From Euglena gracilis (Eukaryota), in NCBI GenBank assembly GCA_039621445.1, contig CP154954.1, positions 39,207,816 through 39,271,815 on the forward strand: a stretch of DNA of 64,000 nt. The letters run 5' to 3'. The position numbers and the translations under genes are program-made. Positions 1 through 64,000 of this stretch are shown here, piece after piece. The notes beneath the pieces were generated by a model, which ran no database searches, was not told the origin of the DNA, and worked only from the letters and a program-made list of their open reading frames with translations. How positions within the stretch are numbered: position 1 is the first letter of the stretch; the number at the start of each line of letters is the position of its first letter.

Positions 1-830
1 TTGTCCGTCATTTTGTTTGCTTTGTCCATGCCCGGTGAAGAATCTGTGAAAGTTGAAGAAAGCTCGCCCAGCGGGGGGAGCATCCAGCTTGTGTTGAGTC
101 CCCCAGGGGGGAGACACTTGGCTTACATGAAGTCTTCCCAGCAGGGAGACCCGTTTTTTTGGCGAGTCCTCCCACGGGGGGGGGGGACACCAACCGATGA
201 AAGGGGCCTCTGGGGGGAAGGCAACTGTTTTCAGGGAGTCCTCCTAGTGGGGGGGGTCTTCCGGTGGTCAGTCCTCCCGGGGGGGGACACCAACCGAGGA
301 AAGGGCCTGAGGTGGCTGTGACCTTGACAACCCCAGGTGGTGCAGCTTGAGAAACAGCATTTGGTGGTTGTGAACTTCTGGGGAGGGAGTTCACCCATCC
401 TGGAGCAAGGTTGGCGTGCAACCATGGACCTGGGGTGGGCATCGAAGATTGTCGATGGGGCATTCTTGTGTGGTTGGTTCTGCAGCTCTTCCGAGTTGGA
501 TTGTATGTTGTGCCCATTTGGGGATCTTGTGTTGGGTGACGTGTAAAAGTTTGATTTGAAGTTCGGTTCAAACATGAAGTCCTTATTCCCCTGGAGGAGG
601 GGACCCTGCTGAGCTCAGGATGCAGAAAAGGTGAGGGCCGGACTTCAAAGGGTGCCAAGACTGGGGCTGGTGAATAGGGAGTCCCCACCCCGCCTGCTGA
701 AGCAGGTCGGAGTGAAAAGGGTGCGACCCCTCCAGTCCTTCAGTTTTACAATTTTTCCGGAGTTGGGATCTGTGATGTGCTCAAATTCGGTGGAGACTCG
801 GATTCAGAACCGAAGCACGCAAGGAATAAA

Positions 831-1240
831 GAAACCTTCCTGGGGGAGGGGGTCCCGAGAGCACCCCCTGCCCGACCCAGTGGCCACCGGAATCAGAACC
901 CCCGGAGGACGATGGGGGGGGGCCATGCGGGAAGCAGGGCTGTGGGTGAAAACCCTAACGGCAGGTTTCGGGTTCACCTGTGAAAACCCCACCCTGTGAC
1001 CAGAATGGTGTGGTGAACGTGATGGCCTCCCTGGAGGGAGGCATCCGGCGAACCTTCCTGGTGAGGGGGTCCCGAGAGCACCCCCTGCCTGACCCAATGG
1101 CCAACGGAGTCAGAACCCCCGGAGGACGATGGGGGGGGAACCATGCGGGAAGCAGGGCTGTGGGTGAAAACCCTACCGGCAGGTTTCGGGTTCACCTGTG
1201 AAAGCCCCACCCTGTGAGCGGAATGGTGTGGTGAACGTGA
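831..1240. repeat. Tandem duplication of a ~219-bp unit (2 diverged copies)
   Basis: 831-1021 and 1050-1240 share GGGTCCCGAGAGCACCCCCTGCC...CAGAACCCCCGGAGGACGATGGGG...GGTTTCGGGTTCACCTGTGAAA...GAATGGTGTGGTGAACGTGA. Confidence 0.9.
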
Positions 1241-2804
1241 ACGGAGGCACCCGGCAAACCTTTCCAGGCGGTGGGTCCTCGAATAATCAGGCTTTCCCAG
1301 CGAGGGATGCCGTTGGCATGTTGAGCCCTCCCAGGGGGGTGGAAATTTGATGAGAACGGTGCCTTCCTGGCGGTGGAGAATGTGGGCCCTCTCTGAGGTC
1401 CATCAAGGCCTCCCAGGGGGGGGGGGGCAGTTCCCGATGACCAGGCTTTCCCAGCGGGGGGATCGCCTGCAAGTGGAGACTTCTCTCCCAGCACTGGGGG
1501 GGGGACGTCCAGGAAGTGTCCAGGTGAAGGTGTCGGTGCTGCGGGCCAACATCAGGTTTCTTTTTTGGTGGAGTGGGGCAGGTTTCCGGTCTCCGCCTCC
1601 CTACGGTCGGTTGAGTGTAGAAGTTTCTGGGAGAAACTTTTTGAGTAGGGGGGTGTTGGGGGGTCCGGGAAACCTGCGGGAAGAACACCCACTCCGCTGA
1701 AGGGGGGGTGAGGCTTCCCGTGGTAAGTCCACTCAGCCAGCGAACAATGTGAAGAGTGAGGATAAGGGCAGGTCCTTGGGTGCCTCCTGCCGAGGCGGAA
1801 GAAATGTGCCTCTGGGCATCCCCACGGGGGGGTGATTCAAGGTCTGTCTGAGCGCTGAAAAGGGGAGTGTGTGTGCGAGGAGTCGCTATGACCGCACATA
1901 GCCCCTGCGCCTCCCGAAAGGTGAATGACCGTTTGTTTGCAAGCTTGTGCGAGCCAGTGTGTGATCCTGTGGTTGGTTAAACTGGCCTGTGATCTGTAAT
2001 GACAGGAGAGAAATATCTTTCCACTTTGGATTATTCTTCCAGGATGAAAGTTGGGTTCTCACATACGGAATAATGGCCAGATTCATTTTCCAGAGTGTGG
2101 GACCTGGCGGACAGGGCGCAGGAAGAGAGGAGGGAATGACGCCAAAGGTAGGGAGTGCCTTGGCATAGGCTCCTATCCTAATCTGTGGTCATTCCTAATC
2201 AGTAACCTTCCAATAACCCAGCCAGCACATGCATAAGTGTGAAAAGGGCAGTGGGCAGTATTGGGAGGTGGGAATTGGTATTGCGCATATTCTCATTGAG
2301 TTGCCCGCGTTCTGCACATTTGTTTTCATGTTCCACTTTCCACAGTGGGTTTCCCAGTTTTCCAAGTTTCTCAAACATGCAAGTTGTCAAGATTCTTGGA
2401 CTATGAAACATCATTGAAAGAAGTCAAGGAATTCAATCAAAGACACTGTCAGAAGTTGAAACTGTGGTAACATTCATTGGCTGAACGGTCACTCGTGAAC
2501 CTCCAACTCCTTTGTTTTGTTGGTTGCGAAGTCAGGTTGTTTTGCCTGTTTGTTTGGGTCTTGTTTTTCCAACACAGACCTTGAAATTATCCAGAAACAG
2601 TCTGGAAATGTTTCATCCGGGAGTGTCGGGGGTGTGGGGTCGGGAAGGAATCCAGAGGGCGGGGAATTTCCTCCCCCCCCCCCTGGACATGACAATGGGG
2701 TTGGGTAGGAATCAGGGACCTGAGCCCACCCTGGTTTTGCCCAAAGGGAACCTCAAGAAGATCCTGAAGGGATTCCAGTTTGGGTTGGATCCCCTGAAAC
2801 TGAG

Positions 2805-3131
2805 GTGGGAAATAAAGATCCTACGCCGCCGGAGGTCAGTCCCGGGTTCCCCCCCGGGGGGGCGGACGCGGGGTGGGCCTCTCGCGTTAACATCCCCTGC
2901 CTATATTTCAAGCCCCGTTCCAGATTACCTGAAACGGACGACTTTGTGGTCGATAAGACAATAGACCACAAGGTCGACAGGGGTGTGCACTACTGGAAAG
3001 TTCGCTGGAAAGGGTATGGGCCAGAGGAGGACACTTGGGAGCCAGCATCCAGTTTTGTTGGATATATCCAGCAGGATTGGAAGCTGTGGAACAACCGCAA
3101 TAACATAGACATAAACATAAACACTTTCTGA
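2805..3131 (+). pseudogene. Chromodomain, probably the integrase C-terminus of a decayed chromovirus
   Basis: FVVDKTIDHKVDRGVHYWKVRWKGYGPEEDTWEP matches the chromodomain consensus; upstream sequence is degraded. Confidence 0.8.
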
Positions 3132-3278
3132 AACGATTTCGTTTTGGAGAATGTGTGTGTTTTATGTGAATGTTTCGCGTTTATACCCCCCGGGGCAAAT
3201 GCAGTCGCCGGCAGTTGGTTTTGTAGGAAATTTCCTGTTGCGTGGTCAGATTTGACTGGCCATGCGCCCTGCCCAAAC

Positions 3279-4662
3279 TTGACTGGTCAGCGGCCCCCTC
3301 CTTCCACACCCTCCCCATGGGTTTTCCTGGAATGCCCATGGACCCAACCCCAAGTGCCTTTGGCACACCCAAACTGGGTGGATGGGTTTGCCTGGCAAGG
3401 AAACCTGCCAGCCCTATTTTCCCCAGTGGGCTATAATATACTATACACCCATAAGCCAGCGCAGAATAAATGAAACCATTTTGCGCGTTTTGGGCTTTTG
3501 GGTCACCCTTTCCCCCCGCCCCTTTTGAGTGGACCCCTGTGCGACGGAAAGGGCCCCTGTGTATGCGCCAGGGTGCACCTCCAACAGTCCAGGTCTGTGT
3601 CCGAAATCCCTGTGGCCAGAATGCCTGGTCCAAAGGGAAATCGGGCATAGCCCTGGGAGGGAGATGTGTACCAGGCGTATGCTTCTGTCCCCTTCCGTTG
3701 AGGAAGTTAGGATGGAAGCAGATCCTATTAGGATCTCCTGATGGTTGCCCCTTCTCTCTCTACAGGTGGTATTCTTCTTATACCTTTTCCCTCCTTTTCC
3801 TTGGACCGGACTTGGATTTCCAGTCCGTCCTCCCCACATTGCTCCGTGCTTTGCTTCTTGGGAAGTGGGAAAAGGGTTTTCACTGTTACTCTGATTTTCA
3901 GTCCCCAAGTAGGTGCGACAAGGCGAAAGCGAAGGCTTTTGGTGAAGGGGAATTGGGAATCAGACGTACCCAGGTTTGACTTGTTAGGGGCACACTCATT
4001 CCACACCCTCCCGGGTTTTCCTGGAATGCCCATCGAACCAACCCCACGTGCCTTGGCCACACCTAACCTGGGTGGAGGGTTTGCGTGGCAAGGAAACCTG
4101 CCAGCCCCGCTTTCCCCATTGGGCTATAATATACTATACAACAATAAGCCCCAGCAAAGTAGGTGAAACCATTTTGCGCGTTTTGGGATTTAGGGTCTTC
4201 CTCCTTTCTGCCCCCTCCCTGAGTAGTCCCCTGTGCGACGGAAAGGGCCCCAGTGGATGGGCAAGGTTGCACCTCCCACAGACAAGGTCTGTGTCTGAAA
4301 TCCCTGTGGCCAGACTGCCTGGTCCAAAGGGGAAATCGGGCATAGCCCTGGGAGGGCATATGTACCAGACGTATGCTTCTGTTCACTTCCGTTGAGGAAG
4401 TTAGGATGGAAGCAGACCCTATTAGGATTTCCTAATGGGTGCCCCTTCTCTCTCCATAGGTGGTATTCTTTATTCTGTTTTGTCTTTCCTTTTCTTCGGA
4501 CCGGACTTGGATATCTACTCCGTCCTTCCTGCATTGCTCCGTGCTTTGTTCTTGGGAAGTAGGAAAAGAGTTTTCACTGTTACTCTGATTTTCAGTTTCC
4601 AAATAGGTGCGACAAGGCGAAAGCGAAGGCTTTTTGGAAACATGAATTGAAGACCAGACGTA
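3279..4662. repeat. Tandem duplication of a ~700-bp unit (mirror at ~56455-57850)
   Basis: Units start TTGACT...TTCCACACCCTCCC...GGTTTTCCTGGAATGCCCAT at 3279 and 3976; both end TAGGTGCGACAAGGCGAAAGCGAAGGCTTTT...CAGACGTA. Confidence 0.9.
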
Positions 4663-4699
4663 TACTGATTGCCCCATGTCCCACGAGAGTGCTGACACA

Positions 4700-5580
4700 A
4701 TTCTCCACTCGCTCGAAGCTTGTTCCCTTGCAGCCGCGGACCTAGTTCTCAGGGCTGGTGGCGGTACGCCAGGCAACGCAATCTCCTCCCAACTTTCAAT
4801 GACGGGCCGTTGAAGGTACAACCTGGCGCGCTCAGCGACCTTGCGGCCAACCTGTGCCCTATGGTCTTTCCCACCGCGCTTTAGTGGGCAAAGCTCTGCC
4901 GTTTGAAATGCCTAAAGATGATGCAGGGACCCCAGTCAGCACTTGCATTTAAGTTGCGGAGGAGGGTGATGTAGGTGCACGTGACTCGCACAACGGCACC
5001 ACAGGGGACGTGGACCAGCGTCGGCACGCTGTCCAGTTCAAAAAAAAGGTGACAAGGTTGCTCCGCCATGTGTGAATGCACCCGGGGGGAACCTGACCAA
5101 TCGCCGCCGAGGAGTGCCTCGGACGCCTTGTAGCCAAGGTATTCATGCACCTCCAAGCCATCACGCAGACCCTCAAAGACCTCAGTCCTATGCAAAGCGG
5201 AGTATGGGTAGCCTCACCGCAATTGGCGTGCATCAGATGACTGATGACCTCTTCCGCAAGAATGAGGATCGACGGGGCCTTTTAAAAATAGACCTAAGCA
5301 ACGCGTTCAACAGCCTCCTCCGCAGTTCCGCATTAGACAGTGTCCGTCCGAGACGTCCTGCTGCGATGTCATGGGTCGAGACTTGCTACAGCCAACATTC
5401 CCATCTATTTTGTGGCAAGAAAATGCTCACTTCGGCCAGAGTCGCCCAACACGGAGACCCGTGTGGCCCAGCTCTGTTGGCCTGGGGACTGCAAAATGTC
5501 CTGGAAGAGCTGTCTGCAAACGTCGAACGGCAGGGATGTTACTTGGATGACGGCCGTCTCCCGGGTTCGCCGCTTGTGTG
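4700..5580 (+). pseudogene. CRE/SLACS-like non-LTR retroposon reverse transcriptase, 5' part (mirror ~55530-56390, -)
   Basis: LLKIDLSNAFNSLLR...CYSQHSHLFCG...TSARVAQHGDPCGPALL...YLDDG are non-LTR RT motifs of the early-branching RLE clade. Confidence 0.85.
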
Positions 5581-8420
5581 GATGGGTCCTCGGCTCAGTG
5601 TGTTGGGACAGCCCTTGTCCAATGACACTTGGGGTGACAAACTTCTTGCCCAGGCCAACCTGTAATGTGCAATGCTGGACAGTCTCCTAATGACGAATTG
5701 GGCTTTTCCACTGGGAGTTTCTCACTGAATCACTGGAGTTTCCAAAAGTCTTTCTCACAGCAGGGGAACAAAGATTGAAGATCTTTGCCAATGCCCTTGA
5801 TCAATCAAGTCCAAGCAAACTGATACACTGTTTGCCATAGGCCAATAAAATAAAGAATTATGCAAAGAAATCCCATATTAAGATTTTGGTCTGAGAACCT
5901 TTTTTCTGGCAATGCCTAATTCAGAGATTACAGGAAATTGATCGTAAAAAGACTGTCCGCCACCCCCCCCCCCTTCATGAACAATTGCTGCGCAGTTGCC
6001 CAGGCATTCAGAGCACAGCGGACAGACGAGCCAGTTAGCCCCTCGCAGAACATGGAGAGGAGACAGAAACACGCAGAAGACGAAGACGGAGAAAACGATC
6101 AAACCGTGATATTTACTGCCGCGGAACACCACCATCACACAGCACGACATCAACGTCATTGGACAAGGGCTGTCCTAACGCACTGAGCCGAGGCCCCAAC
6201 CACACACAAACTGGTATGAGCTTTGTCCAGTTCAAACGATCCTGTTGGGCCACGAAGGGGATTGACGCTGAGATTGCGATCTGGTGGAGTGACATAACAT
6301 TGTCATTGGCGGACCAGTGAAGACAGCATGTCGTTGTCACTGAAGTGGAGATGGTGATGAGCCGTGAGGCACGTACAACAGAATCGAGCTCCGGTAGATC
6401 ACCCAGATGAGCCGTGAGGCACGTTCTGGAGAGAAAGATGGTGGTCATTTGGTGCCTTGGACAGCCCAGTTGTTGGCATTGCCATGGGTTGGGGGTTAAC
6501 CTATGAAATCCTCTGCCGTTTCGATTTGGCATTGATGTGACACTTGGGTGACAATCTTCTGGCCCAGGCCAACCTGTAATGTGCAATGCTGGACAGCATC
6601 CTATTGCTAACTTGGGCTTTTCCACTGGCAATTTTTGAGTGCCCACTCTTGGCCTGGACCCAGTGTCTCACTTTTGACTTTTCTGGCATTGAACTTTTCA
6701 AAACTTCCAGCACAGCACAAGCAAAGACAGGACTTCTTTGAGGTTCAATCAGTGACCCACGCAATCAGTGTAAGCATTTTGCTCCCTACAGAACAATTGG
6801 CATTCTTCAATGGCTTTGCAATCTTGAATTAGGAATTGCAGACTTGGCGAATCCTACACCACCTTCCTACAGAACATTCCTTGGAATGTCAGTCGGCATT
6901 CGCAGGTCAAATTTGCCAATTCGAAATTCTAACCTCGCCCTGATGTGCCCGAATTGTCACCCCCCCCCTAGGCAGTCATCCCTGGGCCCTGGGGGGGGGG
7001 GCCAACAAAAAATGTAACCTGGAGGGAATTCGGGCAATCACGAAAAGGGGAGTCTGATTTTTGTGCCCAGAAATGGGCAGCCAAAAAACGGGACTATGGG
7101 AAAAAATCTGGGCAAGGCGGAAAATCTTCAGCTCCAAATGTCTTTATCCACTGGTCAGTTACGTGCCCTGCCGTACTTCTGTGCCCATGCGGGCAAAACA
7201 GAGTACCCCCCTTCTTTGTGTCCTGACCCTTCCCCAACTGGGCAATTACATCCACCCCTTTGGTGCATCCCCTGTTAAGGGGAAATCTGGGCAAATCAAA
7301 AGGGGAAGGCCAAAAAGCAAAGTGCCCTACAGAGCAAATATCTACAAATGGTGGCTGGGCAATCACAAACCAAACCAGGAAAATGCTTACACTTGAATTG
7401 CAATGAAATCCCAGCAAACACACGAGTTTAACGCACAGGGAATGGCTTCAGCGGCTCCTCCTTCTTCCCCTTCTTACATTGTAATCTCCTGATTCATCTT
7501 TCCTTGGATGTCTCTTTTTGTTTCACCTTGTCTTCAGATTGATTGTCTTCTTCTTCAGCAGCTTGCAGAGCAAATTCCACTCTTGGAATGATTGTAATCA
7601 CCTCCACTTCAGCCGCCTGAACACCAACATGTACAGATGAGATTGCCATGGCAGGGCTCTTCTGCTGCTGCAGAACTTCCAAAGCCCTGAAAACATACTC
7701 CTGCGACACAGGATGTACATGGTGATCAGCTTCACCTTCAGCCATAGTTCCTGGACAGCAGTGGACCCCAATCCGTAAACATCTGCAGCTGCTGGATTGC
7801 ATCTTCTGTACCCATTCTGTCATGGATGTGGTCCATCTTCCCAGTCCATGCTGCAGCATCTTCCTGGAAACTTCCTCAATGACATCTGGGCTGACCAAGC
7901 CCGGGAGCTGACTGATTGTACAGGGTATACACTGATTGTTCGAGTGCCCACTCTTGGCCTGGACCCAGTGTCTCACTTTTGACTTTTCTGGCATTGAACT
8001 TTTCAAAACTTCCAGCACAGCACAAGCAAAGACAGGACTTCTTTGAGGTTCAATCAGTGACCCACGCAATCAGTGTAAGCATTTTGCTCCCTACAAAACA
8101 ATTGGCATTTTTCAATGGCGTTGCAATCTTGAATTACGAATTGCAGACTTTGCGAATCATACAAATTTCCCACTGCATCACTGGTGTTTCCAAAATCTTT
8201 CGCACAGCAGGGGAAGAAATCCTGAAGACCTTTGCCAATGCCCTTGATCAAGTCCAAGCAAACTGATACACTATTTGCTAGAGGCTGCCAATGAAATACA
8301 GAATTATACACAGAATTCCCAGATTAAGATTTTGGTCTGAACCCTTTTTTCCGGCATTGCATAATTCAGAGATTCCAGGAGATTGATTGTGAAAAGGCTG
8401 TCCGCCACACACGCGATGCA
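5580..8420. mobile_element. Unidentified mosaic insertion nested in the CRE-like RT, with internal duplications
   Basis: Interrupts RT between YLDDG and GLAVNLAKC; 6637-6855 repeats 7942-8160, 5723-5965 repeats 8171-8410, 5626-5715 repeats 6540-6630. Confidence 0.6.
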
Positions 8421-9830
8421 GCTCCTCACGGCCCTTTCCACACCGTCCATGAAGCGGGAAAAAGCGGATTGGCGGTGAACCTTGCTAAGTGCAATCTGTT
8501 GGGCCCTGCCTTCACCTCAAATTGTGGAAGTACCTCGCAGACAGAAAACTTCGCCAAGTACCCATCGTGCCGCTTCTCAAGGATTCTGGCCTCAAAGTTC
8601 TCGGGATCCCACTCTGGCTTCCGGAAGGCGATACATTTGCCCGGCAGATTTGGAGTAAACGTGTGAACAGTGTTATGGAGGCATGCCAATCTCTTTCCAA
8701 GCTACCACAGGCGCATCTTCAATTCACTATTCTCCGATATTGCCTCACCTCTAGAAAAGTAAACGACCTTCTGCGAGCAGCCACAAACACCCAGGGTCCC
8801 CTGGAGTGTGCAGCATTCAGCACAATCCTACGGAACTGCTTTTGAAGGACTGCTTGGTGTCCCGTGCACACCACAACAACGGGAGCAAATCTGCCTACCA
8901 ATTCGCTTGGGAGGCCTTGCCCTTTCATACACCAGCCCCATCCGCTTGAATGTTCGAATTGCTGGCTGAATTGCTGACATCGTTGACTACTTTCGCCGCG
9001 GGCCAAAGACATTGGGAATACCATCAGCTTTCCCCCGTGCTCCTGCAGACACCCTGGATTGTTTGCGAGCCGCTTTCACCATCCTCGGAACCACACTACC
9101 CCTTCCACAATGGCTGGGGGACTTGTCTCTTATCCAAAAAACTTAGAGCCCCCACACCTCAGAAACCGGTCAACTTTCCACTGCGCGGCAAGCGTAGCTA
9201 ACCCAAGAATTACCTGCACAGGATCAAATTCGGTTTGCAAGCAAATGCCAGCCCCACATAATGGCGTGGGTTGCAGCAACACAAAGCACCGCCAAACGCA
9301 CGCTCTTGCCTTCTGTGGAACTCGGCCGTCTCCTTCAGTGGAACATTGGCATATGCAGTTGAGCGACGTTGCTTCACCAAAGGCTTGCACTGCCCAAAAT
9401 GCTAGGGGATTGTGAATGTCACGGGTCATCACCTTTTGTGCTGCAAATTCAACAAAAAAACGAGCAACGGGCGGATGACAACATTCGCCCCGGCGATCTG
9501 TTTTTTCCGCGATTGGACAGTGCCTATCGACCCCCCCCCCGTTGTTCTAGCAGGGCTCTGAGGAGGGTGGACATCAGTGTGCGGCCTTCCTGGACTAGTC
9601 ACCTGAAGCAGTCAATCAAGAAGGCATTGAGGCGCCGCCCCCACCTTGCACAGGCAGCATCATATTTCCGGTGTTTTTCGGCGTCTTGCCTCTCCGGCCA
9701 GGCTTACAGCTAGGTGGTTCGTCCAAGAGGTGGCAACAACGCTAAACAGAAGCAGAGGCTGGCAAGGCCTCTCTCTGACACTAGCCAAAGATACATAAAA
9801 ACAACTTGTGTGTTGCTTTTACACTGAAGA
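8420..9830 (+). pseudogene. CRE/SLACS-like retroposon, 3' part: RT thumb and restriction-like endonuclease (mirror ~51240-52640, -)
   Basis: GLAVNLAKC, GLKVLGIPL, FTILRYCL..KVNDLLR, WEQICLPIRLGGL, NIRPGDLFFPRLD; many frameshifts. Confidence 0.8.
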
Positions 9831-10000
9831 ATCCACAAGTGCCGACACCTTTTTCACAGGCTCTCGCTCTCCCTACTCAAGCTAAATGGACACCCCACTC
9901 CAAACTCTGCAAACAACGGCAAGCACGCCGCAACGGCGGGCAACAAACCTGAAACCTCAGCGCCAACACCGTTGTCCCAACAGAATACAATCCAATACAA

Positions 10001-10232
10001 GTTTTCTGGGTGTCTCTTTGGGGTAACTTTTTCTTCCTTTTCCCTCTTATCCTTGATATTTGAATGCAATGAACTTGCCAGATTGGTATGGATGAAGTGT
10101 TCAGGCTTGGAACCACCTGCAAAGGAGGCAGTCCCATTTATAATTGAAATTAGGATCTTCCGCAAAGCAGAAGATCCCGCGCTTGGTCTTTTTGGCCCCG
10201 CCTGGCGCCACCCCCTGGGGCCGCCGCCAACA
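10001..10232 (-). repeat. 3' LTR of mini element (232 bp)
   Basis: Preceded on the minus strand by the polypurine tract GGGAGGGAAG (10233-10242) and followed by the TSD copy TTGTA. Confidence 0.85.
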
Positions 10233-11319
10233 CTTCCCTCCCGGACCGCTTGCGTACCGCCTCCGCCAATACGAGGCGGCCCCAGGGAAGTGTTCGGGCC
10301 CCTTGGCCCCCGAAGCCTTCCGCTTCGGGGGGGGGGGACTCGGCCCTCGGCCCGTGTGGGCCCGAGGCCTTGGGTTTTTGGGCCCCGAGGTCTTCGACCT
10401 CGGGAAGGGGGGGTGTGGGGGGGGCTCGGCCCCCGTGGGCCCGAGGCCTTGGGTTTTTGGGCCCCGAGGTCTTCGACCTTGGGGGGGGGGGGGTTGTGGT
10501 GGGTGGTGTGGGGGGGTGGTGGCTTGGCGGTGTTTTTTTGGGAAGTAACATAGGGCGAATTCTGAGTCTGGGGTTAAGATCGTGGTCCAGGGTCCGCACA
10601 TCCAACAATGTCCAGGTAGCGAATGATGAATGGGGGGGGCAGGTAACATTGGAAGTTCACACCGCCACTCCCGAATCAAGATCCCAGGGCCACAATTCCA
10701 TCATCCAGGAGGGGGCAGGTAACATGATGTTCACACTGCCACACACACACACCTGTTATTCATCCAAATCTGCCTCCAAACCGCATCGAATCGAAGACAT
10801 GGGGCAGTCAACGCAAAGTCCACACCACCTCACTTTGTTATCCATTCTGCAGATTTGATCCAATTCCACTGAATTGAAAATGCGGGGCAAGCAACCCTCA
10901 GGTCCACACCGCCACACTTCAACAAACCCAACGACTCATCTTCGGCGACGGGCAGCCAAATCGCCCTGAGCACCTCCCCCCAGGGGTGACGGGCCGTCGG
11001 TCCGCCCAGAGCATCCGACGACAATCGACCTCCAACACCTGGATTTTTCAGACATTCTTTCTGTGCTGACGCAGGCCATTTCGTGCACCATTGAAAGATA
11101 TGCTAAATCCTTCAATTTCTGATCGGGGATCTTGGACACTGGCTTCACAGAGGAGGGGGATCAGACTGGGAGGGGAGGGCAGGCAACACTCGGTCCACAC
11201 CGCCTCATTCCCACGTCTCCGCGAACCACTGGTACCGCTGTCGACGGTATCTCCTCTTGCAGGCCTCGGAGAGTCCACCTTCATCTTCGCTTCTCCTGCG
11301 GGCTCGGGACGTTGCTGCT

Positions 11320-11781
11320 TCATCTGCTTGCTGGGGGCATGTCCTTCAGGGTCTCCTCCTGGAATCTTCGGTATCGGACCAAACGCGCCCGGACTGGCCA
11401 ACGCAATGGCCCAGTCGGCTGCATCTGGCCCGCTTGCTGGTCCCAGATCTCGAAGAACCGGGTTCCTTCCTCGAAGATGAAGAACTTCACTGTCATCTTC
11501 TGCAGCACTGGCCACCATGTAGTCGTACGCCACTCCGGTGCAATCAGCACCATCTCCTGCACTTGGTCCGCGATGATCTTGAGGATGACTTGGTTCATCA
11601 ATGTCCATGGGGGATTGGCCCAGATCCTTTCCCATGTCCATGTCTTCGCAAATGCATTGTCCTCCTTCGTCCAGAATTTCTGCAATCTTGCATTTTCCCA
11701 TGATGCAAATGCTTCCTGCACACCTTCTCGCTGAATGTGGAACTTGTCCAGGATCAGGTCGACGAATGCCCAGCGAAAGGC
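11320..11781 (-). pseudogene. N6-adenine DNA methyltransferase (Dam-like) domain; an in-frame TAA at 11782-11784 separates it from an acidic upstream ORF
   Basis: EAFASWENARLQKFW..DNAFAKTWTWERIWANPPW...MVLIAPEWRTTTWWP: motif IV NPPW plus the xxFAS..N and PxW motifs of DIRS/phage Dam-like MTases. Confidence 0.85.
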
Positions 11782-12220
11782 TTACTCCTCCGAGATGTAC
11801 TGCCTCTTGATCCTTTTGCCTCCTCCTCTTGGTCTTGGCTGGGTCTCTGGCTCGTCTACCTCGTAGTTCTCCTCATCTGCAGCTGGCCTTGATGGCGATC
11901 CTTCTTCTTCAGATCTGGTCTCCATCACCACATTCCTCCTCCTGAATGGCTGCAATGGTTCTTCCGGTTCTTCAGCTGCATCTGCATATCTTGGAGCTAG
12001 ACTGCTGAATTCTTCTTCTTCTTCTTCTTCGCCATTCCACACTGTCAATGCAGATCTCCAGTCTTCTTCGGGTAATCGGACACTCCATTTGCTCCAGCTC
12101 CAATCTGTCACTTGCTGCACTTTCTGAGATTCTTCTTCCGGCCTCCAACTGACATTCATCCCTCTGGCCTTGGAATTTTGGTAATCTGATCCTTGCATTC
12201 TGGCAAGTCTGATCACTTCG

Positions 12221-12452
12221 GTTTTCTGGGTGTCTCTTTGGGGTAACTTTTTCTGCCTTTTCCCTCTTATCCTTGATATTTGAATGCAATGAACTTGCCA
12301 GATTGGTATGGGTGAAGTGTTCAGGCCTGGAACCACCTGCAAAGGAGGCAGTCCCATATATAATTGAAATTAGGATCTTCCGCAAAGCAGAAGATCCCGC
12401 GCTTGGTCTTTTTGGCCCCGCCTGGCGGTACCCCCTGGAGCCGCCGCCAACA
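12221..12452 (-). repeat. 5' LTR of mini element (232 bp)
   Basis: Near-identical to 10001-10232; minus strand reads TGTTGGCGGCGG...CCCAGAAAAC. Confidence 0.85.
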
Positions 12453-12644
12453 TACAACCAAGCCAAGAGCTCTCTGCGCCACACAAACTCCCCTCCCACA
12501 CACCACATATCAGACACAAACAAGCCGCGCCAGGCAAACACCCAACACACACACAGTCACTATTTAAACCCCCCCAAATAACATACCCCCCCCCGCTGTT
12601 TTATTTTGGCCCCGAACTGGAGTAATGGCACGAACCCGGGACCC

Positions 12645-12932
12645 CTTAACCCCCCCTACCCCCTAACCCCCCCTAACCCCCCCTACCCCCTAACCCCCCC
12701 CTAACCCCCCCCTAACCCCCCCTAACCCCCCCTAACCCCCTAACCACCCCCCCCCCCCCCCTACCCCAACCGAACCCCCCCCTAACCCCCCCTAGCCCCC
12801 CCCCCCTAACCCCCCCTAACCCCCCCTACCCCCTAACCCCCCCTACCCCCTAACCCCCCCAAACCCCCCCTAACCCCCCCTAACCCCCCCTAACCCCCCC
12901 CTAACCCCCCCTAACCCCCCCCTACCCCCCTA
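12645..12932. repeat. Degenerate telomere-like (CnTAA) array
   Basis: Repeated C-runs of variable length separated by TAA/TA. Confidence 0.9.
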
Positions 12933-12958
12933 ACGCCCCACCGCAAACGAGTTTTTTT

Positions 12959-13337
12959 GAGGAAAGAGCGGATGGTAGGAAACTGTCCGGCACGGCGGGG
13001 GGGGGCTCCGCCCCCCCCCCCGAACCCCCCCCAGAACCAAAATAACACCACAATCCCAAGTTTGAAAAATTTTTGAGGAAAGAGCGGGTCGTATGCAACT
13101 GTCCGGCACGGCGGGGGGGGGCTCCGCCCCCCCCCGAACCCCCCCCCAGAACCAAAATACACAATCCCAAGTTTGAAAATTCTTTTTGAGGGAAAGAGCG
13201 GGTCGTATGCAACTGTCCGGCACGGCGGGGGGGGGCTCCGCCCCCCCCCGAACCCCCCCCCCAGAACCAAAATAACACAATCCCAAAGTTTGAAAATTTT
13301 TTTTGAGGGAAAGAGCGGGTCGTATGCAACTGTCCGG
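12959..13337. repeat. ~115-bp tandem repeat, 3 full copies and 1 partial
   Basis: GAGG(G)AAAGAGCGG...AACTGTCCGG recurs at ~12959, 13075, 13188, 13306. Confidence 0.9.
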
Positions 13338-13390
13338 GGGTCGGTTTGACATTCTCCGCCCCCCACAACCCCACCAGAATCAAAACAGCT

Positions 13391-13680
13391 CCTAAGCCCC
13401 CCGCCCCCCCTAACCCCCCCCTAACCCCCCCTAACCCCCCCTACCCCCCTAACCACCCCCCTACCCCCCCCTACCCCCCCCTACCCCCCCCCCCCCCCCT
13501 ACCCCCCCCTAACCCCCCTCCCCCCTCACCACCCCCCCTAACCCCCCCTAACCCCCCCTAACCCCCCCTAGCCCCCCCCTAACCCCCCTAACCCCCCCTA
13601 CCCCCTTACCATCCCCCCCTAACCCCCCCTAACCCCCCCACCCCCCCTAACCCCCCCTAACCCCCCCTAACCCCCCCTAG
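13391..13680. repeat. Second degenerate telomere-like (CnTAA) array
   Basis: Repeated CCCCCCCTAA variants, same orientation as the first array. Confidence 0.9.
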
Positions 13681-14074
13681 CCATTCCCCACTTCGTGCCA
13701 TATGTGCCGAACTGGGGCACCAGGGGGGGATGTGCAATTTGGGTGCGTGTGTTATTTTTACATGGAAAACCAACGGAAAACAGGGGGGGTGTTATTTGGG
13801 GTGGGGTTTTTTGGGGGTTGTTATTTGGGGGGTTTTATACTGAAGATGAGCCTCGCTCATTTTCACTAACCTCTCACCCAGACACCGAAAACCCCCTCTG
13901 TAAACACTTCAGTATCGTATCGCTCTTAAAACCTTATATTCACAGAGACCACAGGCGACCTGTGGCCGCACAAGGATTGATGAGGAGTTTCTCCTTGTGG
14001 CAAGGGCCAAACCACACGTTTCCCTGGGCACAGGGCACGGTCAAGAAGAAGTCCAAAAAAACCAGAAGTCCAAA

Positions 14075-14640
14075 AAATGAGACACGGACAACCTCTCATG
14101 CCCGGCTGTCAACTTCGACAGTTTGTTGTAAAATATTTCACCCACCATGGACTCCTCCAAACAATCTCACTATTTTATGAAAAAGATGCTGCAATGAGGG
14201 AGGAAAGCTCGCCCGATGGTCCACGTCCCGGGGACGTTCTTGTCATGAGGTACGACACGGATGGACCAGCGGCGATCGATGTCACCATCCGACACCCCTA
14301 GGCACCATCTCCGACGCGCCCTGGCACGGATGAGACCTGAAAGTGGCACAAGGCTCAAGAGGAGGATAAGGTGAGGAAGTATGGCGAGTGGTGCCAGCGG
14401 AGAGGCTGGACATTAATCCCCTTCGTAGTGGACTGCTATTGAGAGATGGGGGATGCCGCACTCACAATCGTTACCAATTCTGTTCACCTCCTTGCCGGCC
14501 AGGCGACGCATGGGAGAGAAGGGGAGTTGAGGGCAATTGCTGGCAAGCACTCAGTAAGGTAATGTCCAGAGAGTTGGCGGGGCAACTGGTTTTGGGGGCA
14601 GTGCGTGAGGACTCGGCCGATGGGGGCGTTGCCGAAGCTC
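14075..14640 (+). pseudogene. CRE-like restriction-like endonuclease (RLE) fragment (mirror ~47560-48120, -)
   Basis: RPGDVLVMRYDTDGPAAIDVTIRHP ... EEDKVRKYGEWCQRRGWTLIPFVVDCY matches RLE PD-(D/E)xK and KxxKY motifs. Confidence 0.8.
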
Positions 14641-15479
14641 GTCGACCGTACACATAAAAAGAACAGCACGCCCAGCCTCTAAAGCCCAGATATTTCTCAA
14701 AGCTGTGTATGCAAAGTTTTTCCAGGTGCCCATAGGGCCTGTCAGTACAACAAACTGAGGTGCGCTGGTGGAAACAACTGCTGCCTAAAGTGGACTTCGA
14801 CTCACGACTACGGCAGAGGACCTCTACAGCAGCCAAAGCAAGCAAGACTCTACACCCGTCACGCTACCAAATTAGCACGATGGAGCCGCAACGACACCCC
14901 GAGGAGCCGCAAGGCAGGAAAGACAACAAGCTGACCTGCGGCACCTTACCATTCCCCCCATAAACCTGCCGAGATGCCGCCCACCCGCCACTGGAAACCG
15001 GGATCACCGGCCCACCGGTCATCAACACCCAGACCGTAAACGGCACTGACACCCGCAACCTCCCAATTGCCTGCCCAACCACTCTTACTCACGTTGCCGA
15101 AGAACTCCGGAAGCTGAGCAACAACGGCCTCGCCTCGGGCTGTTACTATTGTATAAGCTCGCCCTATTACCTTCCGTCCCTTCACAAGCGAGCATAGAAT
15201 GTTGCCTCTGTATATAGCCTTACTGCTCCAAGCTCCTCAAATCCAGTAGGCTGTTCCACCGGTCGGTGGACTCGGTTCGCCCAACCACCGTTCGGAAGGT
15301 TGTACAGCTCCCTATGCCTTGGGCCTGCCCGCTGCCGTGGACATCCTTTCCAAGTGCGCTAACGATTGTTTGCGACACCCCTCAATGAACTTGGCCAGAT
15401 TGCCCCACTGCCGCAATGGGCCAATGACAAAAACTTGATCTTCAGGCACAGTCTCCACACAATACATAACGTTGGTGGA

Positions 15480-15790
15480 ATCAGCAGAGCATGCTTTCCC
15501 GCCAGAAAACACTTTCTGACGCATTAAATGGACCTGAAGCTATACGCTTTGCAAGCCAATGCCAACCACGTGCCGTGGCGTGGGCCGCTTTGACACCATC
15601 TCAAGGACTGCGCACCCTTTTACCCACAGCTGAATTCCGCTGCACACTTCGTTGGTCCCTCACATGAATGGAATGGAATGACCCTCACACCAATGGAATC
15701 CTATCCCAAACTCTGTCCCAAATGCTTTGCATCATCAGTTTTTCTCGGACACCACCTCGTTTGCTGCAAATCAAACTTCATTACCACAGG
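15480..15790 (+). pseudogene. CRE-like post-RT/zinc-finger fragment (mirror ~46430-46710, -)
   Basis: AWAALTPS..LPTAEFRCTLRWSL..CPKC...GHHLVCCK, a CCHC finger typical of RLE retroposons. Confidence 0.7.
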
Positions 15791-17167
15791 CAAGCTTCAC
15801 AGCCTGTAAAGAAAACGACCTGAATTACCGTTTACTGCCTGGGTACATTTGTGCGGGATAACCTTCTTTGCTTCTCGGCTTGTTCGAGGTCCATGGGGAT
15901 TCCCTGCCACCGCACAGGATCGATTACCCTGTCCAGTTGAGTCTCAACTCCCCGCGTGGCCTTTGTTATAAATTGTTTCATCTCCTGTTACTTGAAAAGA
16001 TCTTTTCCTTTCTCGGGGTTAGTGTGGGGTGGGCCCTTGGGGGGTCTCTGGCCACAGAACGGGTATAAAAAGCAGGCAGGTCTTGCTAAAAGCAGCGAAA
16101 GGCCTTCAAATTGCGGGTCGTGGTCAGACATTGACGCAAGGGAACAAGCGCTTCTTAGGCACACCAGCAGCAACAATTCCTGCTTCAGAATTCACTTCAG
16201 ACCACAAGACCTGTACCTGAACAGAAAATTAACTTAGAATTCAAATGAATCTTGACAAACTTGAATTGACTTGAAACTGGAACCAGATTTGCCGTTGCAA
16301 ATGTATAATCAGATTGAGGAAGGACAGAATAGTGACCGCGCCTTGTAGAAGTCAGTGTGGCCAGCCTTGTGTAAAATGTGGTCCGAGGTTAAAATTCCGT
16401 CAGGAAGGGATTATCCTTATTGTTTCGTCATTGAAACTGCAGGTCCCTGGTTAGTCCAAGTTCTCTGTTTAATTCTGGGGCGCCTCGGTTAGCTTTTAAG
16501 GGTGGCGCCTGAGGTTAGCCAACTTGCCAGGACACTCAGCACTCCTGACCCGCACTCCCCTTCCCAAGGAGTTGTTTACAACTCTTCTCGACTCACTTAG
16601 GAAGGGATGCGGAGTGCGTTTGTTAAAAGGGGGCTGGACCGCTCATGTGCTGGTCACAGGCCGGTCCACCGTCTTCCCTGCTCGAAGGGGGGGGTCTGGC
16701 CTGGTTGCTTTTTCTTTTTTTTAAGGGGCTGTCCCCCCCAGGTCCCTTGTCGAGTGGGGGAGGGGGCAGGCGCAAGGCGCCCATCACAGACCCCGCCGTT
16801 TTTGCAAAGGGGTAGCACCCGTTTGGGGGGTTCCGCCTGCACCTGCCAAGCGGTCAGCCACCGGCCAGGTGCGAATTCTTACAAAAATCAAGCGAAGGCT
16901 GAGTCAGGGTCTTCCGGTTAAAATCAGGCTGTGGCAGGGTGTGAGTCAGGGGTGCTTAGTGCCCAAAACAACACAACCTAACACTACCCAACCTGATGAC
17001 TCCGCAGTTAGGATTATGAAAATTATATTAGGAAATACAAATACGCTGACTCCATCTGTCCCTGCACAGGGCTCTGTCTCTGTTTTTGTCTGTTTTAAGT
17101 TCAAGAACTGAATTATCTTGGTGGCATCAGTTATCATTCTTACCCTGGACATTACGTACCTTGGTCT

Positions 17168-20100
17168 GTGGATTCATTTGTACTTCATTTGTGGCTTTGC
17201 TTGCTGGATTGCTTGTGTATTTTTTTATCAAAGGAAAGGTGTGAGCCAACCAACCCACCTGTTTTCACCCAAAAAAACCCACCCAAAACAAGAAAAATGC
17301 AATTTCTGAAACAATCCGCAACGGGAATTGAAAAAACCCTGACCGGGGTTAAAGATCCTACGCAACGGGGTGCCGGCCCCGAGGGACTGGAAACTCAAGG
17401 GCGGGTACCACGAATACAACATGGTAGCAGAGGTAGGTTGCCCATTTGTGATTCCCCTCCAACATGCGGCTACGAACAAGAAACTGAAAAACGACAAGAA
17501 AGTGAAGAGAATGACGCTGACATGCCAGCTGCCGAAACCGCCATCGCTAGGGTGGTGGAGCCGGCGGATGGCTGTCCAGCTCTGAACCAAACACTGGATG
17601 TGCCAGCTGCCTTAACCGCCATCGCCAGTGTGGTGGAGCAGGCAGATGGTTTCCCAGCCCTGAACCAAACACTGGAAACGCCAGCTGCCTTAACCGCCAT
17701 CGCTAGGGTGGTGGAGCCGGCAGATGGCGTTGCCGCCATATACCAGTCACTGGACAGCAACAGGTGGACTGAAACTGAACAAAACGGCACAGACATTACA
17801 GTGCCGCAGGCATGCAATGACAGCCCACGTGTCGTTGCCATGGTGCACATGGACCAGAACGACACTGAAAAGACCGGTCCATCACCAGACTACACTGAAC
17901 TGGACGAAAACAACGAACCGTACTTTGACAAACAGGTGTTTGCACCACAAAACTGGCTCCAACTGCCAGAACATGACGCTCAGAACAACCAAAGCTGGCA
18001 AACCGCAACAGCACAGCAACCAGGAACCCAGAGTTTTGCTCTGGTGGCGGTGCGACAGAGACCGGAACAACCTGACCGCCTCCAGGGTGAAATTGAAACT
18101 TCGTACCAGGAACCATCGTACAGCTCGTACGAGATTCCGAAGCTGGAACCACAGAACCAGGACACTGACTGGGACTGGTGGTCGAACTTTGCTTACGAAA
18201 CTAGACAGCTGACCCAGGAATTTCAACAGTTCAGACACAAAACTGAACAGACGAACCAGCAAACGGCAGAAACACTGCAGCAGCTACAGCAAAAAACGAC
18301 GGAATGGGTCAGCGAACTGCACGCAACAGTCAACAGACAGGCTGAAGCACTCCTGACAGAAATCAAAGGCAGACACGAAGAACTGACAACAGTCCTCGCA
18401 ACAACGCAAGCGAACATGGAACTGGTGACAGTGAACCAGAACAAACTGTACCAGGAACATTTCAACGGAATGTCACAGCAGATCGCGGAAATCAGGGAAA
18501 TGTCTGGCTCAACGGGCGAAAAACTCAGGGAATTTCACAGTTTTCTGCAGATGGCTGGTGGAAATGCACAGAACCAGGGTGAACATCTGGTTGGTTTACT
18601 GCACCGACAGCGAGAAAACGAAAAAACAACTGCAGAACTGCAACAGAGAACGGCTGTGGCAGAAGAACGGGTTGCAGGAATCACAGGCGGCGTCCAAGCG
18701 GTGAACAGCAAAGTGGACGAAACTGTGGCAACAGTTTTCAGAAAGGTTGAAAAACTCAGAGGCGAAATCAGCAGTGTGGTGGAAAGAATTCAGAAGGACA
18801 TGGGCAGTGAAATCGGAAATCTAGCAGGACGGGTTCAGCAGCAGGAAACAAAAAAACAACAACCATTCAAAACTGTGATTACCTGCACAAAAAAATGGTC
18901 GAACTGCAGAAAATACCAGATCAGCAACAGCAGATTACACAGCTAAACGAGGAAATCGGCAGACTGAAACGACAGGTGGAAAACCTGACCTCCAACGAAG
19001 AAAAACACAAGCAACGCACTGAACGACTGAACCTGGAGGTCGGCAGCCTGGGTCACAAGGTGGACGAAACAGTCCAAACGACTCAAAAACTGCTGGGTGA
19101 ACTGCAGAAAGGTGCCATTAAGACGGGAACACATGCCACACCGGAACAAGCTAAATGGATGAAAATGACATCTGCCACTAGCTCAATGACACCCAGGGTC
19201 GGTCAAATGGAAGCAAAACTGGCTGGTCTGACAACAAAACGGCAGAACGGGAAACACATGACAACAGCATTTACATGCTCTGACCACGGAACTGCAAACA
19301 CAGCAGAAACGGTGGACAGAACAGTTGGTGACCCTGGACAGAAAACACAGCACAGTGACAAAAACGACTGAGAACCTGACCGGAAAACTGGAAAGGGAAA
19401 ACACCCAGCAAATCACAAACCCCAGCCCTAGCCTGGCTAAAATACCCAAACGTCTTGAAAATTTAAGCATTTCTTCTCGCCCAGCCTGCACAGGGGCCTT
19501 CTGGCCGGAGACAGGGGCCGGCCCCCTGGCCAGTGGGCCTCCCGCGAGGTCCCAGGCTGGACAGCCAGGGGCAGCCACGACAGCCCAACGAACGGAACAG
19601 CCCACCCAGGGGACAGACAGGGCCTCGGGCCAACGGGGATCAGGGACCGCACAACCCCAGAACCTGCCCCCAGCCCCGAGGGGCCAGCCCATAGGGCAAC
19701 CTGGGACGGGGACCCCAGAACCCCACACCTGGTTGACGGGGATGGGGACCCCACAACCCCTGGCCCAGCCACCGCCAGCCCTGAGGGGCCAGCCCGCAGG
19801 AAGCCAAAGGACGGGGACCCAGAACCCCAGGCCTGTCAAACGGGGGAGGGGACCCCACAACCCCTCACAGGTACGTTCAGCCAGAGCAGCCAGCACTGGG
19901 GGGCTGAAACACCACACCCAAAAATGGAAGGAGTAGCTGCAACACTGGGGACCGTTAACTCGGCTTCCCTGGTGGGGCAGCTCATCCAGCAAGAAATAAA
20001 GACTGCCTTGACACCTTTAATTGCCCAACTGACTCGACAAACGGAACAACGACCGACTGCAGTGCCGACCAGCCCAGCACTTCCGACGAACCCGACAAGC

Positions 20101-21743
20101 CCTGCACCACAGCCAACCCAGCCGACGCAGCAGACTCAACAGCCAGTGACGACACAACAAAACCCACAGTTCTGGACTCGGGGCTTGTTCATGTGGGCAG
20201 ACGAAACAGAAACTCAGAAAACAGCCACAACAACCTGGGTGGGACCCCAGGTGGGGTCTACCCAAACTGCCATCCATCACATAGGAGACGAAACAGTGGT
20301 GGCACCCGTTGCAACGGCCCCGACAGCATCCTTCGGGCTGCTGCTGGGTCCAGTGGGCGCGGCAATGACAAAAGACCTGGTAAGACCAACACTGCAGGGG
20401 AATTTCGTAGATTTTGCCGTGAAATTTCCAATGCACCTGCAACGTGTGTCATCCAGTCAGGGGTCCCTGACTGATGACCTGAAACTGTCACTGCTGGAGG
20501 GCAGCCTGGACAGTGCCAGTAAACTGGAACTACAACGCAGACAGGAACGCGGTGAGAAAATAAAATACCAGGAATTTTGGAACTGGTGTGCCAGAAATAT
20601 GGTGGAGACACGCAATCAGCCATAAAAGACGAACTGAAAAACCTGAGACCAAAAACGGAAGGAAAACTGACACTGGAAGCGTGGAGGGAGTTTGATGCCC
20701 ATTTCAAACTCCTCTACAGCAGGCTGGAAAATCCATCAGAGGAAGACGCTTACAACCCGGTGGCTGAAAAAATGCCTGAAACACAACGCAGAAGCTGCAT
20801 CAGGGAACAGGACCGCAGAAATCAGGACAGACCAACACTGAAACTGAAAGGGGTCACGAACATTACGAACGTCCCAGATGCAACGACGGAAGACGTTTGT
20901 GACCTGGTGGCAGCAACTGTGGGTACAGGTGAGAATTTTCAGGTGGCACGAGACGGACAAAACTTCAGAATCCATCTGCACAGCAGCAGAGCTGCTGAAC
21001 TGCTCCTGATGAAAAACTGTTCAACGCTGCTGACTGGACACAAACCACACTTCACACAGGTGCAAGCCAGACTGACTCTGGACGAACTGTTCGAACGGGT
21101 GGAAACTGAACTCAGGTGCCAACAACAGTCAGACTCCCTGGGTAAGGAGTACAACGGCTGGCAGAACCAACCTCGTGAAAACAGATCACGGTCGATGGAC
21201 CGCAGGGGTTACGTCAGGGAAGACAAGGAGGAGGAAAAAACAAAATACAGAAGTCGGACACCACCTTCCAGATCCCGACCCAACTCCCCTGGACCTCGAA
21301 CCACAACACCTGAAAAACCAAGACCCCCCTCTCCACGCCAGCAGGTGCCCATGGCAGTTTCAGAACAGCCTGGCCAGGGACGATACACCAACTGGTCAGA
21401 CTGGAGACAGAACGACTAAGGCAAAGGCAAAGGAAAGGGGAAAGGTCAAAACTGGGGTTCAACCCAAAACTGGAACCAGAACCAGAACTGGAATCATAAT
21501 TACGGCAAGGGCTACGATTCCGGAAAGGGATACAACTCTGGGAAAGGATACGATTCTGGGAAGGGGAGCGGGAAAGGAAAAGGTAAAGGGCAGCCACAGC
21601 CACAGCCAGCAGTAACGAAAACTGAACCACAGCCACAACAAACCAATTCACAGGGGCCAGCCAACCAGCCACGGGGACAGCCAAAGGCGGAAGCAGCCTC
21701 CAGCAATCGCTGGCAGCCAGTTCAAAATGCAGAACGGAAGTGA
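17168..21743 (+). pseudogene. gag: Family A gag: repeats, coiled coil, capsid-like region, RS- and GKG-rich tail; frameshifted
   Basis: ORFs 17168-18946, 18895-19371, 19924-20625, 20577-21419; similarity to ORF 58443-62597 (LKLSLLEGSLD vs LKLQLFTMTLD; GKLTLEAWREF vs GKITVQEWRDF); ends TGA 21741-21743. Confidence 0.75.
17524..17757 (+). repeat. 78-bp (26-aa) coding tandem repeat, 3 copies, in family A gag
   Basis: GCCAGCTGCC at 17524, 17602, 17680; unit PAALTAIARVVEPADGxPALNQTLxx. Confidence 0.95.
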
Positions 21744-21977
21744 AGGGGCTGCGGCCTGAGGGTAGGGGACGAGAGTGGCGACTCTCTGCAGACACAACCG
21801 AAACAACTAGACAAAACAAGGGAACCAGGTCCAGAGCCGCAGCGGTCATACACACTGGTTAAGGGAGGTAAGAAAAAACCTCAAAAGAAAAACATCCTGA
21901 CAAAAAAACGACTCCACAGCCCAGAACCGAAAAGGGAACAGGTCAGCTGCAGGTTCGGCAGAGCGGCTTCACGGTGG

Positions 21978-22390
21978 GTGTCTGAAAACTACCACGTGAA
22001 GGAAGATAAAATGACGGAAATTCTCTCACACTTCGGGGTCCAGCCCCTGCTGGATGCCATAGAAAAGAAAAAAAACAAAAGATTCTCGCAATGGTGGCAT
22101 CGGGCAGCCCTGAGGGCACAGACGCATTTGAAAAAGACTGGCACGGAAAACTGCTGTGAATGAACTCCCCATTCAGCAAAACTTCACAGGTGGTGAGAAA
22201 AATTCAAACAGACGAGGCCCATGCACTCCTCATGGTACCCAGATGGGTTCACAGAAAATGGTACGGAGAAATCAAAAAACTGGCAGTGATGTCAATGTTC
22301 ATTTCAGCGAAAACAAAACTGTTCGAACAGGGTGACAAGAAAAGCAGGGAAACACCGTGGCCCGTGGAAGTGTTTTTGGTATACGGACAC
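21978..22390 (+). pseudogene. Dam-like N6-adenine MTase domain of family A (left copy, disrupted)
   Basis: ENYHVK..ILSHFGVQPLLDA..DAFEKDWHGKLL*MNSPF..ALLMVPRW..KWY..TKLFE..PWPV; motif IV appears as NSPF. Confidence 0.8.
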
Positions 22391-22624
22391 AAAACACGGT
22401 GCAAGTACCTACCAGGTTTCCACAAACATTTCACCCCCCTACACCCGACATCCAAGGTGAGGTTCGGCACAGCCCACGAGTACCCGCCAGTGGAGGACGA
22501 GGTGGAGGGTGGTGAACAAAAAACCGGTTTGGGAACTGAAAAACCACATAAATACATCAGAAAAGTGCAGGAGGCAGCCACAGCGACACCATAACAGGCC
22601 ACAGCAGAAAAACTGAAACCGAAA

Positions 22625-23190
22625 ATGCTGGACATGTTCTGTGGAACAAAGTCAGTCAGCAAGGTGTATGAAGAAATGGGTTTCGAGGTGGTGACAGTGG
22701 ATTCAGACCCCAGGTGGAAAGCGGATTACCAGGTGGACGTACTGTACTGGGACTTCAGGAAACATTTCAAACCTGGTGACTTTCACACGGTGGTGTGTGG
22801 GGTTCCCTGCACAGAATTCAGCATTGCCCTGACGACAAGACCCAGAAACCTGGAAAAAGGAGACAGCCTTGCAAAGAGAGCCCTGGAAATTGTGGAATTT
22901 CTGCAGCCGCAAAAATGGTGGTTGGAAAACCCAAGGTACGGATACCTGAGAAAACGAGATGACACGAAACCGTACCCGTACATTGACGTGGATTACTGTC
23001 AATACACTGACTGGGGTTACAAAAAACCAACACGAATCTGGGGCAGCCCTGACATCCTGCAGGTACCAGCTAAACGGTGTGACGGAAAAACCTGCAAAAA
23101 CCTGGACCCGAACGGTGGTGGTCACCTGGTGAAACTCAGCAACAAAAACAACATCCCAGCCTTCAAAAAAATTCAGGATCCCAGATCAAC
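22625..23190 (+). CDS. C5-cytosine DNA methyltransferase domain of family A (left copy)
   Basis: Motif I LDMFCG, VTVD, motif IV GVPC (catalytic Cys), motif VI LENP, DYCQY..WGYKKPTRIW. Confidence 0.9.
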
Positions 23191-23415
23191 TGATTCAGGA
23201 CCTGGCGGGGTTCCACGAACGGCTACGGCAAACCAGCCAAGCCCAGGCCGCGCAGCAACCACCGCTGCAGCGGCCCAGCCCTGCCCAGACTGCACGACAA
23301 AACATGCTCTCACAGCCCAGACCAGAACCCAACAGGTCAACAGCCAAACCCAGATTCAACTGACAAAACAGAACCAGACCAAAACATTCGGCTTCCAAAA
23401 CGACTGTGTGAACCG

Positions 23416-23961
23416 GTGTCCAAACTCCTGCTGGGGCAGGTCATCAGCAGAAAGAAAGCAAAACAACTCCTCATCGAAGTCCGTGCTGTTTTGCCAGACG
23501 GCAAAAAAATGTTCCTACAGGCCCTGATTGACACGGGAGCACAGGCAAACCTGGTGGAAAAGAACCTGATTCCCCAACAAAACTTCAGACGTTCACAAAA
23601 ACCCCTGGCACTGATCACAGCGGACGGAACAAGGATGGAAGAAGGACTACACGAAGTCACACTGGAACTGCAGTTTTCATCAAGGGTGCACAACACGGAC
23701 AGGACAAGGGAGTGGTCCACCATTGGAACTTTCCATGATGCCGACATCCAAGTGGATGCCATCCTCGGGTATCCGTGGATGGAACAACGCCAACTGGGGG
23801 TTTTCTCACACCTACAATCACTAGCCCTCATAGGTGAACCACTGCGGCTGCTGTCCAGTTGGCACCAGCTGAAGGAACAAAAACACAGGGAACGGAAAAT
23901 ACACCAAATTCAGAAAAACATTTCGGCAGTGCGGGCAATGAATTTGCAGATTCCTGCTTAA
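23416..23961 (+). pseudogene. Retropepsin aspartic protease
   Basis: ALIDTGAQANLV ... DAILGYPWM. Confidence 0.9.
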
Positions 23962-24033
23962 GAGGGCCAGGACGAGGAAAGACTGTTCGAAGACGAAACA
24001 ACACTGGAAACACTGGCGAAAGAACTTCAGAAA

Positions 24034-25000
24034 TTGGCAAAGAAATATGACAGGGTACACGGTGTTGTGGTGCTGCCAGAAGGACATGAAACACAAGGTG
24101 AAAAGGTGGCTGATCTGGTGAAAAAACTGCGGCAGGACTATGAAGGAGTGGTCTTGCAAGACAAAATCTACCCAGACCCCCCAGAACGCGGACCACTGGG
24201 ATTTGGAAAGATTGAGCTGAAACCTGGAACAGTGGCAAAAAAGCAAAGACCCATCCACATGACAGGAGAACGCACTCATCGACATGGTGGACGAATTGGT
24301 TAGGGACCTGAAAGTGGAAGACGGGATGAGTGACTGGTCCAGCCCCACGTTTGTGGTGGCAAAAAAGGTGGAAAATGGAAAGGGGTGGTGGATTTCAGAG
24401 CACTGAACGAGGCAACAATCACAGATGCCCATCCCCTGCCTGGGATAGAAGACATCCTAGTTCAACAAGGACAACGGGCCATGTACAGTGTACTGGACCT
24501 CAAAGACGCGTTCCATCAGGTGCCACTGAGAACAGAGTCCAGACCCTACACCTGCTGCAGCACACCTAAGGGAACAAAACAGTGGAGAGTGGTGGTCATG
24601 GGAATGAAAAACGGTGTACCGATTTTCCAAAGGGTGATCGAGTACAGCCTGGAGGAGGTACAGGACATTGCAAACCCCTACGTGGACGACATAATCGTAG
24701 GAACCGTATGGCAGGGGTCAGAACACAAATCCCTCGAACAACACGACAGGGACATCAGAAGGGTGATGGAGGCACTGGAAAAACAGTAACACCGTGGCAG
24801 ACATCAAGAAATGCAAATTTTTCGTGAAAGAGGTTGAACTCTGTGGACATGTGCTGGGTGGTTGACAACGAAAACCAGCACCTGGGAAACTGATGGCCTT
24901 GGAAAAATGAAAGGAACCAAAAACGGTCACAGCCCTACGGGCATTCCTGGGATTCACAAACTATTATGCCTCATACACTCCAGGGTACGCGGAATTGGCT
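24034..25000 (+). pseudogene. Ty3/Gypsy reverse transcriptase (disrupted)
   Basis: WSSPTF, VVDFRALN, LDLKDAFHQVP, MGMKNG, PYVDDII, KCKFF, FLGFTNYY; internal stops. Confidence 0.93.
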
Positions 25001-25650
25001 GCAGGCCTGATGGAGAAACTGAAAGTGAAAAAGGGACAGGGAAAGAAAGGAAGCCTGACACCTGTGTTTTTCGGTGAAAAGGAACGAACAGCTTTTCAGA
25101 CCATCAAACATAAACTGCTCAGAAGCCCGAAACTGCAAACGGTGAACCCAGACAAACCGTTCATACTCAGGGTGGTTGCAAGTGGCAGAGCCGTAGGTGC
25201 GGCTCTGGAACAATTTGCGGAGGACACTGCAGAAAAACCAGACCCAAAAACTGCCATGACCAAAAAAACAGTACCCGTAGCTTTCTGTTCACGAAAGCTG
25301 ACACCTGGGCAGGTTCGCTCGTGGTCTCCTAGGGAGAAGGAGACCTACGCAGGGATCCTGGCCCTGCAAAAATGGGCTTCCTGGATAGGAATGCAACCGG
25401 TACTGGTGTTGACGGACCACAAGTGCATTGAGGCATGGGCAACGGAGGTTCTGGACACCTCCAGTGGACCAGCTGTACGTAGGGCTAGGTGGCACGAACT
25501 GCTTTCGCGGTTCGACATAACCGTAGCATACGTACCTGGCAAAGACAACACGGTCGCCGATGCCTTGAGTAGGTGGGCCTACCCCGCCACACAGGCATTC
25601 GCCGACGTGAGTATCCACGGGAGTGAGGAGGACGACCGACTCATGAAAGA
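24995..25650 (+). pseudogene. RNase H
   Basis: ASGRAVGAALEQ, PVAFCSRKL, EKET, VLTDHK, RWHELL, YVPGKDNTVADALSR. Confidence 0.92.
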
Positions 25651-26229
25651 AATCATCAAACAGGAGGAAAAGGAACAGAAAACTTGTATGGTGATCAACG
25701 TGGCAGACCTGGCACAGGCACAAAAACAACTTCAAAAACCCGTCACTGTGGCCGTCACAACAAGGGGGGGAACCAAAACGGGTGAAGATTCGCCCACAGT
25801 GCCTGGTTCAACGGAAAACGGTGACACACCTCAAAAAATTTCAAAAACACCACAAAAACCTGCAAAAACGTCAAAGAAGTGGGTTGTGAAGGAAGCGACT
25901 GTGGTGGAACCAAGTAAAAAACTGCAGACGCAACCCCAAGGGAGACCACAGATGAGGCAGGAAACCTGATCCGACCAGACAAACCAAAAAACAAAACCCC
26001 AGAAAATCCAAACACGGCCGAGGGACCATCCACTGAGGAATACCCACCAAGGCGAAGACCCCTGGAAGAGGACCCTGTGGAACCCCTAACAACAAACGAC
26101 TCAACAAAACAACAGGACGCGCAAGGTGTGTCATCCTCAACGGGGACACCCGTTGGACCTCCATCAAGCGGAGTGCACGCCCCGGAGCTTCAGCAGGGGG
26201 AACCGAAAGGGGTGATGGACAGGGAAGGG

Positions 26230-27694
26230 AAGAACGAGTACGAAAGTTGCCCAAAGTGGGGAACTGTGCTCAAGGACCTGAAGGAAACGGGGTTCAAAAA
26301 CTGGCCTGACGGGTACCGATTCGACAACGGCAGGCTCTTCAAAAACGGTCTCCTGTGTGTACCAAGCGGGTTGACTGTAAACGTAATTCGGGAACATCAC
26401 GAAACAGCCGGGCACCCAGGGTCAGCCCAACTTTGGGACCAGATGGGAAGGTGGTTTGTGTTTGCGGACCACCAGGATGCAAAAAAACTGACAGGCAAAA
26501 TGATGACCATGTGTGAAACCTGCCAAGCAACAGAACCCAGCCACCTACCATGCAAGTGCCCCATTGAACCGACACCGATTCATGCACACCTCATGGACAG
26601 TGTTGCTATCGTTTTGTTCTCTCTACCTGAAACGACCTTTGAAGGGAAAAAATATGACACGTTGGCGTTGTGTGTGGACAGGCTGAGTGGGTGGATGGTT
26701 GCAACCTCCCACCTGGCCAAGGGACTCGCAGCGGAAAAGGTTGGAAAGGAAATGTACAAACGGTGGGGAATTTTTGGGATACCCTCGCTGATGAGCTACT
26801 ACCGGGACTCCCAATTTCCAGCCGCTTGGTGGAAAACCTTGTGCGCTGTACGTATCAGTGTGGCCTACGGGCAGGCATACCACCACCAAGCCAACGGACG
26901 GGCTGAAGTGATGTAGCGGGTCAACAAGTCCTCCGAAAACTGTCAAAACTGGCTGCTGAAAAAGGGGTACCCTGTGTTTAACTCCTACCGAACGCCTTGA
27001 AGGCCCTACACGACGTCCAGGTGAAAAGGGACTGTAACCGTACGAAATTGTGTTTGGCAGGCACAGACCGTGGGACGGATTGCCATATCAACCACAAAGG
27101 GAAGCGGAAGTGGCCACAGCGTTCTTGGGAAGGATGAAAAAACAAGACCAGTGGGTGAGCCTGGTCCTGAACGAAAAACAGCGTGAACGGGCTGAAACGA
27201 TGAACAGAAAACGCAGAGAACCACCTGCCTTGGAAATCGGCTCGAAAGTCTGGTATCAACCCGAAAGAAAACCTGGCACCGACAAACTCGAACCGAAGTG
27301 GAAAGGACCTGCGGTGGTGTTGGAACGGGTAGGACAACACTCCTACGAGGTTGAACTACGACGTGGAAACCGACAACCTGCGCACCGTTCACAACTCAAA
27401 CCCCACGTGGACAACCACTACAACAAAACCCCTGCCACCCTCTACTTTTGGTCGGGCAAAGCACAGGAGTTGGCGGTTGGCCCGGACGAATGGGAGGTTG
27501 ACAAAGTGCTGAACCACCGCAGAAAAGACGGAAAACTTCAATTTTTGATTCAGTGGAAAAACTGGGACCCGTCTGACACTCAGTGGGAACCCTTGAACCA
27601 CTTCTTCCTCCTAACCAACAAAGATGTGGTCCAACATTGTAAGAAACGGGACCTGGCTGTGGATGTGAGAGAGTTGCTTGATGGGATGGAGTGA
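26230..27694 (+). pseudogene. Integrase with HHCC zinc finger, core, GPY/F-like motif and chromodomain
   Basis: HETAGHPG...CETCQ, CVDRLS, HHQANGRAE, KLEPKWKGP, WEVDKVLNHR..FLIQWKNWDPSDTQWEP. Confidence 0.92.
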
Positions 27695-28149
27695 CGCATG
27701 TCGCATACCCCAGCGCTCTGTCACAGATGCCGACACGTCGCCACCCCCAACAACCCCGTCGCCAATCCCAACCCTACCACCCCCACCAACCCCGACAAGC
27801 CCTCTTCACCATCCCCACCATACTACCCCCACCCCTACGTGCCCTTGAGGCCCAACTTCCTTCCCCCCTGTGCCTCCGAACATCAACACCAACGCAAATG
27901 AGGCCACACCCACCACCATACCGCCCCCACCTCCATACCAACCCCCAACGACAACCCTCACCACAACGCCCTCAAGAGCCCCCACAGCCACCCCCACAGC
28001 GGAGCCCCAGCCCGAACCCCCCACAGCCGGAGCCACCGAGCCCTCCGCGGAGGCGGAGACGCTCAGTCTGCTCCAGCCCGGGCAGTTTACGGGGGGTATC
28101 GCTGCCCCTGGACAGCCCCCCAGCAACACCCCCCCGCAGTCCACGAATA

Positions 28150-30310
28150 TCCCCCCTTTGTCGCTGGATCTGGATCGGTGTTCTCGTGGCTGCTCCGCTA
28201 CTCCCCGTAATTCCGTCGGAACGTGTCAGGTTGTTCCTGACATCTCAGTTCTGTTTCCACCTTTGCAAAAAAATTTTCCAGGGAGAGCTTTGTATGTACC
28301 ACCATGAATCTGAATTGCTGTCCTGGGGCCAGGGCTGTGCCTTTTTTCATCATCAGCAGCTGGGATGCTCTGCTGCTGTTCAGGCTAGTGATGAAATCAG
28401 TTCCATCGGCTGTCACAAGGATCCTTTCGTCAGCCCCAAGTGTGGCTGGCACCAGCCCCTTCAAATTCAGGGTGGGTCTGTCTTGGTTCCTTCTTTATTG
28501 TTCTCGAATGCAGTTTCAGCACATCATTTCAGGCATCCATTCAGCGACAAATCCGTATGAATTGTCTGCGAAGGGGTGTTCGAACAGACTGTAGAGCAGT
28601 TTGAAGCGTGCTTCAAACACCCTCCGTGCCCCCAGAGTCAGTTTTCCACGCACCTGGGTTTCTGGTTTTTCAGCTCCTCCTTTATTGCCAGCTGGGTGTC
28701 CCTTCCTACTTTCGGCAGAGACAATTCCAAAATTCCTGACACCTGGTTTTTTATCCCCATTCTTGTCGTCTCTGGAGCTCCAGCCGGCCCGTCTCGTCAA
28801 GGCTTCCCTCCAAAATTGTTGTTTTCCTGTCATCTATGAGGTGTCCTTTCCGGCTGACAATAGGTTCAGGTAAACGGGGAATTTAACAAAAAAACCTGCA
28901 AAATTTCACTGGAGGAGCGGTCTGACAAAGTCTTTTGCCAGGTCTGCACCCACTGGTCCCATCAGCAGCCCAATGGATGGGGCATCCTGTGCTGCAACTG
29001 GGGCGACAACCGATTATTTACCCGCATGAAAAATGGGTGTGTATGTGCTGCCGAGTTGGGGACCTGTGTTTTGTGGTCCTGGGTTTTCTTCTGTCACCCA
29101 TGTGAACAGATCCCGCGTTCGCGGCTGTGTGATCTGGCTAGGTCCCGTGTTTTCCCGTTGCTGAAACTGCTGTTGCATCATGTTTTTGATTTCCAACAAC
29201 AGTTCCCTCTACAGTCGCTGCTGCTGTTCCAGCATTGGGTACGTCGGTTTCGGTCGGTGTTGAAATGGTTGGGAGTCGGCTGAAAGTTCAATTACAGGTT
29301 GGAGTTCGAGGTGATGGGTCTTTGACACGGTGTGGTCCTGTCTGATTGAAAGTTTCTTAAATTCTTCTTGAAAAGTTTGCACCATTACTTTTTTATGTCA
29401 GAGTCCCAACCCACACGTGGCACAGGTTCGCGGGGTCCTCGGGTTCCCTTCCAAAGCTGTCCTTGAGGCACTCAGGTCCCCTCCCTAGGCTGTGTTAGGG
29501 GATATTGGGGCCGTTGGGGTCACTGGCTGTGGTGCTGAGGCTGCTGGGAGTGGGGCTGGGGTCGCTAGCTGGGCCCCATCGCTTCTGCCCAAGCCTCCGG
29601 CTGGGGACCAGATGCCAGCTCCTGCCATGGTGGCTGTGGCTAGGCGGCTTTGCTGCAGGCGGCTTTGCTGCCTTGCTGCAGTAGCTGGCTGGGGTTCTTG
29701 TGTTTGCACCTTCCCGTTTGGCGGTTCGGTTGTCCGTCCGGACACCTGGACCACTGGCCCAGGGGCTGGGGTTTCTGGGATTTTTCCCCGTCCCCTGTTG
29801 GAGCCGGTCGCTGGGACTGCAGAGACTGCTGAGAAAGAATAAAATTGAGGGTTTAAAAACTTTTTTTGTCTTTTGTGCCAGTTCAGTCAATTCAACCTTT
29901 TTTCGGTGGCCTCCCATTTCGTTTGCCACATTTGGTTCCGATTGTGGATTTCGGCAGTCAGCGATCTACACTGCTGCCAAATTCCAAAGTGTTGTGTTTC
30001 TTGCAGTGTTGTTCATGTGATCAGGTCTGTCAGCTGTGCCTCCAACCGTGCCACCTTGTTTACCATCTGTCCCAGTGTGGAAAACAGGTCGATCCACCTG
30101 GCCTGGTCACTGGCTTCCTGCAACCCAGTCTTGAAAACGCCCTTTTTGATTCCCTTCAGTGCCATCCGGAAGGCCTGGGCAAATTCCTCTAGTTTTTGCC
30201 CTAGCCCGGTCGTTTCCTGGTTCAGACGGTCAAATCTTCTTTTGTTGTCATCTTTTGGAGCCAGGTTGTTCAAACGGCTGGTCAAAAGGGTTTGTTGTAA
30301 GGGTTTGTTG
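28150..30310 (-). pseudogene. gag: Diverged family-A-related gag fragment in the spacer
   Basis: LSLENFFAKVETELRCQEQ vs LTLDELFERVETELRCQQQ; FEARFKLLYS vs FDAHFKLLYS; GPQLGSTYTPIFH vs GPQVGSTQTAIHH. Confidence 0.8.
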
Positions 30311-30339
30311 TAAGGGGGCTGGGCCGCTAACTCACAGAC

Positions 30340-31040
30340 AGCTTCATTCTTCGCTAGGACAGTTGTGGACCCGTTGCAGTGGATGTGACAATCCCCCAGT
30401 CCCTTGCGAAAATTCACCCGCTGCGGAATGCAGAGAGCCATTCATTATGGCAAACGCGCATACCAAATATGATGCAACATGCCAACAACTGGGCTGGCGG
30501 TTGATGCCATTCGTCATGGACTGCTACGGGGGCATGGGGCAAGAAGCACGTTGCTTGATGGCCACCCTCCTCAAGGCCCTTCTGGGGCAGCGGGGAGGGT
30601 GGCAACGGCGGGCGACAGAAGCAGACACTTCGCAAAGCCTGTCATTCAGACTAATCACAGAAATAACCAGACAGCTCGTTTGGAGCTTGTATTCTTCCAA
30701 AAAAAAAATCACCCTGTCTTCCGCCCACTCACCATATGCTGTCTGGAGGCCTCCGAGGACAAAATCTCACCCCTGCCCAAAATATTTTGGAGGTGACCTT
30801 TGCTCATCAACCACTAACCACTGACCTCCGCACCCTGAACAAGTATCACTGAGCACTCTTTTGTACACTACACCCACGGTATAAACAACCCACGACCTGT
30901 GGCGGCACAGGGAGCCACAAGGGGGTTCCTCTTGTGGCGAGGGCCAAAGGAGACGTTTCCCTGGGCCCGGGGCATGGTTTTGTGAAGCTGTGCTACCCAC
31001 CTGGGAACACAAAAAAAGTGATCATTAAAAAAAAGGAAAA
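30340..31040 (+). mobile_element. 3' end of a CRE-like retroposon (RLE C-terminus, 3' UTR, A-rich tail)
   Basis: HTKYDATCQQLGWRLMPFVMDCYGGMGQEAR; A-rich run at ~31007-31040. Confidence 0.75.
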
Positions 31041-31989
31041 TCGGGGAATTGGAGACGAAGGCAGAACCTAAATGGGTACATGCATCAGAGCTATCCTTGG
31101 CCAGAAGGAGCCCTTGGAGAGAAGAACCTGTGTGTTGGCCCGAGAAGTGGGTCAACAATTGTCATGTTCGCAGTGCCTGGGATCTGAAGGCACGCAATAC
31201 CCGGCCATTGCGCACCAACCATGCAACCCGGATTAAGCAAATGAACCGAGGGAATTGGACATGCGAACCACCAGTCCAAAAGTTACATTAAAGACCAAAC
31301 GAACCCTGAAGAAAGGGATCACAAACAAAGAACGAATCAGGAACGAATCAGGAACGGCCAAAAAATATATCCTGACCATCCTCTAGGGTACAAGACGGGA
31401 TCAAGAATCCTGGATTAAGTTAGTCACTCTCTCTCTCACCATCACGCGGGAACAGGAATCCTGGATGAAAAAGAAACAGCCGAGTCAGTCCCACAAGGAT
31501 GTCGAACCTGATGCTGAAAAGCCACAAAAACTCCCCCTCTCCGCGATGTACAGTATTCCAACCCTACATGTCAGTCACTCACTCTCACCCTCACCAGGGA
31601 ACAAGAACCAGAGGCAATAAGGAGCCAAAGATGTCCGTAAGTCCAAAAGAGGGACTCCCTCCCTCCCCTAAATGGCCACAAAATTTGTCTTAAGCGGCGT
31701 GGCTGAAGTTGGTTCAACAAGGACTCTGTGTTGACAACGGAAGATGCTCTCCGGCTGCGTTGTACATCATTCTCACCCTGAACTTCCGTTCGGGGTGATC
31801 CTGTGATGCCGCTTTCAAACCACCACGTAAAAACGACTGTCACTGTCGAAAGAAGCGCAAAGGCCTCACACTTCCCAAAAGTGGTGGAATGGACAGTATT
31901 CCACGGCAGTTTCTGGACATAAGCTACTACGTTGCAAATTCAAAAACCTTTGCAAGCGACATGCAGCGGTCCAACACTTCCTCACCTCT

Positions 31990-32400
31990 CTGGCCCAAAA
32001 TCCATGCCAAAGAAGAGCAGGTTGATGACAATTTCCGCCCTGGCGATATCTTCATTTCTCGCCTTGCCAGAGAATGCCTGATCCAAAGCGACGTCACCAA
32101 CCGTCACACAAAGACCCAAAGCAAAACTGACCATTTGGCAAGAAACACAAGAAGCAGACAAACACCAGAAATGTGATGAAACTTGTTTGAGACGAGGCTG
32201 GAGTCTCACTCCGTTTTTGCTTGACTCCTTTGGCGGCATGGGACAGCAAGGTCTTTCTCTGATTTCCACTCTGCTTAAAGCCTTGTTAAGGAAGAGATGA
32301 GTTGACCTCAGCGGCGAACCGAAGCAGAACTGTGGCAAGGACTCTCACTCAGCCTGGCCAAAGAAATCTCTAAACAACTGGTTTGGAGCTTCTATCCTAC
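31990..32400 (+). pseudogene. Another CRE-like RLE fragment
   Basis: KEEQVDDNFRPGDIFI...DVTNRH; CLRRGWSLTPFLLDSFGGMGQQG. Confidence 0.75.
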
Positions 32401-32749
32401 AACTATCCTGTCAAATGACACTGACCTGTCTTCCGGTTGTCACCGCCCATATTCCCATTAAACACTTTTGCTAACCACCTTTCACCCCTTCATGGAACCT
32501 TGTTGGCACACGGCAACACAAAGAAAAAGTCAGGCTCCGTGGGTGCAGAGCTTGTTGCTGCTGTCAACTGTTTGGAGTTCGCCAAACTGTGTCAACGTCG
32601 GCAAACTTCTTATCCTGTGCCGGATGCTTTCTTTGTTGTCTGTACGGGACGGGACCTGGAACCCTGCCTGTTGTTCGACGAGGCGAGCGTCATTGAACAT
32701 TGTGTGACTCAACGTGGCCAGCAGTCGTGAACTTTATTCGTTTCAGGGA

Positions 32750-33057
32750 ATCGTTCAGCAACCTCTTTTCATACGTGATTGAATGCCGTCGCTCGGGCAT
32801 TAACCACAACCCAGGGAGTAATGTTGCCTTTCTTAGTGCGCCAATTCCCCTAGTTCAACGAGATGTTTTCGCGTTCCTTGGAGCGCGAACGCGCGGAGAA
32901 GGCAGTGTCAAAGGTGGTTCGGCCTCCATCTGACGTGTTGCAGCCTGAAGAGTTGGACCAGTTGCTGAAGGGGTTGAACTGGTCCAGCGCTTATGAGACG
33001 CAACAAACCTGGTGGTGGGGTTCACCACCGGCCTCCGCAGCGAGCATGATGTCGTAG
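32750..33057 (+). pseudogene. Possible tyrosine recombinase (Crypton/DIRS-like) fragment
   Basis: LQPEELDQLL followed after a frameshift by VVGFTTGLRSEH, resembling YR box I; short and weak. Confidence 0.3.
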
Positions 33058-33700
33058 CCCAGTGGGGTATAATCAACAGACAGGTTAGGTCTGGACTTAA
33101 CATTAATCTTTGAGCCCATTGGGGAGTTGTGATCCAGTGAGGGTTTGCATAAACTGGAGGGAGACCCTTTAAATCTGCCCTCAAGTCATCCACCAGCAAA
33201 GCTCCTTGTTGTAGATAGCGACAAACGAACTTGGGGAACTTTTTGTTGCTGGGTGTGCAAAACATGTACACCTCTGGGGGTTTTTCCTTTGTTAAATTTT
33301 TCAGAATTTTGTGAAATATGTTCATGTTCAGGGTATAATTCCCTGGTTCATTTTGTTCCCTGGTCAAGAGTGTGCAAATTGCTCCTTTGTGCGTGCCCAC
33401 ACCACCTGCAAATTGATCTGTTTTTCCTGGCAATGATACAGCAGGGGTTTTTTAAGATGCAATTTAGGTGTGGCTTTTTGCCGACCCATCTTGTTAAATA
33501 ACTGACAGCCACTTGGCTACAACATGAAGTACAATTGTTTGTTTTGGTTTCGCCAAAGATTTTAAACAGTTTCCACTGCAGCCTGCACCCCTTTGTGATT
33601 GATATGAAGGACATGCAGGTCCCTCCAAAAATCCTGCACCTTTTGGCCTGAATGTTTGTCCAGCCCCCCCCCCCCCACTGCCAGGTGCTGCGGAACCCTC
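33058..33700 (-). pseudogene. DIRS-like RNase H plus Dam-like MTase remnant
   Basis: AVSYLTRWVG (DIRS RH-like), then PEVYMFCTPSNKKFPKF...VYANPHW...CLLIIPHW. Confidence 0.65.
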
Positions 33701-34249
33701 TTGGTCGTGCCGCACAATTACAATCTTGGGAGGAGAAGCAAGAAAGATAAAAGCACCAGAACTATGATGCTGCTTACCACAAAACCCAGAGGGTGGCCAC
33801 TTTGGGGGGGGGTGAGGATATGCAGGTTATGGGGAATTCTGGCAGTAGAGTTTGGTCATTTTGCCACCCCCCCCCCCCTATGCTGACGTTCACCGTTTAA
33901 AAACGTGCTCAGCCCGCCAAATGCCGGCCCTGAACTTACTGGTCATGAACACGTTTTCCATTAGGGAATCTGTTGCAATGACACGTCTTCCATTAAGGCA
34001 TCTGTTGGCAGGCACGTTCTCCATTGGGGCATCCCTGGCAACGCCAAACAAGAAGCAAAAATCGCTTTCATGAAAAATTGGCGAGTGGGTGATAAGCCGG
34101 GTGGTCCTTAACGAGTGAGGCAGGTCAGGGGCACTCTAAAACTCAACAGAAGGCTAGGCTGCCTTGGAGCACTCCGAAACGGAGTGGCGGACATCAGGGA
34201 ACACAACGCGCTTTACACAAAAAAGAGCCATACTTTTGGTGACCGCCGC

Positions 34250-34570
34250 AAATCTTGGCAATGAAAATGATATGCCAAACCACTGTAACCCCTGTGTGGA
34301 ACCAGTTCCTTCAATCTCCAGCTCACTCAAAACGGTGGCGCCAATTAATGTCAACCAGGCAGCCAGGCAGCAAAGGTTCTGCAGGTACCCCCCCCCAATG
34401 GGGTCTGTTCACCAACTGCTGTGGGAGGAGATGCGCCCCCAAGGTGGAAATATGGCCTGCTTGATTATGTCAGGCAAGTATTACAATCCCAGGAAGTTTC
34501 GATGTCCTTTATCGACACTTACATAAAAAATGTGGAAAACGTCACGAGATATGACTCAGCACTGAGGGCT
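34250..34570 (+). pseudogene. Possible DIRS MTase C-terminus and start of the YR ORF
   Basis: GLFTNC..PPRW, then FIDTYIKNVENVTRYDSA; weak similarity only. Confidence 0.35.
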
Positions 34571-34652
34571 TTGGTGTTGGGGTTGGCGCGGGGTTGTTGG
34601 GGGTGGCGACGTGTCGGCATCTGTGACAGAGCGCTGGGCTATGCGACATGCG

Positions 34653-37600
34653 TCACTCCATCCCCCTCAAGCAACTCTCTCACATCCACAGCCAGGTCCG
34701 TTTCTTACAATATTGGACCACATCTTTGTTGGTTCGGAGGAAGAAGTGGTTCAAGGGTTCCCACTGAGTGTCAGACGGGTCCCAGTTTTTCCACTGAATC
34801 AAAAATTGAAGTTTTCCGTCTTTTCTGCGGTGGTTCAGCACTTTGTCAACCTCCCATTTATCCGGGCCAACCTCCAACTCCTGTGCTTTGCCCGACCAAA
34901 AGTAGAGGGGGACAGGGGTTTTGTTGTAGTGGTCTCCCACGTGGGGTTTGAGTTGTGAACGGTGGACAGGTTGTCGGTTTCCAGGTCGTAGTTCAACCAC
35001 CTAGGAGTGTTGTCCTACCCGTTCCAACACCACCGCAGGTCCTTTCCACTTCGGTTCGAGTTTGTCGGTGCCAGGTTTTCTTTCGGGTTGATACCAGACT
35101 TTCGAGCCGATTTCCAACGCAGGTGGTTCTCTGCGTTTTCTGTTCACCGTTTCAGCCCGTTCACGCTGTTTTTCGTTCAGGGCCAGGCTCACCCACTGGT
35201 CTTGTTCTTTCATCCTTCCCAAGAACGCTGTGGCCCCTTCCGCTTCCCTTTGTGGTTGATATGGCAATCCCGCCAACGGTATGTGCCTGCCAAACACAAT
35301 TTCGTACGGTGACAGTCCCGTTTCACCTTGGACGTCGTGTAGGGCCTTCAAGGCGTTCGGTAGGAGTTCAACCCAGGGTACCCCTGCCCGTACGCCACAC
35401 GGATACGTACAGTGCACAATGTTTTCACCAACCGGCTGTCAATTGGGAGCCCCGGTCGGAGCTCACCACCGAGGGTATCCCAAAAATTACCCACTGTTTG
35501 TACATTTCCTTTCCAACCTTTTCCGCTGCGAGTCCCTTGGCCAGGTGGGAGGTTGCAACCATCCACCCACTCAGCCTGTCCACACACAACGCCAACGTGT
35601 CATATTTTTTCACTTCAAAGGTCGTTTCAGGTAGAGAGAACAGAACGATAGCAACACTGTCCATGAGGTGTGCATGAATCGGTGTCGGTTCAATGGGGCA
35701 CTTGCATGGTAGGTGGCTGGGTTCTGTTGCTTGGCAGGTTTCACACATGGTCATCATTTTGCCTGTCAGTTTTTTTGCATCCTGGTGGTCCGCAAACACA
35801 AACCACCTTCCCATCTGGTCCCAAAGTTGGGCTGACCCTGGGTGCCCGGCTGTTTCGTGATGTTCCCGAATTACGTTTCCAGTCAACCCGCTTGGTACAC
35901 ACAGGAGACCGTTTTTGAAGAGCCTGCCGTTGTCGAATCGGTACCCGTCAGGCCAGTTTTTGAACCCCGTTTCCTTCAGGTCCTTGAGCACAGGTCCCCA
36001 CCTTGGGCAACTTTCGTACTCGTTCTTCCATTCCCTGTCCATCACCCCTTTCGGTTCCCCCTGTTGAAGCTCCGGGGCGTGCACTCCGCTTGATGGAGGT
36101 CCAACGGGTGTCCCCGTTGAGGATGACGCACCTTGCGCGTCCTTTTGTTTTGTTGAGTCGTTTGTTGTTAGGGGTTCCACAGGGTCCTCTTCCAGGGGTC
36201 TTCGCCTTGGTGTATTCCTCAGTGGATGGTCCCTCGGCCGTGTTTGGATTTTCTGGGGTTTTTTTTTTGTTGGTCTGGTCGGATCATGTTTCCTGCCTCA
36301 TCCGTGGTCTCCCTTGGGGTTGCTTCTGCAGTTTTTTGCTTGGTTCCACCACAGTCGCTTCCTTCACAACCCACTTCTTTGACGTTTTTGCAGGTTTTTG
36401 TGGTGTTTTGAATTTTTTGAGGGGTGTCACCGTTTTCCGTTGAACCAGGCACTGTGGGCGAATCTTCACCCGTTTTGGCTCCCCCCCTTGTTGTGACTGC
36501 CACAGTGACGGGTTTTTGAAGTTGTTTTTGTGCCTGTGCCAGGTCTGCCACGTTGATCACCATACAAGTTTTCTGTTCCTTTTCCTCCTATTTGATGATT
36601 TCTTTCATGAGTCGGTCGTCCTCCTCACTCCCGTGGATACTCACGTCGGCGAATGCCTGTGTGGCGGGGTAGGCCCACCTACTCAAGGCATCGGCGACCG
36701 TGTTGCCTTTGCCAGGTACGTATGCTACGGTTATGTCGAACTGCGAAAGCAGTTCGTGCCACCTAGCCCTACGTCCAGCTGGTCCACTGAGAGTGTCCAG
36801 AACCTCCGTTGCCCATGCCTCAATGCACTTGTGGTCCGTCAACACCAGTACCGGTTGCATTCCTATCCAGGAAGCCCATTTTTGCAGGGCCAGGATCACT
36901 GCGTAGGTCTCCTTTTCCCTAGGAGACCACGAGCGAACCTGCCCAGGTGTCAGCTTTCGTGAACAGAAAGCTACGGGTACTGTTTTTTTGGTCATGGCTG
37001 TTGTTGGTTCTGGTTTTTCTGGAGTGTCCTCCCCAAATTGTTCCAGAGCCGCACCTACGGCTCTGCCACTTGCAACCACCCTGAGTATGAACGGTTTGTC
37101 TGGGTTCACCGTTTCCAGATTGGGGCTTCTGAGCAGTTTTTCTTTGATGGTCTGAAAAGCGGTTCGTTCCTTTTCACCGAAAAACACAGGTGTCAGGCTT
37201 CCTTTCTTTCCCTGTCCCTTTTTCACTTTCAGTTTTTCCATCAGGCCTGCAGCCAATTCCGCGTACCCTGGAGTGTATGAGGCATAATAGTTTGTGAATC
37301 CCAGGAATGCCCGTAGGGCTGTGACCGTTTTTGGTTCCTTTCATTTTTACAAGGCCCTCAGTTTTCCAGGTGCTGGTTTTCGTTGTCAACCACCCAGCAA
37401 ATGTCCACAGAGTTCAACCTCTTTCACGAAAAATTTGCATTTCTTGATGTCTGCCACGGTGTTACTGTTTTTCCAGTGCCTCCATCACCCTTCTGATGTC
37501 CTTGTCGTGTTGTTCGAGGGTTTTGTCTTCTGACCCCTGCCATACGGTTCCTACGATTATGTCGTCCACGTAGGGGTTTGCAATGTCCTGTACCTCCTCC

Positions 37601-40600
37601 AGGCTGTACTCGACCACCCTCTGGAAAATCGGTACACCGTTTTTCATTCCCATGAACACCACTCTCCACTGTTTTGTTGCCTTAGGTGTGCTGCAGCAGG
37701 TGTAGGGTCTGGACTCTGTTCTCAGTGGCACCTGATGGAATGCGTCTATGAGGTCCAGTACACTATACATGGCCCGTTGTCCTTGTTGAACTAGGATGTC
37801 TTCTATCCCAGGCAGGGGATGGGCATCTGTGATTGTTGCCTCGTTCAGTGCTCTGAAATCCACCACGCCTCTCCACTTTCCACCTTTTTTGGCCACCGCA
37901 AACGTGGGGCTGGACCAGTCACTCCTCCCGTCTTCCACTTTCAGGTCCCTAACCCATTCGTCCACCATGTCGATGAGTGCGTTCTCCTGTCATGTGGATG
38001 GGTCTTTGCTTTTTTGCCACTGTTCCAGGTTTCAGCTCAATCTTTCCAAATCCCAGTGGTCCGCGTTCTGGGGGGTCTGGGTAGATTTTGTCTTGCAAGA
38101 CCACTCCTTCATAGTCCTGCCGCAGGTTTTTCACCAGTTCAGCCACCTTTTCACCTTGTGTTTCATGTCCTTCTGGCAGCACCACAACACGGTGTACCCT
38201 GTCAGATTTCTTTGCCAATTTCTGAAGTTGTTTAGCCAGTGTTTCCAGTGCTGTTTCGTCTTCGAACAGTCTTTCCTCGTCCTGGCCCTCTTAAGCAGGA
38301 ATCTGAAAATTCATTGCCCGCACTGCCGAAATGTTTTTCTGAATTTGGTGTATTTTAGGTTCCCTGTGTTTTTGTTCCTTCAGCTGGTGCCAACTGGACA
38401 GCAGCCGCAGGGGTTCACCTATGAGGGCTAGTGATTGTAGGTGTGGGAAAACCCCCAGTTGGTGTTGTTCCATCCACGGATACCCGAGGATGGCAACCAC
38501 TTGGATGTCGGCATCATGGAATGTTCCAATGGTGGAACACTCCCTTGTCCTGTCCGTGTTGTGCACCCTTGATGAAAACTGCAGTTCCACTGTGACTTCG
38601 TGTAGTCCTTCTTCCATCCTTGTTCCGTCCGCTGTGATCATGGCCAGGGGTTTTTGTGAACGACTGAAGTTTTGTTGGGGAATCAGGTTCTTTTCCACCA
38701 GGTTTGCCTGTGCTCCCGTGTCAATCAGGGCCTGTAGGAACGTTTTTTTGCCGTCTGGCAAAACAGCACGGACTTCGATGAGGAGTTGTTTTGCTTTTTT
38801 TCTGCTGATGGCCTGCCCCAGCAGGAGTTTGGACACCGGTTCACACAGTCGTTTTTGAAGCCGAATGTTTTGGTCTGGATCTGTTTTGTCAGTTGAATCT
38901 GGGTTTGGCTGTTGACCTGTCGGGTTCTGGTCTGGGCTGTGAGAGCATGTTTTGTCGTGCAGTCTGGGCAGGGCTGGGCTGCTGCAGCGGTGGTTGCTGC
39001 GCGGCCTGGGCTTGGCTGGTTTGCCGTAGTTCGTGGAACCCCGCCAGGTCCTGAATCAGTTTGTCTGGGATCCTGAATTTTTTTGAAGGCTGGGATGTTG
39101 TGTTTGTTGCTGAGTTTCACCAGGTGACCACCACCGTTCGGGCCCAGGTTTTTGCAGGTTTTTCCGTCACACCGTTTTGCTGGTACCTGCAGGATGTCAG
39201 GGCTGCCCCAGATTCGTGTTGGTTTTTTGTAACCCAAGTCAGTGTATTGACAGTAATCCACGTCAACGTACGGGTACGGTTTCATGTCATCTCGTTTTCT
39301 CAGGTATCCGTACCTTGGGTTTTCCAACAACCATTTTTGCGGCTGCGGAAATTCCACAATTTCCAGGGCTTTCTTTGCAAGGCTGTCTCCTTTTTCCAGG
39401 TTTCTGGGTCTTGTCGTCAGGGCAATGCTGAATTCTGTGCAGGGAACCCCACACACCACCGTGTGAAAGTCACCAGGTTTGAAATGTTTCCTGAAGTCCC
39501 AGTCCAGTACGTCCACCTGGTAATCCGCTTTCCACCTGGGGTCTGAATCCACTGTCACCACCTCGAAACCCATTTCGTCATACACCTTGCTGACTGACTT
39601 TGTTCCACAGAACAGGTCCAGCATTTTCGGTTTCAGTTTTTCTGCTGTGGCCCGTTCTGGTGTCGCTGTGGCTGCCTCCTGCACTTTTCTGATGTGTTTC
39701 TGTTGTTTTTCAGTTGCCAAACCGGTTTTTTGTTCACCACCCTCCACCTGGTCCTCCACTGGCGGGTACTCGTTGGCTGTGCCGAACCTCACCTTGGATG
39801 TCGGGTGTAGGGGGGTGAAATGTTTGTGGAAACCTGGTAGGTACTTGCACCGTGTTTTGTGTCCGCATACCAAAAACACTTCCACGGGCCACGGTATTTC
39901 CCTGCTTTTCTTGTCACCCTGTCCGAACAGTTTTGTTTTCGCTGAAATGAACATTGACATCACTGCCAGTTTTTTGATTTCTCCGTACCACTTTCTGTGA
40001 ACCCATCTGGGTACCATGAGGAGTGCATGGGCCTCGTCTGTTTGAATTTTTCTCACCACCTGTGAAGTTTTGCTGAATGGGAAGTTCATCCACAGCAGTT
40101 TTCCGTGCCAGTCTTTCTCAAATGCGTCTGTGCCCTCAGGGCTGCCCGATGCCACCATTGCGAGAATCTTTTGTTTTTTTCCGTTGCAAAGGCATCCAGC
40201 TGGGGCTGGACTCCGAAGTGTGAGAGAATTTCCGTCATTTTATCTTCCTTCACGTGGTAGTTTTCAGACACCCACCGTGAAGCCGCTCTGCCGAACCTGC
40301 AGCTGACCTGTTCCCTTTTCGGTCCTGGGCTGTGGAGTCGTTTTTTTGTCAGGATGTTTTTCTTTTGAGGTTTTTTCTTACCTCCCTTAACCAGTGTGTA
40401 TGACCGCTGCGGCTCTGGACCTGGTTCCCTTGTTTTGTCTAGTTGTTTCGGTTGTGTCTGCAGAGAGTCGCCACCCTCGTCCCCTACCCTCAGGCAGCAG
40501 CCCCTTCACTTCCGTTCTGCATTTTGAACTGGGTGCCAGCGATTGCTGGAGGCTGCTTCTGCCTTTGGCTGTCCCCGTGGCTGGTTGGCTGGCCCCTGTG

Positions 40601-43600
40601 AATTGGTTTGTTGTGGCTGTGGTTCAGTTTTCGTTACTGCTGGCTGTGGCTGTGGCTGCCCTGTACCTTTTCCTTTCCCGCTCCCTTTCCCAGAATCGTA
40701 TCCTTTCCCAGAGTTGTATCCCTTTCCGGAATCGTAGCCCTTGCCGTAATTCTGATTCAAGTTCTGGTTCTGGTTCCAGTTTTGGGTTGAACCCCAGTTT
40801 TGACATTTCTTCTTTCCTTTGCCTTTGCCTTAGTCGTTCTGTCTCCAGTGTTACCAGTTGGTGTATCGTCCCTGGCCAGGCTGTTCTGAAACTGCCATGG
40901 GCACCTGCTGGCGTGGAGAGGGGGGTCTTGTTTTTTCAGGTGTTGTGGTTCGAGGTCCAGGGGAGTTGGGTCGGGATCTGGAAGGTGGTGTCCGACTTCT
41001 GGATTTTGTTTTTTCCTCCTCCTTGACTTCCCTAACGTTACCCCTGCGGTCCATCGACCGTGATCTGTTTTCACGAGGTTGGTTCTGCCAGCCGTTGTAC
41101 CCTTTACCTAGGGAGTCTGACTGTTGTTGGCACCTGAGTTCAGTTTCCACCCGTTCGAACAGTTCGTCCAGAGTCAGTCTGGCTTGCACCTGTGTGAAGT
41201 GTGGTTTGTGTCCAGTCAGCAGCGTTGAACCGTTTTTCATCAGGAGCAGTTCAGCAGCTCTGCTGCTGTGCAGATGGATTCTGAAGTTTTGTCCGTCTCG
41301 TGCCACCTGAAAATTCTCACCTGTACCCACAGTTGCTGCCACCAGGTCACGAACGGCTTCCGTCGTTGCATCTGGGATCGTAATGTTCGTGACCCCTTTC
41401 GGTTTCAGTGTTGGTCTGTCCTGATTTCTGCGGTCCTGTTCCCTGATGCAGCTTCTGCGTTGTGTTTCAGGCATTTTTTCAGCCACCGGGCTGTAAGCGT
41501 CTTCCTCTGATGGGTTTTCCAGCCTGCTGTAGAGGAGTTTGAAATGGGCATCAAACTCCCTCCACGCTTCCAGTGTAAGTTTTCCTTCCGTTTTTGGTCT
41601 CAGGTTTTTCAGTTCGTCTTTGATGGCTGATTGCGTGTCTCCACCGTATTTCTGCTGGCGCACCCAGTTCCAAAATTCCTGGAATTTTATTTTCTCACCG
41701 CGTTCCTGTCTGCGTTGTAGTTCCAGTTTACTGGCACTGTCCAGGCTGCTCTCCAGCAGTGACAGTTTCAGGTCATCAGTCACGGACCCCTGACTGGCTG
41801 ACACACGTTGCAGGTGCATTGGAAATTTCACGGCAAAATCTACGAAATTCCCCTGCAGTGTTGGTCTTACCAGGTTTTTTTTTTTTTTCTCGCACACTGG
41901 ACCCAGCAGCAGCCCGAAGGGTGCCGTCGGGGCCGTTGCAACCGGTGCCACCACTGTTTCCTCTCCTATGTGATGGATGGCAGTTTGGGTAGACCCCACC
42001 TGGGGTCCCACCCAGGTTGTTGTGGCTGTTTTCTGAGTTTCTGTTTCGTCTGCCCACATGAACAAGCCCCGAGTCCGGAACTGTGGGTTTTGTTGTGTCG
42101 TCACTGGCTGTTGATTCTGCTGCGTCGGCTGGGTTGGCTGTGGTGCAGGGCTTGTCGGGTTCGTCGGGAGTGCTGGGCTGGTCGGCACTGCAGTCGGTCG
42201 TTGTTCCGTTTGTCGAGTCAGTTGGGCAATTAAAGGTGTCAAGGCAGTCTTTTTTTCTTTGCTGGATGAGCTGCCCCACCATGGAAGCCGAGTTAACGGT
42301 CCCCAGTGTTGCAGCTACTCCTTCCATTTTTGGGTGTGGTGTTTCAGCACCCCAGTGCTGGCTGCTCTGGCTGAACGTACCTGTGAGGGGTTGTGGGGTC
42401 CCCGCCCCCGTTTGACAGGCCTGGGGTTCTGGGGTCCCCGTCCTTTGGCTTCCTACGGTCTGGCCCCTCAGGGCTGGCGGTGGCTGGGCCAGGGGTTGTG
42501 GGGTCCCTGCCCAGTGGGCTGGCCCCTCGAGGCTGGCGGCAGGTTCTGGGGTTGTGCGGTCCCTGATCCCCGTTGGCCCGCGGCCCTGTCTGTCCCCTGG
42601 GTGGGCTGTTCCGTTCGTTGGGCTGTCGTGGCTTCCCCTGGCTGTCCAGCCTGGGTCCTCGCGGGAGGCCCACTGGTCGGGGGGCCGGCCCCTGTCTCCG
42701 GCCCGAAGGCCCCTGTGCAGGCTTGGCGAGAAGAAATGCTGAAATTTTCAAAAAGGTTGGGTATTTCAGCCAGGCTAGGGCTGGGGTTTGTGATTTGCTG
42801 GGTGTTTTCCCTTTCCAGTTTTCCGGTCAGGTACTCAGTCGTTTTTGTCACTGTGCTGTGTTTTCTGTCCAGGGTCACCAACTGTTCTGTCCACCGTTTC
42901 TGCTGTGTTTGCAGTTCCGTGGTCAGAGCATGTAAGTGCTGCGGGATGCTGTTGTCCTGGGTTTCCCGTTCTGCCGTTTTTTTTGTCAGACCAGCCAGTT
43001 TTGCTTCCATTTGACCGACCCTGGTTGTCATTGAGCTAGTGGCAGATGTCATTTCCAGCCATTTAGCTTGTTCCGCTGTGGCATGTGTTCCCGTCTTAAT
43101 GGCACCTTTCTGCAGTCCACCCAGCAGTTTTTGAGTCGTTTGGGCTGTTTCGTCCACCTTGTGACCCAGGCTGCCGACCTCCAGGTTCAGTCGTTCAGTG
43201 CGTTGCTTGTGTTTTTCTTCGTTGGAGGTCAGGTTTTCCACCTGTCGTTTCAGTCTGCCGATTTCCTCGTTCAGCTGTGTAACCTGCTGTTGCTGATCTG
43301 GTATTTTCTGCAGTTCGACCATTTTTTTGTGCAGGTAATCACAGTTTTGAATGGTGTTGTTGTTTTTGTTTCCTGCTGATGAACCCGTCCTGCTAGATTT
43401 CCGATTTCACTGCCCATGTCCTTCTGAATTCTTTCCACCACACTGCTGATTTCGCCTCTGAGGTTTTCAACCTTTCTGAAAACTGTTGCCACAGTTTCGT
43501 CCACTTTTCTGTTCACCGCTTGGACGCCGCCTGTGATTCCTGCAACCCGTTCTTATGCCACAGCCGTTCTCTGTTGCAGTTCTGCAGTTGTTTTTTCGTT

Positions 43601-45047
43601 TTCTCGCTGTCGGTGCAGTAAACCAACCAGATGTTCACCCTGGTTCTGTGCATTTCCACCAGCCATCTGCAGAAAACTGTGAAATTCCCTGAGTTTTTCG
43701 CCCGTTGAGCCAGACATTTCCCTGATTTCCGCGATCTGCTGTGACATTCCGTTGAAATGTTCCTGGTACAGGTTGTTCTGGTTCACTGTCACCAGTTCCA
43801 TGTTCGCTTGCGTTGTTGCGAGGACTGTTGTCAGTTCTTCTTGTCTGCCGTTGATTTCTGTCAGGAGTGCTTCAGCCTGTCTGTTGACTGTTGCGTGCAG
43901 TTCGCTGACCCATTCCGTCGTTTTTTGCTGTAGCTGCTGCCGTGTTTCTGCCGTTTGCTGGTTCGTCTGTTCAGTTTTGTGTCTGAACTGTTGAAATTCC
44001 TGGGTCACCTGTCCAGTTTCGTAAGCAAAGTTCGACCACCAGTCCCAGTCAGTGTCCTGGTTCTGTGGTTCCAGCTGCGGAATCTCGTACGAGCTGTACG
44101 ATGGTTCCTGGTACGAAGTTTCAGTTTCACCCTGGAGGCGGTCAGGTTGTTCCGGGCTCTGTCGCACCGCCACCAGAGCAAAACTCTGGGTTCCTGGTTG
44201 CTGTGCTGTTGCGGTTTGCCTGCTTTGGTTGTTCTGAGTGTCCTGTTCTGGCAGTTGGAGCCTGTTTTGTGGTGCAAACACCTGTTCGTCAAAGTACGGT
44301 TCGTTGTTTTCGTCCAGTTCAGTGTAGTCTGGTGATGGACCGGTCTTTTCAGTGTCGTTCTGGTCCATGTGCACCATGGCAATGACACGTGGGCTGTCAT
44401 TGCTTGCCTGTGGCACTGTAATGTCTGTGCCGTTTTGTTCAGTTTCAGTCCACCTGTTGCTGTCCAGTGACTGGTACATGGCGGCAACGCCATCTGCCGG
44501 CTCCACCACCCTAGCGATGGCGGTTAAGGCAGCTGGCGTTTCCAGTGTTTGGTTCAGGGCTGGGAAACCATCTGCCTGCTCCACCACCCTGGCGATGGCG
44601 GTTAAGGCAGCTGGCACATCCAGTGTTTGGTTCAGAGCTGGACAGCCATCCGCCGGCTCCACCACCCTAGCGATGGCGGTTTCGGCAGCTGGCATGTCAG
44701 CGTCAGTCTTTCAGTTTCTTGTCGTTTTTCAGTTTCTTGTTCGTAGCCGCATGTTGGAGGGGAATCAAAAATGGGGCAACCTACCTCTGCTACCATGTTG
44801 TATTCGTGGTACCTGCCCTTGAGTTTCCAGTCCCTCGGGGCCGGCACCCCGTTGCGTAGGATCTTTAACCCTGCCCAGGGTGTTTTCAGTTCCCCTCGCG
44901 GATTGTTCCAGAAATTGCATTTTTCTTGTTTTGGGTGGGTTTTTTGGGTGAAAACAGGTGGGTTCCTTGGCTCACACCTTTCCTTTAAAAAAAAATCCAC
45001 AAGCAATCCAGCAAGCAAAGCCACAAATGAAGTACAAATGAATCCAC
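34653..45047 (-). mobile_element. Ty3/Gypsy chromovirus family A, mirror copy (decayed)
   Basis: gag ~45047-40506; MTases 40271-39070; PR 38836-38291; RT 38218-37260; RH 37256-36588; INT-chromo ~36050-34653. Confidence 0.93.
38725..40158 (-). CDS. Single ORF joining the Dam-like MTase and C5 MTase domains (family A, right copy)
   Basis: 477-aa ORF: DAFEKDWHGKLLWMNFPF..LMVPRW, then MLDLFCG, GVPC, LENP, KKPTRIW in one frame. Confidence 0.88.
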   Translation of the reverse strand: MVASGSPEGTDAFEKDWHGKLLWMNFPFSKTSQVVRKIQTDEAHALLMVPRWVHRKWYGEIKKLAVMSMFISAKTKLFGQGDKKSREIPWPVEVFLVCGHKTRCKYLPGFHKHFTPLHPTSKVRFGTANEYPPVEDQVEGGEQKTGLATEKQQKHIRKVQEAATATPERATAEKLKPKMLDLFCGTKSVSKVYDEMGFEVVTVDSDPRWKADYQVDVLDWDFRKHFKPGDFHTVVCGVPCTEFSIALTTRPRNLEKGDSLAKKALEIVEFPQPQKWLLENPRYGYLRKRDDMKPYPYVDVDYCQYTDLGYKKPTRIWGSPDILQVPAKRCDGKTCKNLGPNGGGHLVKLSNKHNIPAFKKIQDPRQTDSGPGGVPRTTANQPSPGRAATTAAAAQPCPDCTTKHALTAQTRTRQVNSQTQIQLTKQIQTKTFGFKNDCVNRCPNSCWGRPSAEKKQNNSSSKSVLFCQTAKKRSYRP

Positions 45048-48000
45048 AGACCAAGGTACGTAATGTCCAGGGTAAGAATGATAACTGATGCCACCAAGAT
45101 AATTCAGTTCTTGAACTTGAAACAGACAAAAACAGAGACAGAGCCCTGTGCAGGGACAGATGGAGTCAGCTTATTTGTAATTCCTAATATATAATTTTCA
45201 TAATCCTAACTGCGGAGTCATCAGGTTGGGTAGTGTTAGGTTGTGTTGTTTTGTCCACTCAGCACCCCTGACTCACACCCTGCCACAGCATGATTTTAAC
45301 CGGAAGACCCTGACTCAGCCTTCGCTTGATTTTTTGTAAGAATTAGCACCTGGCCGGTGGCTGATCGCTTGGCAGGTGCAGGCGGAACCCCCCAAACGGG
45401 TGCTACCCCTTTGAAAAAAGGGCGGGGTCTGTGATGGGCGCCTTGCGCCTGCCCCCTCCCCCACTCGACAAGGGACCTGGGGGGGACAGCCCCTTAAAAA
45501 AAAGAACAAGCACCAGGCCAGCTCCCCCCTTCGAGCAGGGAAGACGGTGGACCGGCCTGTGACCAGCACATGAGCGGTCCAGCCCCTTTTAACAAACGCA
45601 CTCCGCATCCCTTCCTAAGTGATTCGAGAAGAGTTGTAAACAACTCCTTCTAAGGGGTGTGTGAGTCAGGAGTGCTGAGTGTCCTGGCAAGTTGGCTAAC
45701 CTCAGGCGCCAACCTTAAAAGCTAACCGAGGCGCCCCAGAACTAAACAGAGAACTTGGACTAACCAGGGACCTACAGTTTCAATGACGAAACAATAAGGA
45801 TAATCCCTTCCTGACGGAATTTTAACCTCGGACCACATTTTACACAAGGCTGGCCACACTGACTTCTACAAGGCTCGGTCACTATTCTGTCCTTCCTCAA
45901 TCTGATTATACATTTGCAACGGCAAATCTGGTTCCAGTTTGAAGTCAATTCAAGTTTGTCAAGGTTCATTTGAATTCTAAGTTAATTTTCTGTTCACGTA
46001 CAGGTCTTGTGGTCTGAAGTGAATTCTGAAGCAGGAATTGTTGCTGCTGGTGTGCCTAAGAGCGCTTGTTCCCTTGCGTCAATGTCTGACCAGGACCCGC
46101 AATTTGAAGGCCTTTCGCTGCTTTTAGCAAGACCTGCCTGCTTTTTATACCCGTTCTGTGGCCAGAGACCACCCAAGGGCCCACCCCACACTAACCCCGA
46201 GAAAGGAAAAGATCTTTTCAAGTAACAGGAGATGAAACAATTTCTAACAAAGACCACCCGGGGAGTTGAGACTCAACTGGACAGGGTAATCGATCCTATG
46301 CGGTGGCAGGGAATCCACATGGACCTCGAACAAGCCGAGAAGCAAAGAAGGTTATCCCGCACAAATGTACCCAGGCAGTAAACGGTAATTCAGGTCGTTT
46401 TCTTTACAGGCTGTGAAGCTTGCCTGTGGTAATGAAGTTTGATTTGCAGCAAACGAGGTGGTGTCCGAGAATTTATGATGATGCAAAGCATTTGGGACAG
46501 AGTTTGGGATAGGATTCCATTGGTGTGAGGGTCATTCCGAGGGACCAACGAAGTGTGCAGCGGAATTCAGCTGTGGGTAAAAGGGTGCGCAGTCCTTGAG
46601 ATGGTGTCAAAGCGGCCCACGCCACGGCACGTGGTTGGCATTGGCTTGCAAAGCGTATAGCTTCAGGTCCATTTAATGCGTCAGAAAGTGTTTTCTGGCG
46701 GGAAAGCATGCTCTGATTCCACCAACGTTATGTATTGTGTGGAGACTGTGCCTGAAGATCAAGTTTTTGTCATTGGCCCATTGGGGCAGTGGTGCAATCT
46801 GGCCAAGTTCGTTGAGGGGTGTCGCAAACAATCGTTAGCGCACTTGGAAAGGATGTCCACGGCAGCGGGCAGGCCCAAGACATAGGGAGCTGTGCAACCT
46901 TCCGAACGGTGGTTGGGCGAACCGAGTCCACCGACCAGTGGAACAGCCTACTGGATTTGAGGAGCTTGGTGCAGTAAGGCTATATACAGAGGCAACAGTC
47001 TATGCACGCTTGTGAAGGGACGGAAGGTAATAGGGCAGAGCTTTTACAATAGTAACAGCCCGAGGCGAGGCCGTTGTTGCTCAGCTTCCGGATTTCTTCG
47101 GCAACGTGAGTAAGAGTGGTTGGGCAGGCAATTGGGAGGTTGCGGGTGTGTCAGTGCCGTTTACGGTCTGGGTGTTGATGACCGGTGGGCCGGTGATCCC
47201 GGTTTCCAGTGGCGTGTGGGCGGCATCTCGGCAGGTTTATGGGGGGAATGGTCAGGTGCCGCAGGTCAGCTTGTTGTCTTTCCTGCCTTGCGGCTCCTCG
47301 GGGTGCCGTTGCGGCTCCGTCGTGTTAATTTGGTAGTGTGACTGGTGTAGAGTCTTGCTTGCTTTGGCTGCTGTAGAGGTCCTCTGCCGTACTTGTGAGT
47401 CGAAGTCCACTTTAGGCAACAGTTGTTTCCACCAGCGCACCTCAGTTTGTTGTACTGACAGGCCCTATGGGCACTTGGAAAAACTTTGCATACACAGCTT
47501 TGAGAAATATCTGGGCGTTAGAGGCCGGGCGTGCTGTTCTTTTTATGCGTACGGTCGACGAGCTTCGGCAACGCCCCCAACGGCCGAGTCCTCACGCACT
47601 GCCCCCAAAACCAGTTGCCCCGCCAACTCTCTGCCCATTACCTTACTGAGTGCTTGCCAGCAATTGCCCTCAACTCCCCTTCTCTCCCACGCGTCGCCTG
47701 GCCGGCAAGGAGGTGAACGGAATTGGTAACGATTGTGAGTGCCGCGTCCCCCATCTCTCAATAGCAGTCCACTACGAAGGGGATTAATGTCCAGCCTCTC
47801 CGCTGGCACCACTCGCCATACTTCCTCACCTTATCCTCCTCTTGAGCCTTGTGCCACTTTCAGGTCTCATCCGTGCCAGGGCGCGTCGGAGATGGTGCCT
47901 AGGGGTGTCGGATGGTGACATCGATCGCCGCTGGTCCATCCGTGTCGTATCTCATGACAACATCCCGGGACGTGGACCATCGGGCGAGCTTTCCTCCCTC

Positions 48001-48631
48001 GTTGCAGCATCTTTTTCAAAAAATAGTGAGATTGTTGGAGGAGTCCATGGTTGGTGAAAAATTTTACAACAAAGTTTCGAAGGGGACAGCTGGGGATGAG
48101 AGGTTGTCCGTGTCTCATTTTTTGGACTTCTGGTTTTTCTGGACTTCTTCTTGACCGTGCCCTGTGCCCAGGGAAACGTGTGGTTTGGCCCTCGCCACAA
48201 GGAGAAACTCCTCATCAATCCCTGTGCCGCCACAGGTCGCCTGTGGTCTCTGTGAATATAAGGTTTTAAGAGCGATACGATACTGAGGGGTTTACAGAGG
48301 GGGTTTTCGGTGTCTGGGTGAGAGGTTAGTGAAAATGAGCGAGGCTCATCTTCAGTATAAAACCCCCCAAATAACAACCCCCAAATAACCCCCCCAAATA
48401 ACACCCCCCCTGTTTTCCGTTGGTTTTCCATGTAAAAATAACACACGCACCCAAATTGCACATCCCCCAGTTCGGGGGCCAAAATAAAACAGCCGGGGTA
48501 TGTTATTTAGGGGGGTTTATATAGTGACTGTGTGTGTGTTGGGTGTTTGCCTGGCGCGGCTTGTTTGTGTCTGATATGTGGTGTGTGGGAGGGGAGTTTG
48601 TGTGGCGCAGAGAGCTCTTGGCTTGGTTGTT

Positions 48632-51064
48632 TTTTGGCGGCGGATCCAGGGGGTGGCGCCAGGCGGGGCCAAAAAGACCAAGCACGGGATCTTCTGCTTT
48701 GCGGAAGATCTTAATTTCAATTAAATATGGGACTGCCTCCTTTGCAGGTGGTTCCAGGCCTGAACACTTCACCCATACCAATCTGGCAAGTTCATTGCAT
48801 TCAAATATCAAGGATAAGAGGCAAAAGGAAGAAAACGTTACCCCAAAGAGACACCCAGAAAACTGAAGTGATCAGGCTTGCCAGAATGCAACGATCAGAT
48901 TACCAAAATTCCAAGGCAAGAGGGATGAATGTCAGTTGGAGGCCCGAAGAAGAATCTCAGAAAGTGCAGGAAGTGACAGATTGGAGCTGGAGCAAATGGA
49001 GTGTCCGATTACACGAAGAAGACTGGAGATCTGCATTGACAGTGTGGAATGGCGAAGAAGAAGAAGAAGAATTCAGCAGTCCAGCTCCAAGATATGCAGA
49101 TGCAGCAGAAGAAGCGGAAGAACCATTGCAGCCATTCAGGAGGAAGAATGTGGTGATGGAGACCAGATCTGGAGAAGAAGGATCGGCGTCAAGGCCAGCT
49201 GCAGATGAGGAGAACTACGAGGTAGATGAGCCAGAGACCCAGCCAAGACCAAGAGGAGGAGGCAAAAGGATCAAGAGGCAGTACATCTCGGAGGAGTAAG
49301 CCTTTCGCTGGGAATTCGTCGACCTGATCCTGGACAAGTTCCACATTCAGCGAGAAGGTGTGCAGGAAGCATTTGCATCACGGGAAAATGCAAGATTGCA
49401 GAAATTCTGGACGAAGGAGGACAATGCATTTGCGAAGACATGGACATGGGAAAGGATCTGGGCCAATCCCCCATGGACATTGATGAACCAAGTCATCCTC
49501 AAGATCATCGCGGACCAAGTGCAGGAGATGGTGCTGATTGCACCGGAGTGGCGTACGACTACATGGTGGCCAGTGCTGCAGAAGATGACAGTGAAGTTCA
49601 TCATCTTCGAGGAAGGAATCCGGTTCTTCGAGATCTGGGACCAGCAAGCGGGCCAGATGCAGCCGACTGGGCCATTGCGTTGGCCAGTCCGGGCGTGTTT
49701 GGTCCGATACCGAAGATTCCAGGAGGAGACCCTGAAGGACATGCCCCCAGCAAGCAGATGAAGGAGCAACGTCCCGAGCCCGCAGGAGAAACGAAGATGA
49801 AGGTGGACTCTCCGAGGCCCGCAGGAGGAGATACCGTCGGCAGCGGTGCCAGTGGTTCGCGGAGACGTGGGAATGAGGCGGTGTGGACCGAGTGTTGCCT
49901 GCCCTCCCCTCCCAGTCTGATCCCCCTCCTCTGTGAAGCCAGTGTCCAAGATCCCCGATCAGAAATTGAAGGATTCAGAATGTCTTTCAATGGTGCACGA
50001 AATGGCCTGCGTCAGCACAGAAAGAATGTCTGAAAATTCCAGGTGTTGGAGGTCGATTGTCGTCGGATGCTCTGGGCGGACCCACGGCCCGTCACCCCTG
50101 GGGGGCGGTTGCTCAGGGCGGTTTGGCTGCCCGTCGCCGAAGATGAGTCGTTGGGTTGGTTGGAGTGTGGCGGTGTGGATTTGAGGGTTGCCTGCCCCCC
50201 ATTTTCAATTCAGTGGAATTGGATCAAATATGCAGAATGGATGACAAGTGAGGTGGTGTGGACTTTGCGTTGACTGCCCCATGTCTTCGATTCGATGCGG
50301 TTTGGAGGCAGATTTGGATGAATAACAGGTGTGTGTGTGGCAGTGTGAACATCATGTTACCTGCCCCCTCCTGGATGATGGAATTGTGGCCCTGGGATCT
50401 TGATTCGGGAGTGGCGGTGTGAACTTCCAATGTTACCTGCCCCCCCATTCATCATTCGCTACCTGGACATTGTTGGATGTGCGGACCCTGGACCACGAGC
50501 TTACCCCCAGACTCAGTATTCGCTCTATGTTACTTCCCAAAAAAAACACCGCCAAGCCACCACCCCCCCACACCACCCACCACAACCACCCCCCAAGGTC
50601 GAAGACCTCGGGGCCCAAAAACCCAAGGCCTCGGGCCCACGGGGGCCGAGCTCCCCCCACACCCCCCCCCCCCCGAGGCGAAGACCTCGGGGCCCAAAAA
50701 ACCCAAGGCCTCGGGTCCACATGGGCCGAGGCCCCCCCCGAAGCGGAAGGCTTCGGGGGCCAAGGGGCCCGAACACTTCCCTGGGGCCGCCTCGTATTGG
50801 CGGAGGCGGTACGCAAGCGGTCCGGGAGGGAAGTGTTGGGGGCGGCCCCAGGGGGTGGCGCCAGGCGGGGCCAAAAAGACTTAGCGCGGCATCTTCTGCT
50901 TTGCGAAGATCCTAATTTCAATTAAAAATGGGACTGCCTCCTTTGCAGGTGGTTCCAAGCCTGAACACTTCATCCATACCAATCTGGCAAGTTCATTGCA
51001 TTCAAATATCAAGGATAAGAGGGAAGAGGAAGAAAAAGTTACCCCAAAGAGACACCCAGAAAAC
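48632..51064 (+). mobile_element. Mirror copy of the mini LTR element; Dam-like domain at 49300-49761
   Basis: PPT GGGAGGGAAG 50824-50833, TG at 50834, LTR end 51064 followed by TTGTA; WANPPW retained; first bases of the 5' LTR and TSD are mutated. Confidence 0.82.
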
Positions 51065-54000
51065 TTGTATTGGATTGTATTCTGTTGGGACAACGGTGTT
51101 GGCGCTGAGGTTTCAGGTTTGTTGCCCGCCGTTGCGGCGTGCTTGCCGTTGTTTGCACAGTTTGGAGTGGGGTGTCCATTTAGCTTGAGTAGGGAGAGCG
51201 AGGGCCTGTGAAAAAGGTGTCGGCACTTGTGGATTGTTCAGTGTAAAAGCAACACAGAAGTTGTTTTTATGTCTCTTTGGCTAGTGTCAGAGAGAGGCCT
51301 TGCCAGCCTCTGCTTCTGTTTAGCGTTGTTGCCACCTCTTGGACGAACCACCTAGCTGTTAGCCTGGCCGGAGAGGCAAGACGCCGAAAAACACCGGAAA
51401 TATGATGCTGCCTGTGCAAGGCGGGGGCGGCGCCTCAATGCCTTCTTGATTGACTGCTTCAGGTGACTAGTCCAGGAATGCCGCACACTGATGTCCATCA
51501 TCCTCAGAGCCCTGCTAGAACAACGGGGGGGGGTCGATAGCCACTGTCCAGTCGCGGAAAAAACACATCGCCGGGGCGAATATTGTCATCCGCCCGTTGC
51601 TCGTTTTTTTGTTGAATTGCAGCACAACAGGTGATGACCCGTGACATCCACAATCCCCTAGCATTTTGGGCAGTGCAAGCCTTTGGTGGAAGCAACGTCG
51701 CTCAACTGCATATGCCAATGTTCCACCGAAGGAGACGGCCGAGTTCCACAGAAGGCAAGAGCGTTTTGCTTTGTGTTGCTGCAACCCACGCCATTATGTG
51801 GGGCTGACATTTGCTTGCAAACCGAACTTGATCCTGTGCAGGTAATTCTTGGGTTAGCAACGCTTGCCGCGCAGTGGAAAGTTGACCGGTTTCTGAGGTG
51901 TGGGGGCTCTAAGTGTTTTGGATAAGAGACAAGTCCCCGAGCCATTGTGGAAGGGGTCCTGTGGTTCCGAGGATGGTGAAAGCGGCTCGCAAACAATCCA
52001 GGGTGTCTGCAGGAGCACGGGGGAAAGCTGATGGTATTCCCAATGTCTTTGGCCCGCGGCGAAAGTAGTCAACGATGTCAGCAATTCAGCCAGCAATTCG
52101 AACGTTCAAGCGGATGTGGCTGGGGTATGAAAGGGCAAGGCCTCCCAAGCGAATTGGTAGGCAGATTTGCTCCCGTTGTTGTGGTGTGCACGGGACACCA
52201 AGCAGTCCTTCAAAAGCAGTTCCGTAGGATAGTGCTGAATGCTGCACACTCCAGTGGACCCTGGGTGTTTGTGGCTGCTCGCAGAAGGTCGTTTACTTTT
52301 CTAGAGGTGAGGCAATATCGAAGAATAGTGAAATGAAGATGCGCCTGTGGTAGCTTGGAAAGAGATTGGCATGCCTCCATAACACTGTTCACACGATTAC
52401 TCCAAATCTGCCGGTCAAATGTATCGCCTTCCGGATGCCAGAGTGGGATCCCGACAACTTCGAGGCCAGAATCCTTGAGAAGCGGCACGATGGGTACTTG
52501 GCGAAGTGGTCTGTCTGCGGGGTACTTCCACAATTTTGAGGTGAAGGCAGGGCCCAACAGATTGCACTTAGCAAGGTTCACCGCCAATCCGCTTTTTCCC
52601 GCTTCACGGACGGTGTGGAAAGGGCCGTGAGGAGTTGCATCGCGTGTGTTGCGGACAGCCTTTTTACGATCAATTTCCTGGAATCTCTGAATTATGCAAT
52701 GCCGGAAAAAAGGGTACAGACCAAAATCTTAATCTGGGATTTGTGTGTATAATTCTGTATTTCATTGGCAGCCTCTAGCAAATAGTGTATCAGTTTGCTT
52801 GGACTTAATCAAGGGCATTGGCAAAGGTCTTCAGGATTTCTTCCCCTGCTGTGCGAACGATTTTGGAAACACCAGTGATGCAGTGAGAAATTTGTATGAT
52901 TCGCCAAGTCTGCAATTCCTAATTCAAGATTGCAAAGCCATTGAAGAATGCCAATTGTTTTGTAGGGAGCAAAATGCTTACACTGATTGCGTGGGTCACT
53001 GATTGAACCTCAAAGAAGTCCTCGTGCTGTGCTGGAAGTTTTGAAAAGTTCAATGCCAGAAAAGTCAAAAGTGAGACACTGGGTCCAGGCCAAGAGTGGG
53101 CACTCGAACAATCAGTGTATACCCTGTACAATCAGTCAGCTCCCGGGCTTGGTCAGCCCAGATGTCATTGAGGAAGTTTCCAGGAAGAAGCTACAGCATG
53201 GACTGGGAAGATGGACCACATCCATGACAGAATGGGTACAGAAGATGCAATCCAGCAGCTGCAGATGTGGACGGATTTGGGTACACTGCTGTCCAGGAAC
53301 TATGGCTGAAGGTGAAGCTGATCACCATGTACATCCTGTGTCGCAGGAGTCTTTTTTCAGGGCTTTGGAAGTTCTGCAGCAGCAGAAGAGCCCTGCCATG
53401 GCAATCTCATCTGTACATGTTGGTGTTCAGGCGGCTGAAGTGGAGGTGATTACAATCATTCCAAGAGTGGAATTTGCTCTGCAAGCTGCTGAAGAATAAG
53501 ACAATCAATCTGAAGACAAGGTGAAACAAAAAGAGACATCCAAGGAAAGATGAATCAGGAGATTACAATGTAAGAAGGGGAAGAAGGAGGAGCCGCTGAA
53601 GCCATTCCCTGTGCGTTAAACTCGTGTGTTTGCTGGGATTTCATTGCAATTCAAGTGTAAGCATTTTCCTGGTTTGGTTTGTGATTGCCCAGCCACCATT
53701 TGTAGAGATTTGCCCTGTAGGGCACTTTGCTTTTGGGTCTTCCCCTTTTGATTTGCCCAGATTTCCCCTTAACAAGGACGGCACCAAAGGGATGGATGTA
53801 ATTGCCCAGTTGGGGAAGGGTCAGGACACAAAGAAGGGGGGTACTCTGTTTTGCCCGCATGGGCACAGAAGTACGGCAGGGCACGTAACTGACCAGTGGA
53901 TAAAGACATTTGGAGCTGAAGATTTTCCGCCTTGCCCAGATTTTTTCCCATAGTCCCGTTTTTTGGCTGCCCATTTTTGGGGCACAAAAATCAGGATCCC

Positions 54001-57000
54001 CTTTTCGTGATTGCCCGAATTCCCTCCAGGTACATTTTTGTTGGCCCCCCCAGGGCCCAGGGATGACAGCCTAGGGGGGGGGGGGGGGACAATTCGGGCA
54101 CATGGGGGGGGGGAGGGCACATCAGGGCGAGGTTAGAATTTGAATTGGAAAATTTGACCTGCGAATGCCGATTGACATTCCAAGGAATGTTCTGTAGGAA
54201 GGTGGTGTAGGATTCGCCAAGTCTGCAATTCCTAATTCAAGTTTGCAAAGCCAATGAAGAATGCCAATTGTTCTGTAGGGAGCAAAATGCTTACACTGAT
54301 TGCGTGGGTCACTGATTGAACCTCAAAGAAGTCCTGTCTTTGCTTGTGCTGTGCTGGAAGTTTTGAAAAGTTCAATGCCAGAAAAGTCAAAAGTGAGACA
54401 CTGGGTCCAGGCCAGGAGTGGGCACTCAAAAATTGCCAGTGGAAAATCCCAAGTTAGCAATAGGATACTGTCCAGCATTGCACATTACAGGTTGGCCTGG
54501 GCCAGAAGATTGTCACCCAAGTGTCACATCAATGCCAAATCGAAACGGCAGAGGATTTCATAGGTTAACCCACAACCCATGGCAATGCCAACAACTGGGC
54601 TGTCCAAGACACCAAATGACCACCATCTTTCTCTCCAGAACGTGCCTCACGGCTCATCTGGATGATCCACCGGTGCTCGATTCTGTTGTACGTGCCTCAC
54701 GGCTCATCACCATCCCCACTTCAGTGACAATGACATGCTATCTTCACAGACATCTGCAGCAATGTACAGTGCAAGTGCTGCCATCAGCTGCAGCTAGTGG
54801 TCCGCCAATGACAATGTAATGTCACTCCACCAGATCACAATCTTAGCGTCAATCCCCTTCGTGGCCCAACAGGATCGTTTGAACTGGACAAAGCTCATAC
54901 CAGTTTGTGTGTGGTTGGGGCCTCGGCTCAGTGCGTTAGGACAGCCCTTGTCCAATGACGTTGATGTCGTGCTGTGTGATGGTGTGTTCTGCGCCAGTAA
55001 ATATCACGGTTTGATCGTTTTCTCCGTCTTCGTCTCCTGCGTGTTTCTGTCTCCTCTCCATGTTCTGCGAGGGGCTAACTGGCTCGTCTGTCCGCTGTGC
55101 TCTGAATGCCTGGGCAACTGCGCAGCATTTCATGAAGGGGGGGGGGGTGGCGGACAGCCTTTTTTCGATCAATCTCCTGGAATCTCTGAATTAGGCATTG
55201 CCAGAAAAAAGGTTCTCAGACCAAAATCTAAATATGGGATTTCTTAGTATAATTCTTTATTTCATTGGCCTATGGCAAACAGTGTATCAGTTTGCTTGGA
55301 CTTGATTGATCAAGGGCATTGGCAAAGATCTTCAATATTTGTTCCCCTGCTGTGAAAAATATTTTTGGAAACTCCAGTGATTCAGTGTGAAATTCCCAGT
55401 GGAAAGGCCCAATTCGTCATTAGGAGACTGCCCAGCATTCCACATTACAGGTTGGCCTGCGCAAGAAGTTTGTCACCCCAAGTGTCATTGGACAAGGGCT
55501 GTCCTAACCCACTGAGCCGAGGACCCATCCACACAAGCGGCGAACCCAGGAGACGGCCTTCATCCAAGTACCATCCCTGCCGTTCGACGTTTGCAGACAG
55601 CTCTTCCAGGACATCTTGCAGTCCCCAGGCCAACAGAGCTGGGCCACACGGGTCTCCGTGTTGGGCGACTCTGGCCGAAGTGAGCATTTTCTTGCCACAA
55701 AATAGATGGGAATGTTGGCTGTAGCAAGTCTCGACCCATGGCATCGCAGCAGGACGTCTCGGACGGACACTGTCTAATGCGGAACTGCGGAGGAGGCTGT
55801 TTAACGCGTTGCTTAGGTCTATTTTTAAAAGGCACCAACGATCCTCATTCTTGCGGAAGAGGTCATCGGTCATCTGTTGCACGCCAATTGCGGTGAGGCT
55901 ACCCATACTCCGCTTTGCATAGGACTGAGGTCTTTGAGGGTCTGCGTGATGGCTTGGAGGTGCATGAATACCTTGGCTACAAGGCGTCCGAGGCACTCCT
56001 CTGCGGCGATTGGTCAGGTTCCCCCCGTGTGCATTCACACATGGCGGAGCAACCTTGTCACCTTTTTTTGAACTGGACAGCGTGCCGACGCTGGTCCACG
56101 TCCCCTGTGGTGCCGTTGTGCGAGTCACGTGCACCTACATCACCCTCCTCCGCAACTTAAATGCAAGTGCTGACTGGGGTCCCTGCATCATCTTTAGGCA
56201 TTTCAAACGGCAGAGCTTTGCCCACTAAAGCGCGGGGGGGAAAGACCATAGGGCACAGGTTGGCCGCAAGGTCGCTGTGCGCGCCAGGTTGTACCTTCAA
56301 CGGGCCGTCATTGAAAGTTGGGAGGAGACTGCGTTGCCTGGCGTACCGCAACCAGCCCTGAGAACTAGGTCCGCGGCTGCAAGGGAACAAGCTTCGGACA
56401 CCGAGCGAGTGGAGAATTGTGTGAGCACTCTCGTGGGACATGGGGCAATCAGTATACGTCTGGTCTTCAATTCATGTTTCCAAAAAGCCTTCACTTTCGC
56501 CTTGTCGCACCTACTTGGAAACTGAAAATCAGAGTAACAGTGAAAACTCTTTTCCCACTTCCCAAGAACAAAGCAGGGAGCAATGCAGGAAGGACGGAGT
56601 GGATATCCAAGTCCGGTCCGGAGAAAAGGAAAGACAAAACAGAATAAAGAATACCACCTATGGAGAGAGAAGGGGCACCCATTAGGAAATCCTAATAGGG
56701 TCTGCTTCCATCCTAACTTCCTCAACGGAAGGGGACAGAATCATACGCCTGGTACACATCCCCTCCCAGGGCTATGCCCGATTTCTCCTTTGGACCAGGC
56801 AGTCTGGCCACAGGGATTTCAGACACAGACCTTGTCGGTGGGAGGTGCAACCTTGCCCATCCACTGGGGCCCTTTCTGTCGCACAGGGGACTACTCAGGG
56901 AGGGGGCAGAAAGGAGGAAGACCCTAAATCCCAAAACGCGCAAAATGGTTTCACCTACTTTGCTGGGGCTTATTGTTGTATAGTATATTATAGCCCAATG

Positions 57001-58442
57001 GGGAAAGCGGGGCAGGCAGGTTTCTTTGCCACGCAAACCCTCCACCCAGGTTAGGTGTGGCCAAGGCACGTGCGGTTGGTTCGATGGGCATTCCAGGAAA
57101 ACCCGGGAGGGTGTGGAATGAGTTTGCCCCTCGCAAGTTAAACCTGGGTACGTCTGATTCCCAATTCCCCTTCCCCAAAATCCTTCGCTTTCGCCTTGTC
57201 GCACCTACTTGGGGACTGAAAATAAGAGTAACAGTGAAAACCATTTTCTCCCACTTCCCAAGAAGCAAAGCACGGAGCAATGTGGGTAGGACGGACTGAA
57301 AATCCAAGTCCGGTCCAAGGAAAAGGAAGGAAAAGGTATAAGAAGAAGGGGCACCCATTAGGGGGACCTGTACAGAAAGAAGGGGCACCCATTAGGAGAT
57401 CCTAATAGGATCTGCTTCCATCCTAACTTCCTCAACGGAAGGGGACAGAAGCATACGCCTGGTACACATCTCCCTCCAAGGGCTATGCCCGAATTCCCCT
57501 TTGGACCAGGCATTCTGGCCACAGGGATTTCGGAAACGGACCTGGTCTGTTGGAGGTGCACCCTATCGCATCCACAGGGGCCCTTTCTGTCGCACAGGGG
57601 TCCACTCAAAAGGGGGGGGAAGGGTGACCCAAAGGCCCAAAACGCGCAAAATGGTTTCACCTATTCTGCGGTGGCTTATGGGTGTATAGTATATTATAGC
57701 CCACTGGGGAAAATGGGGCTGGCAGGTTTCGTTGCCAGGCAAACCCATCCACCCAGTTTGGGTGTGCCAGAGGCACTTGGGGTTGGGTCCATGGGCGTTC
57801 CAGGAAAACCCATGGGGATGGTTTGGAAGGAGGGGGCCGCTGACCAGTCAAATTTGGGCAGGGCGCATGGCCAGTCAAATCTGACCACGCAACAGGAAAG
57901 TTTTACTCTACAAAACCAACTGCCGGCGACTGCATTTTGTCGGCCGCCGGCTTGCGCCGGCAGCCAAAAATTGCCAGAAGGCGCAAATTTCAAAGTCGCG
58001 GCTAACAGCCAATCAGTTAAAAAAACCCGCGACTTAAATTGGAAGCGGGTCAAATTTCGAAGCGCCTTCGAATTTGTTTTTTTTCACAGAACTTGAGGGG
58101 TTTTCCCCAATATTTGGCAAGAAGGGATACTTTGAAGTTGAATTTGTCATTTGGACTTTGAATCGGAGTATCAAGTTGAGTTTCATTGTTGGTCATTGAT
58201 CTATTGAAGTCAATTGTTGTGAAGGAGCCTTTAACACCACCGCCCACCTCCCTATATCCCCGCCATCTTCACCTCCGTCTTCGCCTCCGACGACCACTCC
58301 TTACCCCAGGTTTGCACATTCCAAAGTTTGCACATTTCACAGTTTTCAGTTTCTCAATTCAAGGTCCCAAAGTCCCAAAGTGGGTTGGTTTGTGGTTGGC
58401 CTTTGGGTTGGTTTGCCATCAAGGTGTGTGTGAGAGAGAGAA

Positions 58443-61400
58443 GTGAGATTTGCAATGCAAATGGCAGATTTTTCGATTTTGAGCAAAATTTCGGAAACCG
58501 CTAAAAAAACGATCCTACGCGCCGGCTGGGGTTGGGGAAACCACCTGGGTGAAAAAAAGGGGGTTGACTTGAGCCCACCAACCCCCGGAGAAAGCGCAGG
58601 CCCCACCCCGGAAACACCACCCCCCCTGTCGGTGGTCCTCCCCACTGGCGAGGACCCCCCTGGGCCCTCGGCCCGAAGGGACTCGGCGGTCGCGGAGGCG
58701 ACCGACAGCCCGGGGGTGGCGGACCCGGTGAACATGGTTAGCAGAGGTTGGCTCACTGACTTCGTCAGTGAGGATTTTTCAGATCCGGTAAACATGGCAC
58801 ACGAGGGCAGTTTTACCAACCCAGTTGTCTGTGAATTTTCAGAAGAATCTGCAGAAATCTGCTCGTTTTCAGGTCAATCTGTCCGAGTTTCAGATTGTGG
58901 TGAAAATTTTCTGAGATCTGTGGCAGAAATCTATTTTCAGAACGAAAAGGAAACTGAGTTTTCTGCAGCCCAGTTTTCAGAACCTGTGGCATCATTGCAA
59001 ATCGTGACGGAATCTGTGGCAGAAAACAATTTTCAGGCTGCAGAAACTTTATCGTCTTCAGAAACGACACAGGAATCAGAATCTGATGCTGATTCTGGGA
59101 GGGGGTCAATTACATGCGTAAGGCCCATCACGGTGGCAGGGCCAGAAAATTTTCAGCTGGTTCCACTGCACAACAGTGATGAGGAACCAGACCCCCCAGC
59201 TTATGAAAGCGAAACAGAGGAAGAAAAACAGGCTGAAAACGCCATAATTCAGGAAATGGTTATGCAAAGGATGAAAGCTGCTGGCATGTGGCCAGTAAAT
59301 TTTTCAGGTTTTCAGCAAATTTCTGTGTCGTCACGAGACAGCAGCCCAGGGCCAGAACAAAAAATTTTGTGTTTAACAGCCCAGCCAGAACCATTGCTGT
59401 TAACACAGAGTTCTGAAACGCAGTCAGCACAGCCAGCTGCAGCCCAGCTGCAGGTTTTTCAGCCAGCCCAGCAGTTTTCGGCTGGGTCATCTGTTTCAGC
59501 AATCATGGGGCCAGCCCAGATGACTTCACAGGTTTTTCAGCCAGCCCAGCAGTTTTCGGCTGGGTCATCTGTTTCAGCAATCATGGGGCCAGCCCAGATG
59601 ACTTCACAGGTTTTTCAGCCAGCCCAGCAGTTTTCGGCTGGGTCATCTGTTTCAGCAATCATGGGGCCAGCCCAGGTGACTTCACAGGTTTTTCAGCCAG
59701 CCCAGCAGTTTTCGGCTGAGTCAGCTGTTCCAGCAATCATGGGGCCAGCCCAGGTGAGTGGGCAGGTTTTTCAGCCAGCGTTAACAGTGTCTTCAAACAC
59801 AGGCCCAGCCCAGACTTTTCAGCCAATTCAGCCAGATTTTTCACAGACCCAGCCACAAAATTTACAGCCAATCACCAGATTTTCTACAGAAACTGGGTCC
59901 GAAAACCCTGAAAATCAGCATGATGTGGAAATGGAATCGGGCTATGGCCAATCTGATGATGATTGGAACAATTGGGGTGAAGAAATCAGTTGCAAAATTG
60001 AATGTTTACATGGCAGACTTTTGGTGCAGGAAGGAAAAAACCCTGAAAAAAGGGCTGAAATTCTGGTGGGTGAGGCAGAAAACAGGCTAAATCGGGCATT
60101 GGCCATGTCAAATGGGCAGGCATTGAATCTGGTCAATGAGGCATTGGGCATGCATGATCAGCGAATGGCGGATCACATTGCCATGGTGAAACGTGAAATT
60201 CGGGCTGAAGTGAGTTCAACTGTAAACGACTTGCTTTTGCAGTTTCAGCAAAATGGTGAAATGGTGCAAAATCTGGCCCAATGCCAAAGGCATTTGTTGA
60301 GTGTGGAAATGGAACGGCAGTTTGCTGAAAAAGTGCAGAAAGTGGAGGATGGAGTAAACACATTTTTTGAGGCCCAGGTTGAGGGGTTGAGAAAAAATGA
60401 GAGAGATTTTTCTCAGAAGCTGTCGTTTTTGGAAAAATCTGTGGGGGAGATGCACGTGGCGGTGCAACAAGTGGGGGAGAAGGAAAAACAGCAGGAGATT
60501 GCTGTTAATCAGGTCAAATCTGCAGTTGGTGAGCTAAGCTCTGGTCTGGAGGGACGCTTTGGGATCATTTTTCAGCAATGCAAAAGTTTGGGGGAGACTG
60601 AGTGTGCCAAATTTCAGGTACAGGCTGAGAAATTGAAGGAATTTTCACAGTCCCTGGAGCGAGAGAGCAAAGCTCTGAATGATCGTTTGGGGAGGTTGGA
60701 GAATTTTCTGGGTCGGAAAGATTTTCCCATTGAAAAAGTCTGTGACCTGATTAACAAGAGCGAGGAAACAATTCGGTTGGAGGTGCAAAGGGAGTTGGGG
60801 CTGCAAACGAGAAAGAATTTGGAGGTCATTATCAGTGAAATGTTGCAGGAAAGGTTGAGGCTGAGTGAAAGGGAGGGGCAGTTTGAGAAAGTTCGGGCTG
60901 AAATGGAAAATTCGATGAAACAGCAGGTTGGAGTTTTACTGCAACAGCAGTCCAGTGAACTTTTTAAAGAACAGCAGGAGCGGAAAAAATTGCAACAAAA
61001 GCTGGATTTATTTCAGGCTGAGTTTTTGGTGAGGAAAAATCAGCAAGCTGAATCTGCCAAATCTGCGACAGTGGATCTGACAAAGGAAACGAGAGAAAAA
61101 TCAGCTGGAAACCCAGAAATCGAAGAGTTTGATCTTTTTGGTTACAACGATTTACCTGTGATCGAGAAAAATCCGGTTGAAATTGAAGGCTATGAATACG
61201 CTGAACCAGGATCACATGCGACACATGTCAGGCAGGTTTGTGCACGACCTGTGGGGGCAGTGCCTGCAGGTGCAGGACTAGTTTCATCAAATGCAGTGGC
61301 AACGCATCAATTGATGAAAAACCTGGTAGCTCCAAATTTTTCTGGACAGCCAAAAGACTGGTCGTCCTTTGTGCGGGATTGGGATCAATATTTCAGGACG

Positions 61401-62597
61401 TTGGTTATTTTGCAAAATGGACATATGTCTGATTCACTCAAGCTTCAGCTTTTTACAATGACGCTGGACGACACAAATAAAAAGGAATTGCAATTCCGAC
61501 TGGAATTGAATGGAAAAACATCTTTCGAGGAGGAATTTGACAGGCTTGAAGGGAAATATGCTGGAACTCAATCCGAATGCGCCAGAAAAAAATGGTATGA
61601 TGTGAACCTCGTGAACCAAGGGAAAATTACCGTACAGGAATGGCGAGATTTTGTCATAAATTTCAGAATAGCCTGGAGACAGGTGAAAAGCGCCACTGAC
61701 GATGAGGCAGAAAGACTGGTCAAGGGAAAACTGCCAAATTTCATTTTGCATTGGGTCGCCGATGAGGAGGAAAGGAAATCAACGTGTGGACCGAAAGTCA
61801 AAATGTACCCTGGAGTGCCTGCAACCGAGGAAAACATTATTTGTGCTGTGGAACGTGTCACTGGGGAAAAGCCCTGCAAGGTTTCGAAAGTTTCACCGCT
61901 GGAGTTCGAAGTCTTTTTGCCCAACACTACGATTTGCGACAAACTGAAAGAGGTCAGTGGGAAACCAATCACAGGCACGGATAAAAGGATCAAAATTGTG
62001 GAGGAACAGCCAAAAATGGGAGTTGAAGAAATTTTCCGTTTTGTTGAGCGAAAATTGTCATCCAGGGACTCTCAAGACATGATACACAGTTCCAGGGAGC
62101 CAAATCCATTTGGAAACCGGAGGGCCAGGTCTGCTAAGGCAGATCGGGCCAAGGGGTCCAGGACACCCTCCCCAACACGGTCAGCAAAGGGGGGCGAAAC
62201 GGTGGCAAAACTGTCCGTTGGAAAATCAGATTCACAGGTGGCAGCCCCTGCGACCAATGCAAACATGAACCCCCCCGTGCAAAATCCAGTGCCAGTGGTT
62301 CGATCACAGTCATTGCCACCCCCCCAGCAATCTCAATTTGGCAATGGGGGGGGATGGAGAAATGATTCTGGGTGGAATTCCAATGCCAATGCCAATTTTC
62401 AGGGAAATCAGTGGTGGCATTCAAATCAACAGAATTTTGACTCACAGTCTGGTGGAGGCAAAGGCAAAGGCAAAGGCAAGGGCAAAGGAAACAATTCTTG
62501 GGGGAAAGGAAACAATGGAAATGACTGGTCTAGGGGAAAGGGCCAGGATGGTGGAAAAGGCAAAGGAAAAGGAAGGGGGAAAGGAAACCGTTGCTAG
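58443..62597 (+). CDS. gag: Intact 1384-aa Gag-like protein (first ATG at 58455)
   Basis: Uninterrupted ORF; APNFSGQPKDWSSFVRDWDQY is a retrotransposon capsid-like PxFxG..W motif; E/Q/K/L-rich central region; GKG tail. Confidence 0.85.
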   Translation: MRFAMQMADFSILSKISETAKKTILRAGWGWGNHLGEKKGVDLSPPTPGESAGPTPETPPPLSVVLPTGEDPPGPSARRDSAVAEATDSPGVADPVNMVSRGWLTDFVSEDFSDPVNMAHEGSFTNPVVCEFSEESAEICSFSGQSVRVSDCGENFLRSVAEIYFQNEKETEFSAAQFSEPVASLQIVTESVAENNFQAAETLSSSETTQESESDADSGRGSITCVRPITVAGPENFQLVPLHNSDEEPDPPAYESETEEEKQAENAIIQEMVMQRMKAAGMWPVNFSGFQQISVSSRDSSPGPEQKILCLTAQPEPLLLTQSSETQSAQPAAAQLQVFQPAQQFSAGSSVSAIMGPAQMTSQVFQPAQQFSAGSSVSAIMGPAQMTSQVFQPAQQFSAGSSVSAIMGPAQVTSQVFQPAQQFSAESAVPAIMGPAQVSGQVFQPALTVSSNTGPAQTFQPIQPDFSQTQPQNLQPITRFSTETGSENPENQHDVEMESGYGQSDDDWNNWGEEISCKIECLHGRLLVQEGKNPEKRAEILVGEAENRLNRALAMSNGQALNLVNEALGMHDQRMADHIAMVKREIRAEVSSTVNDLLLQFQQNGEMVQNLAQCQRHLLSVEMERQFAEKVQKVEDGVNTFFEAQVEGLRKNERDFSQKLSFLEKSVGEMHVAVQQVGEKEKQQEIAVNQVKSAVGELSSGLEGRFGIIFQQCKSLGETECAKFQVQAEKLKEFSQSLERESKALNDRLGRLENFLGRKDFPIEKVCDLINKSEETIRLEVQRELGLQTRKNLEVIISEMLQERLRLSEREGQFEKVRAEMENSMKQQVGVLLQQQSSELFKEQQERKKLQQKLDLFQAEFLVRKNQQAESAKSATVDLTKETREKSAGNPEIEEFDLFGYNDLPVIEKNPVEIEGYEYAEPGSHATHVRQVCARPVGAVPAGAGLVSSNAVATHQLMKNLVAPNFSGQPKDWSSFVRDWDQYFRTLVILQNGHMSDSLKLQLFTMTLDDTNKKELQFRLELNGKTSFEEEFDRLEGKYAGTQSECARKKWYDVNLVNQGKITVQEWRDFVINFRIAWRQVKSATDDEAERLVKGKLPNFILHWVADEEERKSTCGPKVKMYPGVPATEENIICAVERVTGEKPCKVSKVSPLEFEVFLPNTTICDKLKEVSGKPITGTDKRIKIVEEQPKMGVEEIFRFVERKLSSRDSQDMIHSSREPNPFGNRRARSAKADRAKGSRTPSPTRSAKGGETVAKLSVGKSDSQVAAPATNANMNPPVQNPVPVVRSQSLPPPQQSQFGNGGGWRNDSGWNSNANANFQGNQWWHSNQQNFDSQSGGGKGKGKGKGKGNNSWGKGNNGNDWSRGKGQDGGKGKGKGRGKGNRC
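59451..59779 (+). repeat. 78-bp (26-aa) coding tandem repeat, 4 copies plus a partial, in family B gag
   Basis: CAGGTTTTTCAGCCAGC at 59451, 59529, 59607, 59685, 59763; unit QVFQPAQQFSAGSSVSAIMGPAQMTS. Confidence 0.97.
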
Positions 62598-62861
62598 GAC
62601 AGCCGGGGTGGACCGTTGGGGGCGGGAGCCGCCCCGGGCTCGCATACCCAGCCCCACACAAAGACATACGCAACTCCCAAATGGCATGAAAAATCTCGTG
62701 CGAGTGAAAACACGATGAAAAATCTGCCATCCCAGGAGACCTTTGCGCAAGGTGTGTCCAGTGTGTCGGGTGCGTGCGTGCGTGACGTGCAAATCTGTGA
62801 TTCAGCCCAAATCTGTAAAAAACCAGACCTCATAAGAGGTCGTGCACAGCCTTCCGTAAAG

Positions 62862-63450
62862 AAAAGAGCTTTAGACCTTTTTTGCGGTAAAGGCTCGGTT
62901 GGGGATTGCCTGAGAGAGCAGGGGTTTAAGGTTGTGTCAGTGGACATAAACCCCAGATTTAACCCAACCCACTGTGCAAATATTTTGGAATGGAGATATT
63001 GGAGGTACCCCCCCGGATATTTTCAGATCATCGCTGCGGGGGTGCCCTGTACAGAATATAGCTTGGCCAAAACATTGGGAGTCAGAAATTTGGAGGTGGC
63101 AGATCGGCTGGTCAAAAAAACTTTGGAGATTGTCGAATATTTCAAACAAAAATGGTGGTGGATTGAAAATGCCGGTAATGGACTTTTGCGGAAAAGACCC
63201 TGTGTTCAAAATCTGACTTTTTGATGTTGATTATTGTCAATTTTCAGATTGGGGATATCAAAAGCCCACCCGAATCTGGGGGAGCGAAAATCTGAGCAAG
63301 CTACAAAACAAACTTTGTGATGGCCAGACCTGCCCGAATTTGATTCCTGGGGGGAGGAGTCACCGAGAAAAGTTGGGAGGATATGGAATGACAGTTGGCA
63401 CCCAGAAAAAATGGAGGATGCCCAAACAACTGGTGGAGTATTTGTTAACC
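62862..63450 (+). CDS. C5-cytosine MTase domain of family B (one frameshift at ~63220)
   Basis: LDLFCG (62871), GVPC (63039-63050), IENA; after the T-run frameshift DVDYCQFSDWGYQKPTRIWG...WRMPKQLVEYL. Confidence 0.9.
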
Positions 63451-63477
63451 GTGTTGGAACGAAAAAGCGGATATCGT

Positions 63478-63870
63478 AGGGAGGATTATGCTGTTAGGAA
63501 AGTTTGTATGGAGGAAATTGAGAAGGAATTTCGGGTTAAGGCGGAACGGGATTGTTTTGCAACCAGCCAAAATGCCAGGTGTGAAAAGTTTTACGGGGAG
63601 GATGATGATGCCATGAAAAAGGATTGGGGGGCGGAGGAAACGTTGTGGATGAACCCCCCCTGGACTTTGTGGCCTGAGGTGGCTGAAAAATTGCAAAATT
63701 CCAATTGTCGGGCAATTTGTATTTGCCCAGACTGGAATAGGAGGTGGGTGAAAAATCTGGTGGCTATGGCTGTCAAAAAGATTTATTTTCCCAAGGGGAC
63801 AAAGTTGTTTGAGGCTGATGGGAGGATTTTGAGGGGTACCCGTTGGGGGGTGTGGGCCTTGTTGATGGAT
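63478..63870 (+). CDS. Dam-like N6-adenine MTase domain of family B; frame open to the window end and absent from the ORF track
   Basis: Manual translation: REDYAVRK..RDCFATSQNARCEKFY..DAMKKDW..LWMNPPW (NPPW 63652-63663)..ICICPDW..KGTKLFE. Confidence 0.9.
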
Positions 63871-64000
63871 AGAAGGCAACCCTCCCAGGGGGGGGCAGCC
63901 CCAGGGAAGAAAAAATTGGTACGGCTGAAAAAAAGAATGTTGAGGGGGACAAAAACTCGGGGAGGAGCAAAGAAACTCGGGGAGGACAGACAACTGCTGT

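Follow-up and report, generated by a model that had tools for sequence, protein, structure and literature searches.

The 64,000-nucleotide stretch of Euglena gracilis DNA analysed here (the window) carries on its minus strand, at positions 10001-12452, a mini element of 2,452 bp in which a pair of long terminal repeats (LTRs) encloses a single recognisable open reading frame (ORF), that of a Dam-type adenine methyltransferase. The mini element is a decayed, Dam-only LTR element, probably non-autonomous, and resembles a pared-down form of the retrotransposons with methyltransferase genes recently described in Euglena. With moderate confidence, it can be regarded as what is left of a small LTR retrotransposon, non-autonomous and with Dam as its sole gene, that would have obtained reverse transcriptase (RT) and integrase in trans. 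According to a preprint (bioRxiv 10.64898/2026.05.21.726589), adenine-methyltransferase retrotransposons in LTR form have been described only in 2026, with nearly half of the eukaryotic Dam genes left as unexplained "orphans"; these "orphan DAM-only" proteins, 46.1%, are viewed there as degenerate remnants. For one such orphan the mini element supplies an anatomy, namely a complete small Dam gene lying between LTRs and accompanied by a target-site duplication and an empty site, but by none of the genes needed for replication.

The two LTRs are plain direct repeats of 232 nt each, 97% identical with 7 differences, the 5' LTR lying at 12221-12452 and the 3' LTR, in coding orientation, at 10001-10232. 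Neither inverted terminal repeats nor an A...B-A-B arrangement was found around the mini element. The 3' LTR begins with TGTTGG at 10232 and finishes with GAAAAC at 10001, so that the minus-strand termini are TG...AC and not TG...CA, as is the case in four of four LTR copies; a TATA-like run, ATTATATATGGG, occupies positions ~89-100 of the 5' LTR. Direct reading of the plus-strand letters gives TACAA on both sides of the mini element (9996-10000 and 12453-12457). A polypurine tract (PPT), GGGAGGGAAG (10233-10242, the reverse complement of the plus strand), is located immediately upstream of the 3' LTR, and the orientation of the ORF is consistent with this placement. A leader of 22 nt (12199-12220) separates the 5' LTR from the ATG at 12198; it contains no TGG, so that no canonical tRNA primer-binding site (PBS) is recognised in it. 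Coordinates and alignment thus agree with the anatomy proposed by an earlier, sequence-only reading of this DNA, which had described the 232-bp repeats, the flanking TACAA, the TG start and the adjacent PPT, along with the AC terminus and the missing clear PBS.

With regard to priming, the outer 17 nt of the LTR match the euglenid spliced-leader core in antisense, apart from 2 mismatches, and the match stops 2 nt from the terminus of the LTR. On a bold and unlikely reading, a spliced-leader-derived RNA, as opposed to a tRNA, could prime reverse transcription and be copied into the LTR end, which, if true, would account for both the absent PBS and the AC terminus. Self-priming of the Tf1 type was also considered, on account of a perfect 10-nt complement between LTR positions 150-159 and nucleotides 12-21 past the LTR, and was rejected: the complement begins 12 nt past the LTR end and cannot prime as placed, because the intervening 12 nt are not in the 3' LTR.

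A related copy of the flanking repeat has been detected without the element. In one contig of the public run X1, position 10000 is followed by 12475, the right flank being a diverged version of that in the window; TACAA occurs once, the depth is 293.9, and the 20 letters at the joint resemble 12458-12474. This joint is a paralogous empty site, and the host sequence of the insertion is another repeat. Since the related copy exists without the element and with one TACAA, the insertion is a real one with a 5-bp target duplication. The sequence-only reading had made its claim depend on the existence of a site with a single TACAA, which the X1 contig provides in paralogous form, and its description of the insertion as integrase-type, unlike DIRS elements, fits the duplication, the empty site and the lack of any tyrosine recombinase among the 111 window ORFs scanned. 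A second copy (48634-51064, plus strand) is found in the other arm of an inverted duplication of ~24.5 kb that contains both; it is 96.2% identical, carries the same TAA and frameshift, and has one decayed copy of the target duplication. Because the two copies share flanks in the arms of the inverted duplication, they represent one independent insertion, the only one in the window. Three differences between the 5' and the 3' LTR are common to both arms, which indicates that the insertion is older than the ~24.5-kb duplication.

The coding content of the interior (10233-12220) was assessed by scanning 30 six-frame ORFs of at least 40 amino acids (aa) against Pfam cut-offs. Just one of the 30 exceeded its cut-off, as Dam (PF05869, E 2.3e-10), scoring 40.8 bits where 28.1 are required, while gag, RT and integrase families had matches in none, in agreement with the Dam-like NPPW domain without gag, RT or INT motifs of the sequence-only reading. 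Given that none of the 30 ORFs matches gag or pol families, the mini element is non-autonomous. The Dam-type adenine-N6 methyltransferase domain spans 153 codons (11323-11781, minus strand) and includes the NPPW motif, of which N and the second P are invariant in the 14 rows of alignment A1. In the predicted structure, the domain has a pLDDT of 95-98 over roughly residues 140-290, and structural comparison ranks adenine-N6 methyltransferases highest, with CAPAM first (Z 9.5, 128 aligned, rmsd 2.9), followed by DIMT1/KsgA/Erm (Z 8-9), T4 Dam (Z 7.8) and EcoDam (Z 7.4). The model thus has a predicted Rossmann fold of the class I SAM-methyltransferase type, and the matches establish the fold only, as Z values of 7-8 are common. 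The product is a putative adenine methyltransferase, and the window copy of its gene is broken twice. Eukaryotic Dam proteins are reported to have given no 6mA in dam-deficient E. coli (bioRxiv 10.64898/2026.05.21.726589).

Upstream of the domain lies an acidic N-terminal region (11785-12198, ATG at 12198-12196) which belongs to one ORF with Dam and is predicted to be disordered, its pLDDT being below 55 for residues 1-110; an acidic EEYxEVED-like motif within it is common to 6 relatives. The acidic ORF (12198-11785) and the Dam ORF (11781-11323) share one reading frame, interrupted between them by a single TAA (11784-11782), which recurs in the right-arm copy, as had been noted from the sequence of both arms. 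The alignment of relatives identifies the TAA (11782-11784) as a nonsense mutation at a conserved Tyr codon. All 10 outside relatives covering that column have Tyr, as do most related public contigs, and the corresponding residues of family B in the window are EDY, which bears out, for that family, the earlier comparison with Tyr in place of the stop. A search for TAC or TAT at 11782-11784 in other copies had been suggested, and TAC indeed predominates in contig depth, with the change 11782 T>G (TAA to TAC) accounting for 10090 of 10406.6 depth units in X1, 173.7 of 187.1 in X5 and 20.1 of 20.1 in X18. The second lesion is a frameshift at ~11325 that removes a conserved basic tail from the ORF. 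A frame-shifted remnant of this C-terminal tail persists at 11205-11324 (stop codon 11207-11205), where residues 132-170 of the protein P0001 align in another frame with 89.7% identity, and one X1 contig omits 4 nt at 11326/11328 (135.2 of 302.4 depth). An intact ORF would be ~330 codons long. In the public DNA runs, the ORF family occurs in multiple copies, most of which are intact at the sites of the two lesions.

Every one of the nearest relatives of the ORF product is a short Dam protein that stands alone and repeats the layout of acidic disordered N-terminus, Dam domain and basic tail, and the 12 best library matches (E <= 3e-20) are 132-280 aa long. The metagenomic small Dam proteins P0003-P0013 are 165-280 aa long and 37-49% identical to the Dam of the mini element, with which they share the N-terminal acidic motif, the basic patch, the SEEYAV domain start and NPP[FWY]. 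Six of these (P0003-P0007 and P0009) span the initial Met to the C-terminal end, and five of the six have the basic tail, the exception being P0007. In an all-length HMMER search, the first protein above 500 aa appeared at rank 50 (E 1.4e-12), with no long close relative, and 16 proteins above 500 aa were among the 150 matches listed; word-index protein searches returned 1 match among 3 candidates and 2 matches among 821. The ORF runs from 22 nt past the LTR to its own stop, and since this architecture is kept in free-standing relatives of 37-49% identity, the coding part does not represent a polyprotein cut short; on these comparisons the free-standing ORF appears ancestral and not a deletion artefact. 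A protein-alignment scan of JGI metagenome contigs revealed 13 loci, all at most 31% identical over the domain, with one 29-residue segment at 45%. These are distant relatives, among which the contig of the 93%-identical P0001 does not figure, and inspection for self-repeats found a mini element at none of them. One of these loci, L001, has an identical direct repeat of 2130 bp at a distance of ~10.2 kb. GTDB genome contigs and IMG/VR yielded no relative.

The ORF is followed by a hairpin-rich untranslated region of ~1 kb, in which an ORF and Pfam scan detected no coding remnant. Self-comparison revealed G+C-rich, hairpin-forming tandem repeats of ~79 bp (10303-10500, minus strand) whose copy number and unit sequence differ among public contigs, with joints from 10298-10335 to 10417-10420 and varied inserted letters. 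X1 contains at least five distinct versions of the lineage-specific hairpin repeats. A hairpin-like motif of ~30 nt, GGCAGGTAACA...CACACYGCC on the plus strand, is present in about five copies at 10638-11207; it has 4 exact matches, all within the two copies of the mini element, where 0.00 were expected. A tRNA-Glu proposed by ARAGORN at 10357-10444, its sole call in the whole window, was set aside as doubtful, being an 88-nt match inside the hairpin repeats without Rfam support. Nothing in the window reached the Rfam gathering score, and the matches within the mini element were at chance level. In run X21, of which ~5/100 was read, 2 reads matched, both on the G-rich repeat, and are uninformative on expression.

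Contig depths in the public runs, which may be mixtures of organisms and whose summed values are not copy numbers, differ markedly along the element. Two bins over one LTR segment together have 9-11 times the depth seen in the bin over the LTR/flank junction in three runs (13859 against 1277 in X1, 54.5 against 5.1 and 558 against 63 in the others). About 2-fold is expected from the mini-element locus alone, and all three runs agree on a ~5-fold excess of the LTR segment over the junction bin. Depth over the interior ORF is 25-200 times that at the junction, compared with only about 10 times for the LTR; because ORF depth so far exceeds LTR depth, the majority of ORF relatives would have different LTRs or sit in a larger element. 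The additional LTR and hairpin variants could be segmental copies of one insertion instead of new insertions. A 25-nt block invariant across the four LTR copies had 0 matches in JGI metagenome contigs, and the autonomous partner sharing the LTR, for which a search had been advised, did not emerge: the window, JGI metagenome contigs, GTDB genome contigs and IMG/VR all failed to yield another element bearing this LTR. Family B was rejected as a partner. Its putative 5' end (TGTCGG at 57938) resembles the LTR by eye only, with an alignment score of 28 against a shuffle mean of 28.2, reached by 261 of 500 shuffles, and the score of its first 70 nt was reached by 36 of 500. The resemblance of leader and ATG to family B, between regions chosen post hoc, was reached by 1 of 300 shuffles. 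The sequence-only reading stands as to an LTR insertion with Dam as its sole recognisable ORF; its further claims, that the element is mobilised in trans and spreads a methyltransferase, found no support in the window, which has one independent insertion, an ORF broken twice and, like the collections searched, no element that shares the LTR. Contig depths provide indirect evidence for further copies.

Other elements occur nearby. A second small LTR element of 1.5 kb (6636-8163) has TG..CA ends and the target duplication AATTT, which indicates that mini LTR elements do transpose in the Euglena gracilis genome. Chromoviruses combining Dam, a C5-DNMT, RT, RNase H, integrase and a chromodomain are located at ~17100-27700 and 35400-45200; with their RT, RNase H, integrase and chromodomain, these are potential helpers. 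No LTRs of the large family-A element were found between 13700-19000 and 26500-34600.

Under the favoured reading, a DDE-type integrase would have inserted the mini element into another repeat, duplicating 5 bp, and the inverted duplication of ~24.5 kb would later have copied the entire neighbourhood, insertion included. An intact element would consist of a 5' LTR, a 22-nt leader, one ORF, a hairpin-rich untranslated region of ~1 kb, a PPT and a 3' LTR, and its protein would comprise an acidic disordered N-terminus, the PF05869 Dam domain and a basic tail. RT and integrase would be provided in trans by an autonomous element of the Ty3/gypsy type, such as the Dam- and DNMT-carrying chromoviruses of the window. 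The Dam protein may mark the DNA of the element or its replication intermediate with 6mA, following the proposal of 6mA marking by Dam-carrying LTR elements in the preprint (bioRxiv 10.64898/2026.05.21.726589).

Other origins have to be weighed against this one. A one-off deletion, by which an LTR element once complete, its Dam ORF preceding gag-pol, lost pol internally after inserting at this site, would imply that no mini family exists and that nothing was ever mobilised in the mini form. The single independent insertion in the window, an LTR depth well under that of the ORF in three DNA runs and the want of a second site in any collection searched are all in keeping with such an event, and the segment 10299-10631, which is about as rare in X1 as the junction (2927-3467 against 1277), could mark a lineage-specific deletion scar. 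This origin is nonetheless considered unlikely, although of some weight, considering that the ORF lies 22 nt past the LTR and has its own stop in a layout conserved among free-standing relatives, that the 1-kb 3' region contains no coding remnant, and that the LTR is ~5-fold above the junction in three runs, with at least five further hairpin-repeat variants in X1.

It is quite unlikely that the mini element is a chimera, in which a free-standing Dam module of DIRS-like or other high-copy origin came to be captured by the LTRs of an unrelated element of the Ty3/gypsy type, even though several observations point in this direction. The Dam ORF and part of the 3' region reach 25-200 times the junction depth and the LTR about 10 times, which suggests that the module exists mostly outside the mini-element LTR, and the Dam of the mini element shares only 35% and 27% of its residues with those of the two families of window chromoviruses, compared with 37-49% for the free-standing small Dams. 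Such a chimera would be an intermediate in the DIRS-to-LTR transfers inferred in the preprint, which derives LTR-borne Dam domains from DIRS elements and describes Dam clades that mix DIRS and LTR elements, along with "ongoing domain transfer" in Euglena gracilis (bioRxiv 10.64898/2026.05.21.726589). Nevertheless, neither a tyrosine recombinase nor DIRS-type repeats turned up in the window, and faster divergence of the LTR alone could yield the difference in depth. An origin from a tyrosine-recombinase element of the DIRS/PAT type, whole or fragmentary, in which the 232-bp repeats form part of split direct repeats and the TACAA match is fortuitous, is very improbable. Prior to 2026, Dam-like domains in eukaryotic retroelements were known from DIRS only, according to the same preprint, and the non-canonical LTR terminus and absent PBS would suit such an origin; yet the empty paralogous site backs the 5-bp duplication, the LTR starts with TG and abuts a PPT, and the recombinase ORF, inverted terminal repeats and A...B-A-B array are all lacking around the mini element.

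Returning to the non-autonomous Dam-only retrotransposon, a bolder version of this reading would have such elements as amplifying "epigenetic hitch-hikers" that have lost all replication genes and borrow chromovirus RT and integrase, their Dam being kept under selection for 6mA self-marking of cDNA or chromatin. This proposition is an unlikely one at present. If true, many of the eukaryotic "orphan DAM-only" genes would be the cargo of minimal LTR elements and not debris. Should the form prove to be multi-copy, a methyltransferase would appear to be worth keeping even after everything else has been discarded, implying that Dam acts for the element itself, and the mini element would constitute a minimal system for probing Dam function in retroelements.

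Among known systems, DIRS elements have a tyrosine recombinase and are not known to produce a target duplication. The mini element shares its Dam family with DIRS1-type elements and differs from them in its 5-bp duplication with an empty site and in having no recombinase. TRIM and LARD elements are non-autonomous LTR retrotransposons whose interior is not known to be coding, and the neighbour at 6636-8163 resembles a plain example. The mini element is similar to them in its short LTRs, target-site duplication, PPT, lack of gag-pol and presumed mobilisation in trans; it differs in an interior that encodes a conserved enzyme, in the lack of a recognised PBS and in its AC 3' end. The closest comparison is with the DAM-LTR retrotransposons and "EpiLTRs" that have been described in Euglena gracilis (bioRxiv 10.64898/2026.05.21.726589), in the text of which the term "non-autonomous" does not occur. 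Unlike these elements, as far as they are described there, the mini element has no RT, integrase, gag, DNMT or chromodomain, and its Dam is free-standing and not part of a polyprotein. Like them, it carries a PF05869-type Dam with an NPP motif inside an LTR-bounded retroelement, and the window chromoviruses, with Dam and C5-DNMT in one element, match the EpiLTR architecture given for Euglena in the preprint.

The small element at 10001-12452, every functional feature of which lies on the minus strand, is bounded by 232-nt direct repeats (10001-10232 and 12221-12452; 97% identical, 7 differences), with the target-site duplication TACAA immediately flanking each LTR (9996-10000 and 12453-12457). 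On the minus strand the LTRs start with TGTTGG and end with GAAAAC, and the purine run GGGAGGGAAG adjoins the start of the 3' LTR. Only 22 nt lie between the 5' LTR and the ATG at 12198, and a canonical tRNA primer-binding site cannot be recognised there, as this leader contains no TGG. A Pfam scan of the 30 six-frame ORFs of at least 40 aa inside the element placed a single match above its curated cut-off, Dam (PF05869; E 2.3e-10, 40.8 bits against a cut-off of 28.1), in an ORF with an NPPW motif, while KASH (0.018) and Ornatin (0.085) were listed below cut-off. Upstream in the same frame is an acidic ORF, separated from the Dam ORF by one TAA at 11784-11782 that is present in both arms of an inverted duplication. 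The sequence-only reading had described these repeats and their flanking TACAA, the TG start, AC end, adjoining PPT and lack of a clear primer-binding site, the Dam-like domain as sole recognisable cargo and the acidic ORF with its single TAA, and all of this is borne out.

Several further features have been observed in the non-coding parts of the element. The 3' UTR (10303-10500 and 10638-11207) consists of G+C-rich hairpin repeats with TTCG-type loops, together with five copies of a hairpin motif of about 30 nt that occurs nowhere else in the window; an 88-nt "tRNA-Glu" called there by ARAGORN (10357-10444) is unsupported by Rfam. Within 10228-10292, the PPT/LTR junction has its reverse complement in a segment some 50 nt upstream of the PPT, as the element reads (AACACTTCCC pairs with GGGAAGTGTT), a complementarity through which the PPT region could fold as a hairpin. 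The outermost 17 LTR nucleotides (10003-10019, 12223-12239 and the right-arm equivalents) match the euglenid spliced-leader core with 2 mismatches (letters from PMC3621762), on the plus strand, antisense to the Dam ORF and beginning with the third base of each repeat as read on the plus strand. The core is matched 6 times, at 2 independent loci, where shuffles predict 0.01; local A/T strand bias probably makes this expectation over-optimistic.

A second copy (48634-51064) is 96.2% identical to the first along its entire length. The inverted duplication, about 24.5 kb at 95-96% identity, covers most of the window (3197-27772, 34576-57937): 3197-12620 pairs with 57937-48467 (95.4%) and 13725-27772 with 48468-34576 (95.7-96.4%), around a 6.8 kb spacer (27773-34575). 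An element extending to the window end begins (TGTCGG...) exactly at the outer right edge of the duplication (57937/57938), and a 1.1-kb block found in the left arm only (12621-13724) holds C-rich telomere-like arrays (CCCTAA variants, long C runs) flanking about four 116-bp tandem repeats. Because their flanks are common to both arms, the two copies represent one insertion event. Three positions distinguish the 5' from the 3' LTR identically in both arms, and the TAA and a frameshift are common to both copies; insertion and ORF decay are therefore older than the duplication. The insertion site was assessed by aligning Logan contigs of three public DNA runs (X1, X5 and X18) to 9300-12600. In X1, a contig of depth 293.9, whose shorter side measures 40 nt, reaches 10000, continues through 20 letters that are a diverged form of 12458-12474 and resumes at 12475. 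This contig represents a paralogue of the flanking repeat that lacks the element and has TACAA only once, an empty site of the kind whose absence, according to the sequence-only reading, would have counted against it. Insertion was of the integrase type, with a 5-bp target duplication, and since the flanks are high-copy (bins 9411-9743 sum to 22,850-63,742 depth in X1), the element was inserted into another repeat.

The Dam ORF carries two inactivating lesions. The closest library protein, P0001 (JGI, 170 aa; 93-94% identical), matches 11721-11326 in one frame, after which its alignment moves to a second frame over 11324-11208 (89.7%), with a stop at 11207-11205. This switch places a frameshift near 11325, and 4 nt near this position are absent from one X1 contig (135.2/302.4 depth). 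The second lesion is the TAA. All 10 outside-window relatives covering its column have Tyr, within a conserved SEEYAV[RK] motif, and family B, the right-end element from 57938, has EDY, in agreement with the Tyr previously noted there. The sequence-only reading had suggested looking for TAC or TAT at 11782-11784 in other copies, and TAC, produced by 11782 T>G, indeed dominates the depth in public contigs (10090/10406.6 in X1, 173.7/187.1 in X5, 20.1/20.1 in X18). Read through both sites, the intact gene spans 12198-11205, about 330 codons.

HMMER, run all-against-all on 1.84 billion representatives, gave 1077 matches at E <= 1e-3, 84 at <= 1e-10 and 4 at <= 1e-30. The 12 best (E <= 3e-20) are 132-280 aa long, which is no proof of small proteins since metagenome contig ends can truncate; proteins above 500 aa start at rank 50 and account for 16 of the 150 listed. 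Six close relatives (P0003-P0007 and P0009) run from an initial Met to the C-terminal end, all but P0007 with a basic C-terminal tail. An acidic EEYxEVED-like motif (compare DEENYEVDEPE in the window) is common to six relatives. This start-to-stop layout is kept at 37-49% identity, which makes the free-standing Dam gene a long-established unit rather than a polyprotein leftover. The Dam of the small element is only 34.7% identical to the family B Dam and 26.6% to that of family A, the large chromoviruses in the two arms. One metagenome contig carries two Dam matches (L001 and L002), distant relatives at 30% identity, and a perfect 2130-bp direct repeat (L001 1-2130 and 10222-12351) with its copies about 10.2 kb apart.

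The protein is firmly assigned to the Dam family and the class I methyltransferase fold. In an AlphaFold2 model built from 77 aligned sequences, residues ~140-290 reach pLDDT 95-98 and residues 1-110 stay below 55, so the acidic N-terminal part is predicted to be disordered. The best structural matches of the ordered part are adenine-N6 enzymes, with CAPAM (Z 9.5, 128 residues aligned, 2.9 Å) ahead of DIMT1, KsgA and Erm (Z 8-9), T4 Dam (7.8) and EcoDam (7.4), values that indicate fold only.

Whether the element belongs to a multi-copy family was approached indirectly, through depth, using as yardstick the bin that spans the right LTR/flank junction (12408-12518; 1277 in X1, 5.1 in X5, 63 in X18). 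Two bins over one LTR segment add up to 13859, 54.5 and 558, respectively, 9-11 times the yardstick against about twofold predicted from two LTRs per element; the Dam ORF reaches 25-200 times and segment 10299-10631 only about 2-3 times, bearing in mind that summed contig depth is not copy number and that runs may be mixtures. In X1, moreover, the lineage-specific hairpin repeats occur in five or more different versions. There are therefore more LTRs and 3' regions of the lineage than this locus can account for, and the ORF is part of a much larger family, although the extra LTR and hairpin variants could have arisen by additional segmental copying of this one insertion.

We consider it probable that the element is a decayed representative of an LTR retrotransposon lineage that is non-autonomous and has a free-standing Dam as its single gene. 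Reverse transcriptase and integrase would be supplied in trans by a chromovirus-type element, and the Dam protein would mark with 6mA. Of the earlier proposal of a non-autonomous element mobilised in trans and spreading a methyltransferase, the LTR-bounded, Dam-only structure and integrase-type duplication stand; set against it are a single insertion event in the window, a twice-broken ORF, and the failure to find another element with this LTR in the window or in JGI metagenome, GTDB genome or IMG/VR contigs (alignment with the family B 5' end is not above chance). That single event, together with the failure to recover a second insertion site from JGI metagenome, GTDB genome or IMG/VR contigs, would suit a one-off deletion after insertion, which is nonetheless unlikely beside the surplus LTRs and the age of the Dam gene as a unit. 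Somewhat less probable still is capture of a Dam module between foreign LTRs, which the far greater depth of the ORF would fit. A DIRS-type element, compatible with the missing primer-binding site, is very improbable in view of the target duplication.

The window (G+C about 52%) contains other retroelements. Each arm has one large Ty3/gypsy chromovirus, EpiLTR-like, at ~17100-27700 (+) and ~35400-45200 (-), in which Dam and C5-DNMT precede RT, RNase H, an integrase zinc domain and a chromodomain; no LTRs were found for either within the window. A third element (58434-64000) carries DNMT, then Dam (ORFs at 62598-63999), directly preceded by a 1387-aa open frame (58434-62594, +) with no Pfam match at E <= 0.01, whose ATG region resembles the leader and ATG of the small element (score reached by 1/300 shuffles, regions chosen post hoc). 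A second small LTR element of ~1.53 kb (6636-8163; PPT-like AGGAAGGTGG on the minus strand) is bounded by ~223-bp LTRs, 97% identical and with TG...CA ends, and by the duplication AATTT; Pfam finds no recognisable ORF in it, and it is inserted into another repeat (5718-5963 / 8164-8408). A chromodomain ORF (2724-3128, +; E 2e-9), ending 68 nt before the left arm, and a weak RT fragment within that arm (4985-5662, +; E 6e-6) look like remnants of further retroelements.

Dam-carrying LTR elements have been reported from several eukaryotes in a preprint of May 2026, including Euglena gracilis "EpiLTRs" with the same Dam and DNMT chromovirus architecture as the large elements here (bioRxiv 10.64898/2026.05.21.726589). 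This match and the G+C content suggest a euglenid source for the window. There, the 46.1% of Dam proteins without transposable element features are attributed to degenerate remnants, eukaryotic Dam proteins are reported to give no 6mA gain in dam-deficient E. coli, and the term "non-autonomous" is absent from the text consulted. The preprint's supplements aside, no description of a Dam-only LTR element was found in the literature. Relative to that text, the element represents a Dam-carrying LTR element reduced to LTRs and Dam: whereas an EpiLTR combines Dam, DNMT, RT and further domains in one element, here LTRs enclose Dam alone (bioRxiv 10.64898/2026.05.21.726589).

What the first reader, a model, noticed from the sequence alone, without database searches (positions are those of the whole stretch)
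21744..27694. Ty3/Gypsy chromovirus encoding both a 6mA-type and a 5mC DNA methyltransferase ahead of protease
Seen: between gag and PR lie a Dam-like domain and a compact C5-MTase (FCG, GVPC, ENP); in the mirror copy they share one 477-aa ORF (38725-40158). Known: Dam-like domains are standard in DIRS elements, downstream of RNase H, and C5-MTase-carrying retrotransposons were reported in Symbiodinium dinoflagellates and a charophyte alga. I am not aware of a Ty3 chromovirus with both MTase classes in tandem at the Pol N-terminus, but cannot check the literature. Inference: the element may mark its own cDNA with two modifications while the chromodomain reads chromatin for targeting. In these decayed copies motif IV reads NSPF/NFPF, probably decayed from NPPF.
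Basis: partly seen in the sequence, partly recalled or inferred. Interest (0 to 1): 0.9.

Follow-up and report, generated by a model that had tools for sequence, protein, structure and literature searches.

The report
Retrotransposon carrying two DNA methyltransferases
This is a decayed copy, duplicated as a mirror image, of a very abundant Ty3/gypsy-type retrotransposon whose polyprotein starts with an adenine-type and a cytosine-type DNA methyltransferase domain and ends with a chromodomain. This kind of element was first described as an "EpiLTR" in a 2026 preprint.

Summary
After the gag stop, window 21744-27694 reads Dam-like domain, compact C5-MTase domain, protease, RT, RNase H, integrase and chromodomain. 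Pfam, PHROGs and a confident AlphaFold model of a 91%-identical intact relative support both methyltransferase folds.

The cassette is a family trait, not a one-off insertion:
- Intact relatives at 31-46% identity keep it.
- 29 of 198 fetched relatives carry both domains, in at least six different orders.
- A second, diverged element in the same window (58434-64000) has the reverse order.
- About 50,000 contigs per DNA run of the coded source organism lie on the element.

- The "mirror copy" is one arm of a 24.5 kb inverted segmental duplication that shares the same frameshifts. It is not an independent insertion.
- The architecture is already in print. A May 2026 bioRxiv preprint names LTR elements with DAM, DNMT and a chromodomain "EpiLTRs", in Euglena gracilis and Cymbomonas.

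- The C5 module forms a single clade. Its nearest relatives are roughly 210-aa methyltransferases on low-GC viral contigs, some with polinton-like hallmarks, and then Bacillus phage methylases.
- gag and pol are separated by one in-frame stop in three diverged elements.

No LTRs were found, the host was not identified and methyltransferase activity is untested.

The parts
3197..27772 (.). Left arm of a 24.5 kb inverted segmental duplication. Its inner end coincides with the 3' end of the element copy.
   Evidence: Self-blastn, (3197-12620, 13725-26881 and 26963-27772 against the right arm, 95-96% identity).
34576..57937 (.). Right arm of the inverted duplication. It holds the mirror copy of the element at about 34576-45300 on the minus strand.
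   Evidence: The arms are 97.2% identical over the element, with 300 substitutions and 25 gaps in the alignment, 23 of them listed within the element.
17099..21743 (+). ORF1 region of copy A1. It has three 78-nt repeats (17523-17756), a long coiled-coil part, a gag-like part and a GK-rich tail. It is broken into several frames.
   Evidence: D4. Pfam gives only weak coiled-coil-type hits and no gag family. The layout matches the intact ORF1 of element B and of L005.
21741..21743 (+). Single in-frame stop codon between gag and pol. The ORFs on both sides are in the same frame.
   Evidence: The same arrangement occurs in the mirror copy, in element B at 62595-62597 and in L005. No significant RNA fold lies downstream.
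21951..22420 (+). Dam-like (DIRS-type, PF05869) N6-adenine-MTase-fold domain. It is broken by a frameshift after QWW (about 22095), a stop at 22157-22159, and NSPF where relatives read NPPF.
   Evidence: tblastn with P0001 and P0065; alignments; Pfam on relatives; PHROG phrog_111; model residues 4-151 against PCIF1 MTase, Z 11.2.
22592..22594 (+). In-frame stop in the linker between the two MTase domains. It is private to copy A1.
   Evidence: The mirror copy and P0001 read through here. Nearly all the depth laid at this place differs from the window.
22619..23188 (+). Compact C5-cytosine-MTase domain with motifs I (FCG), IV (GVPC), VI (ENP) and a KPTRIWG motif. There is a frameshift near 23165 before the last helix.
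   Evidence: Pfam PF00145 23.4 bits; phrog_757 with E 1e-13 to 1.8e-20 on relatives; model 209-421 against DNMT3A Z 14.5 and M.HhaI Z 13.3; Foldseek probability 1.00.
23383..23955 (+). Aspartic protease.
   Evidence: Weak Pfam hits to A3, RVP and gag-asp_proteas; tblastn with P0003 and P0065.
24121..25915 (+). Reverse transcriptase and RNase H, in two frames with in-frame stops.
   Evidence: Pfam RVT_1, RT_RNaseH and RT_RNaseH_2; tblastn with P0116 and the L011 pol.
26206..27694 (+). Integrase (H2C2 zinc domain, core, SH3-like domain) and a C-terminal chromodomain at about 27491-27595.
   Evidence: Pfam Integrase_H2C2, SH3_Tf2-1 and Chromo; tblastn with P0116.
38725..40239 (-). Mirror-copy ORF (504 aa stop to stop) holding the C-terminal two thirds of the Dam-like domain (NFPF) and the C5-MTase domain.
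58434..62597 (+). Element B: an intact 1387-aa ORF1 with 78-nt repeats, a coiled coil, a gag-like part and a GK-rich tail, ending at an in-frame TAG.
   Evidence: No Pfam family hit. Similar to the L005 gag.
62859..63867 (+). Element B cassette in the reverse order. The C5-MTase (62859-63462) has one frameshift near 63217-63224. The Dam-like domain (63481-63867) has NPPW intact. The element runs off the window.
   Evidence: tblastn; Pfam Dam 42.1 bits, above the cut-off; PF00145 19.1 bits, below the cut-off of 22.
11320..11781 (-). A separate Dam-like domain fragment with NPPW intact, belonging to another element. Its palindrome twin is at 49261-49704 (+).
   Evidence: Pfam Dam 40.8 bits; tblastn.

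Best explanation
The region is one old, dead copy of a very abundant Ty3/gypsy chromovirus-like retrotransposon family. A 24.5 kb inverted segmental duplication later copied it together with about 14 kb of its upstream flank.

In intact family members the layout is as follows. A long ORF1 (coiled coil plus gag with zinc knuckles) ends at a single in-frame stop. Pol follows in the same frame and opens with a DIRS-derived Dam-like N6-adenine-MTase-fold domain and a compact, virus-type C5-cytosine MTase. Protease, RT, RNase H, integrase and a chromodomain come after them. This is the 'EpiLTR' type of element.

Shown here: domain identities, folds, order, conservation of the catalytic motifs in relatives, family-wide presence, and abundance.

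Inferred:
- Pol is made by read-through of the gag stop.
- The two MTase modules act on the element's own new DNA in or near the particle. The C5 enzyme would give CpG methylation in a host whose DNA looks CpG-methylated (CpG observed/expected 0.56). The Dam-like domain would give 6mA.
- The chromodomain steers integration.

My estimates for intact copies: the C5 domain is catalytic, about 0.6; the Dam-like domain is catalytic on DNA, about 0.35.
For: - Domain order and Pfam hits.
- Intact relatives hold DAM-C5-PR in one ORF: P0001, P0003 and P0065.
- Pfam Dam passes the cut-off in 5 of 6 tandem relatives and in element B.
- PF00145 at or above the cut-off of 22 in both window copies; in 5 of 9 relatives (P0001, P0018, P0007, P0024, and P0049 exactly at 22.0); and in 5 of 9 (P0116, P0182, P0075, P0068 clearly; P0103 at 21.8 is below).
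- The proline and cysteine of motif IV are invariant in the alignment of 56 homologues. Spacing of motifs I/IV/VI/VIII is a constant 58/39/34.
- AlphaFold model of P0001: two domains, residues 1-148 and 205-430, with most 10-residue blocks above pLDDT 90, joined by a disordered linker. The C5 domain matches DNMT3A/3B, M.HhaI, MET1 and DIM2 at Z 12-14.5. The Dam-like domain matches the PCIF1 adenosine MTase at Z 11.2.
- Family-wide presence: 29 of 198 fetched proteins carry both domains. 873 cluster representatives score E<=1e-30.
- Abundance: 51,102 and 53,755 contigs of two DNA runs lie on 12500-30500. The summed depth plateau of 2-4e5 runs unbroken from about 17.3 to 27.5 kb, across the cassette, against 1-3e4 in the flanking bins 14303-14903 and 28126-30500.
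- In-frame gag stop in A, B and L005.
- CpG observed/expected 0.56-0.60 with TpG/CpA 1.3.
- The preprint describes the same combination of modules.
Against: - Both window copies are dead. The pol frame path is 3>2>3>1>2>1>2 with in-frame stops, and the catalytic NPPF is mutated in both.
- No LTR pair or any terminal repeat was found, so the ends and the LTR class are not shown.
- No single intact ORF with DAM, C5 and a chromodomain together was seen. P0065 stops after PR, and P0116 (2513 aa) has C5 and Chromo but no DAM.
- The preprint found no 6mA gain from the eukaryotic DAM domains it expressed in E. coli.
- The intact relative L005 reads NHPF.
- The focal lineage has K in place of the second glycine of motif I, FCGTKS against FSGTGS.
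- There is no fold signal for read-through.
- RNA evidence is only contigs from libraries that may contain DNA.
Confidence: 0.8

Rival explanations
1. The cassette is a one-off nested insertion or an assembly chimera. A DIRS-like or viral fragment landed between gag and protease of an ordinary chromovirus, in this locus only.
For: The window is full of nested TE fragments, including another Dam-only fragment at 11320-11781. The preprint warns of nested insertions and chimeric assemblies in Euglena. The two window copies are not independent.
Against: DAM-C5-PR sits in single uninterrupted ORFs of relatives at 40-46% identity from other sources (P0003, P0065). Read depth is continuous across the cassette in two DNA runs. 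A 91%-identical intact protein exists elsewhere (P0001). The retroelement C5 domains form one clade with SH-aLRT 100.
Confidence: 0.04
2. The two domains are kept but are not DNA methyltransferases in vivo. They might act as nucleic-acid or SAM binders, as RNA or RNA:DNA-hybrid modifiers, or as structural parts of the polyprotein.
For: The preprint's E. coli assays of eukaryotic DAM domains gave no 6mA, and it cites an earlier negative result for a caulimovirus DAM. According to the preprint, eukaryotic DAMs lack the CD-1 and TR-1 parts of bacterial Dam. The best structural match of the Dam-like domain is an RNA cap adenosine MTase, PCIF1. L005 has NHPF in an otherwise intact ORF. Motif I carries K in the focal lineage.
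Against: NPP[FYW] is kept in the six tandem relatives picked up by the motif search. The C5 motifs PC and ENP, and their spacing, are conserved across the 56 aligned homologues. The C5 fold matches DNA C5-MTases over about 200 residues and above RNA MTases. Retrotransposon DNMTs of other families were shown active on CG (de Mendoza 2018, abstract).
Confidence: 0.3
3. The C5 module derives from a cellular eukaryotic DNMT lineage (sister to DNMT4, as the preprint's tree suggests), not from a virus.
For: The preprint states that EpiLTR DNMTs form a clade sister to DNMT4 with bootstrap 100. The best solved-structure matches are eukaryotic DNMT3A/3B.
Against: Relatives covering the full domain length at 29-40% identity are roughly 210-aa stand-alone ORFs on low-GC contigs. 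26 of these contigs are in IMG/VR. Four of ten loci examined carry a viral-type gene: a capsid protein N-terminus, a protein-primed PolB, a D5-like primase and an SF1 helicase. PHROG phrog_757 scores 49-74 bits against 22-32 bits for PF00145. Bacillus phage 'C-5 cytosine-specific DNA methylase I' aligns over 97% of the length. I could not include DNMT4 sequences, and I could not see the preprint's supplementary tree.
Confidence: 0.3
4. The inverted duplication is an assembly artefact, for example a fold-back chimera of long reads, and not a real palindrome.
For: The two arms are near-symmetric around a 6.8 kb spacer. Transversions outnumber transitions between the arms, 184 to 116. That pattern is odd for natural divergence and could reflect polishing noise in a high-copy repeat.
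Against: The arms differ by 3-5%, with 25 gaps in the element alignment including 46- and 90-nt ones. The spacer is unique sequence with its own TE fragment. A fold-back artefact would be nearly identical in both arms.
Confidence: 0.15

Closest known systems
EpiLTRs (Fernandez-Moreno et al., bioRxiv 10.64898/2026.05.21.726589, May 2026; I read sections 7-10 and passages, but could not see figures or supplements)
   Same: An LTR/Ty3-like retrotransposon that combines a DIRS-derived DAM domain, a C5 DNMT domain and a chromodomain. It sits in a host context with heavy CpG methylation. The modules are shuffled between elements.
   Different: The host of this window is not identified. The module order of the Euglena type is given only in a figure I could not see. 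The Cymbomonas type has its DNMT at the 3' end of pol, whereas here both MTases sit at the 5' end. The preprint places the DNMT sister to DNMT4. Here the nearest relatives found are short MTases on viral contigs.
KnitGypsy-Dnmt3, SymbioDIRS-Dnmt3 and SymbioLINE-Dnmt (de Mendoza et al. 2018, PMC5890265; I read section 6 and passages)
   Same: Retrotransposons that took a C5-MTase into their coding region. The proposed role is self-methylation of the cDNA.
   Different: Those carry DNMT3-type or orphan DNMTs and no Dam-like domain. Here the C5 domain is about 200 residues, with a KPTRIWG motif, and scores best against the phage family phrog_757.
DIRS elements with a Dam-like 'MT' domain, and the DAM-LTR lineages (chlorophyte, ichthyosporean, Pyropia, Euglena)
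   Same: The same PF05869-type domain with an NPP[FYW] motif. The preprint infers transfer of this domain from DIRS elements into Ty3/gypsy elements.
   Different: DIRS elements use a tyrosine recombinase and place the MT domain after RNase H. Here there is a DDE integrase, and the domain sits at the N-terminus of Pol. Most DAM-LTRs have no C5-MTase.
Short stand-alone C5-MTases of aquatic low-GC viral contigs, and of Bacillus phages (Herelleviridae 'C-5 cytosine-specific DNA methylase I', about 221-228 aa)
   Same: The same length and motif set, including DYC...GY.KPTR. Identity to the retroelement domain is 29-40%. The phage methylases are 29-33% identical to the viral-contig MTase over 97% of its length.
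   Different: They are free-standing genes in DNA viruses, not parts of a retroelement polyprotein.

Membership tests
Ty3/gypsy (Metaviridae) chromovirus | Pol order PR-RT-RNase H-IN with Ty3-type RT_RNaseH and Integrase_H2C2 domains | tested here: met
   Pfam; tblastn frame path; the intact relative P0116 has RVT_1, RT_RNaseH, rve and Chromo.
Ty3/gypsy (Metaviridae) chromovirus | Chromodomain at the C-terminus of integrase | tested here: met
   PF00385 40.6 bits in copy 1 and 41.4 bits in the mirror copy, both above the cut-off of 25.1.
Ty3/gypsy (Metaviridae) chromovirus | Long terminal direct repeats flanking the coding region | tested here: inconclusive
   No direct-repeat pair around the element. 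Homology between the arms, and with the family's contigs, stops at about 27711-27772, so the 3' end may be cut off.
Ty3/gypsy (Metaviridae) chromovirus | Primer-binding site, polypurine tract, and RT placed among reference Ty3/gypsy RTs in a tree | not tested
   The ends are undefined and no reference RT set was at hand.
EpiLTR (2026 preprint) | DAM, C5 DNMT and chromodomain in one LTR-type retroelement unit | tested here: met
   All three lie in colinear order within one decayed pol in both arms. Read depth is continuous over the whole unit. No single intact ORF with all three was seen among the relatives.
EpiLTR (2026 preprint) | Belongs to the Euglena or Cymbomonas lineages; DNMT falls in the clade sister to DNMT4 | not testable with these tools
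   The host is coded or unnamed. The preprint's sequences and supplements were not available.
PF05869 Dam-type N6-adenine MTase | Profile score above the gathering cut-off of 28.1 bits | tested here: inconclusive
   Window mirror copy 16.2 bits and copy 1 no hit. The 91%-identical P0001 scores 31.9, and 5 of 6 tandem relatives pass. Element B scores 42.1.
PF05869 Dam-type N6-adenine MTase | Catalytic NPP[FYW] motif | tested here: not met
   The window copies read NSPF and NFPF. The motif is met in P0001, P0002, P0003, P0005, P0017 and P0018, in P0065, P0068 and P0087, and in element B. L005 reads NHPF.
PF05869 Dam-type N6-adenine MTase | Adenine methylation of DNA | not testable with these tools
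   The preprint's E. coli assays on other eukaryotic DAMs were negative.
PF00145 C5-cytosine DNA MTase | Profile score above the cut-off of 22 bits, with motifs I, IV (PC) and VI (ENV-like) | tested here: met
   23.4 and 24.1 bits. FCG, GVPC and ENP are present. P and C are invariant in the 56 homologues.
PF00145 C5-cytosine DNA MTase | C5-MTase fold including the C-terminal part | tested here: met
   Model residues 209-421 against DNMT3A (Z 14.5, 200 aligned, rmsd 4.2) and M.HhaI (Z 13.3). Foldseek E 1.9e-7, probability 1.00. The model is of P0001, not of the broken window copy.
DIRS retrotransposon | Tyrosine recombinase in place of a DDE integrase | tested here: not met
   Integrase_H2C2 and a DDE-type core are present, and no phage-integrase hit appeared in the ORFs scanned.

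The most novel reading that the evidence does not exclude
The C5-methyltransferase module of these dual-methylase retrotransposons was not taken from a host DNMT. It was captured once from a small (about 210 aa) methyltransferase of polinton-like or virophage-type DNA viruses. It then moved, as a free-standing cassette together with the DIRS-derived Dam-like module, into at least six different positions of the Ty3/gypsy polyprotein. On this reading the elements are three-way chimeras of a DNA virus, a DIRS element and a chromovirus.
Probability: 0.4. Interest if true: 0.6.

Novelty: new member of a known kind. Interest (0 to 1): 0.42.

Why it matters
Retrotransposons that carry their own writers of both 6mA and 5mC, plus a reader of histone marks, would be parasites that edit the host's epigenetic signals instead of only evading them.

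This window gives a concrete, very abundant family of that type. It shows that the two writer modules are shuffled freely within the polyprotein. It also points to DNA-virus methylases as the nearest relatives of the C5 module, which differs from the origin suggested in the only paper on the subject.

If the host is Euglena, this is mostly confirmation of that preprint with added detail.

Tried and rejected
- **Whole genome:** none is held for this window.
- **LTRs and termini:** no direct repeats flank the element. Sensitive blastn of the 5' and 3' flanks of A, B and the element ending at 3131 found nothing beyond the palindrome itself. A loose-end 30-mer from other copies, behind 27711, has no match in the window. 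Single-contig joints such as 16614>30303 have sides of only 24 nt and I did not rely on them.
- **Read-through signal:** folds downstream of the gag stops are no better than shuffles, with z of -0.06, -0.50 and 0.06.
- **Host identity:** Rfam found 0 families. There is one doubtful tRNA-Glu call inside GC-rich repeats. Cluster look-up gave no taxa. Run organisms are coded. I therefore name no host. The match to Euglena is by description only: GC 52%, low CpG, contig sets of 1.4 Gb or more, and the EpiLTR type.
- **Habitat:** the leaf-litter RNA run holds a small share of the words (0.16). After laying, 303 contigs fit, of which 6 are at 99% or above. I draw no habitat conclusion.
- **Sequence search of solved structures with the tandem profile:** only weak hits, DNMT1 motifs IV-VI at E about 0.02.
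- **Protein Atlas:** best score 0.84, to short viral PF00145 clusters. This is a lead only.
- **Enterococcus and Streptococcus phage hits:** they cover only 49% of the MTase and were not used as outgroup.
- **Direction of transfer:** with four Bacillus phage outgroup rows the retroelement clade nests inside the low-GC group, but at SH-aLRT 76 and 86 and on a 2.7-long root branch. This is suggestive, not shown.
- **Gag:** no Pfam family for ORF1 of A, of its mirror copy or of B.

Full report
**1. What is in the sequence**

Stop-to-stop ORFs under the standard code and Pfam show a colinear but broken retroelement pol on the + strand.
- The gag tail ends at a stop at 21741-21743.
- A Dam-like domain lies at about 21951-22420.
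- A C5-MTase domain lies at 22619-23188. PF00145 scores 23.4 bits against a cut-off of 22, and the strings FCG, GVPC and ENP are present.
- Then come an aspartic protease, RVT_1 (E 2.9e-22), RT_RNaseH, Integrase_H2C2, an SH3-like domain and a chromodomain (E 2.3e-10), ending at 27694.

The mirror ORF 38725-40239 (-) holds both MTase domains in one frame. PF00145 scores 24.1 bits and PF05869 16.2 bits, the latter below its cut-off of 28.1.

**2. The two copies are not independent**

Self-comparison shows that 3197-27772 is the reverse complement of 34576-57937 at 95-96% identity, around a 6.8 kb spacer. The duplicated block includes about 14 kb of unrelated TE-rich DNA upstream of the element.

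Both copies share a frameshift right after QWW in the Dam-like domain and another at the end of the C5 domain. Private defects exist as well:
- Copy 1 has a stop at the LLW codon, NSPF, and a stop in the inter-domain linker.
- Copy 2 has NFPF.

Along pol, copy 1 changes frame six times and carries several in-frame stops. This is one dead copy that was duplicated after it had decayed.

**3. The domains are real**

A protein 91% identical to the window's reading (P0001) is intact. It reads NPPF and passes both Pfam cut-offs, Dam 31.9 bits and PF00145 22.6 bits. Of six tandem relatives at 31-46% identity, five pass the Dam cut-off.

PHROGs places the C5 domain in phrog_757 and phrog_363 ('DNA methyltransferase', E 1e-13 to 1.8e-20) and the Dam-like domain in phrog_111.

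In an alignment of 56 homologues the proline and cysteine of motif IV are invariant. The spacing of motifs I, IV, VI and the KPTRIWG motif is a constant 58/39/34.

An AlphaFold model of P0001 built on that alignment has two domains, residues 1-148 and 205-430, with most 10-residue blocks above pLDDT 90, joined by a disordered linker.
- The second domain matches DNMT3A (Z 14.5), DNMT3B (14.4), M.HhaI (13.3), a prophage MTase (12.5), MET1 and DIM2. Foldseek gives probability 1.00.
- The first domain matches the N6-adenosine MTase domain of PCIF1 (Z 11.2, 142 residues aligned, rmsd 3.4).

**4. The cassette is a family trait**

The first protein search gave 61 relatives. A profile search of cluster representatives gave 873 at E<=1e-30 and 4551 at E<=1e-10.

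I annotated all 198 fetched proteins with local HMMs. 29 of them carry both domains:

| Order | Proteins |
|---|---|
| DAM-C5 | 14 |
| DAM-C5-PR | 3 |
| C5-DAM | 4 |
| DAM-PR-C5 | 3 |
| PR-C5-DAM | 2 |
| C5-PR-DAM | 1 |
| PR-DAM-C5 | 1 |
| (DAM-)PR-DAM-C5 | 1 |

The set is biased by how it was fetched, and most of these proteins are fragments.

P0065 (891 aa) is an intact gag end-DAM(NPPY)-C5-PR reading. P0116 (2513 aa) is an intact polyprotein with C5, RT, RNase H, rve and Chromo but no DAM. The C5 domain alone also occurs after RNase H, before integrase and before RT.

The window itself holds a second, diverged element (58434-64000). It has an intact 1387-aa ORF1 followed by C5 and then DAM (NPPW; Dam 42.1 bits).

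Two DNA runs of the coded source organism put 51,102 and 53,755 contigs on 12500-30500 at 85% identity or above. The summed depth plateau of 2-4e5 runs unbroken from about 17.3 kb to 27.5 kb. The flanking bins 14303-14903 and 28126-30500 show 1-3e4, while other bins upstream of the element are themselves repeated.

At the NSPF codon every contig laid differs from the window. At the linker stop nearly all of the depth does. At the C5 frameshift about 70% of the depth does.

Contigs from an RNA-labelled metatranscriptome (X20) and a presumed RNA run (X15) cover the cassette at about 95% identity. Such libraries can contain DNA, so I do not claim expression.

**5. Anatomy beyond the finding**

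In the focal element (both arms), in element B and in the intact metagenomic relative L005, ORF1 and pol are in the same frame and separated by a single stop codon. I infer read-through expression of Pol. Folding gives no support for a stimulating structure.

ORF1 is unusually long, at about 1250-1480 aa. It combines short tandem repeats, a long coiled coil, a gag-like part (with two zinc knuckles in L005 and L011) and a GK-rich tail.

No LTR pair, and no similarity between the 5' and 3' flanks, was found. Homology with the other arm ends at 27772, and contigs of other copies depart from the window at about 27711. The 3' end may therefore be missing, and the LTR criterion stays open.

**6. Origin of the C5 module**

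A metagenome scan found 180 stretches that encode a relative, and 80 were kept.
- Seven loci place the domain beside retroelement domains. Together with five further loci they have GC of 0.46-0.59.
- The other 68 loci have GC of 0.20-0.45 and carry the domain alone. In the two loci where I listed ORFs, it is a stand-alone ORF of 209-212 aa.

Of ten such loci whose large ORFs I scanned, four carry virus-type genes: L051 a major-capsid N-terminal domain, L067 a protein-primed PolB, L043 a D5-like primase and L038 an SF1 helicase. Six gave nothing. 26 IMG/VR contigs encode the same MTase.

I built a tree of 116 domains. Rows with less than 170 of the 210 query residues aligned, or with a stop, were dropped. 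The tree separates 50 retroelement-borne rows from 66 low-GC rows at SH-aLRT 99.

With four Bacillus phage 'C-5 cytosine-specific DNA methylase I' proteins as outgroup, the retroelement clade is monophyletic at SH-aLRT 100 and nests within the low-GC group. The nesting rests on supports of only 76 and 86 and on a root branch 2.7 long.

I read this as follows:
- A single capture into retroelements is well supported.
- A DNA-virus source is suggested but not shown.

I could not include DNMT4 or the other cellular DNMT families.

**7. Comparison with the literature**

De Mendoza et al. 2018 (PMC5890265; section 6 and passages read) described DNMT3-type or orphan DNMTs in LINE, DIRS and Gypsy elements. 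None of those has a Dam-like domain.

Fernandez-Moreno et al. (bioRxiv 10.64898/2026.05.21.726589, 22 May 2026; outline, sections 7-10 and passages read) report the following:
- DIRS-derived DAM domains were captured by Ty3/gypsy elements at least four times.
- Subsets in Cymbomonas tetramitiformis and Euglena gracilis also carry a DNMT and a chromodomain. The authors call these 'EpiLTRs' and say the combination had not been described before.
- The EpiLTR DNMTs form a clade sister to DNMT4.
- In E. gracilis, CpG methylation is close to the default state and LTR expression is low.

The kind of element is therefore known. The window's features fit their description of Euglena: GC 52%, CpG observed/expected 0.56, contig sets of 1.4 Gb or more and extreme TE load.

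A search for polinton-like viruses together with cytosine methyltransferase and retrotransposon returned 5 papers (3 listed), and no listed title or abstract start concerns this link. Supplements of the preprint, which I could not see, may already hold viral sequences in the DNMT tree.

**8. Mechanism**

Shown: domain identity, order, conserved catalytic motifs in relatives, abundance and modular shuffling.

Inferred: Gag-Pol arises by read-through. The MTase modules, either released by protease or acting within the polyprotein, modify the new DNA copy. The chromodomain directs integration. The free permutation of DAM, C5 and PR suggests that each module works on its own and not as a fused pair.

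Whether the Dam-like domain methylates DNA at all is doubtful, for three reasons:
- The preprint's assays on other eukaryotic DAMs were negative.
- The intact relative L005 reads NHPF.
- The best structural match of the domain is an RNA MTase.

**9. Verdict**

This is a real, family-wide dual-methyltransferase chromovirus-type element, present here as a dead, palindromically duplicated copy. It belongs to a kind described only months ago. Interest is moderate. The added value lies in the viral affinity of the C5 module, the many module orders, the second element with the reverse order, and the in-frame gag stop.

Noticed in passing
window 3197-27772 and 34576-57937: Most of the window is one inverted duplication with arms of 24.5 kb at 95-97% identity and a spacer of 6.8 kb. 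Its inner ends coincide with the 3' end of the element copies. Between the arms transversions (184) outnumber transitions (116), which is unusual.
   Followed up: partly
window 58434-64000: A second, better preserved element lies outside the palindrome. It has an intact 1387-aa ORF1, an in-frame TAG, then C5-MTase followed by a Dam-like domain (NPPW). This is the reverse order of the focal element. The same C5-DAM order occurs in 4 fetched relatives, and PR-C5-DAM in 2 more.
   Followed up: partly
window 21741-21743, 62595-62597; L005 3768-3770: In three diverged elements gag and pol lie in the same frame, separated by one stop codon (TGA in the focal element, TAG in element B). This suggests stop-codon read-through. 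No supporting RNA structure was found downstream.
   Followed up: partly
window 11320-11781 (-) and 49261-49704 (+): A stand-alone Dam-like domain fragment (Pfam 40.8 bits, NPPW intact) lies between 232-nt direct repeats at 10001-10232 and 12221-12452, which are 97% identical. It may be a small deleted derivative of another DAM-carrying element.
   Followed up: no
window 17523-17756 and 59451-59779: Both elements have tandem 78-nt (26-aa) repeats in the N-terminal part of ORF1, ahead of a long coiled-coil region. The repeat sequences differ between the two elements.
   Followed up: no
L051, L067, L043, L038 and about 60 further low-GC loci; L081-L106: Roughly 210-aa stand-alone C5-MTases, 29-40% identical to the retroelement domain, sit on low-GC aquatic contigs. 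Neighbouring genes include a major-capsid N-terminal domain, a protein-primed PolB, a D5-like primase and an SF1 helicase. 26 such contigs are in IMG/VR, one of them labelled as a giant-virus MAG.
   Followed up: partly
window 2724-3131 (+), 4985-5665 (+), 28456-28979 (-): Other TE pieces: a chromodomain ORF end just left of the palindrome (Pfam 37.6 bits); a LINE-like RT fragment (RVT_1 26.5 bits, below the cut-off); and an inverted gag fragment 66% identical to 20327-20852 in the spacer.
   Followed up: no
window 12631-13740 and 12953-13337: Arrays of about 10-nt tandem repeats, and three 115-nt units with long G and C runs. They have extremely high depth in the DNA runs.
   Followed up: no
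whole window: CpG observed/expected is 0.56 and TpG/CpA is 1.28, at 52% GC. This is the signature of a CpG-methylated genome.
   Followed up: partly
L005 3771-6305: An intact relative with the order DAM-PR-C5-RT reads NHPF in place of NPPF in an otherwise open frame. The adenine-MTase catalytic motif is therefore not strictly kept in this group.
   Followed up: no

Follow-up and report, generated by a model that had tools for sequence, protein, structure and literature searches.

Near its end, a window of 64,000 nucleotides from Euglena gracilis (the whole stretch of DNA that was analysed) carries a C5 DNA methyltransferase domain followed by a Dam-type domain behind a long gag-like frame, termed here family B. 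A diverged element in the same window, family A, carries the two domains in the reversed order. A sequence-only reading of the locus took the retention of both domains despite this swap as a sign of selection for the pair rather than of passive cargo. The locus raises the question of whether the domains are kept by selection, separately or together, and of what they might do for the elements that carry them.

The features are collected in Table 1. The order C5 then Dam behind the gag of family B, as first read from the letters, is borne out by the frames, the motifs and the Pfam matches. The gag-like frame has a Gly/Lys-rich tail, and its C-terminal part matches the gag frame of family A (25% identity over 310 residues, E 1e-10); a Pfam search of the frame returned zero family matches, and no zinc knuckle was detected in it. 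The gag-TAG-pol layout is also present at two related metagenome loci. The 90 nt starting at the gag TAG show nothing special in RNA folding (z 0.37; 127 of 200 shuffles were equally good). The status of family B as an LTR element rests on its relatives because neither an LTR, a primer-binding site nor the 3' half was found in the window: the 523 nt 5' of gag (57938-58460) match nothing else in it, and its end at 64000 cuts off the 3' half of the element.

Table 1. Positions of the family-A and family-B features in the window.
Feature	Position	Strand	Remarks
Family-A copy, plus arm	17099-27772	+	same insertion as minus arm, duplicated
Plus-arm family-A frames	C5 22595-23527; chromodomain 27038-27694	+	chromodomain E 2.3e-10
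Family-A copy, minus arm	34576-45165	-	gag, Dam-like, C5, PR, RT, RNase H, integrase; decayed
Dam-like then C5 frame, family A	38725-40239	-	
Gag-like frame, family B	58434-62597	+	1387 codons; first ATG 58456; TAG stop 62595-62597
78-nt tandem repeat in family-B gag-like frame	59451-59779	+	
Lone in-frame TAG separating gag and pol	62595-62597	+	
Pol start: 86-residue leader and C5 N-part	62598-63224	+	same frame as gag, directly 3' of TAG
C5 motifs	I (LDLFCG) 62871-62888; catalytic PC 63045-63050; E-N-A 63165-63173	+	
Lesion	63217-63224	+	overlap of two frames; window copy two letters shorter than others
C5 C-part	63217-63480	+	DYCQ..KPTRIWGS block, Cys..Cys..His block, last helix
Second pol frame	63217-63999	+	C5 C-part then Dam; runs off window
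Dam-type N6-adenine methyltransferase domain	63481-63885	+	PF05869; NPPW at 63652-63663
Linker toward protease	63886-64000	+	cut by window end; 99% identical to P0063

The frame on the minus strand likewise confirms Dam then C5 for family A. Between A and B, identity is 46% over 115 residues for the C5 N-part (E 7e-32), 49% over 69 residues for the C5 C-part (E 4e-18) and 32% over 91 residues for Dam (E 5e-12), so that at the level of sequence the similarity of both domains lies far beyond chance. The two A copies are one insertion within a 24.6 kb inverted duplication, and both are decayed. In the window A copy the Dam motif reads NFPF and the frames are shifted; in P0098, a relative at 91% identity, the motif is NPPF and the end of C5 is intact. 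No direct repeats flanking A were found in the window; the 3' end of A lies directly against the inner boundary of the inverted duplication. The dN/dS values between the two arms (0.71-4.39 over 5 segments) reflect neutral decay after duplication and are therefore uninformative on selection in active elements. We consider it highly likely that family A is a diverged sister lineage with the same kind of backbone as B.

The remainder of family B is seen in its relatives. P0063, a Euglena gracilis transcript protein (EukProt record EP00667_Euglena_gracilis_P000113), is 99% identical to the Dam part in the window and continues with protease (PR), RT, RNase H (RH), the zinc-binding and core parts of integrase (INT), and a chromodomain (PF00078, PF17917/PF17919, PF17921, PF00665, and PF00385, the last being the chromodomain at E 4.8e-13). 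In eleven independent proteins from metagenomes, a single open frame encodes C5, Dam and protease in this order, and in six it includes RT as well; P0066 (1763 aa) and P0069 (1911 aa) reach the chromodomain. The order PR-RT-RH-INT is found in P0063, in four full-length order-B metagenome polyproteins and in family A of the window. The Ty3 pol on which the sequence-only reading depended is present downstream of B, as seen through P0063 and the metagenome polyproteins. At ≥90% identity, 13,002 (X1) and 17,752 (X2) contig pieces fall on window positions 58000-64000, 4758 of those in X1 at ≥99%, and metatranscriptome contigs labelled as RNA cover 28 of 30 bins of the same region; family B is very abundant and present in RNA-type data. 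Positions 58434-64000 very probably represent the 5' portion of a single copy from a very high-copy, transcribed Ty3/chromovirus-like family of Euglena gracilis, or of a species very near to it, whose full layout would run gag, TAG, C5, Dam, protease, RT, RNase H, integrase and chromodomain.

These relatives also bear on whether the C5-Dam-pol layout arose through nested insertion or as an assembly artefact. The substitution spectrum of the inverted duplication is odd (79 transitions vs 115 transversions), which makes the assembly of the window somewhat doubtful, and a preprint on Euglena elements (Fernandez-Moreno et al., bioRxiv 10.64898/2026.05.21.726589) warns, in its main text, of chimeric ones. 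The same order in one open frame in eleven independent proteins, the Euglena transcript from Dam onward, and an RNA-type contig (X15) that bridges the lesion bring this explanation close to refuted.

The lesion had been described as a single frameshift in a T-run near 63220. It is the sole lesion and amounts to a net loss of two letters, but it is not a simple slip in the T-run: in other copies, both genomic and RNA-type, two additional letters follow 63221/63222 and keep the reading frame open. Contigs with the extra letters number 7 (X1), 11 (X2), 2 (X20) and 1 (X15), and more clipped contigs end likewise. The X15 contig, 498 nt, spans 62840-63335 in the longer form; its RNA label is a guess, and a metatranscriptome can contain DNA. 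The longer form makes up 14-38% of the summed contig depth in the two DNA-type runs (11,915/82,708 and 11,915/35,598 in X1; 26,505/132,137 and 26,505/69,088 in X2), a depth that leaves uncovered parts unused and gives neither copy number, intact-copy share nor expression level. The short, frameshifted form may itself be multi-copy, a point that contig depth is insufficient to settle. The catalytic motifs of B, previously read as intact, are present as PC, E-N and NPPW, but E-N-A is private to the window copy, the usual form being E-N-P (64 of the 65 aligned rows covering the motif). Likewise, at positions 63154, 63171 and 63174 almost the whole contig depth of four runs shows letters that differ from the window. 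The C5 domain of the window is either damaged or locally mis-assembled, with the two-letter loss and three private amino-acid changes beside motif VI, while the family as a whole appears intact at the lesion site.

The Dam domain of the window scores above the Pfam cut-off (PF05869, E 9.2e-11, 42.1 bits; cut-off 28.1). Its C5 N-part matches PF00145 weakly (E 9.7e-4, 19.1 bits; cut-off 22), and the same family is found above cut-off in the relatives P0066, P0067 and P0069. In the AlphaFold model of the window Dam piece, residues 89-223 have a pLDDT of about 90, and a VIA comparison gives Z 10.2 (rmsd 3.2, 129 aligned) to a PCIF1-type cap-specific adenosine N6-methyltransferase, Z 8.6 to T4 Dam and Z 8.5 to E. 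coli Dam; these values exceed the background of 7-8 given for the tool by a moderate margin only, and identity to the solved enzymes is 9-14%. The best fold matches of the modelled Dam are adenine-N6 methyltransferases, and the corresponding activity is a predicted one. In the model of P0070, the pLDDT is about 90 for C5 (residues 170-385) as well as for Dam (residues 393-528), and Foldseek ranks DNMT1/DNMT3 highest (E 5.5e-9). A C5 DNA methyltransferase fold with the Cys nucleophile and the Glu of motif VI is, as modelled, present in the family, and the window copy of it is split. This C5 domain is minimal, with about 210 residues and a short Cys/His-rich insert that replaces the normal target-recognition domain. 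A sequence search of solved structures gave no significant match (best E 0.056 with the profile, to DNMT1, and 0.21 with P0002). A scan of viral contigs returned six loci, all with C5 enzymes standing alone and none a retroelement; the nearest non-element C5 relatives found are likewise stand-alone, encoded on virus-like contigs (38% identity, E 1e-37), in a comparison that left DNMT4 outside.

The domains could instead be retained for DNA binding, targeting or a structural role in the polyprotein, not as enzymes. The minimal C5 domain with its unusual insert would fit such a role, as would the reported lack of a 6mA increase when eukaryotic DAMs were produced in dam-deficient E. coli, by the account in the preprint's main text (bioRxiv 10.64898/2026.05.21.726589), so that Dam catalysis is predicted rather than proven. 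The residues needed for chemistry only are nevertheless the best kept: the catalytic Cys and E-N are found in 65/65 C5 rows covering them, the window piece included, and NPP[W/F] in 29/31 Dam domains. A non-enzymatic role is accordingly improbable in our view, and predicted enzymes are the preferred reading.

Among 144 environmental relatives, the C5/Dam pair occurs in three arrangements: Dam-C5-PR (A), C5-Dam-PR (B), and PR-Dam-C5-RT, which belongs to the environmental relatives. Alignment A5 replaced A4, in which permuted architectures were misaligned (one row at 0% identity). Within order B, mean pairwise identity is 60.5% for C5, 51.3% for Dam, 54.9% for protease, 32% for the linker and 16% for the leader. 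The C5 segment of one DNA pair (L010/L012), from a related Dam-less lineage, gives a dN/dS of 0.006; this is the one usable close pair from a metagenome scan of 24 loci with about eight retroelements, and the C5 segment alone was used because frame differences spoil the comparison further downstream. C5 without Dam is found in P0086-P0088, intact polyproteins of 1003-1916 aa whose linkers of 46-57 residues leave no room for Dam, and in the C5 and PR trees some Dam-less polyproteins fall within the order-B rows.

If both domains were passive cargo, captured once and carried without benefit, one would point to the otherwise intact Dam-less relatives, to the damaged domains in the window copies of A and B, and to the negative heterologous Dam assays in the part of the preprint considered here. 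Set against this are motifs and folds preserved between lineages whose domains are only 26-49% identical, conservation of C5 and Dam like that of the protease and far above that of the linkers, the low C5 dN/dS, and frames of up to 1911 codons open through both domains. We regard the cargo explanation as very unlikely. The claim of selection for the pair fares less simply. Conserved motifs, open frames, protease-like conservation and the dN/dS of C5 speak for it; intact Dam-less lineages speak against. Of the other two findings that the sequence-only reading had named as adverse, a dN/dS near 1 does not appear for C5 in the Dam-less pair, the A arms being uninformative, and relatives without Dam do exist, alongside the eleven metagenome proteins that keep both. 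The comparisons support retention of the domains by selection, and "for the pair" is too strong; Dam is not indispensable, its loss being compatible with a retained C5.

With a third arrangement besides A and B, the pair has probably been rearranged a few times, each lineage then passing it on by vertical descent under purifying selection. The arrangement labels cluster on the trees: 17 changes vs a shuffled mean of 39.9 for C5, 7 vs 16.7 for Dam, and 8 vs 27.7 for PR. In "quick" IQ-TREE runs with SH-aLRT support alone, as for all trees, PR and RH split A, B and the Dam-less C5-PR elements from PR-Dam-C5-RT and PR-C5-RT (93/93 and 100/100). For the C5 tree, the AU test, its groups again chosen once the trees were known, rejects neither an A+C (p 0.27) nor an A+B (p 0.24) clade, and C5 therefore gives no resolution of the order of events.

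A rival account holds that A and B each assembled the pair separately, taking Dam (or C5) from a co-resident element by recombination. The Dam tree favours it: order-B Dam domains are not one group (AU rejects, p 0.0003, with groups named after the trees were seen and with long branches in the test), the deep order-B sequences P0082-P0084 sit with order A, and a PR-Dam-C5 clade lies among the main order-B rows. On the C5 tree, in contrast, B lies to one side of a branch (weak support, 59). Repeated exchange or nested insertion in Euglena is also suggested in the main text of the preprint (bioRxiv 10.64898/2026.05.21.726589). All Dam domains found are nevertheless one family, the arrangements are coherent (support 85 for the A clade and 99 for the PR-Dam-C5 clade), and the PR, RH and C5 trees either group A with B or do not decide the matter. 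Separate assembly is thus a minority reading, unlikely though not negligible. Of the proposed choice between a swap and independent capture, the trees were obtained, and they leave a swap and an exchange between related elements indistinguishable.

A function may be proposed. Both enzymes would be made within pol and act on the element's own new DNA copy, the substrate being cDNA or a fresh insertion; we hold this to be a reasonable conjecture, somewhat short of probable. C5 would add CpG methylation, the default state of the Euglena genome, and Dam would lay down 6mA, a mark linked to permissive chromatin. As far as the preprint's main text goes, the Euglena genome is heavily CpG-methylated and a larger share of Euglena DAM-LTRs carries 6mA (bioRxiv 10.64898/2026.05.21.726589). 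In its widest form the proposal is a co-selected two-mark module of euglenid-wide chromoviruses, re-ordered at least twice and long kept, with a C5 from small protist DNA viruses and not from a host DNMT, expressed by read-through of the gag stop, so that the elements would mark their own cDNA with 5mC as well as 6mA, either ahead of integration or during it. This combination is speculative and, taken together, rather doubtful.

Retrotransposons that supply writers for both DNA marks are relevant to how mobile elements adapt to the host epigenome or manipulate it, and Euglena combines near-default CpG methylation with promoter 6mA. Because the pair is shuffled yet conserved, Dam can be lost and family B is abundant, Euglena offers a practical system for testing self-methylation. 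A dual-methylase LTR element of Euglena is already known from the main text of a May 2026 preprint, which describes EpiLTRs from Euglena gracilis and Cymbomonas tetramitiformis, LTR elements that combine Dam, DNMT and chromodomain (Fernandez-Moreno et al., bioRxiv 10.64898/2026.05.21.726589). Family B appears to belong to them, given Dam and C5 in the window and the chromodomain in P0063; the polyprotein with Dam-like domain, C5 DNMT and chromodomain and the host are the same. The terms "domain order", "gag" and "protease" are absent from the preprint's main text, as are the A and B orders, the PR-Dam-C5-RT order, the Dam-less sisters and the in-frame gag stop; Fig. 2B or the supplements may differ. 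What is added here is that the pair occupies at least three positions and is yet conserved, that Dam can be lost from lineages that retain C5, and that family B is abundant and present in RNA-type data. The preprint's main text places the DNMT as sister to DNMT4, in contrast to the virus-like stand-alone C5 enzymes that were nearest here.

Retrotransposons of Symbiodiniaceae and Klebsormidium share a C5 DNMT in the coding region, and self-methylation of cDNA was proposed for them (de Mendoza et al. 2018, PMC5890265). The dinoflagellate ones differ in being LINE-like or DIRS-like, and the portion of that paper considered here describes no adenine methyltransferase in the same element (PMC5890265); their DNMT lineages also differ, according to the main text of bioRxiv 10.64898/2026.05.21.726589. 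DIRS retrotransposons share a Dam-type domain with N-P-P-aromatic inside a retroelement, but use a tyrosine recombinase, whereas the relatives of family B have a DDE integrase (PF00665), a chromodomain and, in addition, C5. Phage-type Dam (PF05869) agrees in the above-cut-off Pfam score, NPPW and the predicted adenine-N6 fold, and here the domain sits within the polyprotein of a eukaryotic retroelement. Chromoviruses, the Ty3/gypsy elements in which a chromodomain follows integrase, share the order PR-RT-RH-INT-chromodomain seen in P0063; family B departs from them in its two methyltransferases before the protease and its unusually long gag.

A single plus-strand coding unit, family B, fills the final 5.6 kb of the window, in which a C5-cytosine DNA methyltransferase (C5) is followed by a Dam-type N6-adenine methyltransferase (Dam). 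Its long first frame is gag-like; its C-terminal part resembles the gag frame of family A, the second element family in the window (25% identity over 310 residues, E 1e-10); a Pfam scan of all 1387 codons matched no family. The first pol piece carries C5 motifs I, IV (PC) and VI (E-N-A) and a weak match to PF00145 (E 9.7e-4; 19.1 bits, cut-off 22). The second frame holds the remainder of the C5 enzyme and then a Dam domain with NPPW, which matches PF05869 (E 9.2e-11; 42.1 bits, cut-off 28.1). The copy number of the tandem repeat within the gag frame varies between copies, as seen from a joint skipping 190 bases (59494-59685).

Features of the window, with positions in nucleotides
Feature	Position	Strand	Details
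Tail of a third chromodomain-bearing element	2940-3130		ends just left of the left duplication arm
Inverted duplication, left arm	3197-27772		24.6 kb
Family A copy	17099-27772	+	gag, Dam-like, C5, protease, RT, RNase H, integrase, chromodomain
Inverted duplication, right arm	57937 back to 34576		96-97% identity to left arm, mostly substitutions
Family A copy	34576-45165	-	gag, Dam-like, C5, protease, RT, RNase H, integrase, chromodomain
Family B gag-like frame	58434-62597	+	first ATG 58456; 1387 codons, TAG at end
Tandem repeat in gag B	59451-59779		78-nt unit, in frame, 4.2 copies, 96% match
Gag-pol stop	62595-62597		TAG; gag and pol in the same frame
Family B pol start	from 62598	+	208 codons, same reading frame as gag, beyond TAG
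Family B second frame	63217-63999	+	eight-base overlap with first piece; leaves window open

A search for longer relatives returned the EukProt record EP00667_Euglena_gracilis_P000113 (P0063, 1540 residues), which matches the last 63% of the query at 99% identity and continues from Dam to protease, reverse transcriptase (RT), RNase H, integrase zinc-binding and core domains, and chromodomain. The Ty3 pol expected downstream of family B is thus present by proxy of this record. The window derives from Euglena gracilis or a very near relative.

The sequence-only reading took a frameshift in a T-run within the C5 region for the only lesion and suspected a sequencing error. Contigs of four public runs, two of DNA type (X1, X2) and two labelled as RNA (X15, X20), were compared with window 58000-64000. 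Family B is very abundant, with 13,002 (X1) and 17,752 (X2) contig pieces at 90% identity or more; 4758 of those in X1 reach at least 99%. Other copies are two letters longer, with the extra letters placed behind 63221 and 63222 in 7 contigs of X1, 11 of X2, 2 of X20 and 1 of X15. These letters join the two frames into one, and additional clipped contigs terminate in this longer form. The longer form accounts for 14-38% of the summed contig depth in X1 and X2, 55-100% in X20, a metatranscriptome, and 94% in X15, a run only presumed to be RNA; since contig depth does not give true copy shares, these figures are not taken to mean that expression comes from intact copies. At three sites within 70 bases upstream of the lesion (63154, 63171 and 63174), almost the entire depth of each of the four runs has letters other than those of the window. 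There the window encodes W, A and G and the family L, P and R, the family thus yielding the usual L-W-W-I-E-N-P-R. E-N-P occurs in 64 of the 65 C5 alignment rows covering the motif, and E-N-A in the window only. The frame break stands and an assembly error may underlie it, with two letters missing and three private substitutions nearby. Of the catalytic motifs described as intact, C5 PC, C5 E-N and Dam NPPW are present, and the A of E-N-A is private to this copy. The window copy contains either a private mutation cluster or a locally poor assembly, and under both readings family B as a whole is intact at this site. In X20, a leaf-litter metatranscriptome, family B was matched over 28 of the 30 bins of 58000-64000, with 26 of 107 pieces at 99% identity or higher and 52 at 95-99%; the litter seems to contain the host or one of its near relatives.

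Frames, Pfam matches and alignments between the families bear out the reversed methyltransferase order, namely C5 then Dam in B and Dam then C5 in A. The families are deeply diverged, as indicated by identities of 46% and 49% for the N- and C-terminal parts of C5, 32% for Dam and, with P0063 standing in for B, 33% for protease, 48% for RT, 62% for RNase H, 50% for integrase and 38% for chromodomain. The two family A copies represent one insertion copied along with its flanks, because each arm of the inverted duplication includes the element together with some 14 kb of flanking DNA, on either side of a unique 6.8 kb centre. The arms differ over 7.1 kb by 79 transitions and 115 transversions, an odd spectrum, and the duplication could be genuine or an assembly fold-back. 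Arm-to-arm dN/dS ranges from 0.71 to 4.39 across five segments, including RNase H and integrase, which is neutral decay. The window family A copy is damaged, with NFPF as its Dam motif and with Dam start and C5 end out of frame relative to P0098, a metagenome protein of 91% identity with NPPF and an intact last helix. The order-A relatives P0099, P0100 and P0102 have NPPY, and P0100 encodes Dam, C5 and protease within one 840-residue frame.

Three protein searches provided 144 relatives, almost all metagenomic, whose domains were assigned by iterated profile searches seeded with three proteins; Pfam agreed with the assigned orders in all 12 long proteins scanned. Order B is found in 28 proteins, with C5, Dam and, if the sequence extends that far, protease; order A with the following protease is found in 2, while 7 with Dam then C5 are too short to separate order A from a class with protease, Dam, C5 and RT (10 proteins). 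Dam is absent from 16 proteins with C5 then protease and from 23 with protease then C5 and/or C5 then RT; 4 carry C5 behind RNase H or ahead of integrase, and 54 are one-domain fragments. C5, Dam and protease share one open frame in 11 order-B proteins, 6 of which include RT too, and the frames of P0066 (1763 aa) and P0069 (1911 aa) reach the chromodomain. These single frames exclude assembly or nesting artefacts as the origin of the layout. The same C5 domain occupies a fourth polyprotein position, behind RNase H or ahead of integrase, in P0104, P0109, P0091 and P0057. In P0113, P0117, P0126 and P0097 the protease-C5 spacing is 176-192 residues with no Dam detected, which is room enough for a degenerate Dam remnant. 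The distant C5 relatives P0143 and P0144, on contigs of 15 and 63 kb, are broken by Hint/intein domains (precomputed Pfam).

Whether the orders arose by swap or by separate capture was addressed with quick tree searches without outgroup, and the groups for the approximately unbiased (AU) tests were chosen after the trees had been inspected. Protease and RNase H trees separate elements with methylases before the protease (A, B and Dam-less C5-protease) from those with methylases behind it (SH-aLRT 93/93 and 100/100). In the C5 tree family A forms a clade (support 95; 99 in a smaller set) and B is set apart by a weakly supported branch (59). In the Dam tree, family A is a clade (85) adjoining a deep order-B lineage, and the protease-Dam-C5 class is a clade (99) amid the main order-B rows. 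With these post hoc groups, the Dam tree rejects a single group of all order-B Dam domains (AU p 0.0003) and of the two Dam-first classes (p 0.004); the corresponding C5-tree tests reject nothing (p 0.27 and 0.24). On these trees it can be said that every arrangement is phylogenetically coherent, that rearrangements were few and that the Dam-first order is not one inherited state. Relocation of Dam within an element and exchange between related elements would both be compatible with the trees.

For the order-B protein P0070, AlphaFold modelling on a 28-row alignment gives confident C5 (170-385) and Dam (393-528) domains (pLDDT about 90 each) and a disordered leader and linker. The nearest Foldseek matches of its C5 domain are the catalytic domains of DNMT1 and DNMT3 (E 5.5e-9 and upward). 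The model of window frame 63217-63999 contains a confident Dam domain (residues 89-223), best matched by adenine-N6 methyltransferases, including a cap-specific adenosine enzyme (Foldseek E 4.1e-4; VIA Z 10.2, with 129 residues aligned at rmsd 3.2). Next come the Dam enzymes of T4 (Z 8.6) and E. coli (Z 8.5), with Erm and KsgA enzymes alongside (Z about 8). Set against the stated VIA background of Z 7-8, the model supports the adenine-N6 methyltransferase class of fold, in agreement with the Pfam call, and no more.

Selection for the methyltransferase pair, as proposed earlier, is favoured in part. N-P-P-W or N-P-P-F occurs in 29 of 31 Dam domains of at least 100 residues, the exceptions being the window family A copy and the garbled P0081. 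In the 66-row C5 alignment, the catalytic Cys and E-N are present in 65/65 rows covering the sites, and K-P-T-R in 62/65, inside a nearly invariant DYCQF..WGYQKPTRIW block. Averaged over all pairs of five full-length order-B polyproteins, identity is 60.5% for C5, 51.3% for Dam, 54.9% for protease, 78.0% for RT and 80.9% for RNase H, against 32% for the Dam-protease linker and 16% for the leader; four polyproteins of the protease-Dam-C5 class give the same ranking (C5 59.4, Dam 49.1, protease 38.0). The sole DNA pair at useful distance, the metagenome loci L010 and L012 of a Dam-less lineage, differs in C5 by 60 nucleotides and 2 amino acids over 147 codons (dN 0.006, dS 1.05, ratio 0.006). 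Against selection for the pair stand full-length polyproteins (P0086, P0087, P0088) with a C5-protease gap of 46-57 residues and no Dam upstream, and several Dam-less rows are nested among order-B rows in the C5 and protease trees; Dam was thus lost, or never gained, in viable lineages.

The layout, kept catalytic residues, abundance, and occurrence in transcriptome and RNA-type contigs are direct observations. Pol would be reached through read-through of the in-frame TAG. In two related metagenome loci, too, just one in-frame stop codon parts gag from pol (TGA, L008 640-642; TAG, L009 3768-3770), and in L009 a purine-rich GGAGGTCAGGG follows the TAG, which resembles the read-through site of murine leukaemia virus. 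Fold analysis found no stimulating RNA structure after the window gag TAG. Both enzymes may be released from the polyprotein or act within it, and would mark the element's own new DNA; we regard such self-marking by both predicted activities as a tentative proposal, somewhat short of probable. Throughout the window CpG stands at 0.49-0.60 of its expected frequency (GpC 0.62-1.05), a depletion that fits a heavily CpG-methylated genome. According to the available text of a preprint (10.64898/2026.05.21.726589), CpG methylation is close to the default state in Euglena, 6mA is found at a subset of promoters and on a larger share of DAM-LTRs, LTRs are expressed at low levels, and other eukaryotic DAMs did not raise 6mA when expressed in E. 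coli.

As to the origin of the C5 module, a C5 methyltransferase of 236 residues occurs as a stand-alone protein on virus-like contigs (L004 1283-1993; also L002, L003, L005, L021-L023). It has the same set of motifs as the element enzyme of P0002 and 38% identity to it (E 1e-37), and genes for a P-loop ATPase, a DUF5754 protein and a protein with collagen-like repeats lie next to it. Such enzymes are a possible source of the module. The DNMT-bearing retrotransposons of a 2018 paper (PMC5890265) include, in its available text, neither Euglena nor dual elements. LTR elements with Dam, DNMT and chromodomain from Cymbomonas tetramitiformis and Euglena gracilis are termed “EpiLTRs” in the available text of the preprint (bioRxiv 10.64898/2026.05.21.726589, May 2026), the one directly relevant source that literature searching returned, the main text of which lacks the terms “domain order”, “gag” and “protease”; its Fig. 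2B may show orders. Family B is a correct rediscovery of this described element kind, to which the three arrangements, the Dam-less sisters and the virus-like relatives of the C5 enzyme could add new detail.
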